Below are positions 1 through 63,300 of a stretch of DNA of 63,300 nucleotides, piece by piece; within the stretch, counting starts at the first letter, position 1, and the number at the start of each line of letters is the position of its first letter. Origin of the DNA: Firmicutes bacterium UBA2598. Lineage in GTDB: Bacteria > Bacillota > PH28-bin88. Made by a program: the position numbers and the translations under genes. The DNA lies in assembly GCA_002339345.1 (NCBI GenBank), contig DDKM01000032.1, positions 79,259 through 142,558 on the forward strand. The letters are read 5' to 3'. Below the pieces are notes generated by a model. It saw only the letters and a list, made by a program, of their open reading frames with translations. It did no database searches and was not told where the DNA came from.

Positions 1-1503
1 GAGCGGAAATTCGGCTCGCCTTTGATCACAAAGGACGGCGTGACAGTTGCCAAGGAGATCGAACTGAAGGATCCCTATGAAAACATGGGTGCCCAGTTAT
101 GTAAGGAAGTTGCCTCCAAAACCAACGATGTGGCCGGAGATGGCACTACAACTGCTACTGTTTTGGCCCAGGCCATAGTTTCGGAAGGTTTGAAAAACGT
201 GGCAGCGGGCGCTAATCCCATCTTTATTAAAAAGGGAATTGACAAGGCAGTCGAAGTGGCGGTGGAAGAAATTAAAAAAGCCAGCCTGCCCGTCGAAACC
301 AGAGAAAGTATTGCCCACGTGGCTTCCATTGCCGCCAACGACAGTGAAATTGGCAATCTAATTGCTGAAGCCATGGAAAAGGTCGGCAAGGATGGTGTAA
401 TTACCGTCGAAGAATCCAAGGGCATTTCCACTACCGTAGAAGTGGTAGAAGGTATGGAGTTTGACAAGGGATATGTCTCGCCATACTTCGCCACCAACAA
501 CGAAACGATGGAAGTGAATTTGGAAGAACCCTATATTTTGATTTACGAAAAGAAAATATCTGCAATTTCTGATCTATTGCCGGTCCTGGAAAAGGTTGTT
601 AAGACCGGCCGGCCCCTGCTAATTATTGCCGAAGATGTGGAAGGAGAAGCCCTTGCCACCCTGGTGGTCAACAAGCTACGGGGAACACTATCCTGCTGCG
701 CTGTGAAAGCCCCCGGTTTTGGTGACCGCCGCAAAGCGATGATGGAAGACATAGCGATTCTGACCAAGGGAACCTTTGTTTCCGAAGATATGGGGTATAA
801 ACTGGAAAATGTGGATATTGGCATGCTGGGCCGGGCCAAAAAGGTAAAAGTTGGCAAGGAAAAAACCACCATTGTGGAAGGCGCCGGTTCCAGTGAAGCC
901 GTTGCAGCCAGGGTGGCCCAAATCAAGAAGCAAATTGAAGAGACAGAGTCTGAATATGATCGGGAGAAGCTACAGGAGCGTTTAGCCAAGTTGGCTGGCG
1001 GCGTAGCAGTGGTGAAAGTTGGTGCAGCCACCGAGACGGAGTTGAAGGAGAAGAAGCATCGCGTTGAGGATGCCCTATCGGCAACCCGAGCTGCCGTTGA
1101 GGAAGGGATTGTTGCTGGTGGTGGTACTACACTTATCAATATCATCCCCTCCTTGGAGAAGATTGTTGCTGAGGGCGATGAAATGGTTGGCGTCAAGATC
1201 ATTCGCCGCGCACTAGAAGAGCCACTTCGCCAAATTGCCAGCAATGCTGGCTTAGAAGGGTCGGTAGTAGTAGAAAGGGTCAAAAATTCCGCCAAGGGTA
1301 TCGGATTTGATGCCATGGCAGAAGACTATGTTGATATGATCAAAGCTGGAATTGTCGATCCGGCAAAGGTTACCCGGAGTGCCCTGCAAAATGCGGCCAG
1401 CATTGCATCCATGCTGTTAACCACAGAAGCTTTGGTGGCCGAAATTCCGGAAAAGCCAAAGGCAGGTCCCGGCGGCTACCCGCCACCTGATATGGACTAT
1501 TAA
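1..1503 (+). CDS. groEL: Chaperonin GroEL (60 kDa), 5'-truncated by the window edge
   Basis: Frame 1 is open from base 1 ([24 protein letters not shown]...). It shows the [11 protein letters not shown] motif and the C-terminal region, with stop TAA at 1501-1503. About 30 N-terminal residues lie upstream of the window. Confidence 0.97.
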
Positions 1504-1507
1504 AAAA

Positions 1508-1541
1508 TTGGCCCTCGCTGTAAAAGCGGGGGCCAATTTTT
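1508..1541 (+). terminator. Intrinsic terminator after groEL
   Basis: GC-rich hairpin TTGGCCC..GC / GC..GGGCCAA followed by TTTTT, starting 5 nt after the groEL stop. Confidence 0.6.
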
Positions 1542-1753
1542 AGGGGGAAAAAGCAACTTGCGTTGCACACGATTATGGAGTAAAAACAAGAGCGTGGCAG
1601 CCATATTAAGCGGGTTTGATGGTAATTAAAGGTAACCAGGAGGCCTATTTACCGGACCTAATGCCACCATACCTGTACTGCTAATTGCCATACACTCAAA
1701 ATGAGCAGAGTATTCCCTATATGCATCAAGCCATGGGTCGGGGGGATAGCTTT

Positions 1754-2664
1754 CTAGGCTACTAAACCCGTTACCTTTCGAACTTCTGTCAACCTTCCTT
1801 TGGTGGCAAAGCCAACGGCACTGCCGACCATGGAAAGAAGTGAAAGCACAACGTGGACCTTTACCTTGACTAGGCCCCTATGGATCATCAAATCATATCC
1901 CACACCAAATGTTCTTTTAATCGACTATTTACCCGCTCTACCGCCGTCCGCTTCTTGTATAACCTCTTAAACTTCAACGTATGACGGGGTATCCGGCGGA
2001 ATTTACGCTGGTTGGCCTTTACCGAGTATTTTAGTGCCAGACCATAGGAGCTGGATGAACAAAAATCACCATCGCCACCAAGTGGGCATTTGATATGTCC
2101 GGTCTTGGCAGGACAGGAGTCTCCCAATAATACCTCGATCTTTGTTTTAGACTGCTGCGCAAAAGCTTTTTCCATAACCGGAATTAATCTTTCCCCGTCA
2201 TTGTCATTGGCCGGGGTTACCTTAAAGGCTATAGGCAGTTCATAGTCAGCACCAACCAGAAGATGTCAGTTTATAGCCAAACCAGCGAAACCAATTACTC
2301 TGGGCATCTTATTTCCGTCCCCATCGGGCGTCTTTATCAAATGAAGCGGGAGAAAGCCCATTCTGTAGGTATTTCCTTAGCGTGGTCAATCCCGCAAAGA
2401 TAACGGAAACTGGGATTTTTGTGCAATTCTTCGATCAGGGCACGGACAGTCTTGCATGTATTGACCACACCGCCAACCAGGCAATACAGCATGGTTCTGA
2501 TGGGGTAATTATTTCGACCGTTTCCGCGCCTTTTGTTGAGGATGCTGATCACCTCTTCAAGATCTAAACTGTCTGGAATTAAGACCAACCGGTCATGGGA
2601 GTCATATTTTAGTGTCTCTTCAAAGGGAAATGCGGTTTGCTCTTGTTTGCTGCCGAATATACAT
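1754..2664 (-). pseudogene. Decayed DDE transposase (IS4/IS5-superfamily, InsH/DUF772-type N-terminus)
   Basis: Transposase-like pieces lie in three different minus frames. They are an ATG at 2664 with AAGGAG SD, then KQEQTAFPFEETLKYDSHDRLVLIPDSLDLEEV...EIPTEWAFSRFI (track ORF 2337-2588). A WFGYKL / HLLVGADYELPIAFKVTPANDNDGERLIPVMEKAF junction is broken by a 1-nt shift, followed by ...RTAVERVNSRLKEHL (track ORF 1888-2175). The tail IHRGLVKVKVHVVLSLLSMV is in yet another frame and ends at 1754. The total length is far shorter than an intact enzyme. Confidence 0.7.
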
Positions 2665-2820
2665 GGTTGGGGACCTACTCCTTCCGTGTAGATTTGGTTG
2701 AGTTTTGGTAGCTTACTGATTCTACACTGTTGGGGTAAAGTCCCTTTTTTATTTATTTATTGGATATTTTTTCTTTAGTTTTTCAATGGTTTTAGGGGCT
2801 ACGCATGTTGCTTGGGGGAA

Positions 2821-2849
2821 AAACAAAAAAGAGCTTTTTATAAAGCTCC
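2821..2849 (-). terminator. Intrinsic terminator after tRNA-Gln
   Basis: Minus strand reads GAGCTTT-ATAA-AAAGCTC followed by TTTTTTGTTT, directly downstream of the tRNA-Gln 3' end. Confidence 0.6.
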
Positions 2850-2859
2850 CTATAATCAG

Positions 2860-2934
2860 TGGCTGGGGCGGCTGGATTCGAACCAACACATGGCGGATCC
2901 AAAGTCCGCTGCCTTACCGTTTGGCTACGCCCCA
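2860..2934 (-). tRNA. tRNA-Gln (anticodon UUG)
   Basis: Minus-strand cloverleaf with acceptor TGGGGCG/CGCCCCA. Anticodon stem GCGGA/TCCGC carries loop CTTTGGA. T-arm is GGTTCGAATCC and CCA is encoded. Confidence 0.93.
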
Positions 2935-2948
2935 ATAACGGGAAAAAT

Positions 2949-3026
2949 TGGGGTGGATGATGGGACTTGAACCCACGACCCCCAGAGCCACAATCTGGTG
3001 CTCTAGCCGACTGAGCTACACCCACC
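2949..3026 (-). tRNA. tRNA-His (anticodon GUG)
   Basis: Acceptor GTGGGTG/CATCCAC with the extra 5' G(-1) typical of tRNA-His. Anticodon stem CCAGA/TCTGG carries loop TTGTGGC. T-arm is GGTTCAAGTCC and CCA is encoded. Confidence 0.93.
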
Positions 3027-3043
3027 GCGCAACGGCAACATTT

Positions 3044-3072
3044 ATATTAACACTCTCATCTATAGATGTCAA
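3044..3072 (-). promoter_or_regulatory. Sigma-A-type promoter for tRNA-His/tRNA-Gln
   Basis: Minus strand reads TTGACA (3072-3067), a 17-nt spacer, then TAATAT (3049-3044), about 18 nt upstream of the tRNA-His 5' end. Confidence 0.55.
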
Positions 3073-3230
3073 GCAATATACCATTGGACCAGAGCTGAAG
3101 CATGAAAAATACCCGCAGGCCGCTATTTTTTCACACCTTCACAAGAAAATAGCGCGAAAGGTTATTTCGTTCCAACCCTGTAAGCCCTGATATGCCTGCG
3201 TTTTAAAAGTCGTGCGTCAGCTCTGCCCCT

Positions 3231-3258
3231 AAAAACAAAAAACCGCAGGCCATGCGGT
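3231..3258 (-). terminator. Intrinsic terminator after tRNA-Arg
   Basis: Minus strand reads ACCGCA-TGGCC-TGCGGT followed by TTTTTTGTTTTT. It separates the Gly/Arg pair from the His/Gln pair. Confidence 0.5.
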
Positions 3259-3272
3259 ATCAGAAACTGCTA

Positions 3273-3349
3273 TGGTGCGCCTGAAGGGATTCGAACCCCT
3301 GACCCACGGATTAGAAGTCCGTTGCTCTATCCAACTGAGCTACAGGCGC
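3273..3349 (-). tRNA. tRNA-Arg (anticodon UCU)
   Basis: Acceptor GCGCCTG/CAGGCGC. Anticodon stem ACGGA/TCCGT carries loop CTTCTAA. T-arm is GGTTCGAATCC and CCA is encoded. Confidence 0.93.
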
Positions 3350-3365
3350 CTGCTGCCTAAAAAAA

Positions 3366-3439
3366 TGGAGCGGGTGATGGGAATCGAACCCACGCGACTA
3401 GCTTGGAAGGCTAGGGCTCTACCATTGAGCTACACCCGC
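3366..3439 (-). tRNA. tRNA-Gly (anticodon UCC)
   Basis: Acceptor GCGGGTG/CACCCGC. Anticodon stem CTAGC/GCTAG carries loop CTTCCAA. T-arm is GGTTCGATTCC and CCA is encoded. Confidence 0.93.
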
Positions 3440-3514
3440 ATCTTTACCATGGATATCCCGGAATTATACACAGGTAAACTGCAGGATTTAGTATAGCCAA
3501 TAACGGGGCATTTG

Positions 3515-4003
3515 TCAAAAGTTATTTATCACCATATGACGGAGATGGTACCCATCAGGGCTAACGGTCAACCAGCCATAGGATCCTTGTTGATGATCCC
3601 GTGGACGGCAAGGGCTGCCAGGATTAAATAGGTGCAGGTTTTCCATCTTCTGGTCCAGGGGCACGTGGGTATGGCCAAAGATGCACACATCCACTCCCAG
3701 CTGTTTTCCACGCCGGACTATCTCCGACAAACCGGCCTTTACCCCTAAACGATGTCCATGGGTAATCAGGATTTTTATGCCAGATAGGTCCACCACCAGC
3801 TCATCCGGCCCCCGCCGGCCCCAGTCACAGTTACCGGCTACACCATAGACCTGGCAGGGGTAATTTTTTTGAATCCACACACTGTCTGCAAAATGATCGC
3901 CAGCGTGTATAACGGCATCCGGTACTCCCCCCTGCTTGATGACCGCCTCCAGGATACGGCGATCACCGTGGGTATCGCTCACCACCAGCACCCTTGGCAT
4001 CAT
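3515..4003 (-). CDS. YfcE/MJ0936-family metallophosphoesterase (B. subtilis YsnB-like)
   Basis: Shows the metallophosphoesterase motifs VVSDTHG, HAGD, GNCD, THGH and GHTH. It sits downstream of rph-rdgB, as in Bacillus. Confidence 0.85.
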   Translation of the reverse strand: MMPRVLVVSDTHGDRRILEAVIKQGGVPDAVIHAGDHFADSVWIQKNYPCQVYGVAGNCDWGRRGPDELVVDLSGIKILITHGHRLGVKAGLSEIVRRGKQLGVDVCIFGHTHVPLDQKMENLHLFNPGSPCRPRDHQQGSYGWLTVSPDGYHLRHMVINNF

Positions 4004-4033
4004 CCATCACCCCATGCAGATACTCCGATCTCC

Positions 4034-4636
4034 TCAAACACCAACCAGCCTGCAGATTATTTCCGCCGCCCGGCGGAAAGCCTGGGCCCGGTGGCTGATG
4101 GTGTTTTTCACCTCCGGCGCCAGTTCAGCCATGGTACACCCGAATGCAGGAAGGTAAAAAAGGGGATCATACCCAAACCCATTGATCCCCCTCGGTTCAT
4201 ACCCGATCTCGCCCTCACAGGTACCGTCTACCAGATAACACTGTCCCCCAGGCGTTACCACGGCGATGGTACAGCGAAAACGGGCAGTCCGCCGGCCCGG
4301 TGTCACATCCGCCATCAACTGCAATAGTTTTTCATTGTTTCGACGGTCGTCCTTGGGTTCACCGGCAAAACGGGCGGACAACACACCGGGTGCCCCACCG
4401 AGGGCATCAACCTCCAGGCCGGAGTCGTCTGCAATGGCCAGCAAACCTGTGCGGTTTGCCGTATCAACGGCCTTCAGGCTGGCGTTTTCCGCAAAAGTCC
4501 GGCCCGTTTCCTCCACCTCCGGTAAGGCGGGAAAGTCTGCCAGGCTCAGCATTTCCACCGGCAAGGGCGCCAATAGGGCCCTGAATTCCTTCAGCTTACC
4601 CATATTGCGGGTCGCCAGGACTATCTGTTTATTCAT
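4034..4636 (-). CDS. rdgB: Non-canonical purine NTP pyrophosphatase (XTP/dITP diphosphatase, RdgB/HAM1 family)
   Basis: Shows LATRNxGKxxE, FGYDPLF and the ISHR motif. It overlaps the rph stop by 4 nt. Confidence 0.9.
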
Positions 4637-5376
4637 GGTACAATAATTCCTTCCGCCACCGGCCCAAGGGCCTGTTTTTGCATTTCCACCAAGTGTTTTA
4701 CGGCTGTAGCGGCCAGATCAAGCATGGCCTCCAGTTCCGCCCGGGTAAAGGGATAATCCTCGGCAGTACCTTGTACCTCTACCAGCTTCCCGCTGGCGGT
4801 CATCACCACATTCATATCCACCTGGGCACGGGCATCCTCATCATAACATAAATCCACCATTAACTCATCCTGTACCTTACCCACACTGATGGCTGCCAGG
4901 TAGTCCACCACCGGCAGGCGGGGCAAATGACCCTCATCAACCAAGTGCTGCATGGCATCCACCATGGCCACAAAACTACCGGTAATGGCGGTGGTGCGGG
5001 TACCCCCATCCGCCTGGATGACATCACAATCCAAGGTAATGGTCCTTTCCCCCAAAATGGACAGATCCACCACCGAGCGTAAGGAACGCCCGATCAACCG
5101 CTGGATTTCGTGGGTGCGTCCCCCGATCTTGCCCTTTGCCGCTTCCCTCACCGTGCGAACCTGGGTAGCCCGGGGAAGCATGGCGTATTCCGCGGTAATC
5201 CATCCCCTGCCGGAACCCTTGGCAAAGGGAGGCACCTTTTCCTCCACAGTTGCCGTGCAAATTACCCTGGTCTGTCCTGCCTCCACCAGCACCGATCCCT
5301 CGGCATGTTTAATATAACCACGGGTGATCCGGATCGGTCTGACCTCACCGACTGTACGGCCATCTATGCGTGCCAC
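4633..5376 (-). CDS. rph: Ribonuclease PH
   Basis: Shows RIDGR...[30 protein letters not shown] and [18 protein letters not shown], with full-length collinearity to RNase PH. Confidence 0.95.
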
Positions 5377-5416
5377 AGTACATCTACCTCCAGGAAACAG
5401 ATTGCCAATAGTAGAT

Positions 5417-6427
5417 TTAACCGGTACCGGTCAAGTTTTTCAAACCGTCAATACCGCTGCCGGACCCCCCAGGCAATTGGTGGGCAGACCCCACCAGACC
5501 TACCATGATGTAAAGTTGCTGCACGGGATCCCACCGAAATTCGGGCATCAACCGGAAATTCTCCACCTCACCCGTCCGCTTTAGGTGAATGCGGGGTCCG
5601 GTGCAGTTGACCAATAGGTCACCAATGCGGATGTGATTCTCATCCACGTAGGCAATTTCCACATCATTGCGGATGTAGTCCTTTACCCGGTCTTCCACCT
5701 CCACCAGGTCGATGGCTGGTATGGCATCAAACTCCAATATAAATCCATGTTTGATGTCCCCATGCACCCGCGGTTTGGGGATCCCCATACCGTCCAGCAC
5801 CAATCCCGTCAAATCCTCAGCGGTATGGGCCATTTTGCGGTAACGAATGGAGTTAAAGACAATCCCGGCAATATCCTGTGGATCGGGGCCGAAAAGTCCC
5901 GGCCTGGTTACGATGACCTCTTCGCCAACCCCGATCAGCACCTCCGGTTTAATGTCCAGGTAGGGATGTAGCAGTTCATAATGTTCCACCACCACCCGCC
6001 GCCCCTTCATGATGGCCTGGCGGGCAGCTTCCGCCAGTTCACCCGGTTGGGTAAAGGCGGTCTCGAAGCGCACATCCAGGTGGTAGGTGTGATGGCGAAA
6101 GAACCCTCGCTGGGCATGGTCCAGCAGGGGCAGTGGTCTGATGTTTACATTATTGTCATCATTGGTCAGCTCCAGTCCCGGAAACATGCCACTGATAAGC
6201 AGGGATTTGCCGGCGCCGGCATCACCAATTAACCCGATTAAGCGATCTTCTGCACTGAGGTAGCGCTGGGCCACATTGGCCCCCAAGTGGATCAGCCGCT
6301 TTTTTCCCCTGGGGGCAAAATACACGGCGTGCATCAAGTATTCATGGATCCCGATCACACCCAATCTTCCTACCCCCATTCCCACCGGCCAAAAACCGGT
6401 ACCTGCCACGCCCACTGCTATGGCCAA
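5417..6427 (-). CDS. Uncharacterised P-loop NTPase-like protein
   Basis: 336-aa ORF with a Walker-A-like GDAGAGKS. I do not recognise any other family signature. The start (TTG at 6427) is uncertain and internal ATGs are possible. Confidence 0.55.
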
Positions 6428-6462
6428 AGGCCTTCCGCCGGGTCAAAGCAGGCAACCAGCCG

Positions 6463-7209
6463 TTAGATTCTGTATGCCAAGTTCTCTTCAGCCAGCTCAG
6501 GTTCAATACCTGCCGCTACCGCCTCCTGCCGCAGGGCATCCAGGTCATAGCCAGGCCAAAAATGGGTCAACACCAGCCGTTGCACACCAGCCTGCACCGC
6601 TAGCTCACCAGCCTGGCGTGCCAGCACGTGACCTGTTTTGAGGGCATATTCGGCATCCCTTTCCATGATACTGGCTTCACAAAGCAGCAAATCCGCCTTG
6701 GCTGCCAGCAAAGGCAGTCCATCGAACCATCCGGTATCCCCAGTGTATACCAACCGGCGCCCGCCAGCGGTTACCGCCACACCGATGGTAGGAAAGCCGT
6801 GGAGTGTACGGAATGGCTCAATGACAAAGGGCCCGATGGTAATAGGGGGGTAACTGCATCCGGGCTCATCCGCCAGGGCGCCTACCTCTTTAACCCGAAA
6901 GGCCCGTACCATCTGCTGCAACTGGCTGACTGCCTCTCCCGGCGGCACCACCAACGGCAGTGGTTCCGCCTCCCGGCCTTCCCGCTGCTGCCCCTCCCAG
7001 GCGTGGCGCAAAGCGATTAAATCACCCCAATGGTCAGCATGAAAATGGCTGATCACTACACCGTGCAAATCGCGCCATGGCAAACGCGACATCACCCCGT
7101 GGCCACAATCCAGCAGCAGACTGGCTCCGGCATGGGTGACCAGATAGCCGGAACACGCCCCGCCCATCCGGGGGTAGGGAGCCCAACAGCCCAATACTTT
7201 TAGTTCCAT
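6463..7209 (-). CDS. MBL-fold metallo-hydrolase (RNase Z / YhfI-like)
   Basis: Shows the HFHADHWGD zinc motif and a later TGDTG...H pattern. Start moved to ATG 7209 (MELKVLG), which has a GGGGAGG SD; the track start at 7236 has none. Confidence 0.8.
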   Translation of the reverse strand: MELKVLGCWAPYPRMGGACSGYLVTHAGASLLLDCGHGVMSRLPWRDLHGVVISHFHADHWGDLIALRHAWEGQQREGREAEPLPLVVPPGEAVSQLQQMVRAFRVKEVGALADEPGCSYPPITIGPFVIEPFRTLHGFPTIGVAVTAGGRRLVYTGDTGWFDGLPLLAAKADLLLCEASIMERDAEYALKTGHVLARQAGELAVQAGVQRLVLTHFWPGYDLDALRQEAVAAGIEPELAEENLAYRI

Positions 7210-7236
7210 CCCCAAAACCTCCCCTTCAAACTCCAT

Positions 7237-8001
7237 TCACTGAGCGGCTTCTGCCAGACAGCAACCGATGGCCCCGTTAAACTGGGGATGGGGAGGGATT
7301 ACCACCTCCACCTCCAGTTCCCTGGCCAGGATCTCCCCGATGGCCTTGTTATAGGCTACACCGCCGGTAAAAACCAGGATCGGACTGTACAGTTTAAGCA
7401 GCATAGGCAGTACCCGACGGAAAATGGTATAGTTCACACCTGCCGCCAGGCTGGCAATGGGATGTCCCTCGATGATACGTCCCACCAATTCCGATTCGCC
7501 GAAGACAGCACAGGTTGAACTCAATTCCACCGGGTCATGGGTATGTCTCCCCATTTCTGCCAGGGAAACGCCCAGTACCGCCGCCATGTTTTCCACATAC
7601 CGGCCGGAGCTGGCGGCACATCGATCATTGGTGATAAAATCCGCCATCTTCCCGTTCCGGACCAGGATGACCTTACTGTCTTGGCCTCCCAAATCAAGGA
7701 GGGTATAATCGGTAAGACCGGTCTGGAAATTGGCCCCCAGCAGGTGGGCACGGATTTCCGGTATGTTGACCGCTCCCTCCACCTGGATAGTAAGGCGACC
7801 GTACCCTGTGGACACCACCCTGTCCAAACTTGGCAGGCCAAGGGCTGCAAAGTCGATGACCAGCCTTTCCCCCGCTTTCCGCCCAAAACGCCGGTAAAAT
7901 TCGATCGTGTCATATTTCCTGGTTTCTATTAGGTTGCCGTCCTCCATCAGGGCCAGCTTCACCCACCGGCTGCCCAAATCCATACCGGCCACCAGTGCCA
8001 C
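7237..8001 (-). CDS. BcrAD/BadFG-family ATPase (2-hydroxyacyl-CoA dehydratase activase / 'archerase'-type)
   Basis: ASKHA fold signatures GMDLGSRWVKLAL and LLDLGGQDSKVI. The Cys pair (NDRCAASSG ... STCAVF) is typical of the bridging [4Fe-4S] cluster in HgdC-like activators. Length is 254 aa. Confidence 0.85.
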   Translation of the reverse strand: MALVAGMDLGSRWVKLALMEDGNLIETRKYDTIEFYRRFGRKAGERLVIDFAALGLPSLDRVVSTGYGRLTIQVEGAVNIPEIRAHLLGANFQTGLTDYTLLDLGGQDSKVILVRNGKMADFITNDRCAASSGRYVENMAAVLGVSLAEMGRHTHDPVELSSTCAVFGESELVGRIIEGHPIASLAAGVNYTIFRRVLPMLLKLYSPILVFTGGVAYNKAIGEILARELEVEVVIPPHPQFNGAIGCCLAEAAQ

Positions 8002-8061
8002 CGGTCCATCTCCCTTTCCTAGCCCACCGGGTAATTGCCCAAATTATGTCAACGGATCCGC

Positions 8062-9042
8062 CTATCGCAGCATTTCCACAAAGGCATCGATGCGCATGCG
8101 GCTGCGGGCATCCAGCCCGCCCGGGCGGTCAACCTCCAGGAAAAGCATCGGTACATTGAGCTTTTCCCTGAAAATGATATCTTCAATTTGCCGGAAACAA
8201 AAACTCTGGGTATAGTGGATAATTCCCTGGATCCTACGGCGCTCAATTTCCTGTTTGATATCCAGAATGCGGTCAAACACAGGATAGGGATAGGTATACA
8301 ACCGGTATTGCTCCACCAGATCACCGGTCTGAAAGGGCATGGAAAACTGCCGCTGGACCTCATTATACACCACCCTGGCCCCAATATCCTCCAGGTACCG
8401 GTACAGATCCGGCACAATGGGCGGAACTCCAATGTACCCCAAGCGAACCTGTTCACGGAAGGCCTCCCGCCGGGATAACCCCGCCAGGAAGTCCTCCGCC
8501 TCCCGGGCAAAGGCCTCCGGGTCACCGTTAAAATCACTGCAACTGACCTGGTAAAGATGGTTTTCCTGCCCACTAACCAGGTTGGTTTCATATGTATGGC
8601 GGTCAATCTCATGAACCAGCGCCCTTACCCGGTCCAACCTGTCCTTGGTTTCCATTACCGCTGGCCAGTCCACTTGAAAATAGCCCATCAACTTCTCAAT
8701 GGACAGTTTAAGCAGGTCCCGATCCCGGTCATAGGGAAAGGCAAAGGGAATAATCCGGATTTCCTTCAGGACCAAGGTTTCCATCAAAGCATGGGTGTTG
8801 CTGCAATCCCCCTGGGTAACGGCAATAACCTCCCGGATTTCGGGAGTTTCCAACACGGTGCCGTAAATGCCCTTAATCCAACCGCAGAGGTTACGGGGAT
8901 AACCGGCCATTTCCGCCGCTTCCACCATCTTCCCCGGGTTCTGGCCGGTGATAAAGACATTGTTCAAATCCACCGGCACACAACCGGCGGCAAAGACCAC
9001 CTCCACCGGTACAGTGGTGGTGATGCCGATTTTCCTCACCAT
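8062..9042 (-). CDS. 2-hydroxyacyl-CoA dehydratase family protein (HgdB/BcrC-like, single subunit)
   Basis: 326-aa ORF with the family's N-terminal KIGITTTVPVEVVFAAG block and conserved Cys residues (GDCSN, TQSFCFR). It lies 60 nt upstream of the activase. Confidence 0.75.
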   Translation of the reverse strand: MVRKIGITTTVPVEVVFAAGCVPVDLNNVFITGQNPGKMVEAAEMAGYPRNLCGWIKGIYGTVLETPEIREVIAVTQGDCSNTHALMETLVLKEIRIIPFAFPYDRDRDLLKLSIEKLMGYFQVDWPAVMETKDRLDRVRALVHEIDRHTYETNLVSGQENHLYQVSCSDFNGDPEAFAREAEDFLAGLSRREAFREQVRLGYIGVPPIVPDLYRYLEDIGARVVYNEVQRQFSMPFQTGDLVEQYRLYTYPYPVFDRILDIKQEIERRRIQGIIHYTQSFCFRQIEDIIFREKLNVPMLFLEVDRPGGLDARSRMRIDAFVEMLR

Positions 9043-9063
9043 GGGCAGAACCTCCCTTTTGGC

Positions 9064-10515
9064 TTACCGGCGTTGCCCCACCAGCATCCCTTTGCCTATC
9101 GCATAAAGGTCTTCCAGCACCATCTGGTAGGAGGGCTGGCGGCCCTCCCGCCGGCCCCTTGCCTGCATTTTTTCCCGGTGCAGTTCCAACAATTCTTCCG
9201 GGAGCGGTAAATTACCGGTTTCCAGCAGGCGGATGGCCCCTTGACAGTCCCTGGCGGGTAACACCCGGCCCTGGTTGTACCGGCTGGCCGCAAAGGGTAC
9301 ATCCAGAATCCCGAGGGCAAAGGCCTTTTCCACCCCTGCCGAAAGGTTTCCCTCCCCCAATTCCCATACCCGGTCTAGGATAGCCCGGGTTTCTGCCGCA
9401 ATTACAGCCATTTCCTCTTTCAGAGCGGGGAATTCGGGTAGGGGTTGATCCTTTACCATATTGATTACCTGCCGGGTGGCCATCAGCCCACTGGCAATGG
9501 CCTCCTTGTTGGGGCTTCCCGTTGCCTCAGTGGGTGTTTTGGTGATCACCCGGTGGGCACCTGCCAGCCCTGCCACCGCCGCTCCCCAGGCCAACACTCC
9601 GTACGCCTGGCTTTCCGCCTGGGGAAAACCGCCCATCCACTGGTAAAAAACCACGGTAACGGTAACTTCACTGCATCCCAGCCTGTTCAAGTACTCCCCC
9701 GCCAGGGGAGCTAAACAGCGCAATGCCGCCACATCCTGCACCAGGTTACCGCCCTGGCCGTATCCCAGGGAAAGATGGGTCACTCCTTGTTCCGCCGCCA
9801 GCAGCCCTTCCAGAATCGCAACACTATGGGACAGACATGGCGGGACCAGGGCCCCGGTTAGAGCTCCGCAGGTCTCCCGGTGCAGGGGTACACCGCCTTC
9901 CTCGGCATAGCGGCCCACCAGGCGATCGATATACCGCCAGCTGGCCAGGCTTTCCGACAGGGGCTTGTCCTTCAGATAGGGAAGATTGCTGGAAATACCA
10001 CCGCCCTCCAGACCTGTAAACCCGGCAGCCAGGGCTATCTCTGCCACCAGCCCGGGATCCGCCCCCATGTGGCGAACCTGTACCGGCAAACGGAGACCTT
10101 CCAGCAGTAAGCGGCAACGATCCAGACCATGGTTAAGCAGGGGAAAGCCCTGCAAACCAGCGGGGTCGATGTTCAAGTGGGATTCCACCTCCCGCCAGCG
10201 GCCAAGGCGAGTCAGGTTGTCAATGGTGGTAGGCAAGACATCCGCCAGACCGTCTTTTTGTATAAAGCGCAAAAAGGCGGCGTGCTCTTCCAGGAATGGC
10301 AGACCACCCCTTGGCTGTACCAGTGTACTGTTGTCCCGGGCCGCCTGGGCCATGGCCACCGCCAGGTTCCGGCGGGCAGGCAGTCCCTGCAGATAGTCAA
10401 AGGCTTCTGTTAAATCCGGCGCATGCATGCCGGCGGCGGCAAAAAGGGTTTTCCGCTGTCCATCCCAGTCCTCAACGGTTATTTTTGCTTTGCTGCTCAA
10501 TTTTCCTCTCCCCAA
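9064..10515 (-). CDS. Methylaspartate (glutamate) mutase E/epsilon-subunit homolog
   Basis: End-to-end collinear with clostridial GlmE as I remember it. Shared blocks are QPRGG, TIDNLTR, VRHMG, EGGGISSNLPY, CGALTGALVPP, VVFYQWMGGFPQ and C-terminal YAIGKGMLVG. An alternative TTG start at 10500 would give a TTGA overlap with the murI stop. Confidence 0.8.
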   Translation of the reverse strand: MGRGKLSSKAKITVEDWDGQRKTLFAAAGMHAPDLTEAFDYLQGLPARRNLAVAMAQAARDNSTLVQPRGGLPFLEEHAAFLRFIQKDGLADVLPTTIDNLTRLGRWREVESHLNIDPAGLQGFPLLNHGLDRCRLLLEGLRLPVQVRHMGADPGLVAEIALAAGFTGLEGGGISSNLPYLKDKPLSESLASWRYIDRLVGRYAEEGGVPLHRETCGALTGALVPPCLSHSVAILEGLLAAEQGVTHLSLGYGQGGNLVQDVAALRCLAPLAGEYLNRLGCSEVTVTVVFYQWMGGFPQAESQAYGVLAWGAAVAGLAGAHRVITKTPTEATGSPNKEAIASGLMATRQVINMVKDQPLPEFPALKEEMAVIAAETRAILDRVWELGEGNLSAGVEKAFALGILDVPFAASRYNQGRVLPARDCQGAIRLLETGNLPLPEELLELHREKMQARGRREGRQPSYQMVLEDLYAIGKGMLVGQRR

Positions 10516-11330
10516 TCCAATTCCACCTGCCGGACATCAGCCACCAGGGGATGGCTGCCCAGCAACCGCCGGCCCGCCAGGCGGAAGTTTTCCGCAGGAC
10601 CACTCACCAGGCAGGTATGGGAAGGTTCCGCCGACCCCTCTGCCATCACCTCCGTTTTCCCAAGCACCTCAGCCACCTCGTCAGCTGTAGCGGCCGCCGG
10701 ATCCACGAGGGACACCCGTTCACCGGTCATTTCCCTGATCAATGGAGCCATAAAGGGGTAATGGGTACAACCCAGAATGATGGTATCCACATCGGCCCAG
10801 AGAAGGGGTGCGAGATACCCGCTTATGGCTTGCCGGGCTGCCGGTGAGTCCACCTCGCCGGCTTCCACCAGGGGTACCAGCAGCGGGCAGGCCTGGGCAT
10901 AAACTTCCACACCGGGATTGCTGGATAGCAGGGACAGCCTGTGGGCATTGCTGCTAACGGTCACCTCCGTACCCAGCACCCCAATCCGCCCGTTACGAGT
11001 TTGGCGCAGGGCCTCCCTGACCCCCGGTTCAATGACACCGATCACTGGTAGGTTAAATCGCGCCACCAGTTCTGGCAGGGCCACAGCGGAAGTGGAATTG
11101 CAGGCATCCACAATCAGTTTTGCTCCCTGTGACACCAGAAATTCAACGATCCGGCAGGCAAAGGCCACCAGTTGACCGGCCGGCCTGGGCCCGTAGGGGA
11201 CATGAAGGGTGTCTGCGAAATAGAGAATCTTTTCCCCAGGCAACCGCAAGTTAATCTCCCGTGCCACCGTCAACCCGCCCACACCAGAATCAAAGACACC
11301 AATCGGCCGGGCTGTTTTCACAAAAACCAC
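10497..11330 (-). CDS. murI: Glutamate racemase
   Basis: Shows IGVFDSGVGGLTV, the catalytic Cys blocks DACNS and LGCTHYP, and a typical length of 277 aa. Confidence 0.92.
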   Translation of the reverse strand: MVFVKTARPIGVFDSGVGGLTVAREINLRLPGEKILYFADTLHVPYGPRPAGQLVAFACRIVEFLVSQGAKLIVDACNSTSAVALPELVARFNLPVIGVIEPGVREALRQTRNGRIGVLGTEVTVSSNAHRLSLLSSNPGVEVYAQACPLLVPLVEAGEVDSPAARQAISGYLAPLLWADVDTIILGCTHYPFMAPLIREMTGERVSLVDPAAATADEVAEVLGKTEVMAEGSAEPSHTCLVSGPAENFRLAGRRLLGSHPLVADVRQVELDWGEEN

Positions 11331-11393
11331 CTTCTGACCCTTTGGGTTTCCATTCCATATAACAATTATATGTGCCGGCCAGCCGGGACAGCC

Positions 11394-11915
11394 CTATTTA
11401 CCTTTCCGCACATTAAAGATGCCACCACGGGTAGTCCTGGTGTCCAGAACGGTTATGAAGGCCTGGCAGTCCCGTGAGTTGACCTGTTGCATAAACCGTT
11501 CTTTATCCCGGCGGTTAATGATGGCCTGGATGATCATGTGCTCCCCTTCACGGCCCTGGCCGTACCATACCGTCACCCCAAAACCTTCCGCCCGCAGGGC
11601 TTCCACCATCTCTAACCCATCGCAACGGGGAATCACCTGGATGGTCATGTATCCAAGGGCTAGACGCTCCTCCACCAATCCGCCGACAAAATTGCCCGTG
11701 GCAAACCCCAGGGAATAGATCACCAGACTTAGGGGATCCGTCAAACGGTCCAAAACGTATTTGATGGTAATCACATAAATACTGACCTCAAAGAAACCGA
11801 TGCATGCCGCTACCAGGCGCCGGCCACGCACCAGCAGCAACACCCGCAGGGTTTGCATTGTTACATCCACAACCCGGGCCAAAAAAATTAAAAGGTATCC
11901 AAGGAATAGTTCCAC
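11394..11915 (-). CDS. UPF0316/DUF2179-family membrane protein
   Basis: The N-terminus has three TM helices (LLIFLARVVDVTMQTLRVLLLVRGRR). The C-terminus is a soluble DUF2179-like domain. Confidence 0.7.
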   Translation of the reverse strand: MELFLGYLLIFLARVVDVTMQTLRVLLLVRGRRLVAACIGFFEVSIYVITIKYVLDRLTDPLSLVIYSLGFATGNFVGGLVEERLALGYMTIQVIPRCDGLEMVEALRAEGFGVTVWYGQGREGEHMIIQAIINRRDKERFMQQVNSRDCQAFITVLDTRTTRGGIFNVRKGK

Positions 11916-12053
11916 CGGCTACCCTCCCCAGTAATTTCCATGCTCCTCCGTCCCGCTCCCATTGTAGCATCATGGTTTAAGCGGGGTCAAGGCAAAAGGC
12001 CGGTAAAATAACCGGCCCCAGGTCAACAAGGCTGAAACTACCTGTACAAAAGG

Positions 12054-13862
12054 CTAGTGTTCTGCCTTTATGGCAAAGTATTTGGCCAGCCCCTCGGCAA
12101 TGCCCAGGGCGGCCTGGGCCCGGAATACGGGATCCCCCAGTAACGCTTCTTCTTCCGGGTTAGATATAAAAGCGGTTTCCGCCAGAATTGACGGCATGGT
12201 GGTGTTCCGTAACACCGAAAAACTGGCCTCAAAAATACCGGCATCCCGCCGCCCCATGGCCTGCACCATTTCCATTTGCACCAGGCTTGCCAACAGCTGC
12301 CGGTCCGCCCGCTGCCCCTCCAGGGGGCTACCCACAGGCGCATAGTAATAGGTAGTGGTACCGTTCAGCAGGCGGCTGGTGGAGGCGTTGGCATGTACCG
12401 AAACAAAGACATCCGCTCCGGCGTCGTTGGCAATGGCTGCCCGGCCTTCCAGGGTAAGGGTGGTATCCCCCACCCGGGTCAGGATGACCGTGGCCCCGCG
12501 GCTGATCAAAATATCCCTTAGCCGTAGGGAAATGTCCATTACCACATCCCGTTCATACAGCCCGTTCTTGCCCACCGCCCCCGGATCCGACCAGTTGCCA
12601 GGCTGAATGCTACCATGGCCGGGATCGATGACAATTATTTTGCCGGCCAGGGGATCCGCCCTATTTACCGGATCCCTGCCATGTCCATCACCCCTGGCAG
12701 CGGTGGAGAGGGTACGAATGCTCACCAGCCACCCGGCAATCCACCCGGTCTTGCCTTCCGCCATTTGAACCTGGTACCAGTCCCCCTGTTCACCGATTAC
12801 CGGCAGGAACTGGCCACTGCGGACCTGGGTCACCAATGGGAAAGAGATATCCGGACCACTGCGGACATTGACCACACTGCTATTGACCACCGCCAACCTT
12901 AGAGGTTCTCCATGTTCGGACGGGGTTTCCTTTTCCGGCAGGACAGGTGGCACCGCCGGAGGGTTGGCGGTCACCACCTCCGTGACCAGCCAACCGGCCA
13001 CCCAGCCCTGTTTGCCGTCTTCCAAACGGACCTCCAGCCAGTCCCCTTTGGCCCCGATCACAGTCATGGCCGTACCTTTGGGCAATAACGCCAGCCGGGT
13101 AAAGGTGGTTGCCGGTCCGGCACGTAGATTCACGTTTTCCGTTACCTCAACCCGTTTCACTTCCGGTCCGGTGGTGACACCATCCGGTACGCCACCCGGG
13201 TCCGGTGCTGCTACCAGCAGGTCCTGCACCAGCCAGCCAGCCACCCATCCCCCCTTGCCGCTCTCCGTCCGAACCTCCAGCCATTCACCAGACTGGGCGA
13301 CCACCGTCAGACGGGTGTTTTTAGGCAATGTTTCAATGCGCGGGAAACTGGTACCAGCCCCCTGACGCAGGTTAACATTGTCACTGGTAAGGACAACCCT
13401 TTCCACCCGCGGCTGGTTCCAGATATCCACGGTGTTGGTGGCACCATCCCAAATCACCCGGGCGCCAAGGTTCTCCATTACAAAACGGAGGGGTACCATG
13501 GTGCGGTTGTTGACAATCACCGGTTCGGTGTCCATGGTAACCACCTGACCGCCCACAGTGGCCTGGCGGGAGTTGATGGTCAACCCCACTACCTGGTCTC
13601 CGCGGCTGATGCGCACAGTCCTGGCCTGCTCATTCCAGTCCACGACATTACCGAGGGATTCCCCCACCAGGCGGATGGGAACCATGGTCCGGTTGTTGCT
13701 ATCAATATAGGCAGGGGTATCCCCCACCAGTATACTGCCATTTAGGCGCAGCTGGACCAGCGGCCTGCCCTCCAGGGCCATCGCCCCGGGCATCACCGCA
13801 CCCGTCAACAGGAACACCGATAACAATATTGCTGTTGTCTTCTGTCTGAGTTTGCCTGTCAC
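12054..13862 (-). CDS. N-acetylmuramoyl-L-alanine amidase with copper-amine-oxidase-like stalk and three SH3b repeats
   Basis: The C-terminus is Amidase_3-like (IVIDPGHG...SVHANA). Three near-identical VNLR.GP...G.WL.V....G..GWVAGWLV modules are present, plus stalk repeats (TMVPIRL/ TMVPLRF). Start reset to GTG 13862, which has a GGGGGAGGA SD 5 nt upstream and yields a signal peptide. Confidence 0.85.
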   Translation of the reverse strand: MTGKLRQKTTAILLSVFLLTGAVMPGAMALEGRPLVQLRLNGSILVGDTPAYIDSNNRTMVPIRLVGESLGNVVDWNEQARTVRISRGDQVVGLTINSRQATVGGQVVTMDTEPVIVNNRTMVPLRFVMENLGARVIWDGATNTVDIWNQPRVERVVLTSDNVNLRQGAGTSFPRIETLPKNTRLTVVAQSGEWLEVRTESGKGGWVAGWLVQDLLVAAPDPGGVPDGVTTGPEVKRVEVTENVNLRAGPATTFTRLALLPKGTAMTVIGAKGDWLEVRLEDGKQGWVAGWLVTEVVTANPPAVPPVLPEKETPSEHGEPLRLAVVNSSVVNVRSGPDISFPLVTQVRSGQFLPVIGEQGDWYQVQMAEGKTGWIAGWLVSIRTLSTAARGDGHGRDPVNRADPLAGKIIVIDPGHGSIQPGNWSDPGAVGKNGLYERDVVMDISLRLRDILISRGATVILTRVGDTTLTLEGRAAIANDAGADVFVSVHANASTSRLLNGTTTYYYAPVGSPLEGQRADRQLLASLVQMEMVQAMGRRDAGIFEASFSVLRNTTMPSILAETAFISNPEEEALLGDPVFRAQAALGIAEGLAKYFAIKAEH

Positions 13863-14038
13863 CGTTGTCCTCCCCCGGGCAAAGTGTTGGTGACAGTATT
13901 CGATTCCGACCAACATAATTCCTGCGCAAGGGGAGGTAATTGGCATTTTGAAATTTTACCCATCAAAAAGCCCGACCCCCACGGCCGGGCTGGCATAACT
14001 GTACCAGCTGTTCCCAGCTGGTTCCGGGCCCCTTCACT

Positions 14039-14665
14039 TTAGTTGGCCCGCTTGATCAGGCTTTCATTGCGCCCCATCACCGTCGATACATCCACATGCC
14101 CGGCTATGGTCTTGACATACTGTCCCTCTACCAGAAACTGCACTCGATCTACAGTAGGAAACTTGGTCAAGGTGTTGACGATGGAATAGACCGTCAGCTT
14201 CTCTGCCGTACTGCCGCCGGGATGATTTAGCATCAATTGCTTATTAAAATCCACAATAGCAAGTCCATCGGGCTTGATATTGATATCCTTCAATACCACG
14301 CCGGCGGGAATGGTGGGCAAAAGTCCGGATCCCGGCATCGGGCCGTTGATCAGTTCTTGGATGGTGGCCCTGGCCAGTCCCACCACCTTGGGAATGTTTC
14401 GTTCCTCCGGCACCAGGTAACTCCCTGTGCTATCAGCGAAATAAAGGGTTACCTTGATGGTTTCACCGGAAAACCCCTGGTGGGATACAGGCAACTGGTT
14501 TTCCGGCGGAGGAACTTCCACCACTGGTGTGCTGTCCTTGCCAGCAAATCTGTCCTTTAGAGAGGTAAGGGACTTGGTCACCCCGCACCCGCTGGTTGAC
14601 AGCGCTACCCCTAGCAGCAACGCCACGGCCAGTAATAGAGATATGTTCTTCCTGCCCCGCATCAT
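14039..14665 (-). CDS. gerM: Spore germination lipoprotein GerM
   Basis: Two GerMN-type repeats (VTLYFADSTGSYLVPEER...; VDFN...VYSIVNTLTKFPTVDRVQFLVEG). Lipoprotein signal is LSTSGC. Start reset to the ATGATG at 14665/14662, behind an AAGGAGG SD. Confidence 0.85.
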   Translation of the reverse strand: MMRGRKNISLLLAVALLLGVALSTSGCGVTKSLTSLKDRFAGKDSTPVVEVPPPENQLPVSHQGFSGETIKVTLYFADSTGSYLVPEERNIPKVVGLARATIQELINGPMPGSGLLPTIPAGVVLKDINIKPDGLAIVDFNKQLMLNHPGGSTAEKLTVYSIVNTLTKFPTVDRVQFLVEGQYVKTIAGHVDVSTVMGRNESLIKRAN

Positions 14666-14892
14666 TAATCCTCCTTTACCTTTTTTTGTCTGGTACATCC
14701 TATGGCCATGCCGTAGGTTTATTACAAAAATTATGGCAGGGGTCTTCGGGCAAAATGAGCGGTTCAACGGCAAGGATTCGGATGCTAACGGAATTTTATG
14801 CCACTTAAAGGAATCTGCGCACAATTGTCAAAATAATTAAATAGGACAAAATAGTTACTCCAGCGGCAAGCTGCAAAAAAAGGAGTTTCGCC

Positions 14893-15660
14893 ATGGAAAT
14901 AAAGGCCCTGATCGTTGATGATGAATATCCGGCACGAAAAGAACTACGCCATTTGTTGGAGAGGTACCCCTTTGTCCAGGTAGTGGGGGAAGCGACCAAT
15001 TGCCGGGAGGCTCTACAACTGATCGAAGCCCTGGACTACTCTGTAGTATTCCTGGACATCGATATGCCCGGGGGCAGCGGACTGGACCTGAGCCGGCAGT
15101 TGAAACAGCGCGGCAGCACCAGCCCCCGGGTGATTTTCGTTACCGCCCATGACAACTTTGCCCTGGATGCTTTCAGTGTGGACGCCGTGGATTACCTGCT
15201 AAAACCGGTAGATCCCCGCCGTCTGGACCGCGCCATCCAGAAATTACTGACCACAGCCGTCCGACCAGCCCCACCCTCCCGTCCCCAGGGGGAGGAAAGG
15301 AAGGAGGATCGCCCTGCAGCCCGGCCCCTCGGCCTGATCCCGGTGGAACACAAGGGGAAAACCATCCTCCTGGAGGAAAAAAATATTATCTATCTTTTTG
15401 CCAGTAATGATTATACTTATATTAAGACGGCAAGGGAAAAATACCTCACCCGGTACACCCTAAAGGAACTGGAACAACGCTTAAGTGGTCAGATTTTTAT
15501 CCGGTGCCACCGCTCTTATCTGGTAAACATCAAAAAGGCCAAGGAGGTTGTCCCACTGTACAACGGCACCCTTGTACTAATTGTGGACGATGCGGAAAAA
15601 AGCGAGGTGCCGGTCAGCCGTTCCCAGGCCAAAATCATCCGTAAGCTGCTGGGCATATGA
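14893..15660 (+). CDS. LytR/AlgR-family response regulator (REC + LytTR DNA-binding domain)
   Basis: REC motifs (LIVDDE, DIDMPG) and a C-terminal LytTR block (FIRCHRSYLVN). No cognate kinase is adjacent. Confidence 0.88.
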   Translation: MEIKALIVDDEYPARKELRHLLERYPFVQVVGEATNCREALQLIEALDYSVVFLDIDMPGGSGLDLSRQLKQRGSTSPRVIFVTAHDNFALDAFSVDAVDYLLKPVDPRRLDRAIQKLLTTAVRPAPPSRPQGEERKEDRPAARPLGLIPVEHKGKTILLEEKNIIYLFASNDYTYIKTAREKYLTRYTLKELEQRLSGQIFIRCHRSYLVNIKKAKEVVPLYNGTLVLIVDDAEKSEVPVSRSQAKIIRKLLGI

Positions 15661-15663
15661 ACA

Positions 15664-15697
15664 AGGGCCCTACCGTAAGAGTAGGACCCTCTTTTGT
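15664..15697 (+). terminator. Intrinsic terminator after the LytTR regulator
   Basis: Hairpin AGGGCCCTAC/GTAGGACCCT with 9 of 10 bp paired, followed by CTTTTGT. Confidence 0.5.
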
Positions 15698-15811
15698 ATA
15701 TTCTTGTGGATGCAAACCGCCAACTTTGCCCGGTTTTTTTTCCCGATGCCGGCTCCGGTAGTTCCGCACTGAACCCCGGTGTATTCGGCTGTCCAAAAGG
15801 CGGGTTGCTCG

Positions 15812-16933
15812 TCAGGCCTGCCGTTCGTTCAGTACCGCCAGGACCCCGGCCAGGGTGTCCGCCATCCGCTGGTTCTGGCGTTCGGTGCCGATGGTTACCC
15901 GGATGAAGGTATCCAAGCCGAAAATATCGCCTGTCCGCACGATCACACCCGCCTTTAACATGGCCTGGAATACCTGGCGGGAGGGGTGACCGGTATCCAC
16001 CAGGATGAAGTTGGCCTGGGTAGGCACATATTTTAGCCCCATTTGCTGGAATCGCTGATACAGGTACAGTTTCCCTTTGTGGTTGACCTCCCTGCTTTTG
16101 GTCACCTGCAGGGGATCCTTCAGGGATGCTCTGGCGGCAGCCTGGGCGATGAGATTGACATTGAAGGGTTCCCTGGTGCGGCTGATCCATTCAATCAACT
16201 GGGGTACCGCAACCCCGTAACCCACCCTTAGGCCTGCAAGGCCATAGACCTTGGAAAAAGTGCGCAGCACAATCACATTGGGGCGCCCTGCCAGCACGTA
16301 AGCAAGACCGGAGGCATACTCCGGATGTTCCACGTACTCAAAATAGGCTTCATCAAAAACCACCAGAACCCTTGCCGGTACCCGTTCCATAAAGGCGTCC
16401 ATCTCCTGGCGAGTGACGATGGTGCCGGTTGGGTTGTTGGGGTTGCATATGAAGATGATCCTGGTTCGTTCGGTGATGGCATCCGCCATGGCCTGCAGAT
16501 CATGGGTAAAATCCCTGGTTGGTACCATCACCGTTGTCCCACCCATCAACTGGGTGGCAAAATCGTATTCGGAGAAGGACGGTTGGGCCATGATGGTTTC
16601 ATCACCGTCATTGACATAGGCTTCGGCCAGTAGCTTTAATATTTCATCTGAGCCGTTGCCCACAATAAGCTGGTTCGGCCCTACTCCCAGGTATTCCCCC
16701 AGTTCCTGCCGCAGGTAATGGCAGGAACCATCCGGGTAGAGGTAAGCCTTTTCCGCCGCATCCCGGATCGCCAGTACCGCATCGGGTGAAGGGCCCAGAG
16801 GGTTTTCGTTGGATGCCATTTTCACCACATTGGTAATACCAAGCTCCCGCTCCACTTCTTCAATGGGTTTTCCCGGGACATAGGGTTTGATGCTCAGTAA
16901 GGCCTTCCGACCTTCCAACATAATTTCCTCCAT
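15812..16933 (-). CDS. hisC: Histidinol-phosphate aminotransferase (class II aminotransferase)
   Basis: Shows NENPLGPSP, ICNPNNPTG and the PLP-lysine block TFSKVYGLAGLRVGY. Confidence 0.9.
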   Translation of the reverse strand: MEEIMLEGRKALLSIKPYVPGKPIEEVERELGITNVVKMASNENPLGPSPDAVLAIRDAAEKAYLYPDGSCHYLRQELGEYLGVGPNQLIVGNGSDEILKLLAEAYVNDGDETIMAQPSFSEYDFATQLMGGTTVMVPTRDFTHDLQAMADAITERTRIIFICNPNNPTGTIVTRQEMDAFMERVPARVLVVFDEAYFEYVEHPEYASGLAYVLAGRPNVIVLRTFSKVYGLAGLRVGYGVAVPQLIEWISRTREPFNVNLIAQAAARASLKDPLQVTKSREVNHKGKLYLYQRFQQMGLKYVPTQANFILVDTGHPSRQVFQAMLKAGVIVRTGDIFGLDTFIRVTIGTERQNQRMADTLAGVLAVLNERQA

Positions 16934-16970
16934 CCTAAACTCCTCCTGCCCTAAGGCCTTTTATTGGAAT

Positions 16971-17402
16971 TTACAGGGCGTAAATATCTTCACCCGCAAC
17001 CACCCGGAATCCCTTATTTTTTAGGACCTGAATGGCGTTTTCCACCTGTTCCACGCGGAAGATCACCAGCGCCCCGTTAGGCCCCCTGCCCAAAAAGGCA
17101 TACAGGTACTCAATGCTGATGCTGGCCTGTTCCAGCGCCACCAACACTTCTGCTAACCCGCCCGGCCGGTCCGGCATTTCCACCCCGATTACTTCCGTCT
17201 GGCTGACGGTGAAGCCGTTTTCCTTTAGCACCTGGTAAGCCCGGTCCGGCTCGTTGACAATTAACCGCAGAATGCCGAAATCGGAAGTGTCCGCAATGGA
17301 CAAAGCCCTAATATTGATCCCCGTCTCCCCCAAGAGGCGGGTTACCGCTGCCAGCCGGCCGTACTTGTTTTCCAGAAAAACCGAAATCTGGTTGACCCTC
17401 AT
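16971..17402 (-). CDS. ACT-domain protein
   Basis: Two tandem ACT-like repeats (ISVFLENKYGRLA...; IGVEMPDRPGGLA...). This is the typical small partner found downstream of phenylacetate-CoA ligase genes. Confidence 0.8.
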   Translation of the reverse strand: MRVNQISVFLENKYGRLAAVTRLLGETGINIRALSIADTSDFGILRLIVNEPDRAYQVLKENGFTVSQTEVIGVEMPDRPGGLAEVLVALEQASISIEYLYAFLGRGPNGALVIFRVEQVENAIQVLKNKGFRVVAGEDIYAL

Positions 17403-17450
17403 TTTATTCCCTACCTCCTCCCTAATGATAGGACATCACAGGAACCAGAC

Positions 17451-18761
17451 CTAGTTCTTGGGTCGGCGGTCAATCACTCGCTTGGCCTTACCCTCGCTTC
17501 TTTCAATGGTTTTCGGCTCCACCAGTTTTACCTTCACGGTAAGCCCCAGTGTACTCTCGATTTCCGCACGAATACGGTTTTCCTTGGCCTCCAGCTGCCG
17601 TACCTGGTCTGAAAACATCTGTTCGGAAACCTCCACCCACACCTCCAGGGTGTCCAGGGTCCCTTCCCTGTCCACAATAAGCATGTAATGGGGTTCGGTT
17701 TCACCGATCTCCAGCAACACACTCTCAACTTGGGACGGGAAGACATTGACCCCTCGGATGATCAGCATGTCATCGGTCCGGCCGCTTACCCGCCGCATCC
17801 GCACATGGGTACGCCCACAACTGCAGGGTTCCACGCTGAGCATGGAGATATCCCTGGTCCGGTACCGGATTACCGGTAGGGCTTCTTTGGTCAAGGAGGT
17901 AAACACCAGTTCGCCAGGAGTGCCGTAGGGCAGCGGCTCGCCGGTGTCCGGATCGATAATCTCCGGCAGGAAGTGGTCCTCCCAAATGTGCAGCCCGTTT
18001 TTCTGTTCACACTCAATGGAAACTCCCGGCCCGATCACCTCACTCAGGCCGTAGATGTCAATGGCGCTGATCCCCAGTTTCTTTTCAATTTCCTTACGCA
18101 TATTGTCCGACCAGGGCTCCGCTCCGAAGATGCCGCACTTTAGCCGGAGATCCCCCGGGGTGAGTCCCATTTCCCGTATGACTTCCGCCAGGAAGAGGGC
18201 GTAGGAGGGGGTACAGGTAAGCACCGTGCTGCCATAATCCTTCATGATCATCACTTGACGCTTGGTATTGCCGCCGGAAATGGGGATCACCGAAGCCCCC
18301 AGTCGTTCCGCGCCATAGTGAACCCCCAAGCCGCCGGTAAACAGGCCGTATCCGTAAGCGTTATGGATGACATCATCCTTCGTTGCCCCGCCACATACCA
18401 GGGATCGGGCCATCAGTTCTGACCAGGTATTGATATCCTGCCGGGTATACCCCACAACGGTAGGCTTTCCTGTGGTGCCCGAGGAAGAGTGAATCCGCAC
18501 TATCTCGCTCAACGGCACTGCAAACATCCCGTATGGGTAGTTGTCGCGCAGATCCTGTTTGGTGGTAAAGGGTAACTTTTTCAAATCCTCCAGGCTGCGA
18601 ATATCCCCTGGTTCCACGCCGGCCTGTTGCATGGCCCTGCGGTAATGGGGCACATTATAATAGGCGCGCTCCACCGTGACCTGCAGCCGCTCCAGTTGCA
18701 GTTGACCCAGTTCTTCCCGGGCCATGGTTTCATACCGGGTATTCCAGTACAAATTTACCAC
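17451..18761 (-). CDS. paaK: Phenylacetate--CoA ligase
   Basis: AMP-binding motif SSGTTGKPT and the YGLSE block. The PaaK-type length (436 aa) and C-terminal domain fit. Confidence 0.9.
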
Positions 18762-18890
18762 TCTCCCACCATCACAGTTGTGAATAAATTACAATTATTC
18801 TACGTCCACCCTCGTGATCCTGCTAAATGATGATAAGAACAAACCGCTTGTAAATATCATCCATCACCTTCTCTCACCATAGTGAAAAGA

Positions 18891-18920
18891 CGATCCATAT
18901 GGATAATTCCACATGGATCG
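18891..18920. repeat. 12-bp-arm inverted repeat in the paaK upstream region
   Basis: Reads CGATCCATATGG-ATAATT-CCACATGGATCG with one mismatch between the arms. Confidence 0.6.
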
Positions 18921-19028
18921 CCTGCCCCCTGTCACTCAACAGAAATATTTAAACCGTCTTTTTCCAAGAAAGTTTTTTGTAAAAACCATCGGTGGGCATG
19001 TTGGCGTGGCAGGCAGGATTTGCCCCCT

Positions 19029-20606
19029 TTAACCGAGGATGCTTTCCACTTCTTCGGCATCCGCCTCCATAATGTACCGCACTCCTGTTATCTCAGCAGC
19101 TTCCCGGGTCAATGCAGCCACGTCATCCCTAGTGATGTACTCCAGGCTGAACTTGCGGGCACCGCACATGAACTGGCGCAAGCCCTGGGCCAACCGCTCG
19201 AAATAACTGTAAACACCAATGGCCCCCACCGGCAGGCGGTCAAAGTCGCCGCCCAGCTTGTTTTTGAGTTCGGTGGCAAATATGAACACCTGTTCCAGCT
19301 GCTCCCCGTATTTCTTGTACTCGGCGGGGACGGAACCCTCCCTGATTTTTTCCCCGACCACCTTGCCCACCATGGCAGCAGCCAGCGGAGACCGGGCCAT
19401 GCCGATCATTTTCACATGGGGTGCACTGAGGGCAAAACCCTTAAACATGTGGTCCTCCAGGGTAAAGCCGCCAGCGATGGCCACATCAGGTACATAGGCA
19501 CCCTTGGCCGCCAGGCGATCCAGGTACTTGGTCAATAGACCCTGGATGTAAACGGTGGGTACACCCCACTCATTCATCATCCGCCATGGGCTCATACCGG
19601 TACCGCCGCCGGCACCGTCAACGGTGAGCAGGTCGATTTTGGCATCGGACGCGAATTTAACCGCCCTGGCCAGGTCAGCCGGCCGGTAGGCACCGGTTTT
19701 CAGGAATACATACTTGGCACCGGCCTTGCGCAGCTGTTCCACCCGGGCATGGAAGGATTCTTCAGTTACCATGCCAACCCGGGAATGACGCTCAAATTCG
19801 CTAAAAGCCCCGACCCTATAGGCCTCCTGCACCGTGGCGTCTTCGGGATCCGGTAGCACGATGTAACCACGGCTCTTCAGCTGTAGCGCCCTTTCCAGGG
19901 AGTTCAACTTAACTTCGCCGCCAATATCTTTGGCACCCTGACCCCACTTAATTTCCACTGCCTCCACACCCAGTTTTTCCAGGGCATATTCCTGCACGCC
20001 AAGGGCGGTGTCCTCCACGTTGGCCTGTACGGCGATAAAACCATAGCCGTTATACCAGTCCTGGAAGGCCCTGATGCGCTTCTCCAGGTTGGGGGATTTG
20101 ATGACCCGGCCATTTTTAATTTCGGAATTGGGGTCCATGGCACAAACGTTTTCACCGATGGCTATCCCCACACCGGAAATGGCTGCCCCTGCCGCCAGGT
20201 GATCCCAGTTATCCGCAGCTACGTTGGTGGAGCCCATGGCTGCGATGACAATGGGTAGGCGTACTTTGATTTTGTTGGTGGCTCCAATGGCGGTCTCCAG
20301 GTTAACAGCTGGGAAGATGGCCTTGTCACTATCCGCCTCGATACCTACGGCACCAACCGCCGTACCCATGATGTTAAAATGGGAATAATCCACCGGGTAA
20401 TCCTTCTGAGAAGCGGAGGTTGTTTTACCAAAGGGCTGGGGATATAGCACCTCTTTTCCCCGGACCGCTGATTTCCCAATTTCACAGAGACCGGGACAGC
20501 CGTCCAGACACGTTACACACATTCCGCTAAAAGGACAATAATTCCCCTTGAGGCGATGTCTGGTTAAGGTCGCCTCACTGGCATTCACGCCCACACTATA
20601 GGTCAT
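19029..20606 (-). CDS. FMN-binding glutamate synthase family protein (stand-alone GltB FMN domain with N-terminal Cys cluster)
   Basis: N-terminal CPFSGMCVTCLDGCPGLCE cluster and the TVDGAGGGTGMSP FMN/Fe-S domain signature. Confidence 0.85.
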   Translation of the reverse strand: MTYSVGVNASEATLTRHRLKGNYCPFSGMCVTCLDGCPGLCEIGKSAVRGKEVLYPQPFGKTTSASQKDYPVDYSHFNIMGTAVGAVGIEADSDKAIFPAVNLETAIGATNKIKVRLPIVIAAMGSTNVAADNWDHLAAGAAISGVGIAIGENVCAMDPNSEIKNGRVIKSPNLEKRIRAFQDWYNGYGFIAVQANVEDTALGVQEYALEKLGVEAVEIKWGQGAKDIGGEVKLNSLERALQLKSRGYIVLPDPEDATVQEAYRVGAFSEFERHSRVGMVTEESFHARVEQLRKAGAKYVFLKTGAYRPADLARAVKFASDAKIDLLTVDGAGGGTGMSPWRMMNEWGVPTVYIQGLLTKYLDRLAAKGAYVPDVAIAGGFTLEDHMFKGFALSAPHVKMIGMARSPLAAAMVGKVVGEKIREGSVPAEYKKYGEQLEQVFIFATELKNKLGGDFDRLPVGAIGVYSYFERLAQGLRQFMCGARKFSLEYITRDDVAALTREAAEITGVRYIMEADAEEVESILG

Positions 20607-20659
20607 TTTCTACCATCCTCCTGTTTCTCTCCCATTTTTTCTCTCTTTTTTTGTTCAAG

Positions 20660-20698
20660 TATGTCCCTTGGCTGCAAATATGTCCCTTGGCTGCAAAG
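20660..20698. repeat. Tandem direct repeat, two copies of 19 bp
   Basis: TATGTCCCTTGGCTGCAAA occurs twice back to back, between the glnA stop and the start of the glutamate-synthase-like gene. Confidence 0.9.
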
Positions 20699-20780
20699 CA
20701 ATCCTTGACCGTAGGCAGGTCAACCCCGTTCTCCCCCGGGGTTTGTGCATTCACCTCCCAGCTGAAATTTAAACTCTGTC

Positions 20781-22109
20781 CTAAAAAATCCCCAGGTACT
20801 CCCTCAACTCCCAGGGATGGACATTGTTTTGGTAGCGCTCCCATTCCTGCCGCTTGGCCTTGGCAAACCGCTGGTAGATATACTCTCCCAATGTCTCCCT
20901 GATCAACTGATCAGCCTCCAGCTCATCCAGGGCTTCCTGCAGGTGGCGGGGCAAACACCCGACCTGTAAGGCTTCCCGCTGGCTGTTGTCCATCTGGAAA
21001 AGATTTTCCGCAACAGGTGGAGGAGGTGGCGCTCCTCTGGCAATCCCATCCATTCCCGCCTCAATCATGGACGCCAGGGCCAGGTAAGGGTTACAGGCGG
21101 GATCCGGATTGCGCACCTCCACCCTGGTCTGCTCACCCCGGTGGGCAGGGACCCGGATGACGGTGTTGCGGTTATGCTCCGACCAGGCCACATAGGTGGG
21201 GGACAAATCCCCAGGCACCAGTCGCTTGTAGGAGTTTACCGTGGGATTGGTAAGGGCGGTGATGGCCTGGATATGGGCAAGCATACCGCCGATGAAAAAC
21301 CGTGCTTCATCACTCAAACCCATGGGTTGTGCGGCAGCAAAAAGGGCGTTGCCGCCACCCAGCCGGTCCAGGGAAATATGCCAGTGGAGGGCGGAACCGG
21401 GCATCCCGTTGATGGGTTTGGGCATAAAGGATGCGTACAGCCCGTGGCGCTGGGCAATGGTGCGTACCACAAACTTGAAGGTGACCACCTTGTCTGCCAT
21501 CCCCAGGGCATGCTCTTGCTTGAGTACGATCTCGTGTTGCCCATGTCCCAACTCGTGGTGGCTGGACCCGATTTCGAAATCCATTTCCTCCAGAGTCAGC
21601 ACCATGTCCCGCCTGGCGTTCTCCCCCTGGTCCACGGGGGTGAGGTCACAAAAACCCGCCCGGTCATGGGTATCGGTGGTGGGGTTGCCCTTTTCATCGG
21701 TGTGAAAAAGGTAAAACTCCGCTTCTGTACCTACCCTGGCGGTAAATCCCCGGCGGGCAGCCCTTTCCAACACCTTTTTCAGTACATTCCGGGAACACCC
21801 GGGATAGGGAGTGCCGTCGGGATTGGCGACATCACAAATCAGCCTGGCCACCGCACCTTCCCTGGGCCGCCATGGAAACACCACAAAGGTGGATGGTTCC
21901 GGTAAAAGGACAATATCCCGTTCCCGGTTACGCACCTGGCCCTCCACCACCGAACTGTCAAAGATCATTTCCCCGGCTAAAATCCGCGGGAGATCCTCCA
22001 CGGTGACGGCGATATTTTTCAACATCCCAAAAATATCGGTAAATTGCAACCGGATGAACTTGACGTTACTTTCCCTCGCCTTTTCCAGGACATCCTCCCT
22101 GGTGTACAT
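20781..22109 (-). CDS. glnA: Glutamine synthetase, type I
   Basis: Shows VKFIRLQFTDIFG and the conserved GS blocks (GSSHHE..., NPY...). Start reset to ATG 22109 (MYTREDVL), behind a GAGGTG SD. The track's 49-aa N-terminal extension runs through the leader terminator. Confidence 0.93.
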   Translation of the reverse strand: MYTREDVLEKARESNVKFIRLQFTDIFGMLKNIAVTVEDLPRILAGEMIFDSSVVEGQVRNRERDIVLLPEPSTFVVFPWRPREGAVARLICDVANPDGTPYPGCSRNVLKKVLERAARRGFTARVGTEAEFYLFHTDEKGNPTTDTHDRAGFCDLTPVDQGENARRDMVLTLEEMDFEIGSSHHELGHGQHEIVLKQEHALGMADKVVTFKFVVRTIAQRHGLYASFMPKPINGMPGSALHWHISLDRLGGGNALFAAAQPMGLSDEARFFIGGMLAHIQAITALTNPTVNSYKRLVPGDLSPTYVAWSEHNRNTVIRVPAHRGEQTRVEVRNPDPACNPYLALASMIEAGMDGIARGAPPPPPVAENLFQMDNSQREALQVGCLPRHLQEALDELEADQLIRETLGEYIYQRFAKAKRQEWERYQNNVHPWELREYLGIF

Positions 22110-22135
22110 CACTGTCAACACCTCACATACCTTGG

Positions 22136-22189
22136 AAAATAAAAACCCTCCAAAGACAGGTGAATAGTTTACGCACCTGGCTTTGGAGG
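22136..22189 (-). terminator. Leader (attenuator-type) intrinsic terminator upstream of glnA
   Basis: Minus strand reads CCTCCAAAGCCAGGTG-loop-CACCTGTCTTTGGAGG followed by GTTTTTATTTT. It lies between the predicted promoter and the glnA SD. Confidence 0.6.
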
Positions 22190-22221
22190 ACGCCGTTGCC
22201 CTCATCAATATACCGCTATTG
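22186..22221 (-). promoter_or_regulatory. Candidate ANTAR-target dual hairpin
   Basis: Minus strand has CAATA-GCGGTA-TATTG, a 2-nt linker, then GAGGGC-AACGGC-GTCCTC. Both loops are hexaloops; the second has A1/G4. The 3' arm of the second hairpin shares CCTC with the terminator 5' arm. Confidence 0.35.
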
Positions 22222-22227
22222 TCGCTA

Positions 22228-22256
22228 ATTATAGCAAATAAAGTGTTGTGTTCCAA
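22228..22256 (-). promoter_or_regulatory. Sigma-A-type promoter for glnA
   Basis: Minus strand reads TTGGAA (22256-22251), a 17-nt spacer, then TATAAT (22233-22228). Confidence 0.55.
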
Positions 22257-22267
22257 TTAGTAATTAT

Positions 22268-22288
22268 AAAAGTATACTGTATACTTTT
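22268..22288. promoter_or_regulatory. Perfect 10-bp-arm palindrome just upstream of the glnA -35
   Basis: Reads AAAAGTATAC-T-GTATACTTTT, ending 12 nt upstream of the -35 hexamer. It is a candidate operator or activator site. Confidence 0.45.
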
Positions 22289-22336
22289 TCCCAGTTCCTT
22301 TCACCTTGTACGGCCCTTATTGGCCATTGGCGCCCT

Positions 22337-22921
22337 TCACGGCAAGCCACCCTTCAAGAAGGTTTTGGCAATCTTATCAATTGATACACAACGGTCCATG
22401 GCCAGCTTGCGTAAATGCTGGTATGCCTCCTGTTCACTCCAACCTGTTTTTTGCATCAAAAGCCCTTTGGCCTTTTCCACCAGTTTCCTGTTCTCCAGGC
22501 TTTCCCGCAAGGATCGGTTATCCTGCTCCAAACGAATCACCCTCTGAAAGGCAGACCAAGCCATCACCACTTCCGGCAGCAGGGTGGTCTCCGTCACCGG
22601 TTTGACCAGCAAACCGTAAACACCGGCCGCCCGGGCCCGCTCTAGTAACCCCCAGTAATCCCCGCTGAGTAAAAGTAGCACCGGGGCAACCCGTTGTTCA
22701 TCCAGCACCCGTGCCACCTCCAGACCGTCCCTGACAGGCAAGGCGTGATCCAGAATCACCAGATCCGGCTGTCTGCTAAAAGCTAGCTGGGAGGCTGTCC
22801 GTCCATCACCGGCTTCCGCCACAAGGCTGTGACCGGCCCGAACCAGAAGATCCTTCACGTTTTTCCTTTCCTGTACATCGGCGTCTGCCAGCAGGATTCG
22901 CAAACCGTACATAAACCGCAC
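22337..22921 (-). CDS. ANTAR-domain response regulator (REC + RNA-binding antiterminator output)
   Basis: REC motifs (ILLADAD, DLVILDHALP, LVKP) and a C-terminal ANTAR helix block (LENRKLVEKAKGLLMQKTGWSEQEAYQHLRKLAMD). Confidence 0.88.
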   Translation of the reverse strand: MRFMYGLRILLADADVQERKNVKDLLVRAGHSLVAEAGDGRTASQLAFSRQPDLVILDHALPVRDGLEVARVLDEQRVAPVLLLLSGDYWGLLERARAAGVYGLLVKPVTETTLLPEVVMAWSAFQRVIRLEQDNRSLRESLENRKLVEKAKGLLMQKTGWSEQEAYQHLRKLAMDRCVSIDKIAKTFLKGGLP

Positions 22922-23015
22922 CTTCGCGCTGCAATTTAACCATTATTCTATCATGAACCTCCCCCTGGTAAAACCCATCATGCAAAAAATGACAAATGCC
23001 CACCCCTTGCCGAAC

Positions 23016-24434
23016 TCAGGCGGGCTCTCCACCGGCGCGGACGGGCCGGCGGGAATTGCGTTTCCCGTCATATGAAAACACTGTGCCCTTCCCTTCCACC
23101 ACCGTTTCCAGGTGTACCGGGCGGCCCCAAAGCAAGTAGACATGGGGCATGGTCTTTTCCAGATACGGTAGATCCAATTCCACACCCTCGTACCGGTGCT
23201 GCAGGTACAACTCTCCCCGGTGGTTGTAATCACCATCCACCACCACGATGGATGGAAATCCGCCGTTAATCCTGGCCTCCACCAGTCCCTCGCGCACCTT
23301 CTCCCAGTTCTTTTCCGTCACCACCCAATCATGGCCCATTTTTTGATACAGGTAAAGATCCATTTCCTCCACCAGTTCCCTGGTCAGGTAGTTACGCAAG
23401 AAAGACACATCATTTTCGCAGGCCCTGACGGTAAAGATCTTGTCCCGACCTTCTCCCCCCGGACGGCGGAACCGCCGGCGTTCCTCCTCCGAAGGGTTAT
23501 CCCACCGTTTTTCAATATCCTCAAATATTTTAACTCCCAACAAGTAAGGATTGATAGCGGTGCGAGATGGTACAATGACTGAGGCATGCATTTTGGCAAA
23601 TTCCAGCGCTTCCCCTTCCGGCAGGTCCAGTTCCCTGATAATGCGGGTGTGCCAGTAGGTAGCCCACCCTTCATTCATGATCTTGGTCTCCAACTGAGGC
23701 CAGAAATAAAGCATCTCTTCTCTGACCATGGCGATGACGTCCCGCTGCCAGTCCTCCAGGTCCCGGCTATGGGTCATGATGAAATACAGCAGATCCTTTT
23801 CCGGTTGGGCAGGCACCTTCCGGGCTGGAACGGGCGGAGAAGGGGCGGGCGGTTTGCCCAAGTTGAACAGATCATCATAGGGCGTCTCCTCCGGTTCAGC
23901 CTGTTCCTGCACAGGTATTCCCTTGACCTGGGGACGGGGTTCGATGTGTTCCTGGATGGACAGGACGGCATCCAAAAAAATTTCCACTTCCCGCCGGCCG
24001 TACTTGTACTCGTATTCCCTGATCCGCCTGGCGTGGACCGACATGCTTTCCAGCATCTGCCGGGAAGTTTTTTTAAAATGGGCATTATTTTTGAAAAAGT
24101 CACTGTGGGCCAGCACATGGGCGATAACCAGCTTTTGCTGGATGAGGGTATTTCCTTCCAATAAAAAGGCATAGCAGGGGTCAGAGTTGATGACCAGTTC
24201 GTAAATACGGCTCAAATTGTAATCATATTGGGTTTTCATGCGGTGAAAGGCCTTACCGAAGGACCAGTGGGCAAAACGGGCGGGCATACCGTAGGCGCCA
24301 AAGGTATAAATAATATCCGCCGGGCATATTTCGAAACGCATATCATAAAAATCCAGGCCGAAGCGGCGGGCGATGCCGATAATTTCTTCCACCGCTTTTT
24401 CCAAAACCTGCAGTTCCTGGTTATGGTGCATCAT
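23016..24434 (-). CDS. spoVR: Stage V sporulation protein R family
   Basis: Full-length SpoVR signature ([23 protein letters not shown]). It is the third gene of the prkA-yhbH-spoVR set. Confidence 0.92.
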
Positions 24435-24437
24435 GGG

Positions 24438-25604
24438 TTAATGTTCCTCCCGCTTGAAAAAGGCCCGCAGGGCCGGATAAACTTCCGACTTATCCTTGAT
24501 GCTGACCGGCACGAAACGGGGATCTTTGATTTTCTTGTAGGTGCTCATCAGGGTGCTGCTGCGGTAATAGGGGTTGACAATCTCGCCGTATCCGAAAATG
24601 TTGCAGACTTCCAGAAGTTCGTTCACCAGTTTCACGCAAAGATCATTGTCGGAAGGCAGGTTGTCGCCATCGGAGAAATGAAAGGGATAAATGTTGTAAT
24701 CAAGGGGGTTGTACCGCTCCGCAATCATTTCCAGGGCCAGTTGGTACACCGATGAGCACTTGGTGCCGCCGCTTTCACCTTTGGTGAAAAACTCCTCCTC
24801 AGTAACCTCCTTGGCCTTGGTATGATGAGCCAGGAAAACAATTTGCACCTGCTGGTATTTGGTCCGCAAGAACCGAACCATCCAGAAGAAAAAGCTGCGG
24901 GCAATATACTTTTCAAAGGTGCCCATGGAACCGGAGGTGTCCATCATGGCAATGACCACCGCACTGGCCTCGTGTTTCGGCACTTCCTCCCATGTTTTAT
25001 ACCGCAAGTCCTCAGGTTTGATGCCGTGCAGGCCGGGATTGCCCGCCAGGGCGTTGCGCTTGATGGTTTCCAGGATGGTCCGCTTTTTGTCAATGTTGCC
25101 CGTCAAGCCGTGTTTGCGGACATCGTTAAAACGGGGGGAAGTGGCGGAAACCTTTTGCTTGCGGCGGTCCTGCAGGTTGGGCAGTTCCAAATCCTCGAAT
25201 ATCATTTCCGCCAGTTCCTCCAGGGTGACTTCCGTTTCGTAATAGTCCACCCCGGGCTGGTCCCCGGCCCCCTTCCCCTTGCCGCTGCCGGCGAAAGCCT
25301 GATCACTGCCGATCACGTCCCCCTGTTTGGAGTTCCCTTTACCCTGCCCGCCGTGCTTTTGTTTCTGGAAGTTGTAACGAAAACGGTATTCCTCCAGGGA
25401 GCGGATGGGAACCTTGATCACCTTCCGGTCATCGGACATGATAATACTTTCTTCACTGATGATGTCTGCCAGGTTTTGCTTGATGGCCTCCCGCACCTTT
25501 TCCTGGTGGCGCTGCTGGTCCATCTGCCCCCGCCGGTACAGGGACCAATCTTCCCTGGTGATTAAAAAACTGCCGTCCACAGAACATCCCCCCAGGATTT
25601 CCAA
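24438..25604 (-). CDS. yhbH: YhbH/YeaH (DUF444) sporulation protein
   Basis: DUF444 pattern with a C-terminal vWA-like MDTSGSM motif. It lies 3 nt from spoVR. Confidence 0.9.
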
Positions 25605-25621
25605 TTAATGGCCCGAGGACA

Positions 25622-27514
25622 TTACCGGTTTAACAGGCTGCCGGTGTATTTGAGCAGTTCGTTGGCACACACCGGGCAGTAGCCGTGTTCGGAAATCAGG
25701 CGGTCAATGACCGCGTTCATTCTCTTGAGCTGTTCCGGGTCGGGTGTACGGGTGGAGGTGGTGATTTTCACCACGTCCCGCAGGTCGGCAAACAACTTTT
25801 TCTCGATGGCCTCCCGCAGCCTCTCATGGGAATTGTAATCAAACTTCTTGCCCTGCCGGGCGTAGCTGGACAGGCGGATAAGGATCTCCTCCCGGAAAGC
25901 CTTTTTGGCATTTTCCGTTACTCCAATTTGTTCCTCAATGGAACGCATGAGCTTTTCATCGGGATCCATTTCCTCATCGGTGATGGGATCCCTGACCTTC
26001 ACGCCATTGCAATAGGCCTCCACATTGTCCAGGTAGTTTTCAAAAAGGGTGCGGGCAGATTCCTCGTAGGAGTACACAAAGGCCCGCTGAACTTCCTTTT
26101 TGGCCGTTTCATCGTACTCCTGCCGGGCAATGGCTAGGAAGTTACCCAACCTGTCCTTCTCTTCCTTGGTAATGGAAGGATGCTGGTCCAGCCCGTCCTT
26201 CAATGCCCGAAGGATATCCAGGGCGTTGATACACCGGGTGTCCCCGGTAATCAGGGCACTGGAAATGCGGTTGATGACATACCTGGGGTCAACTCCGTTC
26301 ATGCCCTCCTGCTCCGCCTCCGCCATCAGTTCTGCCACGTCCTTTTGCTTGAACCCCTCTACGTCCTCGCCGTCATACAGCTTCATCTTTTTGACCAGGT
26401 CCATCCCTTGTTTTTTGGATTCCTTCAGCCTGGACAGAACGGAAAAAATACTGGCCGCCCACAGGCTATAGGGCGCAAGGTGCACATTGATGGCACTCTG
26501 GCGGATCATCTTTTCGTAAATGCGGACTTCCTGGCTGACTTTAAGGTTATAGGGGATGGGCATCACGATAATTCGCGACCGCAAGGCCTCATTTTTGGGG
26601 TTGGCGATAAATACGCGGTATTCCGCTTCGTTGGTGTGGGCAACGATCATCTCATCGGCGCTGATAAGGGCAAAGCGCCCCGCCTTAAAGTTGCCTTCCT
26701 GGGAAAGGCTCAGCAAGTTGTATAGAAACTTCTCGTCACACTTTAACATCTCCTGAAACTCCATCAGCCCCCGGTTGGCCTTGTTCAGTTCACCGTCAAA
26801 CCGGTAAGCCCGGGGATCGGATTCCGAGCCGAACTCGGAAATGGTGGAAAAATCGATGGAGCCGGTGAGATCTGCAATGTCCTGGGATTTGGGATCGGAA
26901 GGACTGAAGGTGCCGATACCCAGCCTGTTTTCCTCAGAAAATACCACCCGGTGAACCCGCACATCTTCCACCCGGCCGTGATATACTTCCTCCAGCATTA
27001 ACTTACAGGAAGGGCACAGGTTTCCTTCCACATAAATGCCGTAGTTTTTCTCCATCTCAGCCCTTAAATCATGGGGAATCAGGTGCAGTGGTTCTTCCTG
27101 CATGGGGCAGTTTTTAATGGCATATACGGCCCCTGACGGGGTACGGGTATACCGTTCCAACCCCCTCTTTAACATGGTGACGATGGTGGATTTCCCCCCA
27201 CTGACCGGGCCCATTAACAAGAGGATACGTTTACGAACATCCAAGCGCTTAGCCGCTGAGTGGATATACTCCTCAACCAACCGTTCCAGGGTCCGGTCAA
27301 GGCCGAAGATCTCCCCGGCAAAAAAGTTATAGCGCTTGATACCATTTACTTCTTCCACTCCTTCGCTCACAATCATGTCATAAATGCGGGCATGGGCCAG
27401 CCGGGCTATGGAAGGGTTTTTGATCACCATCTCCAGGTATTCAACAAAACTGCCCTCCCACTGGAGCTGTTTTTCCTGCTGGCGATGCTCCTCCAATCGC
27501 TTCAGGATATCCAT
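25622..27514 (-). CDS. prkA: PrkA-family serine protein kinase (AAA-type)
   Basis: Length 630 aa, Walker A LLMGPVSGGKST, and PrkA N- and C-domain collinearity. Confidence 0.95.
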   Translation of the reverse strand: MDILKRLEEHRQQEKQLQWEGSFVEYLEMVIKNPSIARLAHARIYDMIVSEGVEEVNGIKRYNFFAGEIFGLDRTLERLVEEYIHSAAKRLDVRKRILLLMGPVSGGKSTIVTMLKRGLERYTRTPSGAVYAIKNCPMQEEPLHLIPHDLRAEMEKNYGIYVEGNLCPSCKLMLEEVYHGRVEDVRVHRVVFSEENRLGIGTFSPSDPKSQDIADLTGSIDFSTISEFGSESDPRAYRFDGELNKANRGLMEFQEMLKCDEKFLYNLLSLSQEGNFKAGRFALISADEMIVAHTNEAEYRVFIANPKNEALRSRIIVMPIPYNLKVSQEVRIYEKMIRQSAINVHLAPYSLWAASIFSVLSRLKESKKQGMDLVKKMKLYDGEDVEGFKQKDVAELMAEAEQEGMNGVDPRYVINRISSALITGDTRCINALDILRALKDGLDQHPSITKEEKDRLGNFLAIARQEYDETAKKEVQRAFVYSYEESARTLFENYLDNVEAYCNGVKVRDPITDEEMDPDEKLMRSIEEQIGVTENAKKAFREEILIRLSSYARQGKKFDYNSHERLREAIEKKLFADLRDVVKITTSTRTPDPEQLKRMNAVIDRLISEHGYCPVCANELLKYTGSLLNR

Positions 27515-27693
27515 AGCAACTCTCCTCCCTTGGGGAAGCGGTCTGACTTTCTAATCCCATTATATGCGGCAGCCATCTCAGGAAGAAGGCACGGACAGGC
27601 CTGAAAAAACAGCCCCGATCCATGGCAGGAAAAATGCCCTGTGGCAAGAATAATCTCCGGGGTGTAAGAAAAAATAACCAGGAGGTGATGGGC

Positions 27694-28065
27694 TTGGGAT
27701 ATAAATTTGAGTTCACCTGGCTATTGCGGTTACCGGTGGATGAGTTGCCGGAAGCACCAGGTGAAAAAAGGGGAGAAGGGGAGAATCTCATTCTCTGGAA
27801 GAGATCCAGCGGCAATATTATCCTGGGCTTTTTCCGGGAAGGGCATAAACTGGCCCACCCGGTTGGTATGGACGTGTTGATCGTAACCAAAAGCGAAGAA
27901 ACCATCGGCATTGGACGGATTGTAAAATCAGAAATTTACCAATTGCCGGACGGCTCCATTACCACAGTGGTGGAATTCTCCGTCCGCAGGATGTTCGATC
28001 CCGAGGAGCGCCAGGTCATGACCAGGATTATCAGGGAAATGTATGGAAAAGGCCACCAAAAGTAG
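27694..28065 (+). CDS. Hypothetical protein
   Basis: ORF with an AGGAGGTGA SD. TTG at 27694 has proper spacing, while ATG 27688 is only 2 nt from the SD. No family recognised. Confidence 0.5.
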   Translation: MGYKFEFTWLLRLPVDELPEAPGEKRGEGENLILWKRSSGNIILGFFREGHKLAHPVGMDVLIVTKSEETIGIGRIVKSEIYQLPDGSITTVVEFSVRRMFDPEERQVMTRIIREMYGKGHQK

Positions 28066-28161
28066 GTAATTTATACCATTCTAATGGTATATTGTGCATG
28101 AAATGGGCAAAATAAAGCTACGAACTACCGATCACACTCAACAGGTAGGGAGGTGTAAGAA

Positions 28162-28320
28162 GTGGCCTATGTTTGTCCCCAATGCAGGCGTTCTACCAAG
28201 CTGCCCGATTTCTGTTGCGGCCGGTCCATGGTCAGCCGTGGTAGTTATGTTTGCCCAACCTGCGGCAAAAGCGCCGGAACCCCAGGCACCTGCTGTGACC
28301 AACAAATGTTCCAGGTATAG
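28162..28320 (+). CDS. Cys-rich double zinc-ribbon mini-protein (52 aa), not in the ORF track
   Basis: GTG start 6 nt after a GGGAGGTG SD. It translates to (M)AYVCPQCRRSTKLPDFCCGRSMVSRGSYVCPTCGKSAGTPGTCCDQQMFQV, with an internally duplicated YVCPxC...CC motif. It stops 13 nt before a strong terminator. Confidence 0.6.
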   Translation: MAYVCPQCRRSTKLPDFCCGRSMVSRGSYVCPTCGKSAGTPGTCCDQQMFQV

Positions 28321-28333
28321 GGTCGGCGCCAAG

Positions 28334-28364
28334 CCAGCTTCCTCCTGGAAGCTGGTCCTTTTTT
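28334..28364 (+). terminator. Intrinsic terminator
   Basis: Hairpin CCAGCTTCC-TCCT-GGAAGCTGG followed by TCCTTTTTT. Confidence 0.65.
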
Positions 28365-28411
28365 AAGTCTAAGTTAGTTCATTTTTTGCTTGTGGGAAGG
28401 AGGCAAGGAGG

Positions 28412-29149
28412 TTGGTTACCAATGTGGATTTCCAGATCATGGACGGAGGGCTGCTATCCTTTGCGGATGATATCGTAGCCCCGGAACCCGACATCCGCCA
28501 CCTGCAGGATGCCCTTGCGGTGCTGGCAGACAACGTACCGGTGGAGAAAAACAGACCCCTTTACTACATGTACCGCGGAGTGTTCCGTGATGGCGATCAG
28601 AACACCTTCAACCAACACCAAATCAGGTATGACATTACTGTACTGGTGCCAGGAGCCGTTGGCCGGGAATACATCAAAACCGTCGGTCATTTTCACCCTT
28701 TGAAACCAAATTCCAGCGAGACATTCCCGGAATATTACGAGGTGTTGGCAGGTGAAGCCCTTTACCTCCTCCAGCGCAACAATAAGAGCGGAGAAGTGGA
28801 GGAAATCATGGCAGTGGAGGCCAAGGCGGGAGACAAGGTGTACATTCCTTCCGGTTTCGGACACGTCACCATCAATCCCGGTGAAGGTTACCTGGTAATG
28901 GCCAACCTGATTGAAAAGAATTTTTCCTCCCAGTACGGCCCCTTCCGGGATAAACGGGGTGCAGCGTACTACTATGTCAAGGGTGATAACGGTAAAGGGG
29001 AATTTGTCCGGAACGGCAATTATCATAATTCGGTGGGCCTAAAAATGGTCCCAGCACCCCATCTGCCCCAACCAGTAGAAGCAGTTAAAAACCAGGGGCT
29101 GTATTCAGCCTTTATGGCCGACCCTGCCGCCTTTGCAATCCTGCGGTAG
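28412..29149 (+). CDS. Cupin-type glucose-6-phosphate isomerase family protein
   Basis: Cupin PGI signature TVGHFHP...EYYEVL.GEA...GDKVYIPSGFGHVTINPG. Confidence 0.8.
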   Translation: MVTNVDFQIMDGGLLSFADDIVAPEPDIRHLQDALAVLADNVPVEKNRPLYYMYRGVFRDGDQNTFNQHQIRYDITVLVPGAVGREYIKTVGHFHPLKPNSSETFPEYYEVLAGEALYLLQRNNKSGEVEEIMAVEAKAGDKVYIPSGFGHVTINPGEGYLVMANLIEKNFSSQYGPFRDKRGAAYYYVKGDNGKGEFVRNGNYHNSVGLKMVPAPHLPQPVEAVKNQGLYSAFMADPAAFAILR

Positions 29150-29219
29150 CCCCCAAAAGCCGATTCATACCTGGCGACTGCTCCGGCCATCCCTCAGTAC
29201 GACGGAGGTCGCCTTTTTA

Positions 29220-30506
29220 TTACTGCCCGCCCTGTCCCTGTTGGCCGCCCTGGTCGCCCTGGCTGCCTCCCGCACCCGCCTGGCCCCCTTCTTCCACCTG
29301 AATGCTCTCAATCTCCCCCTTAACCTCTATTTCCATGGTCTTACCATCTTTGGTCTTAATCTTTACCTTGGCTGGCGTCGGGCTGTTGCCCCCCGAGCCG
29401 CCAGAACCACCCTGGCTCCCACCCTGCTGGTTACCACTGCCCTGCTGTCCTTCCCGTTGGCCCTGCCCCCCGCCGCCTTGAGTTATCTCTTTGCCCCACC
29501 GCTGTTCCATCAAGTAGAGGTTTTGACGGTCAATAATCCGCCCCGGCACCAACCGGGCGGGGATGGTATAGTTGCCGCTGTTGATCTGGGTTTCGTATGT
29601 CCACCGCCCCGTTTTGCTCAGTTCCACCGCAGCCTGGTAGGCATACCTGGCCATCAGGTCCGGCCGGGGATCGGCCTCGGCATCGTGGATTCCGGCGGCA
29701 ATGGCCCGAGCCGCCTCCTTACCTGCCCCCATACCAATGGTGGCAAAGGGAGGTTTGCCCTGGCGCAGTAAAACAGCTAAACCCTCCTGGGCAGCCTGTA
29801 CATCCTGCACTACCACCACCTTCACCTGACCGGGAAACTGGTTGACTCCTTCTTCAATTAGCCGGAATACCTGCAAAGCGTTATCCGGTGTCAGAGTGCG
29901 TCGTACTACGGAAACTCCACCAGCAGCGGCCACGGCATTGGCAAAGCCCTCTGCCATTTGCCCGGCCTCATAACCCGGCGGGCCTTCCACCAGTAACACC
30001 TTCCCGCCTGTCCCGCCCGCCAGCCTTACCGCTGTCTTTCCCTGCAGCTCCCCCAGGCGGAAGGCATCCACACCGATATACCCGTCCACCGCCGTATCCT
30101 GTGGCAAGGTGTTTAAGGCCAACACCCGGATGTCCTGTTCCGCCGCCCTTCTTACCACTTCCCCAGCATTGGCGGGGTCAGCCATGTCTATGACCAGCAC
30201 CTTCACCTTCTGTTTGAACATTTCCTCAATATGTTTCTCCTGGGCGGCAGCATCACCCCGGGCATCCTTCCAACTGATGATGACATTGTCCTTGCGCTGG
30301 TTCTGTTCCATTTCCTTCTGCATCAACTTGGCGGAATCGGCATCCAGGTTGGCTACACTCACCCCGATCCTGGCCGGCGGCGGCAGGGGTTTTTCCTGGG
30401 GTTTGCCGGGACACCCAGTAAGCATAAAAACTGCCACAATCATCAATCCTATCCAGCCCATGAACCATAACCTTCTCAATTTAATGGCCCTCCCTATAGC
30501 ATCCAC
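29220..30506 (-). CDS. Periplasmic-binding-protein type I (sugar-binding-like) lipoprotein with Gly/Gln-rich C-terminal tail
   Basis: Lipobox MLTGC and a PBP1 fold pattern (IGVSVANLD..., VLVIDMADP, GYIGVD). The last ~90 aa are GGGGQGQREGQQGSGNQQGG...-type low complexity around a short beta-like KVKIKTKDGKTMEIEVKGEIESIQV segment. No ABC permease or ATPase gene is nearby. Confidence 0.75.
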   Translation of the reverse strand: MDAIGRAIKLRRLWFMGWIGLMIVAVFMLTGCPGKPQEKPLPPPARIGVSVANLDADSAKLMQKEMEQNQRKDNVIISWKDARGDAAAQEKHIEEMFKQKVKVLVIDMADPANAGEVVRRAAEQDIRVLALNTLPQDTAVDGYIGVDAFRLGELQGKTAVRLAGGTGGKVLLVEGPPGYEAGQMAEGFANAVAAAGGVSVVRRTLTPDNALQVFRLIEEGVNQFPGQVKVVVVQDVQAAQEGLAVLLRQGKPPFATIGMGAGKEAARAIAAGIHDAEADPRPDLMARYAYQAAVELSKTGRWTYETQINSGNYTIPARLVPGRIIDRQNLYLMEQRWGKEITQGGGGQGQREGQQGSGNQQGGSQGGSGGSGGNSPTPAKVKIKTKDGKTMEIEVKGEIESIQVEEGGQAGAGGSQGDQGGQQGQGGQ

Positions 30507-30606
30507 TAACAGTTAGTATCCTACATTTATGGGATTCTATGTCCTTAATGGTCTAAAAAGCCATGATGCTGGTAATTAATAGGTATAGGGCAAGGAGGTT
30601 TTGAGT

Positions 30607-30795
30607 ATGGGCAAGGAAAAGACCGGGAAGAAGGGTTCCACAAAAACCGCATCTCCCGGCCGTAAGAACACACAAAGGGATTTGCCCCTGTACCTGTCCC
30701 AGGGGCTAACCTTGAAAGGATTGCTGGAAATGACCAACATCCACGGGCAGCATAACAACCGCATCCGGCGGCTGGAGCAAAGACTTGGCAGATAG
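30607..30795 (+). CDS. Small basic hypothetical protein (62 aa)
   Basis: ATG lies 8 nt after an AAGGAGG SD. Sequence begins MGKEKTGKKGSTKTASPGRKNTQRDLPLYLSQGLTLKGLLEM... No family recognised. Confidence 0.5.
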   Translation: MGKEKTGKKGSTKTASPGRKNTQRDLPLYLSQGLTLKGLLEMTNIHGQHNNRIRRLEQRLGR

Positions 30796-30799
30796 AGGC

Positions 30800-31912
30800 C
30801 TATTGGGAAAGGGCCTGGCGTATCTCCTGGCCTACCCTTGTATCCGGTTCACCCCCCAACACCCGTTCCAGTGTTTGCCTCGCGGCTTTACCGCCAATCC
30901 GGCCCAGGGCCCATGCGACATGGCCGCGAATTAACGGATTGGGATCTGCCAAAGCCTGTTGCAACACCGGCACAGCTGCGGGATCCCCCAGATTGCCCAG
31001 GGCCACTGCCGCGTTGCGCCGTAAAACCTGCCGGCCCCGCCAGGCAAAGGCGGTATGTCCCCACAGTTTTGCAAACTCCCCCTTTGCACACCCTAAAACG
31101 GCGGCCGGCCCCGGTATGGCAGGCACACCAGTTGGCAAGCACTCCGGTGTACCAGCGGGAATATGGATGTCTGAATCCCGGGCAGATGGTAGTGCCCTGT
31201 TCACGGGGCAAACTTCCTGGCAGGTGTCACAGCCATATATCCGCACTCCCAAGGCATGACGAAATTCCACAGGCAGCCAGCCCTTGGTCTGGGTCAGGTA
31301 GGAAAGGCAGCGACTGGCATCCAACCTGCCGGGTGCCACCAGTGCCCCAGTGGGGCAGGCGGCCCGGCAAGCGTCACACCCGTGACATTCTGAAGGGACA
31401 GGCACATCAGGTTCCAGTTCCACATCGGTCACCAGTTCACCCAGTGATACCCAGGATCCCAGGCCGGGGGCATGCAGTAGGCAATTATGCCCCACCCAAC
31501 CCAGACCAGCCCGCCATGCCGCCGTCCTGTCCACCAATGGTCCAGTATCCGCCATGGCCTTCCATCCGGCATTGGGATAGTGCTTGGTGATGAAGTGGCC
31601 GAGCTTTTCCAGGGCTCCCGTTACCCTGTGATGATAGTCGTAGCCGTGGGCAAAACGGGCCACACCGCTGCCCGGCGCGTCCGGCGGGGGTTGCCAAAGG
31701 CCCACTGCCACCACCGTTTTTGCCCCTGGCAGGATCAGCCGGGGGTCATAGCGGGCAGGGTCATCCACCTGCACAAAGGGCACCATTAGCCCTCTTTTTT
31801 GATAGTCTTCCACCGTCTCTATCGCTTCCGTGAAGGGATGGGCGGCGGTCGCCCCAACCAGCGGTATACCCTGCTGTCGGGCATATTCCTTCAACCTCCT
31901 GGTGAAGGACAC
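30800..31912 (-). CDS. queG: tRNA epoxyqueuosine(34) reductase
   Basis: N-terminal QueG domain, two ferredoxin-type Cys clusters (CHGCDACRAACP; CDTCQEVCP) and a C-terminal HEAT-like repeat. Confidence 0.9.
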   Translation of the reverse strand: MSFTRRLKEYARQQGIPLVGATAAHPFTEAIETVEDYQKRGLMVPFVQVDDPARYDPRLILPGAKTVVAVGLWQPPPDAPGSGVARFAHGYDYHHRVTGALEKLGHFITKHYPNAGWKAMADTGPLVDRTAAWRAGLGWVGHNCLLHAPGLGSWVSLGELVTDVELEPDVPVPSECHGCDACRAACPTGALVAPGRLDASRCLSYLTQTKGWLPVEFRHALGVRIYGCDTCQEVCPVNRALPSARDSDIHIPAGTPECLPTGVPAIPGPAAVLGCAKGEFAKLWGHTAFAWRGRQVLRRNAAVALGNLGDPAAVPVLQQALADPNPLIRGHVAWALGRIGGKAARQTLERVLGGEPDTRVGQEIRQALSQ

Positions 31913-31956
31913 CTGTTCTACCCCCCGATGAAAAAGATAGCACCCAAAGGGTGCTC

Positions 31957-32988
31957 CTAAAGCTCCGTCTCCATGCGGGCTTTAAGCACCCCTTGAATCA
32001 AGTCGGTACCAATTACCCGCTCAAAGTCCCGCCATACCGGCATCAAAGCCCTGCGCCATTCATCCCTCTCCCGGGGAGTCAAATGGTAAATGACGCTGGT
32101 GCCTTCCCGCCGGATCCATTCCAAATCTTGCTGGTTGTATTCCCTGGCCACCTCCCGTTCCCACTGGGTGACCTCGGCCATGGTTTCCTCCAGGATAACC
32201 CTGATATCCCTCGGCAGGCTTTCCCAAAAGGAACGGTTGACCAGTACCACATAGCCAATGTAGCCGTGATTGCTGACGGTGATATGGGACTGGCGCTCGT
32301 GGAATCTCTTACTGAACAGATTGGAGGGCGGGTTTTCCAGCCCATCCACCAGACCCTGTTCCAGTGCACCGTAAACCTGGTCAAAGGAAAAGACGATGGG
32401 TACAGCGCCCAACCTGGAAAACTGGGCCGCCAGCACCTTGCTGGGCATAATCCTAAACCTTAACCCGCGGAAGTCCTCCACCCTGCGCAGGGGTTTATTG
32501 GCGCTCATTACCTTAAAACCATTTTCCCAGATCGCCAAACCCAGCATGTTCTTGCTTTCCAGCAGGGCTAACAGCTGGGTACCCACCGGCCCGTCAAAGG
32601 TTCGCCGCACATCTTCGTAGTTATTGAATAAAAAAGGGAGGTCCAGCAACTGCCATTGGGGGAACAGGTCACTGATCTTGGATGTGGCGGGGGCAATCAT
32701 CTGCACATTGCCCTCCAGCAGGGCATCCATTTCCTCCCCGTCCTTGTACAGGACAGAATTTGGGTACACCTGCACCTCCACCCTGCCGCCGGTGCGCTCC
32801 TTCACCAGTTTGGCATACCGCTGGGCAGCCAAACCCTTGGGCGTGTTTTCCGCCACCACATGGGAAAATTTGATGACAATGCGCTCCTCCTTACTAACCT
32901 GTTCATAATCCCAGGCCCGCCCCCCGCACCCGACCCCCAGCAGCGCCAATAAGGCCAGCAGCAATAATATTGCCACTGAGTATTTCAT
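31957..32988 (-). CDS. TRAP-type (DctP-family) solute-binding lipoprotein, DctB-like
   Basis: DctP-family collinearity and the lipobox LLGVGCGG. Start reset to ATG 32988 (MKYSVAILLL); the SD is weak, so the start is approximate. Confidence 0.8.
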   Translation of the reverse strand: MKYSVAILLLLALLALLGVGCGGRAWDYEQVSKEERIVIKFSHVVAENTPKGLAAQRYAKLVKERTGGRVEVQVYPNSVLYKDGEEMDALLEGNVQMIAPATSKISDLFPQWQLLDLPFLFNNYEDVRRTFDGPVGTQLLALLESKNMLGLAIWENGFKVMSANKPLRRVEDFRGLRFRIMPSKVLAAQFSRLGAVPIVFSFDQVYGALEQGLVDGLENPPSNLFSKRFHERQSHITVSNHGYIGYVVLVNRSFWESLPRDIRVILEETMAEVTQWEREVAREYNQQDLEWIRREGTSVIYHLTPRERDEWRRALMPVWRDFERVIGTDLIQGVLKARMETEL

Positions 32989-33049
32989 GTGATATCTGAG
33001 CATTCGAAAAATGCCGTTTTTCCAGTGCAATGATGTTCCCACCCTGTCT

Positions 33050-33724
33050 CTAGTGCCAAAAATAACGGTTAACCGGTCTGCCCACCGACCCATACTGGAC
33101 CTCCAACCGGATTTGGTTAGTTTTTTCTAGATAATCAAGGTAGCGCCGGGCAGTTACCCGCGACAGCCCCACCCCTTCAGCCACCTCTTCGGCGGAAAAA
33201 CCCCGCTGTTTATCTTTCGAGAGAAAAAGCAGCACCTGTTTCATGGTTACCTCCGTCAGACCCTTGGGCAGGATACTGATCCCCCTCATCTTGGCAGGTC
33301 CGATAGCATCAATATCCTCCTGTTCCAGGGATGCTTTGCCCCGGAATTTGTCCCGCAGGCTACGGTAATTTTCCAGGGCGTTTTTGATCCTTTCAAACCG
33401 AAATGGTTTCACAACATAGTCCACCGCCCCATAGCGGAAAGCTTCCCTAATACTATCCACATCCCGGGCCGCCGTAACTACAATTACGTCAGCCGGCAGG
33501 TGGCGGCGGCGAATTTCCTGTAGAGTGGCCAGACCATCCAAATCCGGCAAGAAAACATCCAACACCACCAGGTCAGGGACCAAATCCTCCACCATCTTCA
33601 GGGCAGCAAAGCCGGTTTCCGCCCTGCCCACAATGGTAAAGCCTCCAACATCCTCAATATATTGACAATTGACATCCATTACCATGGGATCATCTTCCAC
33701 TACCACAGTCCTAATGGACTGCAT
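33050..33724 (-). CDS. CitB/DcuR-family response regulator
   Basis: REC domain (VVVEDDP, VLDVFLPDLDG, VKP) plus a C-terminal HTH. Start reset to ATG 33724, behind a GGAGGAGGTG SD. It overlaps the kinase stop. Confidence 0.88.
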   Translation of the reverse strand: MQSIRTVVVEDDPMVMDVNCQYIEDVGGFTIVGRAETGFAALKMVEDLVPDLVVLDVFLPDLDGLATLQEIRRRHLPADVIVVTAARDVDSIREAFRYGAVDYVVKPFRFERIKNALENYRSLRDKFRGKASLEQEDIDAIGPAKMRGISILPKGLTEVTMKQVLLFLSKDKQRGFSAEEVAEGVGLSRVTARRYLDYLEKTNQIRLEVQYGSVGRPVNRYFWH

Positions 33725-35306
33725 CTGTCTCACCTCCTCCAAACTGTACCGGTAGAACAATTTCCACTGTGGTACCGTCTTGCCCGGTTTGCAGGGTAAT
33801 GGTCCCCCCGGCCATTTCCACATACTCCCGGACCAGCGACATGCCAAAACCCCGGCCACTCCCCTTGGTGGAAAAACCCCGCTGAAAAACCCTATGCCGA
33901 ATTTCCGGTAAAATACCCCTCCCGGAATCCGCCACCATGATCCTGATGCTGGTGCCATCCTGCATAATCGCACAACGAATTTTCCGCCGGTCTGCCGGTA
34001 GCCCCTGCACCTCCTCCATGGCGTTCTCCAACAAATTCCCCAAAATGAGCACCATGGCGTTGCTGTCCAAGTTGCTGGGCAAGGTGGTCAGCCTGCTGTT
34101 CCGGTCAATTTCCATCTCGATATGCAATTCCTTAGCCCTGCTATATTTCCCCAGGAGGATCCCCGCCACGCTGTAGTCTTTGATCCGCCCGGATAAAAAC
34201 CTGGTCAATTCTTCCTGTTCCTCAGTCACCTCAAATATATAGTCCAGGGCCTGGTCATACCTCTTTAGCTGGATCAATCCCGCAATGGTGTGCATTTTGT
34301 TCATATGCTCGTGGCTTTGCACCCTTAAGGCCTCAATGAATTTTTTTACCCCCGTCAACTCCTCCGCCAGCTTGGACATGTCCGTTTTATCACGGAAGAT
34401 AGCCACCGCACCCACTATCTCCTTGCCCACCATGATGGGAAAGCGATTGACCAGTACCGCCGTCCGGTTCAGAATCCGCTCCCGGTCGTATTCGGCGGTA
34501 CCGGTAGTAGCGGTGTGGGGCAGCCTGGTATCCGGGTCCACCGTATGAATGGGACGCCCGATGACATCATCCCCCACCTCCAGGATCCGTTTGGCCACAT
34601 CATTGACAATGGTAATGCGATGTTCCCGGTCGATGGCAATAATGCCCTCCCCGATGGATTGAAAAACCGCCGCTCGCTCCTCCAGCATGCGGGCAATCTC
34701 TTCCGGCTCCATGTTGAACATGGTCCGCTTGATGTTCCTGGCCAAAAAGACCGATCCCAGTAAACCCACCACCAGACCGGCCAGCAGGGAAAGATAGAGC
34801 TGCATACGCACATCAAAAACCATGCGGTAATAGGTGGGGGTAAGGATGCCCACCACCACAACACCCACCTGCTTTGTTCCCTCATTGGTCTTGATGGGGA
34901 CAAAGGCCCGTACCGATGGGCCCAACACCCCTTCCGCCCGGGAGATGTATTCATGGTTAGCCAGTGCCCGGTATTCATCCCCACCCTCAAAGACTTGTCC
35001 GATGTATTGTTGCACCGGATGGGAGTAGCGAATCCTTTGCATATCGAAAATCACAATATATTCCACATTAGTAGCCAGCCTAATCCGTTCGGCGATGGGC
35101 TGAATAACCTCCGCCCCACCGGGTTTTCCCACCGCATTTTGAATCTCTTCCATTTGGGCCAGGGTCCGGGCAATGGCCATGGCCCTGGCCCCTATTTCCG
35201 CCTCGGTATCCCGGACAAAGCTCTCCACCAAAAAGGTGCCGCCGATGAGTACGGCGATGAACACTAGGCCAAAGGACAGGAGGGTGATCTTAGTCTGAAT
35301 CCGCAT
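33711..35306 (-). CDS. DcuS/CitA-family sensor histidine kinase
   Basis: Two TM segments flank a periplasmic PAS-like domain, followed by a cytoplasmic PAS, the H-box SHEHMNKMHTI and the ATPase N/G boxes. Start at ATG 35306 (MRIQTKITLLSF) fits the family N-terminus. Confidence 0.88.
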   Translation of the reverse strand: MRIQTKITLLSFGLVFIAVLIGGTFLVESFVRDTEAEIGARAMAIARTLAQMEEIQNAVGKPGGAEVIQPIAERIRLATNVEYIVIFDMQRIRYSHPVQQYIGQVFEGGDEYRALANHEYISRAEGVLGPSVRAFVPIKTNEGTKQVGVVVVGILTPTYYRMVFDVRMQLYLSLLAGLVVGLLGSVFLARNIKRTMFNMEPEEIARMLEERAAVFQSIGEGIIAIDREHRITIVNDVAKRILEVGDDVIGRPIHTVDPDTRLPHTATTGTAEYDRERILNRTAVLVNRFPIMVGKEIVGAVAIFRDKTDMSKLAEELTGVKKFIEALRVQSHEHMNKMHTIAGLIQLKRYDQALDYIFEVTEEQEELTRFLSGRIKDYSVAGILLGKYSRAKELHIEMEIDRNSRLTTLPSNLDSNAMVLILGNLLENAMEEVQGLPADRRKIRCAIMQDGTSIRIMVADSGRGILPEIRHRVFQRGFSTKGSGRGFGMSLVREYVEMAGGTITLQTGQDGTTVEIVLPVQFGGGETDAVH

Positions 35307-35490
35307 CGGTTTTGCTCGCCTGGCCAAACAGACCCCCTCTTCCCTGCTGAAATCCATTGGGTGCCGTTTACATAAATATTCGACAGCCCGTAAGGGTTTC
35401 CTTTTAGAAGAGCTTGACAGGCATTAGTGGAAAGGGCAAGACAAGAATAGTTACTGATGACAACCGACCTGCCTTATATCTGTACCATCA

Positions 35491-35518
35491 AACAAAAAAA
35501 CCTCCCCCTGTGGGAGGC
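35491..35518 (-). terminator. Intrinsic terminator
   Basis: Minus strand reads CCTCCC-ACAGG-GGGAGG followed by TTTTTTTGTTT. It lies about 190 nt downstream of the stop at 35711. Confidence 0.6.
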
Positions 35519-35710
35519 TTACATCACGGGTTTAATATGAAGCCTGACAGATTTTGCTGCGGCACCCCCTCATCCATGACCTGGTGGAAATGGATTTCGG
35601 CCAGGGAAAACTGGAAGGTGGCCCCATCCGGCCGGTATATCCATCCGGTAGCGGAAGATAACCGGCTTTTCTTACAGCAGATCCACAAGAAAAAGTAAGA
35701 TCAGAGCAGA

Positions 35711-35983
35711 TCATGGTTCCACCAGGGCGACCTCCACCCGCTGATCCCGCCCACACATGGGACAAGCCAACAAATGCTGGCAAAGCCCGTCCCGGTGCGT
35801 CTGGGCAGGTCTCAGGCCGGTTTCCCCCACCGGTGCCGGCAACAGATCCGCCTCGTCATAGGGGCTATAGGGGCCGAAAAATCCGCTGACCGGACCCCGG
35901 TCCGTCATCATTCCACCGCATACCGGGCAGGCCACGGTAATGCCGGCTAGCCCATTGCAGGCAGGGCACACCCGTTCCCCCAC
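35711..35983 (-). CDS. Cys-rich hypothetical protein (90 aa)
   Basis: GTG start lies 2 nt after the stop of the upstream mini-ORF. Motifs are CPACNG...CPVCGG at the N-terminus and CQHLLACPMCG at the C-terminus. Confidence 0.55.
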   Translation of the reverse strand: MGERVCPACNGLAGITVACPVCGGMMTDRGPVSGFFGPYSPYDEADLLPAPVGETGLRPAQTHRDGLCQHLLACPMCGRDQRVEVALVEP

Positions 35984-35985
35984 CG

Positions 35986-36135
35986 TTAAAAACCTTCATC
36001 CGAAGCATCCACAACCCGACAACTGTCAACAGTACAGTACTGACCACAACCGGGACAGATGCCGCTGCTTTCTTCCACTGCAAACATCCGGCCGCAGTTA
36101 CGACACTTGAAACTCTGTTTGGCATTATCCGCCAT
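35986..36135 (-). CDS. Zinc-ribbon mini-protein (49 aa), not in the ORF track
   Basis: Translates to MADNAKQSFKCRNCGRMFAVEESSGICPGCGQYCTVDSCRVVDASDEGF, with two CxxC knuckles plus two more Cys. No clear SD upstream, hence moderate confidence. Confidence 0.5.
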   Translation of the reverse strand: MADNAKQSFKCRNCGRMFAVEESSGICPGCGQYCTVDSCRVVDASDEGF

Positions 36136-36239
36136 AGATCTAGTCAATTGAAACCGCCCCCAATGGATTTTTCCCTCTTTATCCTACCTCCGGCCAAGCC
36201 AGCCTATTCCCAGCACTACTTCCCCGGCCCACCCAAAAT

Positions 36240-36264
36240 ATAAACCCCGGCAGGCCGGGGTTTT
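36240..36264 (-). terminator. Hairpin terminator (usable in both directions)
   Basis: CCCCGGC-AG-GCCGGGG is flanked by A-runs and T-runs. On the minus strand it is followed by TTTATATTTT, after the yjcZ-like gene. Confidence 0.55.
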
Positions 36265-36287
36265 AGAGCAATGGCGGTTGGCAAGTT

Positions 36288-36434
36288 CTAGTACCGGAAG
36301 TCAAACAAGAACAGGACCAGCAGGAAAATCAACAGGATCCGGCTACCGCCAAATATCCCGCCAAATCCGGGGCCGTAACCGGGACCGCAACCAGGTCCAT
36401 AACCGGGCCCAAAACCTTGTACTTCAGGCATCAT
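36288..36434 (-). CDS. YjcZ-like tiny Gly-rich membrane protein (48 aa), not in the ORF track
   Basis: AAGGAG SD lies 5 nt before the ATGATG start. Translates to MMPEVQGFGPGYGPGCGPGYGPGFGGIFGGSRILLIFLLVLFLFDFRY. A Gly/Tyr/Pro-rich head plus a single hydrophobic tail matches the 'tiny TM' sporulation protein family of bacilli. Confidence 0.65.
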   Translation of the reverse strand: MMPEVQGFGPGYGPGCGPGYGPGFGGIFGGSRILLIFLLVLFLFDFRY

Positions 36435-36530
36435 TTTTTCTCCTTTCCATAAAAAGTTTCCCGCACTATCACGATATGGAAAAGAGCCGGTTATGTTACT
36501 GAACGGCCAGCCCCTTTGAAATTTTAATTC

Positions 36531-37211
36531 TTACAGCAATATCCGCCGGCCGCAAAAGCGGAGCCCGTTAAAAACCTGAACCGCCTTTTCCGGCACCCGG
36601 CAGCCTATCCTGGCCACCAGCATATTAGCTGGGTGATCACAAATTTCCGGGTCATCGGTATCCACAGGATTCATGCCTACCCGTTCAAAAAACCGCTGCA
36701 TCATCTTGCGATAGCCCCAGACGGACATCCCGGTGCCCTTCAAATCCCAGTGCCAGCAATACTCACAACCGATAATAATGTAGTCCTCCACCCAGTCCCC
36801 AAAGGCCACCTCCAGTAACGCGGAGCCGGTGCCACACCGGCGCCAGCCAAGGCTGACCTCAATGGCTCCCAGTTCCAAGATCTCCGGCCTTCCGGACTTC
36901 CCCCACCGTTCAAAGGGTTCCGGGTAGTGAAAGGTAATATACGCTACGATCCGCCCACCGTTGCGGGCCACAAACACCCGGCCGTCGGCGGAGTCGGCGA
37001 TTTCCCGCAAAGCCTGTTTTTGTTTGGCAGGCGGACGAAAGATATGTAAACCTTCATCCATTTCCAAGCGATCCAGTTCGGCAGGTGTAACCGGACCCCA
37101 TACCATCAGGGGACCTTGTTCGGTAACCAATACCTTGGCCCTGCCACAGGTAACCAGGGGGTATTCGGTTTTTTCCGCCATCCGGCTGGTCAACATAACC
37201 ATGCCCTCCAC
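36531..37211 (-). CDS. acuA: Acetoin utilisation protein AcuA (GNAT protein acetyltransferase)
   Basis: Collinear with B. subtilis AcuA (FRPP..Q..AL..IA, ELGAIEV, EYCWHWDLKG, DHPANMLVARIG). Confidence 0.88.
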   Translation of the reverse strand: MEGMVMLTSRMAEKTEYPLVTCGRAKVLVTEQGPLMVWGPVTPAELDRLEMDEGLHIFRPPAKQKQALREIADSADGRVFVARNGGRIVAYITFHYPEPFERWGKSGRPEILELGAIEVSLGWRRCGTGSALLEVAFGDWVEDYIIIGCEYCWHWDLKGTGMSVWGYRKMMQRFFERVGMNPVDTDDPEICDHPANMLVARIGCRVPEKAVQVFNGLRFCGRRILL

Positions 37212-37306
37212 TAATCGGTATTCCCTATTCCATTATAGAGGGCAGGCTGATCTTGTGCAATAGTTCACAAAGAAGATTAAATCTTAACACTTTTTCAACT
37301 TTTGTG

Positions 37307-38494
37307 TTAATAGCCCCAAAGACCACCTCTCGCTGCCGGAAAAACGGTATACATCAGCAGGTGGTTCTGGCAGAGCCGGTTCAAAGTGGCCGTGTTTTTG
37401 TCCGAAATCTCCGCCCGGCGGGGAATGGGGGGATCCTCCTCGATGTTCCCTGTAAAGACTAAGGGTAATTTCTCCGGACTTCTGGACTGCCAGCGATTCA
37501 GCCACCGCTGTGGGATGGAAGAAGGAAGCTGCCTGTCTGCCATTTCCGCCCACAGCATCGCCCATGCCACGGGCACTACCCGCCAGATGTCATACCCACC
37601 GCCGCCCAATGCCACCCACCTGCCACCGGCAAACTGGTGAGCCAGGCGGTGCACCAACCTCGGTATCTCACGGTAGGATCGCCCGGTGAGGGCCAGGTGG
37701 GTCAGGGGATCCAGGCGGTGGCCGTCACAGCCATGCTGGCTGATAATGAGGTCTGGCCGGAAAGCCCGCAATACCTGCGGCAAAACGGCATCCATCACCT
37801 CCAGAAGGGAATCATCCTCGGTAAAGGGTTCCAGGGGAAAGTTCAGGCAATAGCCCAGCCCGTCCCCCTTGCCCATTTCCCCAACACTGCCGGTACCGGG
37901 AAAAAGATAACGGCCATCCTCATGGAAGGAAATGGTCAGCACATCGGGGTCATCGTAAAAAATGGCCTGCACCCCGTCCCCGTGATGGGCATCGGTATCG
38001 ATATAGGCCACCCGGATTCCATAGCGACGCTGGAGCCAGGCGATGGCCACCGCCGCATCATTATAAATGCAAAAACCGGAAGCCCGGCCACGATGGGCAT
38101 GGTGCAACCCTCCAGCCATATTCAGGGCATGTTCCGCCTTGCCCTCCATTACCAATTCCGCCGCCACAAGGGTGGCCCCAGTAATGAGGGCGGCGGCTTC
38201 ATGCATATGGGGAAAAACCGGGTTATCATCGGTACCCAGACCATACCGCTCCAAACCAGGAACCGGTTCCACACCCGCACCGGCTTGCTGGACAGCCCTT
38301 AGATAATCCTCACTATGTACGGCTAGCAGTTCCGCCATGGTGGCCGGCCTGGGATGCACCATCTGGTGCTTTTCCAGCAGGCCCGCATCCTGCAACAGTT
38401 CCAGCCACAACTGCAGGCGCAAGGGGTTGAAGGGATGTTCCGGACCAAAGCGGTAATTAAAAAAATCCTCCGTAAAAACACACAAGCTGTTCAT
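37307..38494 (-). CDS. acuC: Acetoin utilisation protein AcuC (class I HDAC-type deacetylase)
   Basis: Shows the HDAC motifs (GGLHHA, DTDAHHGDG). Start reset to ATG 38494, which forms an ATGA overlap with the acuB stop. Confidence 0.9.
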   Translation of the reverse strand: MNSLCVFTEDFFNYRFGPEHPFNPLRLQLWLELLQDAGLLEKHQMVHPRPATMAELLAVHSEDYLRAVQQAGAGVEPVPGLERYGLGTDDNPVFPHMHEAAALITGATLVAAELVMEGKAEHALNMAGGLHHAHRGRASGFCIYNDAAVAIAWLQRRYGIRVAYIDTDAHHGDGVQAIFYDDPDVLTISFHEDGRYLFPGTGSVGEMGKGDGLGYCLNFPLEPFTEDDSLLEVMDAVLPQVLRAFRPDLIISQHGCDGHRLDPLTHLALTGRSYREIPRLVHRLAHQFAGGRWVALGGGGYDIWRVVPVAWAMLWAEMADRQLPSSIPQRWLNRWQSRSPEKLPLVFTGNIEEDPPIPRRAEISDKNTATLNRLCQNHLLMYTVFPAARGGLWGY

Positions 38495-39138
38495 AGGCCC
38501 TCCTCCGGCAGCACCGGCCACAACACCTGGTAACCGGCAGCGGCAATATCCCGGGCCACTCCCAAAGGATGGATGGTCTGTACCCGGATGACCAGCACCC
38601 GCCTGTCCTCCTCCCTGGCCGGAGCGATCAGCACACCCAGGATATTAACTCCCCGCGCCCGAATGATTCCAGCTACATCCGCCAGGGTTCCCGGCCGGTG
38701 GGGAATGGCCACCCGGAGGGTTGAACCTGGTTCAGTGCCCCCCATCATTTCCACCAGGGTATGCAGCAAATCACGCTCGGTGATCAAACCGACCAGTTTG
38801 CCCTCACTAACCACCGGCAGGCAACCGATGTGATGCTGGTACATCAGTCTGGCCGCTTCGTCCATGGTATCCAGGGGGTGAACAGTGATTACATCTGTCT
38901 TCATAATCCGGCTGACAGGGGTTTTCTCCAGCACGTCGGGATTGGACGGGCAGAGCACCGAAGGGGAAACATCCCGCAAATCCCGGTCGGACACAATCCC
39001 AAGCAGGGTCTCCCCCTCCACAACCGGCAGGTGCCTGATCCGGTTCGCCTTGGCCACCGTCAGGGCAGCCAACACCGTATCGTGCAAGCCAATGGTGATC
39101 AGTTCCCTTTGCATCATTTCCTCCACCAGCATCCTCAA
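38491..39138 (-). CDS. acuB: AcuB (CBS pair + ACT domain)
   Basis: Two CBS motifs followed by an ACT-like C-terminus. Operon order here is acuB-acuC-acuA. Confidence 0.85.
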   Translation of the reverse strand: MRMLVEEMMQRELITIGLHDTVLAALTVAKANRIRHLPVVEGETLLGIVSDRDLRDVSPSVLCPSNPDVLEKTPVSRIMKTDVITVHPLDTMDEAARLMYQHHIGCLPVVSEGKLVGLITERDLLHTLVEMMGGTEPGSTLRVAIPHRPGTLADVAGIIRARGVNILGVLIAPAREEDRRVLVIRVQTIHPLGVARDIAAAGYQVLWPVLPEEGL

Positions 39139-39376
39139 ACACCCCCTACCCCTTTTGGCTTGGCCGTAATCAGCAAATGACAGTATTTATTCTATTCTTG
39201 GCAGTACCACCTATTTCCTGCCGGTACAGCACTGCCATTGCCCGGCGGTCTGTTGCAAACAGCCGCCATGCCTCTTTCGGAATAAAAATAATTACTAAAT
39301 AATAAATCCTCAACAGGAGGAACGCCGACTGGTTGTGTCGAATGATGGGGGGGAAAATGCACAGGAGGATTTTTGC

Positions 39377-40090
39377 ATGGGTGATGCTATTTTCCCGCAG
39401 CGTAACGGTTTCCTGGGTGTAGGCCTGGTGGCGCCCTGTGGTGTAATCACCCCCACCCAACTCCTTGGCCTGGGTCAACTGGCGGTGAATCTGGAGGCTA
39501 CCGCATGCAAGATGACCACCCGCCAAACCCTGGTACTGATCATCCCGGAAAACAGGCTGGCAGACCTGCAAAGGGGCATCGCCGAACTGGGGCTGAAAAT
39601 GGGCAGGTTTGGCGAAATTGTGCGCAACGTAAAGGCCTGTGCCGGCGGCCCGGATTTTTGCATGCGGGCCCAGGGCAACGCCTTTGGCCTGGGAGCCCGG
39701 TTGCAGGAAGTGTTCATGGACCAGCCGGTGCCGCGGGACTTCAAGATGTCGGTGGCCGGTTGTTTCCGGGGCTGCACCGACCCATGGTGCGCAGACCTGG
39801 GCGCGGTGGCCACCGGGGAAGACCGCTTCACAGTTTACCTGGGTGGCCGGGGCGGCAGCAGAAAACCCCTCCATGGCCAACGGGTGGCCACGGACCTGAC
39901 CGCCCAGGGAGTGGAAAGACTGGCGGATCACGTATTGCAAAGATACAGGAACCTCGGCTTACCGGGTGAAAGGCTGTGTCACACCATGGCCCGGGTCGGT
40001 CTGGCAGAGCTTCTGCCGCTACCGGAAGCGATGGCCGCCTGGTCCGCACCGGCGGAGGATGACTTTATGGCTTTTATCGGCCAATCATAA
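39377..40090 (+). CDS. Short nitrite/sulfite-reductase-domain protein (ferredoxin-like half domain + 4Fe-4S/siroheme-type Cys motif)
   Basis: Shows VITPTQLLGLGQLA..., a CAGGPDFC ... GCFRGC Cys pattern, and only ~237 aa. Start at ATG 39377, 8 nt after an AGGAGG SD. Confidence 0.7.
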   Translation: MGDAIFPQRNGFLGVGLVAPCGVITPTQLLGLGQLAVNLEATACKMTTRQTLVLIIPENRLADLQRGIAELGLKMGRFGEIVRNVKACAGGPDFCMRAQGNAFGLGARLQEVFMDQPVPRDFKMSVAGCFRGCTDPWCADLGAVATGEDRFTVYLGGRGGSRKPLHGQRVATDLTAQGVERLADHVLQRYRNLGLPGERLCHTMARVGLAELLPLPEAMAAWSAPAEDDFMAFIGQS

Positions 40091-40104
40091 AAGGGGGATG
40101 CACG

Positions 40105-40551
40105 GTGAGTGTAACCAGTGTTAATTTCCAGCCCATCCGGGCGGCTGTGGACCAGTGCTGCAAAACCGAGGAGGAATGCGGCAGCTGTGAAAAGGGCAAA
40201 TGCCTGATCGGGTTTGCCCAGATGGCCATCGATTATGCCGTCCAGAAGAGAACCTACCGTATTCCCAAAGGTAACCAGTTGGTGCCGCAAAATGACACCC
40301 GGGTTTACTACCAAAATAACCTGGCCCATGCACTGGCAGAAATCCTGTGCCAGTGCCAGAGCTGCCAGGACAGTCACGATGAGGAGTGTGTGATCAACGT
40401 CACCCGGCTGGCCCTGGAACTGGCTCTGCTGGGCGATAACCTACTTTTTACCGGGTCGGCTTTACAGTACCTCATGGCGGTCAGCCGCACCCACCCGGAA
40501 CACGGTAACCAGATGTTGGAGCTATACAAGCACAAGCGGAACCTGGCATAG
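40105..40551 (+). CDS. Cys-rich hypothetical protein (148 aa)
   Basis: GTG start after an AAGGGGGA SD, 14 nt downstream of the previous stop. Cys clusters are CCKTEEECGSCEKGKC and CQCQSCQDSHDEEC. No family recognised. Confidence 0.55.
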   Translation: MSVTSVNFQPIRAAVDQCCKTEEECGSCEKGKCLIGFAQMAIDYAVQKRTYRIPKGNQLVPQNDTRVYYQNNLAHALAEILCQCQSCQDSHDEECVINVTRLALELALLGDNLLFTGSALQYLMAVSRTHPEHGNQMLELYKHKRNLA

Positions 40552-40670
40552 CCACACCCCAGCGGGTAACCACGGGCAGTTCCCCTGTCCTGTAATCAAT
40601 TCAATTGCCGAAATTGCCCAGGTTGCTGTCCATCAATTTTGATGGTCTGACCATAGACGTTCCCCAAGGG

Positions 40671-40702
40671 GGGTTGCCGTAACCAGCAACCCTTTTATTT
40701 TT
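40671..40702 (+). terminator. Intrinsic terminator
   Basis: Hairpin GGGTTGC-CGTAACCA-GCAACCC followed by TTTTATTTTTT. Confidence 0.55.
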
Positions 40703-40781
40703 TCTACCCCTTCTGCACGCTTTACCAAACCCCCCTCTTTTCCCCCCTCCGTTTCCCGCCACACCCTTTTCGCCTTTGAGG

Positions 40782-40811
40782 TTGACATGGGGGATTATCC
40801 CTCTCTATAAT
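40782..40811 (+). promoter_or_regulatory. Sigma-A-type promoter of the imuB-like/dnaE2 cassette
   Basis: TTGACA (40782-40787), an 18-nt spacer, then TATAAT (40806-40811). Confidence 0.6.
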
Positions 40812-40817
40812 TATAAT

Positions 40818-40831
40818 CGAACATTTGTTCG
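40818..40831. promoter_or_regulatory. LexA operator (Gram-positive SOS/Cheo box)
   Basis: CGAACATTTGTTCG is a perfect palindrome matching the CGAAC-N4-GTTCG consensus. It lies 6 nt downstream of the -10 hexamer. Confidence 0.8.
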
Positions 40832-40849
40832 ATAGGAGATGGCCAATGG

Positions 40850-41944
40850 ATGTGGATCGCCTACCTTTCAACACCCAGACATCCCCAACGGGAGGGGGTG
40901 CTGGCCGCCTGTACCAGGGCTACCCACCTGGTGGAGCCCGCCGGGCCAAACGGGGTTTTTTTGGGCTTCCCCGGCAAGCAGGTACCAGCCGGACCCGCCC
41001 GGGTACTGGCGGAAAACCTGGCCCCCTTCCGTTCATCCTTCATCATGGGCCTGGGATCCAGTAAGCTGTGCGCCAGGGTCATCACCGCCGCCATGGAGGG
41101 GAAGGACCCGGCCTTGCCGCAAAAAATGCTGCACATCCATCCCTGCCCCCCGGGCCAAATAGTGGTATTGCCGCCGGAAAACACCCCATGGGTTCTGGCC
41201 CCCCTCTCCATCAATTACCTGACCTGCCTGCAGCCCCAAACCCGGCGGCGGCTGGCGCTCCTTGGCCTGACCACCTTTGGCCACATTGCGGCCATACCGG
41301 CGGAAAGGATGGGCCAGCAGTTTGGTCCGGAAGGTCTAATCATCCATCGCCTGGTCCGGGGTATCGATCTTGACCCGGTGCGTCCCCTCTACCCTCCCCG
41401 GTGGTTGTTCTGCCGGCTGCCCCTGCCGGACATCACCGGCCGGCGGGGGCTCAGGCCAGCCATGTCCCATATGGCGCAAGACATGGCAGCCCGGCTAGCC
41501 TGCCATAACCTGGCGGCAGGACGTCTGGTAGTCCGCCTGTCCTTTGCTGGCGCTCCTCCTGCGGGACGGGAGCGGCGTTTCAGCCAACCCCAGACGGAAA
41601 TTCCCGCCCTGCTGGGTGCCCTGGAAATCCTTTTACCGCCCATCACCGCCCCCATCACCGCCATCAGTGCCGGGTTAACGGACCTGATCCCGGTCCCCCG
41701 CCGCCAGCTGGCCCTTTTTACGGCCAGGCGGGACGGTTTTGTCGGTATCGACAATGTTGCCCATCTTCCTTTAGTCGGGCTGAAGGAGCGCTACCCCCAC
41801 CTGCAGTGGGGAAAGGATCTGCCGGTTACCCGGCGGGAAAAAATACTGGCCCGTCTCGATCCCTACCGTCCTGCAGTAACCGACAACGCCCCAGCCCAGC
41901 CTGCCGGGAAGGGAGGGTTCTCCTTTGACCAGACTGGTCAATAA
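40850..41944 (+). CDS. ImuB-like Y-family polymerase homolog (N-terminal palm reduced, probably non-catalytic)
   Basis: Y-family thumb/HhH and little-finger-like region (PLSINYLTCLQPQTRRRLALLGLTTFGHIAAIPAERMGQQFGPEG..LVRGID..PV). It sits directly upstream of dnaE2 behind a LexA box. Confidence 0.65.
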   Translation: MWIAYLSTPRHPQREGVLAACTRATHLVEPAGPNGVFLGFPGKQVPAGPARVLAENLAPFRSSFIMGLGSSKLCARVITAAMEGKDPALPQKMLHIHPCPPGQIVVLPPENTPWVLAPLSINYLTCLQPQTRRRLALLGLTTFGHIAAIPAERMGQQFGPEGLIIHRLVRGIDLDPVRPLYPPRWLFCRLPLPDITGRRGLRPAMSHMAQDMAARLACHNLAAGRLVVRLSFAGAPPAGRERRFSQPQTEIPALLGALEILLPPITAPITAISAGLTDLIPVPRRQLALFTARRDGFVGIDNVAHLPLVGLKERYPHLQWGKDLPVTRREKILARLDPYRPAVTDNAPAQPAGKGGFSFDQTGQ

Positions 41945-42230
41945 GCCGGTATGGGTGGAGACGGACGGTTGCAACAGGCCCCTGGCCTTTCACCGTTACG
42001 GCCAGCGGATCAGGATTTCCCTCCTGGAGGAGTGGCGGGATACCGGGGCGTGGTGGAAAGGGGAACCGGAAAAGGTGTTTTACCGGGTCCAGTCGGAGGA
42101 TGGCGGCCTTTTTGAACTGTATTACGAACAAACCCTCCCACCGGAATGCGGTGGGCAACATCCAGGCCGCCCTTCACCCATCAGGCTGCACCCTGCGGGA
42201 AGGTGGTTCCTTTATCGCATTTACGATTAG
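41925..42230 (+). CDS. Small conserved-looking protein between the imuB-like gene and dnaE2 (101 aa)
   Basis: TTG start 7 nt after a GGGAGGG SD, overlapping the imuB-like 3' end by 20 nt. It contains EEWRDTGAWWKGEPEKVFYRVQSEDGGLFELYY and ends WFLYRIYD, 13 nt before the dnaE2 start. Confidence 0.6.
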   Translation: MTRLVNKPVWVETDGCNRPLAFHRYGQRIRISLLEEWRDTGAWWKGEPEKVFYRVQSEDGGLFELYYEQTLPPECGGQHPGRPSPIRLHPAGRWFLYRIYD

Positions 42231-42243
42231 CTTTCAGGAAGGG

Positions 42244-45200
42244 ATGATATCCATCGTGTTTGTCCACCTGCATGTCCATTCACCCTTTTCCTTCCTGGAC
42301 GGCGCGAGCACCATCCATTCCCTGGTAACCAAGGCGGCGGAAATGGGCATGCCTGCCCTGGCCATCACCGATCACCATAACCTGAGCGGGGCTGTCAAGT
42401 TCCAAAAGGCCTGCCGGCAGGCGGGGATCAAACCCTTGCTGGGGGCGGAGGTTACCACCGAGGGAGGCTACCACCTGGTGCTGCTGGCTCAAAACCCGTC
42501 CGGCTATGCCAACCTTTGCCGCCTTTTGACCCGCGCCCACCTGGATCACCCACGGGGTAAACCCATGGTCACCATAGCTTCCCTGTGCCGGTACCGGGAG
42601 CACCTGGTGGCCATGTCCGGCTGCCGCCGGGGGGAAATCCCGTCCTTGATTATGCAAAGGCGGTACCAGAGTGCCCGCCGGGCGGCGGAAACTTACCGTT
42701 CCATCTTTGGCCGGAACTTTTACCTGGAATTGTCCCCGCCGTCACTGCCCGGCGACCTGTACCTGAACCGGCGGCTGGCGGAGCTAGGGGAAACCCTGGC
42801 GATCCCCCTGGTTGTCACCAACAATGTCCATTTTACCTCCCGCCAGGAGTTCCCCTACCACGATCTTCTGACCTGTGTACGCACCCTCAGCCGCCTGGAT
42901 GAGGCTCACCCGGAACGGCGGTTAAACGGAGAAAACTTCTTGAAATCCCCGGCAGAAATGGCCAAAGGACTGGCGGATTACCCCCAGGCCCTGGCCAACA
43001 CCCTGGCGGTGGCGGAAAAGTGTGTTGCCGCCCTGCCGGAAGGGCAGCCACTGCACCCCCGGTTCCCCCTCCCGCCGGGTGTTACTCCCACAGGTTACCT
43101 GTACCGTTTGGTGATGGAAGGAGCCAGCCAGCGTTACACCAGCCTGAACCCCGCGGTCAAGGCCCGTTTGGAGCACGAATTACATATCATCAATACCCTC
43201 GGGTTTACCGATTATTTCCTGCTGGTATGGGACGTGGCCCGTCACGCCCGGGAACAGCGCATCCGCTACGCCGGCCGGGGCTCTGCGGCGGATTCGGCGG
43301 TAGCCTATTGCCTGTACATCACCGATGTGGATCCCATCGCCCGCCGCCTGCTGTTCGAGCGGTTCATGAGCCTGGAAAGGGCGGAAAAACCGGATATTGA
43401 CATCGACTTCGACGCCCGCTACCGGGACCGGATGGCGGCATACCTCTATAAAAAATACGGGGAGGACTGTGTGGCCAGTGTGGCCACCTATAACACCTAC
43501 CAGGCCCGGGGGGCGGTGCGGGACATGGGCAAGGCCATGGGACTGCCCGGTGATATTATCGGCCGGCTGGCCAAACTGCTGCCATCCCACCTCCACGCCG
43601 ACCGTATTGAACACATGATGGCCTGTTTGCCGGAACTGCAGACCAATCCCCTGCCGCCCGGCAGGGATTACCGCATGCTGCTGCAGGCCTGTGCGGCGCT
43701 GGCAGGTTTTCCCCGCTTTCTGGGTACACACCTGGGCGGCCTGGTGGTGGCCGGAAAGCCCCTGGCAACCATCACCCCCTTGCAGATGGCCGCCAAGGGG
43801 GTGGTGGTCACCCAGTTTGACAAGGATGATGTGGAGGATCTGGGCCTCATCAAACTGGACCTGCTGTCCCTGCGCACCATGTCGGCGGTGGATGATGCAG
43901 TGGAAACCATTTGCCTGCGCAATCCCGGTTTTAATTATGACAGCATTCCGGAAAATGACCCGGACACCTTTGCCTTGTTGAGCAGTGGCCATACCATCGG
44001 GGTGTTCCAGTTGGAAAGCCCGGCCCAGCGGGCGTTACAGGCAAGGCTGGGCGCATCCGATATGGAAGATGTCATCGCCAGCCTGGGATTAATCCGCCCC
44101 GGCCCCATCAAAGGAAACATGGTGGAACCCTATATTGCCCGCCGCCACGGCAAGGAACCCATCAGCTACATCCATCCCCTGCTGGAGCCGATCCTGGCCA
44201 AAACTTACGGGGTGGTGCTGTTCCAGGAACAGGTGATTGAAATCGCCACCGTCATCGCCGGTTTTACCCCCGGGGAGGCGGACCGCTTGCGGCGGGTGAT
44301 GACCAGTGCCCGCTCCCACCGGGAGATGGCGGAGATCGGCGAACACTTCATCCAGAAGGCCATCGGCCGGGGTATCCCGCCGGACATTGCCGCCACCGTC
44401 TTTTCCTATATCCAGAGCTATGCCAGTTACGGTTTTTGTGAGGCCCATGCCGCTGCCTTCGCCGGCACCGCCTATAAAACCGCCTATTTGCTTGCCCATC
44501 ACCCGGCGGAATACTATGCCGCCCTGCTCAGTCACCAGCCCATGGGCTACTACCCTCCCAACACCCTGGCCATGGAAGCCAGGCGGCGGGGGATTCCCCT
44601 CCTACCACCTGATGTTAACCGGAGCGGGAGGGATTTTGTGGTGGAAGGGAGGGGCATCCGCACTTCCCTGACCCAGATCAAGGGTCTCAGCCAGTCCTCC
44701 CTCCGTTCCATTCTGGCTGCCCGGTCGGAGCGTCCCTTTTCCTCCCTGGCGGATCTGTACCACCGCACCATCGCCAGCCGGGATGAACTGGAAAACCTGA
44801 TCCGCTGCGGCGCCCTGGATAACCTCAATTCCAACCGGCGGGAACTATTATGGCAGCTGGGGTATCTCTGCCATGGCGAAAAAAAACGGCTCACCGGAGT
44901 CCGCGACTCCGCCGAACCGTTTTGGGACTGCCCACCAGAATTCGGCCGCACACCGGTACCGGACTTCACCCCCGCCCAGAAACGGGCGGAGGAATACCAC
45001 CTGCTGGGTCTGGACCTGCACCAGCACCTGGCAGGCCGCCTGCGGCCGTGGCTGGACCGCCGGAAGTACCTGTCCAGCAGGGAGGTGGCCGCCCTGCCGG
45101 ACGGCGCCCCTGCCAAAACTGCCGGTACCGTACTGCGGCCCCACCGCCCCCCCACCCGCAGCGGGCGGGTGGTGGTGTTCCTTTCTCTGGAGGATGAGTT

Positions 45201-45360
45201 TGGCCTGGTGGATGTTACGGTGTTTGAGAATATATACCACAGATACGGCCGGTTTATCTTCGACCGGCAAAGTCCCCTCCTGGGGGTGAAGGGCATTGTC
45301 TCCCGCCGGGGCAAGGGAGTCAGCCTCCTGGCCCGGCAGATCTGGCCGGTTCAGGGGTAA
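42244..45360 (+). CDS. dnaE2: Error-prone DNA polymerase III alpha-type subunit DnaE2
   Basis: PHP domain HLHVHSPFSFLDGAS, pol III alpha core and an OB-fold C-terminus, about 1038 aa. Start reset to ATG 42244, after AGGAAGGG. The track's upstream extension overlaps the small ORF. Confidence 0.92.
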   Translation: MISIVFVHLHVHSPFSFLDGASTIHSLVTKAAEMGMPALAITDHHNLSGAVKFQKACRQAGIKPLLGAEVTTEGGYHLVLLAQNPSGYANLCRLLTRAHLDHPRGKPMVTIASLCRYREHLVAMSGCRRGEIPSLIMQRRYQSARRAAETYRSIFGRNFYLELSPPSLPGDLYLNRRLAELGETLAIPLVVTNNVHFTSRQEFPYHDLLTCVRTLSRLDEAHPERRLNGENFLKSPAEMAKGLADYPQALANTLAVAEKCVAALPEGQPLHPRFPLPPGVTPTGYLYRLVMEGASQRYTSLNPAVKARLEHELHIINTLGFTDYFLLVWDVARHAREQRIRYAGRGSAADSAVAYCLYITDVDPIARRLLFERFMSLERAEKPDIDIDFDARYRDRMAAYLYKKYGEDCVASVATYNTYQARGAVRDMGKAMGLPGDIIGRLAKLLPSHLHADRIEHMMACLPELQTNPLPPGRDYRMLLQACAALAGFPRFLGTHLGGLVVAGKPLATITPLQMAAKGVVVTQFDKDDVEDLGLIKLDLLSLRTMSAVDDAVETICLRNPGFNYDSIPENDPDTFALLSSGHTIGVFQLESPAQRALQARLGASDMEDVIASLGLIRPGPIKGNMVEPYIARRHGKEPISYIHPLLEPILAKTYGVVLFQEQVIEIATVIAGFTPGEADRLRRVMTSARSHREMAEIGEHFIQKAIGRGIPPDIAATVFSYIQSYASYGFCEAHAAAFAGTAYKTAYLLAHHPAEYYAALLSHQPMGYYPPNTLAMEARRRGIPLLPPDVNRSGRDFVVEGRGIRTSLTQIKGLSQSSLRSILAARSERPFSSLADLYHRTIASRDELENLIRCGALDNLNSNRRELLWQLGYLCHGEKKRLTGVRDSAEPFWDCPPEFGRTPVPDFTPAQKRAEEYHLLGLDLHQHLAGRLRPWLDRRKYLSSREVAALPDGAPAKTAGTVLRPHRPPTRSGRVVVFLSLEDEFGLVDVTVFENIYHRYGRFIFDRQSPLLGVKGIVSRRGKGVSLLARQIWPVQG

Positions 45361-45385
45361 ATCCACCTGTTAACAAACCGCCGGG

Positions 45386-46795
45386 CTAATAGCCCACAAG
45401 CCGCAAACCGTTTAAAAGTAAAATCACCATTAGCAGGGCCGGCACCCCGTACTTCAGGTGCCACCGCGGCCCCACCTCAAGGGGGGAACGCCCTGTGATG
45501 CCGGACATCATCACATTGGTGGCGGAAAAGGGGGTGATATTGATGGTAACGGCCCAGGTACAGGCCACCACCACCCCCAGGAAACGGGGTGAAACTCCCA
45601 ACACCACGGGATCCAGGGTAGCCAGTACCGCCACCCCGGTAACAATGGGGTGGACCCCCAAAAGGGAAATTCCCAGCACCAGGGCGGCCACCACCAGGGA
45701 GATGCCCAAGGCATTACCGCCGGACAGGGTATGGACCAGCAGCGGGATGTAGCCATCCAGTCCCGAAGATTTCACCGCCACCGCCAGGAAACCGGCACAG
45801 GTGAACAACACCACCTCGTTTTTCATCCGGGTGAGGATGTTGATGCCGTATTCACTCCTTACCGCCTGCCGCCACTCCGCCAGTTTGCCCAGGTAAAGGG
45901 ACCAGCACAGGGGAAAGAGGATACTCACCAGGGGAACGATGCTGAAGATGCTTAAGCCCGTCTGCCCCTCCAGCACCAGCAGGAAGGCAATCAGGGCCGC
46001 CCCCACAGTCACCAGTTCCAGCAGTTTGCGCCTGCTTCCCCGGTCAAGGGGCATGTCATCCTGGTCTTCTCCCGGCTGCCGGGGGCGGGGACGTAGTGTC
46101 ACCATGCCGAACAGGGAAATGAGCACCGCCATGATAAAGGCCACCGGTCCTATCTCCCAGTATTTGACGTCAAAATAGTGAATGATCAGCGGGATGGCCG
46201 CCATGTTGGGGGACCAGACCACTGCCGTGCTGTAGCCACGGGCCAGGGCCATGGCCAAACGGGGATCCCCGTCGCCCCGTCGCTGAACCAGCATCTGGTA
46301 GATGATGGGCAGTGCCCCCACATTAAGCAGTGAACCTAAAAAGTGGGTGGAAGCCATGGCCACCCCCATCAGGGGCCTTTCCGCCGCCATATACCGGCGG
46401 GAAAAGGCATCAATGGCTTCCAGGTAGCCTCCATAAGAAAGGGGAAGACCCAGCAGGGGTACCAGAATAATCAGGGACAACAGCGCCCTGTTTTCACCAA
46501 AACCGCTCAACCACACCTGCCAACCCGCACCGGAGATAAACAACAGGATGGAGCCCACCCCCAGCAGGGCAACCCCGGTATAACGGGTAGCCTTGGCGGC
46601 CACCGGCATGCATAGCAGCATGGTCACCAGTGCCAGGGGATTGATGACACTCCTGACCGGCAAGTCAAACAGGGAACCGGCGAGACCTAGCAGAGCCAGG
46701 GCCAGAACGGCGAACCGGCGGGAGGTATCCAGCCAGCCCGGGGTTACCGGCAGGGGTTTGATATGGTAATAAACCAGTTTTGCCAAAGGAATCAC
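45386..46795 (-). CDS. Polytopic membrane permease, family unresolved
   Basis: 469 aa that is almost entirely hydrophobic helices. It is the last gene of the glcD-glcF-like operon, abutting glcF with no gap. Confidence 0.65.
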   Translation of the reverse strand: MIPLAKLVYYHIKPLPVTPGWLDTSRRFAVLALALLGLAGSLFDLPVRSVINPLALVTMLLCMPVAAKATRYTGVALLGVGSILLFISGAGWQVWLSGFGENRALLSLIILVPLLGLPLSYGGYLEAIDAFSRRYMAAERPLMGVAMASTHFLGSLLNVGALPIIYQMLVQRRGDGDPRLAMALARGYSTAVVWSPNMAAIPLIIHYFDVKYWEIGPVAFIMAVLISLFGMVTLRPRPRQPGEDQDDMPLDRGSRRKLLELVTVGAALIAFLLVLEGQTGLSIFSIVPLVSILFPLCWSLYLGKLAEWRQAVRSEYGINILTRMKNEVVLFTCAGFLAVAVKSSGLDGYIPLLVHTLSGGNALGISLVVAALVLGISLLGVHPIVTGVAVLATLDPVVLGVSPRFLGVVVACTWAVTINITPFSATNVMMSGITGRSPLEVGPRWHLKYGVPALLMVILLLNGLRLVGY

Positions 46796-48004
46796 CTAAG
46801 GAGTCAGCCTGGCCGCATAGGCTTGGCTGAGAATTTCCACAGTATGGGCCACCCGGACAGCCTGCCCGGCCCGGTCCAAAACCCCCGCCAGCTGCAACTG
46901 GCAGGATGGGCAGCCAGTGGCCACCACCGCCGCCCCGGTCCGGGCCGCCATTTCCGCCTTCAGTCCTCCGATGGCAGCAGCCACTTCCGGGTGAGAAAAG
47001 GCAAAGGTACCGGAACCGCCGCAACAGCGATCAGGCTGCTCCATTTCCCGCAAATCCACACCAGGAATGCAACGGAGGATCTCCCGCGGCTGCTGCCAGA
47101 CCCCCTGGCCCCGCCGCAGGTGGCAGGGATCGTGATAGGTCACCACCGTCTCCACCACCCCCAGATCCCGGTTAAGACCGGTTTCCATGAGGAAGGCGGA
47201 AATATCCCGGACCCTTTGGCTGAACGCCCTGGCGGCGGGGGTGGAAAGTTCATCACCATAGCCGGCCAGCGCCAGGCCGCAGGAAGCACAGGTGGTGACC
47301 ACCGCTTCCACCCGGGCCTGTTCCGCTTGCCTGACCACCATTTCCGCCTGTTGCCGGGCGATACCGGCAGCACCCTGCGCAGCCGCAGGCATACCACAAC
47401 AACCTGGCAGCAATACCACCTCCCCATCATGTTCCCGCAAAACATGGATAGCCGCATCTCCGACCCGGTGCCAGAAATACTGGATCATACAGCCCAAAAA
47501 GTAACCCACCCGGCGGCGGGGCCTGGCCACCGGCAGAACTGCGGGATAATGCTGGGTAAAGGGCTTTCGAGGCACCTGCGGCAACCCCTGCAATGCCGGC
47601 CGGAGTCTGGTGAGTGTTCCCTGGGTCAGCCGGAAAACCCCATGGGCCACCCACATCCGGCGGGGATGGGGCAGAATCCCGGTGGCAGCTAAACGCACCA
47701 GGGACCGCCGGGCCGGCCCCGCCTCCGCCCGGGCCGCCAACACCAGCCTGTCCACCTGTACCCCGTTGGGACAGTGGTGGGTACATGTCTTGCACAGCAG
47801 GCAATATCCCATCAACTCCTGCAAGCGGCGGGAAGGGGACAGGTTGCCGTCCAGCCAGGCTCCGGCCAGCTGCACCTTGGCCCTGGCCACATATGGTTCC
47901 GAACCCTTGGCCAGGAACACCGGGCACACCTCCCGGCAGGCGCCGCATTTGCTGCACCGGTCCACCTGGGCCAGGAGGGTTTCTTTAGTTTTGATCACTG
48001 GCAC
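46796..48004 (-). CDS. GlcF/LutA-like (Fe-S)-binding oxidoreductase subunit (2x4Fe-4S + two CCG domains)
   Basis: CSKCGACREVCP and CLLCKTCTHHCP clusters, plus the CCG motif (RCCGGSG). Confidence 0.85.
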   Translation of the reverse strand: MPVIKTKETLLAQVDRCSKCGACREVCPVFLAKGSEPYVARAKVQLAGAWLDGNLSPSRRLQELMGYCLLCKTCTHHCPNGVQVDRLVLAARAEAGPARRSLVRLAATGILPHPRRMWVAHGVFRLTQGTLTRLRPALQGLPQVPRKPFTQHYPAVLPVARPRRRVGYFLGCMIQYFWHRVGDAAIHVLREHDGEVVLLPGCCGMPAAAQGAAGIARQQAEMVVRQAEQARVEAVVTTCASCGLALAGYGDELSTPAARAFSQRVRDISAFLMETGLNRDLGVVETVVTYHDPCHLRRGQGVWQQPREILRCIPGVDLREMEQPDRCCGGSGTFAFSHPEVAAAIGGLKAEMAARTGAAVVATGCPSCQLQLAGVLDRAGQAVRVAHTVEILSQAYAARLTP

Positions 48005-49379
48005 ACCTCCCCAGGATCTTGCCGGGATTCATGATCCCCTTCGGGTCAAAGGCCTGCTTTAACCTGGTCATGTACTCCATCCCGGCGCTGCCCACCTCCT
48101 GTTTCAGGTAAGGCCGTTTCAGCAGTCCAATCCCGTGCTCGCCGGAAAGGGTGCCGCCCAGCGCCAGGGCGGCCTCGAAAATCTCAGCGATGGCATTCTC
48201 CGCCCTGGCCATTTCCGCCGGATTGCGGCGGTCCACCAGGATATTGGGGTGCAGGTTGCCGTCGCCGGCATGCCCGAAAATGGCGATATCCAGATTGTGC
48301 CGGGCCGCGATTTCCTTCAGCCGGCGGATCATGGCCGGCACCTGGGAACGCGGTACCGTAGCGTCTTCGGAAATTTTGGTGGGCTTGACCTGTACCAGGG
48401 CCGGCGATACCGCCCGCCGGGCCTGCCACAGTTCAGCGCTTTCGCCGGTACTGTGAGCCACCCGGATGTTGCGGGCCCCGTGGCGGCGGCAGATTTCCCC
48501 CACCCTGTTCAGCTGTTGACCAACCGTTTCCCTGGGACCGTCAAGGTCCATGAGCAAGATGGCGGCTGCATCCAGGGGCAAACCGGCAGAGCGATGTTTT
48601 TCCACACACCTGATGGTCACATCGTCCATAATCTCCAGGGCCGCCGGCACAATCCCCTCCGCCAGGATGGCGGTGATGGCGGTGGCGGCAGCATTGAGAT
48701 CAAGGAAATCGGCAAGGATGGTTTGCTTGTGTTCCGGCAATGGCAATAGCCTCAATACCGCCCGGGTGATAATGCCCAGGGTTCCTTCCGATCCGGTAAT
48801 CAGCCTGGTAAGATCGTACCCGGTTACATTCTTGATGGTCCGGCCGCCGGTATTGATCACCCTACCGTCCGGCAGCACCACTTCCAAACCCAGGACATAA
48901 TCCCGGGTGACACCATATTTCAGCCCCCTGGGGCCGCCGGCACATTCCGCCACATTGCCACCTATGGTGGACACCGCTGAACTGGCGGGGTCAGGGGGAT
49001 AAAAGAGCCGTACCGCCTCCGCCGCCTTGTGCAGGGAGCCGGTGACCACTCCAGCTTCCACCACCGCCAGCATATCCACCCTGTCCAGTTCCACCACCCG
49101 GTTTAAGGCGGTCAGGGACACCACCACCCCGTCGGCAAGGGGTACCGATCCGCCGCTCAGGCCGGTCCCCGCTCCCCGCGGCACCAGGGGAATCTCCCGC
49201 TGGTAGGCAAACTCCACCAGTGCGGCCACCTGTTCCGTGTTGCCGGGCTTCACCACCAGCCGGGGAATACCTGTCTTATAGGTACCGTCGTAGGAATAAC
49301 ACAGGCGGTCCTCCACCTGGCTGATGACCCGGTCCGCACCCAACAGGCGGGCCAGGTCCTTTACCAGCACATCCCTCAT
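47985..49379 (-). CDS. FAD-linked oxidase, GlcD family (glycolate / D-lactate dehydrogenase-like)
   Basis: FAD-binding PCMH domain (PRGAGTGLSGG) and C-terminal SGEHGIG. It overlaps the glcF-like start by 20 nt. Confidence 0.9.
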   Translation of the reverse strand: MRDVLVKDLARLLGADRVISQVEDRLCYSYDGTYKTGIPRLVVKPGNTEQVAALVEFAYQREIPLVPRGAGTGLSGGSVPLADGVVVSLTALNRVVELDRVDMLAVVEAGVVTGSLHKAAEAVRLFYPPDPASSAVSTIGGNVAECAGGPRGLKYGVTRDYVLGLEVVLPDGRVINTGGRTIKNVTGYDLTRLITGSEGTLGIITRAVLRLLPLPEHKQTILADFLDLNAAATAITAILAEGIVPAALEIMDDVTIRCVEKHRSAGLPLDAAAILLMDLDGPRETVGQQLNRVGEICRRHGARNIRVAHSTGESAELWQARRAVSPALVQVKPTKISEDATVPRSQVPAMIRRLKEIAARHNLDIAIFGHAGDGNLHPNILVDRRNPAEMARAENAIAEIFEAALALGGTLSGEHGIGLLKRPYLKQEVGSAGMEYMTRLKQAFDPKGIMNPGKILGRCASDQN

Positions 49380-49563
49380 CTTCCTTCCTCCCGCTTTCGC
49401 GTATCAATATTTTGTTATACCTGATCGTTTTCTCTATTTTACACCTTTGCACTGCCGGGCGGAATGGTTTTTTCTCGCTGCAGAAAAGGTTGCCTGGCTA
49501 TGCAAAAAAATAGTAAAATTATCTATATTAGTGTAACATCCGCGGGAAACGGGAGGGGTTTTC

Positions 49564-50625
49564 ATGCTGAACACAATGCAGACCGTCGGACTGGATATGG
49601 GATTCGGATGGATGAAGGTGTGGTCGGGGCCCCAGCAATTCAAATTTCCGGCTGTGGTGGCCCGCGGAAACAGCCGCAACCTGGCCCGAGTAACGGAAAC
49701 CTTCACCCCCGGTCAGCTGGTGTTGGATGTGGAGATTACCGATGAAAACACCGGTCGAACGGAACACTACTTCCTGGGGGATTTGGCCGTCCGGGAAGGA
49801 GAGCAGCCCACCTATGTTTGGGCCAAGAATAAGGTCCAGGACGAAATGGCGGTAGCATGTATGGCCACCTCCCTGGCCCTGGTGGCAGAGAACGACAAGC
49901 AGGACATTTATCTCATCACCGGCCTGCCCATTGCCCATTTCGGTACCCAACTGCGGGAAAACTATGAAAAACACCTACGAGGCAGGCGGTTGACCATCAA
50001 ATTTTTAAGTGGACGCCTCCAGGGCAAGGTCAAACAAATCCGGATACTATCCTCCAAGGTTTTCCCCCAGGGATATGGCGCGTATCTTGACCAACTGATG
50101 GATGACCAGGGTGGGATTGCTAACACGGAGTACCTACGCCCCACAGGGGTATTGGATATCGGTTTTAAAACTTCGGACATCGTTTTCGTGCAGGACATGC
50201 AGCCGGTGGATCGCAACTCCTTTCCCCTTGAACTGGGTATGGCCTGGGCCTATGAACAGGTCCAGCGGCATTTGAGCAGCACTTATGATATTCACAAGTC
50301 TCTAGAAGAAATGGAGGAAATTTTTGAAGAGCGGCAAATACGCATCAACCGGGACTTCCGCCGCATCGACCAGTGGGTGGACAGCGCCTACCAGGCCCTG
50401 ACCGACCGCCTAAAAAATGAGATTGCCCGGAAATGGCTCAACATAACGGATCTGGAAACCATCCTGGTGGCCGGCGGAGGAGGGATTGCCCTCTTTGATT
50501 TCCTGGATTTCCCCCAAAAGGTACTGCCCGCTGAGGCCCAATTCGCCAATGCCAAAGGATTCTGGAAAGCCGGTCAAAAAATCGCTGGAGGGTTGATCAA
50601 TGCTGCAAAACCAGCTGAAGCTTAA
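49564..50625 (+). CDS. ParM/StbA-like actin-family ATPase
   Basis: ASKHA/actin motifs in order: phosphate-1 GLDMGFGWMK, connect ITGLP, phosphate-2 VLDIGFKTSD, adenosine LVAGGGG, then C-terminal ANAKGF. GGGAGGGG SD. Confidence 0.8.
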   Translation: MLNTMQTVGLDMGFGWMKVWSGPQQFKFPAVVARGNSRNLARVTETFTPGQLVLDVEITDENTGRTEHYFLGDLAVREGEQPTYVWAKNKVQDEMAVACMATSLALVAENDKQDIYLITGLPIAHFGTQLRENYEKHLRGRRLTIKFLSGRLQGKVKQIRILSSKVFPQGYGAYLDQLMDDQGGIANTEYLRPTGVLDIGFKTSDIVFVQDMQPVDRNSFPLELGMAWAYEQVQRHLSSTYDIHKSLEEMEEIFEERQIRINRDFRRIDQWVDSAYQALTDRLKNEIARKWLNITDLETILVAGGGGIALFDFLDFPQKVLPAEAQFANAKGFWKAGQKIAGGLINAAKPAEA

Positions 50626-50965
50626 CTGGCAAAGCCGTGACCAACCCATCCTGCAGTGGCTGAATGACTTCCCGCCGGAAAGATGGGAAGTGGTGGTGAA
50701 AGAAGTGTTAAAGGACTACATCTTGTTCGGCGAAGCCACCAATCCCATCCCCACGGTGGATCTCTTAAAATCTCCCCTTCAGGCAGCACGCCTAGCAGCT
50801 GCCCAGGAACCGGCCGGCACTACAGGACAGATGGGGCAACACCCAAAGGAAGAAGAGGTCATTCCCTTACCATCCATTGTCGGTGAACCGTCCAAGACCT
50901 CACCGCCAGTCCTCTCCCGCCAAGAGGCGGAAGCCAAGTTGAAAGACTTTTTGACCAATTTTTAA
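50600..50965 (+). CDS. Small partner protein of the ParM-like gene (121 aa)
   Basis: ATG 8 nt after a GGAGGG SD, overlapping the parM-like 3' end by 26 nt. It has a structured N-terminal ~45 aa, a Pro/Ala/Gly-rich linker and a short amphipathic C-terminal helix (EAEAKLKDFLTNF). Confidence 0.6.
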   Translation: MLQNQLKLNWQSRDQPILQWLNDFPPERWEVVVKEVLKDYILFGEATNPIPTVDLLKSPLQAARLAAAQEPAGTTGQMGQHPKEEEVIPLPSIVGEPSKTSPPVLSRQEAEAKLKDFLTNF

Positions 50966-50984
50966 GGGCACCCCCCGGGTGCCC
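50966..50984. terminator. Bidirectional hairpin between convergent genes
   Basis: GGGCACCC-CCC-GGGTGCCC lies between the stop at 50965 (+) and the stop at 50998 (-). The flanking T-runs are weak. Confidence 0.45.
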
Positions 50985-50997
50985 TTCCCATTTACTT

Positions 50998-52269
50998 TTA
51001 CTCATAAATTTTTTCTTCCGCCAGGTGGGCGTTTAGGGCATCGCCCTCCACATCCCGCCCGGTCCAGCGCTGTTCCTTCATTTGCTGGTAGTACTCGCTC
51101 TGGATGATCAGATCCATCACCTCGTTGGTACCAGTCCAGATCATGATCAGGCGGGTATCCCGCAACAGCCTTTCCACCGGGTAGACATTGGTATAGCCAA
51201 TGCCACCCAGGATCTGCATGGCATGGTTGACCACCTCCCAGGTGGTGTTGGTGGCAAACTTCTTGGCCTCCGACACCAAGCGCCTGGCCAGACTAGCGTC
51301 AACACCGCTGTCCACCGCCCGGGCAGTGGTATAGACCAGGCTGCGGGCGGCATCCAGTTTGGTGACACTGTCCGCCACCTTGAAGGATATTGCCTGGAAA
51401 TCCTTAATCTTGCGGCCAAAGGCCTTTCGTTTGGTGCTGTACCTTGCCGCCACCTCCAGGGCAGCCCGGGCCATTCCCAAAGAACCGGCAGCACTGGTCA
51501 GCCGCTCCGGGATCATCATCCGGTAGAAAATCTCCGCTGCCCCGTTCTCTTTACCCAACAGGTTATCCACCGGCACACGGGCATCCCGGAACACCACCCG
51601 GCCGGTGCCTCCTCCCCTGGTGCCCATCAACCCGTAGAGGTGCTCCACCTTCACACCCGGTCCGCGATCAACCAGCAGGGCGCTGATGGAATGGTGGGGG
51701 TCCGCGCTTTCACCGGTGCGGACATAAACCATGAAGTAGTCTGCCCCCTCCGCCCCGACGATAAAGCGCTTTTGCCCGTTTAGCACATAATGGTCACCCT
51801 CCCGCCGGGCCATAGTGGTGGCTCCGAAAAAGTCGGAACCGCCCCGCGGTTCGGTGAGGGCCTCGGCGCTAACCAGCTTTCCCGCCAGGGTTGGTTTCAG
51901 GTATTTTTCCTTTTGCTCCGCAGTGCCAAACTCGTTGATGGCTTCTCCCACGATGCTGGGCATGGAATAGGCACAGGCCAGGCTGGTACCCAGTATCCCC
52001 ACTTCCTCCAGGGCTACCACCTCATCAGCCCACTGCAGGCCCCGGCCACCGTATTGGGTTGGGAATCTCAACCCCAACAGTCCCTGGGCAGCGGCTGCCT
52101 CCACAAAGCTCCGGGGAAAAACCACCTTGTCCGCATCCATATCCAGAATCAACTGCCGGTCTACCTTTTCCTGCACAAACCGTCGCACTTCCTGGCCCAA
52201 CAACCGCTGCTGCTCATCCAGCAGAAACTCAAACACCAGCCTCGCCTCCCCTTCCCCGTCACTACCCAA
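50998..52269 (-). CDS. Acyl-CoA dehydrogenase
   Basis: ACAD N, M and C domains ([24 protein letters not shown]). The true start is probably a few codons inside the track ORF. Confidence 0.88.
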
Positions 52270-52335
52270 CCTTGTCTAGGTACCCCCTTTACACCACTGA
52301 ATGACACCGGTGCCGGAGCATTTCCACCCGGCTTT

Positions 52336-52737
52336 TTACCCCTCCCCGCCTTCTGCCAGCATGGCCACAAACTTACGCCTGAACTCCAGCATCTCCTCCT
52401 TCATCATGGTCAGATCCCGGATCATCTCGTCAATTTCGGCAATCCGGCGATCACCATACTCGATGGTGCGGCGAAGCTGCTCCTTTTGGGTGGGATCCAC
52501 ATCGTACAGGTCCAGCATTTCTTTAATTTCACTCAAAGAAAAACCAAAGCGTTTCCCCCGCAGGATAAGTTTCAGGCGGGCCCGGTCCCTGGGGGTGTAC
52601 AGGCGCTGCTGCATCTCGTCTAGGCGTAAAGGATGCAGCAACCCCACTTCCTCGTAGTAGCGAATGGTTCGGGTGGTGATGCCAAATTCGTCAGCCAGTT
52701 CGGAAATGGTGTAAATTGGTCCGTTTACCGCTCTCAT
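52336..52737 (-). CDS. MerR-family transcriptional regulator
   Basis: N-terminal wHTH YTISELADEFGITTRTIRYYEEVGLL followed by a coiled-coil dimerisation helix. Confidence 0.88.
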   Translation of the reverse strand: MRAVNGPIYTISELADEFGITTRTIRYYEEVGLLHPLRLDEMQQRLYTPRDRARLKLILRGKRFGFSLSEIKEMLDLYDVDPTQKEQLRRTIEYGDRRIAEIDEMIRDLTMMKEEMLEFRRKFVAMLAEGGEG

Positions 52738-52783
52738 TGTCTTACTCCCCTATCCTGCAAATAAAACGGCATTATATATGAAT

Positions 52784-52812
52784 ATTCTATCATTGCTTTA
52801 CGTTTACGTCAA
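52784..52812 (-). promoter_or_regulatory. Candidate promoter of the merR-like/acyl-CoA dehydrogenase operon
   Basis: Minus strand reads TTGACG (52812-52807), a 17-nt spacer, then TAGAAT (52789-52784). The -35/spacer region contains tandem ACGTAAA heptamers (ACGTAAACGTAAA), the first overlapping the -35 hexamer. Confidence 0.4.
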
Positions 52813-52977
52813 CGATGGCATTGCCGGGTAACAAAAAGTAAACCATGCATAAAACCTAACATAAATGGTTGAGTAGTGTCAAAATAAGGGTGAGAAAGGT
52901 AATGTTTAAGAATAGGTATCTAACGGGTACCATCTTGTTGATCTTTACTCAACTAAAAATAAAAAATTAGTCTAACA

Positions 52978-53008
52978 GTTGGCCCCCACCAAATCGGTGG
53001 GGGCCAAC
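52978..53008 (-). terminator. Strong hairpin downstream of cbiO
   Basis: Perfect 13-bp stem GTTGGCCCCCACC-AAATC-GGTGGGGGCCAAC. On the minus strand the T-run starts about 11 nt after the stem, so terminator function is uncertain. Confidence 0.45.
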
Positions 53009-53054
53009 ATCTATGGAGGTCTCTGGGGACTGCCGAGTAACCCCAGAAAGCTAT

Positions 53055-53885
53055 TTATTTGTGGTGTCCTTCCAAGAGAGTACGCAGGTATTGGGCAGCC
53101 TCCTCTACCCTTTTGGGGTGGGGGGGTGGAAGCATATTCCCCAACCGGCGGAAAATCTGTGTCACCACAGGGAAACGCAATTCCGCCGCCTCCACCAGCG
53201 CTGGATCGGTTAGGAGATCGGTAGAACCTTCCGCCAGGGTTCGCCCTTCCTTAATGATGATCACCTTCTCCGCCCATTCTGCCGCCATATCCACATCATG
53301 GGTGGCTACCACTACCGTGGTACCATCCCTATGGAGCCTGGTCAGGATGGCCAGCAGGTTGTCCTTCCCCCGGGGGTCTAGGTAAGCCATGGGTTCATCC
53401 AGCACAATTACCGAAGGTGACATGGCCAGCACCCCTGCAATGGCTACCCGTTTTTTTTGACCGTAACTCAAATGGTGGGGAGCTTTGGTACGAAGGTCTT
53501 CCATCCCCACCGCCCGCAAAGCCTGACCGGCCCGCCTTTCCACTTCACCTGCGTCCAGGCCCATGTTGACCGGTCCAAAACAGACATCCTCCCAAACGGT
53601 ACCAGCAAAAACCTGATCGTCAGGATCCTGGAACACCAGGCCCACCTGGCTTTTTGCCCATCTCGCGTTTTTCCCGTCCAGGCTGCGGCCAAGCAGCCGG
53701 ACCTTTCCCTGTTGGGGCAGGTAAATACCGTTCAGGTGCAACAAAAATGTGGATTTACCAGCACCGTTGGGGCCAAGGATAGCCACCCTGGCGCCGGTTG
53801 GTATGGTCAGGGTAAGACCCTGCAACGCCTGGGTACCGTCCCGGTAGCGGTAATACAAATCCTCTACTTCAATAACTGCAGCCAC
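53055..53885 (-). CDS. cbiO: ECF/cobalt transporter ATPase component
   Basis: Walker A GPNGAGKST, signature LSYGQKKRVAIAG, Walker B VIVLDEP. Start reset to GTG 53885 (VAAVIEVEDLYY), giving a 22-nt overlap with cbiQ instead of 88 nt. Confidence 0.88.
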   Translation of the reverse strand: MAAVIEVEDLYYRYRDGTQALQGLTLTIPTGARVAILGPNGAGKSTFLLHLNGIYLPQQGKVRLLGRSLDGKNARWAKSQVGLVFQDPDDQVFAGTVWEDVCFGPVNMGLDAGEVERRAGQALRAVGMEDLRTKAPHHLSYGQKKRVAIAGVLAMSPSVIVLDEPMAYLDPRGKDNLLAILTRLHRDGTTVVVATHDVDMAAEWAEKVIIIKEGRTLAEGSTDLLTDPALVEAAELRFPVVTQIFRRLGNMLPPPHPKRVEEAAQYLRTLLEGHHK

Positions 53886-54673
53886 ATCCCGCCCCCTACC
53901 TCCATCATCCGCAAGGTTAAAGCAGCTGCGGTGATCCCGATTCCCCAGCACAAGTCAGAGGCCTTCACCCGCGCACCGGCCCGGACCGGCTGGTGGCCGG
54001 AAAAACCCCTGGCCAACATGGCCTGGTACACCCTGTCCGCTCTGGTGTAGGAGCGGATAAAAAGCACCCCCACCATTTGCGCCAGGGTGGACATGGTCCA
54101 GCTATGCCACAGAAAGCCCCTGGGACGGAAATCCCGGGCTTGACGGGAAAGCTGCATCCGCCTTGCTTCATCTGCCAGCACAAAAAGATAGCGCACGGTA
54201 AACTCCATCAGGGTCACCAGAATGGGTGGTACCCGCAAGCCACGCAAGGCATTCATCAAAACTGGGAAGGGAGTTAAAAAAGTCAAGATACTGGCAGCCA
54301 GCACCCCATTGGCCAGGCGGAGTGCCAGTACCTGAGCCTGCAGTAAACCCTCCCTGGTGGCGACTAGGGCCAGTGGCCCCAATTCCGCCAAAGCCACCCC
54401 CTCACCGGGGACGGTAAAGGGAAGTACAACCAGCATCAAGACTGAAAAGGGAACCACCAATGCCAGACGGCCGGCCAGCAGCCTGACAGGCATTCTGGCA
54501 ATGACCGCCAGCAACCCTATTATGCCCAGGGCGGCCAACAGGTACGGTGTGGCGGACATGCCTGCGGTCAGGATGACAAAGGTCACCATGGCTACAACTT
54601 TAATCCTTGCCTCAACCCTGTGCAAAACGGTCTCCCCGCCCCCTTGCACCATGGGGTCAGCGGTCATGCACAT
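53864..54673 (-). CDS. cbiQ: ECF transporter transmembrane (T) component
   Basis: CbiQ-type polytopic protein with the conserved ARxxR-type loop (LSRQARDFR). Confidence 0.85.
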   Translation of the reverse strand: MCMTADPMVQGGGETVLHRVEARIKVVAMVTFVILTAGMSATPYLLAALGIIGLLAVIARMPVRLLAGRLALVVPFSVLMLVVLPFTVPGEGVALAELGPLALVATREGLLQAQVLALRLANGVLAASILTFLTPFPVLMNALRGLRVPPILVTLMEFTVRYLFVLADEARRMQLSRQARDFRPRGFLWHSWTMSTLAQMVGVLFIRSYTRADRVYQAMLARGFSGHQPVRAGARVKASDLCWGIGITAAALTLRMMEVGGGMWLQLLK

Positions 54674-54972
54674 CGCCCATCCCTCCCCCTGTTGCGCCCC
54701 ACTGCCTTTCCAAGCCCAACAACCACCAGGAATACCAGGAGTACGCCGGCAATCCCGGCCATGGCGGTGGCCAACCCCTCATGGGTCAACCCGGGGAACA
54801 GGTACTCGGCCATGGGAGCTTGCCATACCTCTTGCCCCTCGGCCAGAGCAATAAACCCTTTGTCCTCCGCCACCCTTTCCAGGCCGTCCGGCGCCTGGGA
54901 AGCCAAAGGGGAAAGCAGGACAACGACAAGGAGAATCGCCAGCAGCCAAACCATTGTTTTACGATCCGGCAC
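54664..54972 (-). CDS. PDGLE-domain small membrane protein (CbiN/NikN-position component)
   Basis: Literal PDGLE motif (SQAPDGLERVAEDKGF) between two TM helices. It is located between cbiM and cbiQ. Confidence 0.75.
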   Translation of the reverse strand: MPDRKTMVWLLAILLVVVLLSPLASQAPDGLERVAEDKGFIALAEGQEVWQAPMAEYLFPGLTHEGLATAMAGIAGVLLVFLVVVGLGKAVGRNRGRDGRCA

Positions 54973-54975
54973 CTG

Positions 54976-55599
54976 CTACACCCACCTTTCATCCAGGGCT
55001 GGCGGTAGGTTTTGCCTGGCAAAACGCACAGCCACCCCGGTAATTAATCCTTCACCAATACCAATGAGCATGTGCCAGCCCAGGATGGCAGGCAGCACCA
55101 CACCTAAGGGTACAGTGCCGGAAAGGGCCAGTTGTACCCCCGCCGCCCCGGCGGCCACAACCAGGGAAAGCCAAGCGGACAGAAAAACCGCCGCTCCATC
55201 CCCGGTGACCCTTTTTAGAGCCCGGTATCCCCACAAAGCCACCCAGGGGGCGATCACCGCAGAGTTCAAAATATTGGCCCCCAGGGTTGTGATACCGCCA
55301 TCCTGGAAGATCAGGGCCTGAATAGTGTAAACGGTGGTCATCAATAGGGTTGCTGTCCACGGTCCCATCAGGATGGCTACCAGGGCCCCCCCCAGGAGGT
55401 GGCCGGAAGCTCCCGGTGCCACTGGAAAATTAATCATTTGTGCCGCAAATATAAAGGCGGCCATCACACCCATCACCGGTACCTGACGGTCATCCAACAC
55501 TTCTTTGGTCCGCCGCACCGCATAACCCACCGCACCAGCGCTCATTACCGCCGCTCCCGCCCATACCCTGGCATCCAAAAAGCCGTCTGGAATATGCAT
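54976..55599 (-). CDS. cbiM: CbiM/NikM-type metal (Co/Ni) ECF substrate-capture component
   Basis: N-terminal MHIPDGFLD metal-binding signature and 6-7 TM helices. Confidence 0.9.
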   Translation of the reverse strand: MHIPDGFLDARVWAGAAVMSAGAVGYAVRRTKEVLDDRQVPVMGVMAAFIFAAQMINFPVAPGASGHLLGGALVAILMGPWTATLLMTTVYTIQALIFQDGGITTLGANILNSAVIAPWVALWGYRALKRVTGDGAAVFLSAWLSLVVAAGAAGVQLALSGTVPLGVVLPAILGWHMLIGIGEGLITGVAVRFARQNLPPALDERWV

Positions 55600-55641
55600 T
55601 ATTAAGTACCTCCCCGATAATGATTTCCGCTACCCCGTCAC

Positions 55642-55690
55642 CAAAACAAAAACCATGGATACCGTTCCTTGACGGCAAACCTCCATGGTT
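55642..55690 (-). terminator. Leader terminator/attenuator upstream of cbiM
   Basis: Minus strand reads AACCATGGA-(22 nt with an inner CCGT/ACGG stem)-TCCATGGTT followed by TTTTGTTTTGG. It lies about 45 nt before the cbiM SD. Confidence 0.55.
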
Positions 55691-55838
55691 TAGTCCTGCT
55701 TTATGCGTCTTTTCTGTTTTGAAACAGGTGATGGGACCGACTAGGCCAATCGAGGTCTTCATGACCTTCTTGTACATATATATTATTCGTCCTCTGCGGG
55801 AAAAATCCTTTCGGCAGACAAAAAAAGATGGTATCAAA

Positions 55839-56696
55839 TCACCGGACAGGCGGCCGGAAATCATCGGCGTGGTAGGAACTGCGCACAAAGGGGCCCGCCG
55901 CCACATGGAGGAACCCCATTGCGGCTGCCCGCTGGCGGTACTGATCAAAAACCTGTGGGTGCACGTACTCCGTTACCGGGAGGTGCCGGGCGGATGGTTG
56001 GAGGTACTGGCCGATGGTGATGATGTCGCATCCCACTTCCCGCAGGTCACCCATAACCTGTTCAACTTCGGCGAAGGTTTCCCCCAGGCCAACCATCAGC
56101 CCCGATTTGGTGTAAATCCCGGGAGCCTCCGTCTTCACCTGGTGCAGCACCGCCAGACTGCGGCGATAATCGGCGCCTGGTCGTACCACCGGGTATAGCC
56201 GCGGTACCGTCTCCAGGTTATGATTGAATACCGCTGGGGCAGCCTCCACCACCACCCCTACTGCCTCCCGGCATCCGCCAAAGTCCGGGGTAAGCACCTC
56301 CACCACTGCCTCCGGCACCATTTCCCGGATGGCCCGGATGGTAGCGGCAAAGTGCGCCGCCCCGCCGTCCGGCAGGTCGTCCCGGGTCACCGAGGTCACC
56401 ACCACATGGCGCAATCCCAAACGATGCACCGCCTCCGCCACCCGTAGGGGTTCCTCCCCGTCAGGTTGGCACGGAATACCTCCCGGCACGGCACAAAAGG
56501 CGCAGTCGCGGGTACAGGTGTCACCCAGGATCATGAAGGTAGCCGTCCGGCGAGCAAAACACTCCCCCTGGTTCGGGCATACCGCCCCCTGGCAAACGGT
56601 GCGTAAATTCAAATCCTTCAGCAGCTTCCTGGTCCCGGCAACATCTCCACTGGCCGGAAATCTCTTACGTAACCAAACAGGCAGTCTACCAACCAA
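55839..56696 (-). CDS. lipA: Lipoyl synthase
   Basis: Auxiliary cluster [10 protein letters not shown] and radical-SAM cluster CTRDCAFC. Confidence 0.93.
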
Positions 56697-56768
56697 CCCA
56701 TCACCACCCCCGAACCTGTTTTATCCCGTCTTGCCCCCAGCCCTTATTACCACCCCATGGCCGGGCGG

Positions 56769-58151
56769 TCAGCTGTGAATAGCCATTCCGTGTACCGCCT
56801 CCGCCGCCTCCGCCAGGGCTTCCGGCAGGGTGGGATGGGCGTGGATGGCGGCGGCAACATGCCCGGCGGTCATGCCATACCGTACCGCCAGGGCAGCCTC
56901 GGCGATGAGGTCGGAGGCATGGGGACCTATGATGTGGACACCCAGCAGGCGGTCGGTTTCCGGGTGGGCCAGCACCTTGACAAAACCCTCCCCTTCCCCG
57001 CTGCAAAGGGCCCGGCCGTTGGCCGCAAAGGGAAAGCGACCAACCCTGGGTTTGATGCCCTGGGCTTCCGCCTGCTGGGAGGTAAGACCCACACCTGCCA
57101 CCTCCGGCAGGGTAAATATACAGTTGGGTACCGCCCGGTAATCCATCACCGCCTGTCCTCCCGCCGCATTGGCGGCAGCCACCAGCCCCTGGGCGGATGC
57201 CACATGGGCCAGCAAACCGCGGTTGGTCACATCACCTACGGCGTAAATGCCCTCCATACTGGTACGCATTCCATCGTCAACAATTATTTCTCCCCGCGGT
57301 CCAGTGACCACCCCTGCCTCCGCCAAGCCCAGTTGAGATGTGTCAAAGGAGCGGCCCACCGCCACCAGCACCTTCTCCACCACCAGTTCCGTGCCAGTAT
57401 CCAGCATGGCGGCAATACCGCTGTCCACCTGCCGTAACCCGGTCACCTTGGTGTTGGTGCGGACCTCAATCCCCTTTTGGCGAAAAACCGCCTGCACCCG
57501 GCGGGCAACCTCCGGTTCAACTGGCGGTAAAATAACAGGTAGCGCCTCTACCACCGTTACCCGGGTGCCCAGTGCCGCAAAAATACCGGCAAACTCGCAT
57601 CCAATCACACCTCCACCCACCACCAGCAGGCTCTCCGGCACCCGGTCCGATGCCAGCAGTTCCCTGCTGGTTACCACCCACCGGCCATCCACCGGCAGTC
57701 CGGGTAGCTGCAAGGGTTGGGAACCCGGTGCCAGGACCACCCGCCGGGCTGCCAGGACAGTGCTGCCACCCTCCGCCAGGGCCACGGCCACCCGACATGG
57801 TCCGTCAAGCCGCCCAATTCCCTGGATCAGCCGGATCTTGTGCTTGTTAAATAAGAAACCGATCCCCTTGGCCAGCTGGGATATCACCGCATCCCTTTTG
57901 GCGATCAGTCGCTGGAAATCCAGGCGGCATTCTGACGTCTCCAGGCCGAATTCCCCACCACGGGTTACCGCCTCCAGGAGGGATACAGCGGCCACCATGG
58001 TTTTGGTGGGAATACATCCCCAGTTCAAGCACGTTCCACCCAGTTTTTCCCTTTCCACCACCGCCACCCTTAGGCCAAGCTGGGCAGCCCGGATAGCACA
58101 GACATAACCCCCCGGCCCACCACCGATCACTACTAGATCAAACTGATCCAC
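56769..58151 (-). CDS. lpd: Dihydrolipoyl dehydrogenase (E3 / L-protein)
   Basis: GGGPGGY FAD motif, redox-active GGTCLNWGCIPTK, and C-terminal HAHPTLPE. Confidence 0.93.
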   Translation of the reverse strand: MDQFDLVVIGGGPGGYVCAIRAAQLGLRVAVVEREKLGGTCLNWGCIPTKTMVAAVSLLEAVTRGGEFGLETSECRLDFQRLIAKRDAVISQLAKGIGFLFNKHKIRLIQGIGRLDGPCRVAVALAEGGSTVLAARRVVLAPGSQPLQLPGLPVDGRWVVTSRELLASDRVPESLLVVGGGVIGCEFAGIFAALGTRVTVVEALPVILPPVEPEVARRVQAVFRQKGIEVRTNTKVTGLRQVDSGIAAMLDTGTELVVEKVLVAVGRSFDTSQLGLAEAGVVTGPRGEIIVDDGMRTSMEGIYAVGDVTNRGLLAHVASAQGLVAAANAAGGQAVMDYRAVPNCIFTLPEVAGVGLTSQQAEAQGIKPRVGRFPFAANGRALCSGEGEGFVKVLAHPETDRLLGVHIIGPHASDLIAEAALAVRYGMTAGHVAAAIHAHPTLPEALAEAAEAVHGMAIHS

Positions 58152-58398
58152 TACAAACCGCCACCCTTCATCACTGGACTGCTACCCGCCATTCCGGCTC
58201 TTTCATACGTACCGTCCCAATCTATACTTGTGACCTTCATTCTATCGAAACAGCACACCGAAGTTTTACCACTTCTGGGTTCCCCAAAATGGCAGGGAAA
58301 TATTAGTAACTACCTCGAAGTATATTACGGTGATTTTTTTTTGCCAAGGGTCTTTTCCCCTGGAATTTTTTGTGATAATATGAAATTAACTGAATACG

Positions 58399-58600
58399 TC
58401 CGGATGACTCCGGTGGGAGAGTTCCTGAAACAAACCAGGACGCCGAAGGAGTAACCCTGGGTGTTGGTGGCACGCGGGGGAAACTCTCAGGTACCCGAAC
58501 CGCCGGCAGACGGGTCTCTGGAGAGTTCCTCCAGCGGGAGGACACCCAAGGGGATCCGGCCCAGGGGGCCGGTTCAATCTCTCAGGTTCGAGGACAGAGG
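58399..58600 (+). promoter_or_regulatory. Tandem glycine riboswitch (two aptamers)
   Basis: Aptamer 1 reads GGGAGAG...GACGCCGAAGGAGTAA...CTCTCAGGTACCCGAAC. Aptamer 2 reads CTCTGGAGAG...ACACCCAAGGGGAT...CTCTCAGGTTCGAGGACAG. It lies upstream of gcvT, the classic context. Confidence 0.85.
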
Positions 58601-58629
58601 AAGGCACCAAGCCTTTTCTCTGTTTTTTT
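58594..58629 (+). terminator. Expression-platform terminator of the glycine riboswitch
   Basis: ACAGAGGAAGGC-ACCAA-GCCTT(T)TCTCTGT followed by TTTTTT. Its 5' arm overlaps the 3' end of aptamer 2. Confidence 0.65.
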
Positions 58630-58701
58630 AATTCCCTTTACCCCGGATGTTTTATTCTGCGGGCAAATCCAGGGCAAACTGCTTAATGGAGGTGATGATC
58701 C

Positions 58702-59796
58702 GTGAATGGGGAGGTGAAAAAGACCCCGCTTTATGCCTTACACCTTGCTGCAGGCGCCAAAATGGTTGATTTTGCCGGCTGGATGATGCCTATCCAGTAC
58801 AGGGGCATCCTAGAGGAACACCGGGCAGTGAGGGAACAAGCCGGACTGTTTGATGTTTCCCATATGGGGGAAATCCGCATCAGCGGCCCGGGCAGCATGG
58901 AACTTGTCCAGCGTTTGATCACCAATGACGCCTGTTCCCTTCCCCATGGCAGGGTATTGTACTCCCCCATGTGCCAGCCGGATGGCGGGCTGGTGGATGA
59001 CCTCTTGGTGTACCGGATGGGTGAACTGGACTTCCTGCTGGTGGTCAATGCCGCCAACAAGGACAAGGACCTGGCATGGATCAGAAGCCATGGAGGCGCC
59101 GTCTTAATCGAAGACCAGTCCGACACCACTGCCCAGCTTGCCATCCAGGGACCACTGGCGGCAACCATCTTGCAGCGGCTTACCCCGGTGGACCTGACCC
59201 CCATCAGGTATTACAGCTATGTTCATGGCCGGGTGTCCGGTGAGGATTGCCTGATTTCCCGCACCGGGTATACCGGGGAGGACGGGTTCGAAATATATTT
59301 GTCACCGGAGGCGGCTCCCCGTCTGTGGGAACGGCTGCTGACTGCCGGCACAGCGGAAGGTCTACAACCCGTGGGCCTTGGGGCAAGGGATACCCTGCGT
59401 TTTGAGGCAGCACTCCCCCTGTACGGTCAGGAACTGTCCGAAGGAACAACACCCCTGGAAGCGGGTCTGGACAAGTTTATTGCCTGGCACAAGGAAGATT
59501 TTATCGGGCGGGCCGCCCTGCTGGCCCAGCGGGAGGCCGGCCTGACCAGAAAACTGGTGGGATTGGCCATGGTGGACCGGGGCATACCCCGGCCGGGCTA
59601 TCCTGTCAGGTGTGAGAACAGGGAAATTGGTTTCATTACCTCCGGTACCTTTGCTCCCACCCTGGGCCAGAACCTGGCCATGGCATATGTGGAAAAGGCC
59701 TATGCCGGTGTAGATCAAGGGGTGGAAGTGGTGATCCGGGATAAGGGACACAAGGCCAGGGTAGTACCGCGGCCATTTTATAAAAGGGGGCAGTAA
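58702..59796 (+). CDS. gcvT: Glycine cleavage system T protein (aminomethyltransferase)
   Basis: Full-length GcvT collinearity (TPLY..H...GAKMV.FAGW.MP.QY, GYTGEDGFEI). GTG start 7 nt after GGAGGTG. Confidence 0.95.
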   Translation: MNGEVKKTPLYALHLAAGAKMVDFAGWMMPIQYRGILEEHRAVREQAGLFDVSHMGEIRISGPGSMELVQRLITNDACSLPHGRVLYSPMCQPDGGLVDDLLVYRMGELDFLLVVNAANKDKDLAWIRSHGGAVLIEDQSDTTAQLAIQGPLAATILQRLTPVDLTPIRYYSYVHGRVSGEDCLISRTGYTGEDGFEIYLSPEAAPRLWERLLTAGTAEGLQPVGLGARDTLRFEAALPLYGQELSEGTTPLEAGLDKFIAWHKEDFIGRAALLAQREAGLTRKLVGLAMVDRGIPRPGYPVRCENREIGFITSGTFAPTLGQNLAMAYVEKAYAGVDQGVEVVIRDKGHKARVVPRPFYKRGQ

Positions 59797-59798
59797 GG

Positions 59799-60188
59799 AT
59801 GCACATACCGCAGGAATTGAAGTACAGCCGGGAACACGAATGGGTGCAGGTTAATGGGAACACTTGCCGGGTGGGAATCACCGACTATGCCCAGCAGTCC
59901 CTGGGGGATGTGGTGTTTGTGGAACTGCCGGAGATCGGCAGGGTACTGGAACGGGGGGAAGCCTTCGGGGTGGTGGAATCCGTCAAAGCCGCCTCAGACT
60001 GCTACTCACCGTTAGCCGGGACGGTCACCGCAGTGAACCAGGAACTGCTGGATACGCCCCAGTTGATCAACGAAGATCCCTACGGCCGGGGCTGGATCAT
60101 GGAGGTTGAAATCGCTAATCCCGACCAACTGGAAGGGCTGCTGACCGCCGTCCAATATGAGGAGCTGGTCCGAGAGGGAGGTGCATAG
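59799..60188 (+). CDS. gcvH: Glycine cleavage system H protein
   Basis: Lipoyl-lysine motif VESVKAASD and typical length of 129 aa. Confidence 0.95.
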   Translation: MHIPQELKYSREHEWVQVNGNTCRVGITDYAQQSLGDVVFVELPEIGRVLERGEAFGVVESVKAASDCYSPLAGTVTAVNQELLDTPQLINEDPYGRGWIMEVEIANPDQLEGLLTAVQYEELVREGGA

Positions 60189-60190
60189 GG

Positions 60191-61534
60191 GTGTCCTATT
60201 TGCCTCATACCACCGCCGACCGGGAAACCATGTTGAAAAACATCGGCATCACCGACCCGGCTGAACTCTTTGCCGATGTACCAAACTCCGTCAGGTTGGA
60301 CCGGCCCTTAAATATCCCCGGCCCCTTCAGTGAGATGGAACTAATGCAGCACATGCAGACCCTGGCTGCCCTAAACGCTCACACCGGCGAGTACGTGAGC
60401 TTCCTCGGGGGCGGCGTGTACGACCACTATATCCCAGAAGTGGTAAATCACCTGGTGTCCAGATCGGAGTTCTATACCGCCTACACCCCTTACCAGGCGG
60501 AAATCAGCCAGGGCACCCTGCAGGCCATTTTCGAATACCAGACCATGATCTGCCAGTTGACCGGCATGGAGGTTTCCAATGCTTCCATGTACGATGGGGC
60601 CAGTGCCGCCGCCGAGGGTGTGTTGATGGCCTGTGACCTGACCAGGCGCAACCGGGTACTGGTGGCCCGCAGTGTCCACCCGGAATACCGGGAAACCCTG
60701 GCCACCTACCTCAATCCCCGGGGCATCGAAATAGACGAAATTCCTCTGGCAGATGGCTGTTGTTCCATGGCTGGCCTGGCCACCATGCTTGATCAAACGG
60801 TGGTGGCGGCGGTGCTGGTGCAGCATCCCAACTTCTTCGGTCATCTGGAGCCGGTCGCCCGGATTGGTGAACTGGTGCAAGGTGCCGGAGCCATGTATAT
60901 CACAGTGGTGGACCCCCTATCCCTGGGCCTGCTGCAACCGCCGGCGGAATACGGGGCGGACATTGTGGTGGGTGACGGGCAGCCCCTGGGCAACCCCATG
61001 AGTTTCGGCGGGCCGCACCTGGGGTTCCTGGCATGTACCGAGCGATCCATGCGGCGGCTGCCTGGCCGGCTGGTGGGGATGACCAGGGATACCCAAAACC
61101 GGCGGGGTTTCGTGCTCACTTTGCAAGCCAGGGAACAGCATATCCGCCGGGACAGGGCCACTTCCAACATCTGCTCCAACCAGGCCCTGTGTGCCCTGGC
61201 CGCCACCATCTACCTGACCGCCCTGGGTCCCGGGGGCTTGCGCCAGGTGGCGGAAATGTGCCTGCAAAAGGCCAGTTACGCCCACCAACTGCTATCCGGC
61301 ATCCACGGGGTCAAACCCGCCTTTGGACAGCCCTTCTTTAAGGAATTCGTCCTGCAGCTGGACCATCCGCCCGAAGAGGTAATCACCAGGCTGGCCCAAA
61401 AAGGTATCCTGGCCGGGGTGCCCATTGGCCGCTGGTATCCCGAATATACGGATCATATGCTGGTTGCCTTTACTGAAAAACGCACCAAATCGGACATTCA
61501 GCGCCTGGTGACAGAACTGGGGGGATTGGCATGA
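60191..61534 (+). CDS. gcvPA: Glycine dehydrogenase (decarboxylating) subunit 1
   Basis: Split P-protein N-terminal subunit ([32 protein letters not shown]). Confidence 0.95.
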
Positions 61535-62982
61535 CGGAACCTTTGATCTTTGAAATGAGCGTACCAGGCCGGCGGGCATGCCGGTACCCCGCCGACGATA
61601 CCGGCATGCCGCTGGCTGAGAGTCTTCTTCCCCAGGAGTACCTGCGCCGGCAGGCCCCGGACCTGCCGGAAGTCTCCGAGCTGGATCTGGTCCGGCATTT
61701 TACCCACCTTTCCAGTATGAACTTCGGGGTGGACACCGGCTTTTATCCCCTGGGTTCGTGTACCATGAAATACAACCCCAAGGTGAATGAAAGGGTGGCC
61801 CGCCTGCCAGGGTTTGCCCAGTTGCACCCCTACCAGCCGGTAGAACTGTGCCAGGGGGCATTGCGGCTGATGGCGGAAATGGAAGCCTTTCTGGCGGAAA
61901 TCACCGGTATGGACCGGTTTTCCCTCCAGCCTGCCGCCGGCGCCCACGGGGAACTGGCAGGACTGTTCATCATCCGGGCCTATCACCGGTACAGGGGAGA
62001 TATGGGCCGGAACAAGGTGATTGTACCAGATTCCGCCCACGGCACCAACCCCGCCACCGCAGCCCTCTGCGGCATGCAGGTGGTAGAAGTGAAATCCGAT
62101 GCCCGCGGGGGAGTGGACCTGGCAGCCCTGCGCGGGGCGCTGGGACCGGATGTGGCCGCCCTGATGCTTACCAACCCCAACACCCTGGGGCTGTTCGATG
62201 AAAATATCGTGGAAATTGCCCGGCTGGTGCATGAAGCCGGCGGTTTGTTGTATTATGACGGGGCCAACATGAATGCCATTATGGGTTACAGCCGCCCGGG
62301 TGACATGGGCTTTGACGTGATCCACGTCAACCTGCACAAAACCTTTGCCACCCCCCACGGTGGTGGCGGTCCCGGCGCCGGACCGGTAGGAGTCAAGGCA
62401 AACCTGGCCCCATTTTTGCCCCGTCCGACGGTGGAGCGGGGTGAACAGGGCTATTACCTGGACCATGACCGCCCCCTGTCCATCGGGCGGGTGAGGTCCT
62501 TTTACGGTAACTTTGCAGTGGTGGTCAAGGCCTATGCTTATATCCTGAGCCAGGGGGGACAAGGGTTAAAGGATGTCAGTACATACGCAGTACTTAATGC
62601 CAACTACCTCCTTAGCCTGTTACGGGACCACTTCCACCTCCCCTATGACAGGCACTGCAAACACGAGTTTGTCATTACACCCGGAAAGCTGAAGGATCTG
62701 GATATCCGGACCATTCACATCGCCAAACGCCTATTGGACTACGGTTTCCATCCCCCCACCACCTACTTCCCCCTCATCGTGGAGGAGGCCATGATGGTGG
62801 AACCGACGGAAACGGAGAGCAGGGAAACCCTGGAGAGCTTTGCGAAGGCCATGATCGCCATCGCCCGGGAAGCCGTGGAAAACCCGGAACTGGTTAAATC
62901 CGCCCCCCACCACACTCCCGTTACCCGCCTGGATGAGGCCACCGCCGCCCGCAAACCGGTTGTGCGGTGGAAACGGGAGTAG
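61531..62982 (+). CDS. gcvPB: Glycine dehydrogenase (decarboxylating) subunit 2
   Basis: PLP-lysine block [14 protein letters not shown]. It has a 4-nt overlap with gcvPA. Confidence 0.95.
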
Positions 62983-62986
62983 TCCA

Positions 62987-63300
62987 ATGGGTAACCAGTG
63001 GCGTTTACTGGATACCGGCTGCCGGGACGGGTTTACCAACATGGCGCTGGACGAGGCAATCCTCACTGCCGTCAGCAACGGACTAGCCCCGCCAACCCTT
63101 CGTTTTTACGGCTGGTCCTCCCCTACCCTCACCCTGGGTTATTTCCAGGAAACCAGGAAGGAAATTGACCTGACGGCGTGCCAGCGTTTAGGGGTACAGG
63201 TGGTGCGCCGCCTGACCGGCGGCAGGGCGGTGTTGCACCACCGGGAAGTGACCTACAGTATTATCGCCCCCATGGCACACCCGGACATGCGCGGCAGTGT
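62987..63300 (+). CDS. Lipoate--protein ligase family protein (LplA/LipM-like), 3'-truncated by the window edge
   Basis: Reads MGNQWRLLDTG...NMALDEAIL...PPTLRFYGW.SPTLTLGYFQ...VVRRLTGGRAVLHH.EVTYS, the BPL/LPL catalytic-domain N-terminus. Confidence 0.85.
   Translation, partial: MGNQWRLLDTGCRDGFTNMALDEAILTAVSNGLAPPTLRFYGWSSPTLTLGYFQETRKEIDLTACQRLGVQVVRRLTGGRAVLHHREVTYSIIAPMAHPDMRGS

Follow-up and report, generated by a model that had tools for sequence, protein, structure and literature searches.

The 63.3-kb window, i.e., the whole stretch of DNA that was analysed, comes from a MAG and encodes a homologue of the glutamate mutase epsilon subunit (GlmE) next to an HGD-D-family Fe-S protein and an ATP-dependent activase (archerase). 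The question raised by this locus is whether the pair serves the GlmE-type barrel in place of adenosylcobalamin (AdoCbl) and the small subunit GlmS, as an earlier note had suggested. An activase-driven GlmE, if true, would amount to a new route to rearrangements of the B12 type; the evidence speaks against it. The likely explanation is that the locus holds a lone glmE relic and an independent hgdD-act pair, left by deletions in a B12-dependent glm island.

Operon Organization

The glmE-like, hgdD and activase genes form one tight minus-strand operon (Table 1). The coordinates, the strand and the gaps of 21 and 60 nt were confirmed, and each gap contains a good ribosome-binding site. The start of glmE probably has to be revised: the likely start codon is the TTG at position 10500, preceded by GGAGAGG and overlapping the murI stop codon (TTGA), in which case the protein may be 478 aa long. 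The DUF5698/DUF2179 gene is the probable first gene of the operon; a promoter-like site lies upstream of it (positions 11990-11961, minus strand), and a terminator-like hairpin (3258-3242) is found at the distal end. For unk336, no Pfam or other profile family scored above threshold; its homologues, 52-71% identical, are located upstream of rph in most loci.

Table 1. Genes of the glmE-hgdD-act operon and its surroundings in the window.
Feature	Position	Strand	Length or evidence
DUF5698/DUF2179 membrane protein	11394..11915	-	Pfam
murI (glutamate racemase)	10497..11330	-	TIGR00067, 229 bits
GlmE-like protein (glutamate mutase epsilon-subunit homologue)	9064..10515	-	483 aa; PF06368, TIGR01503, PDB match
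Single-subunit HGD-D-family Fe-S protein (BCR/HAD/DCCP superfamily)	8062..9042	-	326 aa; PF06050
ATP-dependent activase (archerase; HgdC/HadI type)	7237..8001	-	254 aa; TIGR00241
MBL-fold hydrolase, adjoins activase stop	6463..7236	-	PF12706
Conserved 336-aa protein (unk336), upstream of rph	5417..6427	-	Walker-A-like GDAGAGKS
rph, rdgB (Ham1), YfcE-like phosphoesterase	3515..5376	-	Pfam; distal operon end

The GlmE-Like Protein

The GlmE-like protein scores 552 bits against PF06368 (cut-off 26.6) and 528 bits against TIGR01503, above the equivalog cut-off of 390. Its residues 11-481 are collinear with residues 7-481 of GlmE from C. cochlearium and C. tetanomorphum (6h9e_B, E 1.7e-145; 1cb7_B), with about 50% identity to the AdoCbl glutamate mutase GlmE/GlmS (MutE/MutS; 1CCW, 1I9C, 6H9E), and the AF2 model (pLDDT 90.5) is a TIM barrel. 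Hence, apart from its start, the assignment of this gene as a full-length GlmE homologue stands.

Seven key residues of the clostridial enzyme are kept (PDB numbering): Arg66, Arg100, Arg149, Glu171, Tyr181, Lys326 and Glu330. The first five, the substrate-binding residues of glutamate mutase in the 1CCW/1I9C structures (the "arginine claw" with Glu171 and Tyr181), are conserved in all six GlmS-less orphan GlmE sequences, the window included. As this dicarboxylate/amino-acid pocket is kept, the window protein would probably still bind glutamate or a comparable C4/C5 dicarboxylic acid. Positions 326/330 read K/E in the window, R/D in L005, R/E in L007 and R/A in P0241. Glu330 is an adenosyl-contact residue of glutamate mutase (PMC4413051), and AdoCbl chemistry may be possible in the window protein, which keeps both Lys326 and Glu330.

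Within the EGGGISYNIPY block, position 177 is Ser in the window; the PDB protein and all 69 canonical GlmE examined have Tyr. The alignment bears out the substitution proposed in the earlier note, together with its reading as an altered pocket residue. The position is replaced systematically in GlmS-less relatives: A, A, V, S and V in the other five orphans. Of 189 positions near-invariant among canonical GlmE, 52 are changed in the window protein (0-4 deviations in canonical sequences vs. 23-53 in orphans), and four residues are deleted in the conserved 113-116 loop. Some changes (W24 deleted, G27M, Q195R, F216C, H291Y) are specific to the window, at positions that the other orphans leave unchanged. 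Orphan substitutions show no enrichment on the barrel's catalytic face (odds ratio 1.0); hence, general relaxation fits this pattern equally well as a new function. The loss of Tyr177 and of roughly one in four family-wide invariant positions suggests that the window protein no longer acts as a canonical, methylaspartate-forming glutamate mutase but fulfils a modified role. By analogy with sister lineages in which Glu330 is lost in addition, this role would most likely be independent of GlmS and B12.

Search for Partner Genes

The reported absence of a gene for a B12-binding subunit (GlmS/MutS, DxHxxG), GlmL (MutL) or methylaspartase (Mal) in 63 kb holds for each method applied. In tblastn, protein queries from D. 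ruminis and D. hafniense gave no glmS, glmL, mal or mesaconase hit in the 63.3 kb (best E 0.018, noise). Profiles of GlmS (77 sequences), GlmL (77) and Mal (73) likewise had no match in the window with hmmsearch --max, and Pfam scans of 40 window proteins gave no PF02310. As a control, the GlmS profile detected the methylmalonyl-CoA-mutase B12 subunit in locus L089 at 3e-11; with the same profile, no glmS was found within 10-21 kb around every other orphan glmE. QueG, a B12-dependent enzyme, is encoded in the window organism, which therefore probably has cobalamin.

The HGD-D Protein and Its Activase

The identification of an HGD-D-family protein was also confirmed (PF06050, 123 bits). A Foldseek search with its AF2 model (pLDDT 91.7) retrieved the double-cubane cluster protein DCCP (6eno, TM 0.80), HadC (3o3n_B, TM 0.81) and BzdO/MbdO; sequence identity to these is about 20%. 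There are 6419 homologues, and the best 120 of these are about 325 aa long, 63-70% identical and distributed across many Firmicutes genera. Three cysteines (Cys53, Cys80, Cys282) do not vary among 53 orthologues, and one further cysteine is near-invariant; the window copy retains 88/88 invariant positions of this 53-sequence alignment. The three invariant cysteines are putative ligands of a [4Fe-4S] cluster. The window, like every orthologous locus, has a single hgdD gene with no paralogous subunit side by side, and the catalytic subunit is probably a homodimer.

The activase scores 184 bits against TIGR00241 (cut-off 125) and matches HadI/HgdC at 1e-35 to 1e-38 (4eht_A, E 3e-38; 1hux_A, E 2e-35). 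Its gene lies within 700 nt of hgdD in 44 of 61 loci. The cysteines of its NDrCAA and SSTCaVF motifs align with those of the solved activators HgdC and HadI, the two cysteines (Cys127/Cys166) that bridge the [4Fe-4S] cluster.

The best sequence and fold match of the HGD-D protein is DCCP (with DCCP-R; 6ENO, 7YYL), which has the same layout of one catalytic gene and one activase gene. However, the window protein is about 95 residues shorter and has 3-4 conserved cysteines (three invariant and one near-invariant), whereas the [8Fe-9S] cluster of DCCP needs six; with 39 bits against NF040772 (cut-off 350), an identity as DCCP was rejected. The HadBC/HgdAB dehydratases with their activators HadI/HgdC have in common with the window the HGD-D fold and the three conserved cysteines, but they are alpha/beta pairs of ~375-480 aa. 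The window has one catalytic gene, whose product reaches 15.9 bits against the HadC equivalog model NF052456 (cut-off 700), and a heterodimeric 2-hydroxyacyl-CoA dehydratase (HgdAB/HadBC/FldBC) was likewise rejected. No CoA-transferase or 2-hydroxyacid dehydrogenase is encoded near the window hgdD-act genes.

The HGD-D protein and the activase would constitute a self-sufficient two-component enzyme without need of GlmE. The ATP-driven archerase would pass a low-potential electron to the [4Fe-4S] cluster of the HGD-D protein, a HAD/DCCP-like catalytic subunit, and this cluster would then reduce, or ketyl-activate, the substrate.

Gene Content and Synteny in Relatives

The neighborhoods were compared in 80 GlmE-seeded genome loci, with counts restricted to those having enough flanking sequence. 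A glmS gene immediately precedes glmE in 73 of 75 loci, mal is present downstream in 64 of 67, and hgdD in 36 of 67; of these 67 related genome loci, 33-36 have the hgdD-act pair downstream of a complete glmS-glmL-glmE-mal cluster. In Desulforamulus ruminis (CP002780, 949-967 kb) and Desulfitobacterium hafniense (KB900390), glmS-glmL-glmE-mal-hgdD-act occupies the same syntenic site, with the same flanks as in the window (gerM, amidase and murI on one side; MBL, unk336, rph, rdgB and phosphoesterase on the other). The D. ruminis hgdD-act pair matches that of the window at 62% (HGD-D) and 60% (activase) identity; with rph at 63% between D. ruminis and the window, the pair is neither accelerated nor remodelled in the window. 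Such island loci carry glmS, glmL and mal around glmE, all three absent from the window, and their GlmE deviates at 0-2 invariant positions.

The pair is also found without any glm gene, in 31 of the 35 informative HGD-D-seeded metagenome loci (those with at least 5.5 kb upstream of hgdD), usually near murI and rph-rdgB. In such loci, murI often adjoins hgdD (L095, L102, L146, L151, L169); in relatives, murI is located directly upstream of either glmS or hgdD. The order gerM-DUF2179-murI is syntenic in L005, L031 and L092, and hgdD-act-MBL-unk336-rph is kept in D. ruminis, L013, L017, L062, L096, L104 and L111. The whole glm cassette is lost in many relatives. Desulforadius tongensis has a Y177C GlmE alongside intact glmS and glmL, no mal, and hgdD-act immediately 3' of glmE.

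Both hgdD and act are absent from all five other GlmS-less orphan GlmE lineages found, the window being the sole one to retain them. The GlmS-less glmE-hgdD-act triad was not encountered at a second locus among ~170 examined, an outcome that the earlier note had listed among those counting against its proposal. Since the pair accompanies full clusters, exists without glm genes and is missing from the other orphans, the window is interpreted as a reduced methylaspartate-pathway island, in which the GlmE-like protein and the HGD-D/activase pair are probably two independent units.

The backbone of such an island is gerM-DUF2179-murI-hgdD-act-(MBL)-unk336-rph-rdgB, and the island is common in Desulfotomaculia/Peptococcaceae-type Firmicutes. 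In many lineages, a complete B12-dependent glmS-glmL-glmE-mal cassette of the methylaspartate pathway is located between murI and hgdD. In a small clade including the window, glmS plus glmL would have been deleted, mal deleted separately and glmE retained as a relic maintained under selection; glmE would thus adjoin hgdD-act because of the mal deletion.

Phylogeny and Selection of the Orphan GlmE

In the GlmE tree, the window groups in one clade with L005, L007, L008 and L031. The rph+rdgB tree again unites the window, L005, L008 and L031, and L092, a locus with the complete cluster, is their sister. When 5.8e9 proteins were searched with a profile, only five orphan-type GlmE clusters (851-944 bits) were recovered, canonical GlmE scoring at most 759. 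The sister pair L005/L007 has 86% identical GlmE, with a dS of 0.95 and a dN/dS of 0.08; hence, the orphan GlmE is not a pseudogene. This estimate comes from the sister pair, as dS of the window lineage is saturated against every relative. Between the window and L031, the dN of 0.36 is far under the saturated dS, and the GlmE/rph dN ratio is 1.8, vs. ~0.8 for canonical pairs (about twofold faster). The orphan state spans a clade whose rph genes are only ~72% identical.

Other GlmE homologues, like that of the window, have no adjacent GlmS (KOR-like OFOR-HEAT protein-GlmE-like-SucCD operons; L040, L089-L091). This non-clade set has several changes in common with the window: A67G (P0080, P0102), Y98L (all five) and P218A with T222A (P0080, P0102, P0027). 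Changes at H329 (all but P0027) and Y177S (L040 only) are shared as well. The OFOR-HEAT-GlmE proteins differ from the window by their context (2-oxoacid oxidoreductase, HEAT-repeat partner), by fewer deviations (12-29), by a mostly kept Tyr177 and by their position outside the window clade.

Alternative Explanations

According to the original proposal, the GlmE-type barrel would get a radical or low-potential electron not from AdoCbl but from the HGD-D protein and the ATP-driven activase, giving a B12-independent glutamate-type carbon-skeleton mutase with glutamate or, given the murI overlap, D-glutamate as substrate. The adjacency of the three genes in one apparent operon, the lack of a B12 subunit in the window and the same glmE-hgdD-act succession in D. 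tongensis would fit. Nevertheless, a pair found next to complete B12 clusters in at least 33 genomes, without GlmE in 31/35 loci and in none of the five other orphan lineages makes this service very improbable; the pair is not remodelled in the window, the adjacency is accounted for by the mal deletion, and no precedent is known for a TIM-barrel partner of an archerase. It is unlikely, to a lesser degree, that glmS, glmL and mal are located elsewhere in the genome and that GlmE, GlmS and AdoCbl still assemble into a canonical or slightly altered B12-dependent mutase, in which Y177S might shift the substrate specificity. The TIGR01503 score above the equivalog cut-off, the retention of all substrate residues with Lys326 and Glu330, the Y177C GlmE with glmS and glmL in D. 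tongensis, the probable presence of cobalamin and the incompleteness of the MAG speak for it. However, glmS adjoins glmE almost everywhere else, yet none occurs in 63 kb of the window or around the other orphans; 52/189 changes at a twofold rate are unexpected if the same complex still forms, and Glu330 and Lys326 are lost in sister orphans.

A decaying relic near loss, intact by chance or through translational coupling to murI and the downstream genes, is quite improbable. The number of deviations is among the highest, some falling at positions unchanged in other orphans, the substitutions are evenly distributed across the fold, and the complete cassette is gone in many relatives. On the other hand, the 483-codon frame is intact, with its ribosome-binding site and TTGA overlap, and seven of seven key residues are kept, for which the chance would be ~0.1 at 72% retention per site (rough arithmetic). 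The low dN relative to L031, the dN/dS of the sister orphans and the persistence of the orphan state through its clade also oppose decay. The reduced island with a selected relic is retained as the likely explanation.

Significance of GlmS-Less GlmE and of the hgdD-act Pair

GlmE homologues without GlmS occur in at least two genomic settings, the syntenic relic clade and the OFOR-HEAT-GlmE operons. They are under purifying selection and keep the substrate claw, with loss of Tyr177 and sometimes of the adenosyl-contact residue Glu330. Their current annotation is in every case "methylaspartate mutase subunit E", and glutamate fermentation inferred from a glmE annotation alone would be wrong for such organisms. 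In the three syntenic-island cases (orphan clade, L040, D. tongensis), loss of Tyr177 accompanies each loss of methylaspartase, which marks Tyr177 as a candidate specificity determinant.

The 325-aa HGD-D protein and its activase represent a large, highly conserved and uncharacterised archerase system in the murI-rph neighborhood of anaerobic, spore-forming Firmicutes. The site of the glm cassettes is repeatedly the same, exactly between murI and hgdD, a placement that could hint at a functional link of the HGD-D/activase pair to glutamate metabolism.

Organization of the Operon

The GlmE-like gene, the gene of the HGD-D-family protein (hgdD) and the activase gene are part of a tight series on one strand. 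The three-gene operon described in the earlier note is confirmed: coordinates and gaps agree (21 nt between glmE and hgdD, 60 nt between hgdD and the activase gene), and a ribosome-binding site is found at each. A promoter-like site precedes the DUF2179 gene, and beyond the phosphoesterase gene and two tRNAs there is a terminator-like hairpin. The genes are joined as in an operon. The annotated GlmE start is a TTG at 10515; the true start is probably the TTG at 10500, 15 nt downstream, because it overlaps the murI stop (TTGA) and is preceded by a ribosome-binding site, GGAGAGG. Misassembly was excluded: the arrangement occurs on three contigs with an identical protein, and the junctions show overlaps and ribosome-binding sites. 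The protein encoded upstream of rph, unk336, carries a Walker-A-like GDAGAGKS motif; most related loci have a homologue, 52-71% identical, just before rph.

Features of the window (positions in nt)
Feature	Position	Strand	Remarks
Four tRNA genes	2860-3439	-	Gly-TCC, Arg-TCT, His-GTG, Gln-TTG; directly downstream of operon
rph, rdgB, YfcE-like phosphoesterase	3515-5376	-	Distal part of gene series
unk336	5417-6427	-	336 aa; no Pfam or NCBIfam family, sub-threshold TsaE match only
MBL-fold hydrolase (MBL)	6463-7236	-	Tight gene series
Activase	7237-8001	-	TIGR00241 match
HGD-D-family protein	8062-9042	-	PF06050 match
GlmE-like	9064-10515	-	Methylaspartate mutase E equivalog match
murI	10497-11330	-	Tight gene series
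DUF2179 protein	11394-11915	-	Upstream member of gene series
gerM, SH3-domain amidase	12054-14824		
prkA-yhbH(DUF444)-spoVR	23016-27514	-	
QueG-type epoxyqueuosine reductase	30800-31912	-	DUF1730, Fer4_16, HEAT domains
GlcD-like FAD oxidase, GlcF-like CCG/Fer4 protein, 469-aa protein	45386-49379	-	Last protein without Pfam match
Actin-like ALP/ParM-type protein	49564-50625	+	ALP_N, MreB-like_C
Dihydrolipoyl dehydrogenase	56769-58151		Divergent from gcv operon
Glycine riboswitch aptamer	58404-58512	+	61 bits
gcvT-(putative gcvH)-gcvPA-(putative gcvPB)	58702-62982	+	

Absence of the B12 Partners from the Window

Neither GlmS (the B12 subunit of glutamate mutase), GlmL, methylaspartase (Mal) nor a mesaconase is encoded in the 63 kb. 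No partner gene was matched there by tblastn with the Desulforamulus ruminis and Desulfitobacterium hafniense proteins, nor was any GlmS, GlmL or Mal match obtained, with filters off, with profiles built from 77 GlmS, 77 GlmL and 73 Mal sequences. As a positive control, the GlmS profile recovered the B12 subunit of a methylmalonyl-CoA mutase in a control locus. PF02310 was absent from the Pfam scans of 40 window proteins, and neither a cobalamin riboswitch nor any other RNA element of relevance occurs in the window. The lack of a B12-subunit, GlmL or methylaspartase ORF, first noticed from the sequence alone, holds in tblastn and profile searches and, for the B12 subunit, in Pfam scans. Upstream of glmE there is no room for a glmS or glmL remnant because murI and glmE overlap, and the spacer between glmE and hgdD is too short for a mal remnant.

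The Island in Related Genomes

At the same syntenic position, D. ruminis and D. hafniense carry glmS-glmL-glmE-mal, then orthologous HGD-D (62% identity) and activase (60%) genes, followed by MBL-unk336-rph-rdgB or by a mesaconase-type fumA/fumB pair. A scan of species-representative genomes yielded 80 GlmE loci, annotated by tblastn. glmS is present in 73 of the 75 with enough upstream sequence and mal in 64 of the 67 with enough downstream sequence; in 36 of these 67, hgdD follows mal, accompanied in 33 by the activase gene. Because HGD-D and activase accompany a complete B12-dependent cluster in dozens of genomes, they cannot substitute for the B12 system there. The GlmS-less triad, whose co-occurrence across genomes had been proposed as a check, is confined to the window among ~170 loci.

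The HGD-D Protein and Activase as a Module

A reverse test was made with a metagenome scan seeded with an HGD-D alignment, in which loci with 5.5 kb or more of sequence before hgdD were counted (n = 35). No glm gene is present in 31 of them, and a glm cassette lies between murI and hgdD in just four. The typical glm-less order is gerM-murI-hgdD-act-(MBL)-rph-rdgB, act being the activase gene; the stop codon of murI frequently abuts the start of hgdD or runs into it (L095, L102, L146, L151, L169). Locus L167 and ~25 other metagenome loci have the same module, with murI before and rph-rdgB after, without glutamate mutase genes. A fumA/fumB-type Fe-S hydro-lyase is encoded downstream of the module in L098, L099, L146 and L167.

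The AF2 model of the HGD-D protein (pLDDT 91.7) superposes on DCCP, HadC, BzdO and MbdO with a TM of ~0.8, at an identity of only ~20%. The protein is a member of the BCR/HAD/DCCP superfamily, yet falls in no characterised family: it is a single subunit with three or four cysteines, and its scores do not come near the equivalog cut-offs. Its subfamily, large and exceptionally well conserved, comprises 6419 homologues, which carry only generic names in every source. The top 120 are all ~325 aa long and 63-70% identical, the top homologues spanning Calderihabitans, Desulfofundulus, Pelotomaculum, Thermincola and others; three cysteines are invariant in the alignment. The activase passes the TIGR00241 cut-off and retains the two cysteines whose counterparts in HgdC and HadI are the cluster cysteines. 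From the glm-less loci and the subfamily conservation, the pair is predicted to be an independent archerase-type enzyme of the murI-rph neighbourhood, with the glm cassette as a variable insert beside it. No published description of the module was found in a literature search; it would be a widespread, unstudied archerase pair adjoining murI.

Conserved Residues of the GlmE-like Protein

The profile searches proposed for the three proteins support the family assignments, the GlmE-like protein passing the NCBIfam equivalog cut-off with 528 bits (vs. 390). Over its full length it can also be aligned with the clostridial GlmE of the crystal structure (E 1e-145), whose residue numbers are used here. 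Its nearest homologues are only 55-58% identical. As an invariance reference, 69 canonical GlmE (from loci where glmS, glmL and mal adjoin the gene, with the PDB protein added) gave 189 columns with at least 97% conservation. Canonical GlmE deviate in 0-4 of these, the window protein in 52, and those of loci L031 and L008 (same species) in 23, L005 in 47, L172 (protein P0241) in 48 and L007 in 53. The high-deviation proteins are exactly those from loci without glmS, glmL and mal, hereafter orphans.

Arg66, Arg100, Arg149, Glu171 and Tyr181 are kept in all orphans; in the clostridial structures, these are the 'arginine claw' that holds the substrate, the acid/base residue and the tyrosine. By a rough estimate, the chance of keeping all five in three independent sublineages is ~0.02 given the overall loss rates. 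Because such retention is improbable, ligand binding by orphan GlmE seems to be under selection.

Tyr177, invariant in the 69 canonical GlmE, is S, A, A, V, S and V in the orphans; the Tyr-to-Ser difference given in the earlier note was correct. It is also replaced in an unrelated lone copy, L040 (S), and in Desulforadius tongensis (C). The D. tongensis cluster (L013:8159-13352) reads glmS-glmL-glmE-hgdD-act, without methylaspartase. Since this Y177C protein has only 4/189 deviations and keeps glmS and glmL but not mal, loss of Tyr177 tracks methylaspartase loss, not B12 loss, and comes early. This suggests that the reaction or the substrate has changed, with Tyr177 as the likely specificity switch. 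The DxHxxG motif of D. tongensis GlmS is intact, and its cluster may encode a mutase that depends on B12 and has an altered specificity.

Glu330 is a residue of glutamate mutase in contact with the adenosyl group (PMC4413051). The window protein, L031 and L007 retain it, L005 has Asp at this position and P0241 has Ala; at position 326, Lys has given way to Arg in L005, L007 and P0241. AdoCbl chemistry looks abandoned in this last sublineage. Orphan substitutions were also compared with the C-terminal (cofactor/active-site) barrel face, using strand positions from an AF2 model. No enrichment was found on this catalytic face (window, odds ratio 1.0, p = 1; L005, odds ratio 2.0, p = 0.054), and the idea that a specific lost GlmS/B12 interface is legible in the substitutions was dropped.

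History of the Orphan Clade

The orphan gene orders differ: gerM-DUF2179-murI-glmE-unk336-rph in L031/L008, murI-glmE-MBL-unk336-rph in L005, and gerM-(DUF2179)-glmE in L007 and L172, where an unrelated GntR-phn operon comes next. None of these loci has hgdD or the activase gene. In a GlmE neighbor-joining tree, the orphans form one long-branched clade nested among HGD-D-bearing Desulfotomaculia-type clusters. A rph+rdgB tree, restricted to orphans with both genes (thus without L007), gives the same clade (window, L005, L008, L031), with complete-cluster L092, whose GlmE has 2 deviations only, as sister; long-branch attraction is thereby ruled out. Among 5.8 billion sequences, a profile built from the orphans set just five protein clusters apart, at 851-944 bits (canonical GlmE, at most 759).

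The L005 and L007 GlmE are 86% identical, with a dS of 0.95 and a dN/dS of 0.08 (canonical gene range, 0.03-0.10); in this pair, orphan GlmE is under purifying selection. Between lineages it evolves faster: the GlmE/rph dN ratio is 1.8 for window-L031 and ~0.8 for canonical pairs. The simplest history would be a single loss of glmS together with glmL, and of mal, in the ancestor of a small clade that kept glmE, with HGD-D/activase lost later in every orphan lineage but that of the window. Because such losses around a retained glmE are the simplest history, the triad is best read as a deletion product.

The occurrence of GlmE barrels without GlmS extends beyond this window, since a second operon type also has no adjacent GlmS. 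Here, genes for a 2-oxoacid:ferredoxin oxidoreductase (alpha, beta, gamma) and a HEAT-repeat protein of 460-472 aa, whose stop overlaps the next start, are joined to a GlmE-like gene. The proteins (P0080, P0102, P0027 and that of L040) show intermediate deviations, 12-29/189. Loci of this type are L040:6078-13463, L089, L090 and L091. In L040, the gene of a Y177S protein is followed by sucC-sucD-MFS; L089 has methylmalonyl-CoA mutase, its B12 subunit, an epimerase and a carboxyltransferase as neighbors.

Interpretation

The window probably holds a reduced island with two independent units. By homology to HadBC-HadI and DCCP-DCCP-R, HGD-D and activase would form an enzyme that injects electrons at the expense of ATP and has only one type of catalytic subunit. 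The GlmE-like protein would be a selected remnant that no longer acts as a canonical mutase. Its binding of a glutamate-like dicarboxylate is probably retained, and most likely it needs no GlmS to work. It is a member of the MutE family by sequence, but differs from a functional enzyme in having no GlmS, GlmL or Mal encoded in the window and in lacking Tyr177. No published description of a GlmS-less GlmE was found in a literature search, and the mis-annotated orphans are one remaining point of interest.

A GlmS encoded in trans, serving a B12-dependent mutase of altered specificity, is rather unlikely. The window protein keeps both Lys326 and Glu330 and so may or may not still use B12, and the source organism probably has access to B12, since a QueG-type protein is encoded and QueG is a cobalamin enzyme; against this stand the many departures from the canonical invariant columns. 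Still less probable is a relic decaying in the window lineage, for which the high deviation count could speak, and against which the retained key residues can be set. The activase/Fe-S radical source for GlmE put forward in the earlier note was drawn from the adjacency of the three genes and the missing B12 partner. It is very improbable, as the pair accompanies complete B12 clusters in dozens of genomes and stands without any glm gene in most of the metagenome loci counted. The reduced island with two independent units is preferred.

Other Features of the Window

The prkA-yhbH-spoVR trio, with gerM and the SH3-domain amidase, marks the source as a presumptive spore-forming Firmicute. The actin-like gene has a chromosomal context and adjoins a 121-aa ORF. 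The glycine riboswitch lies upstream of the gcv operon, in which gcvT and gcvPA are Pfam-confirmed and ORFs of 129 and 483 aa are taken as putative gcvH and gcvPB.
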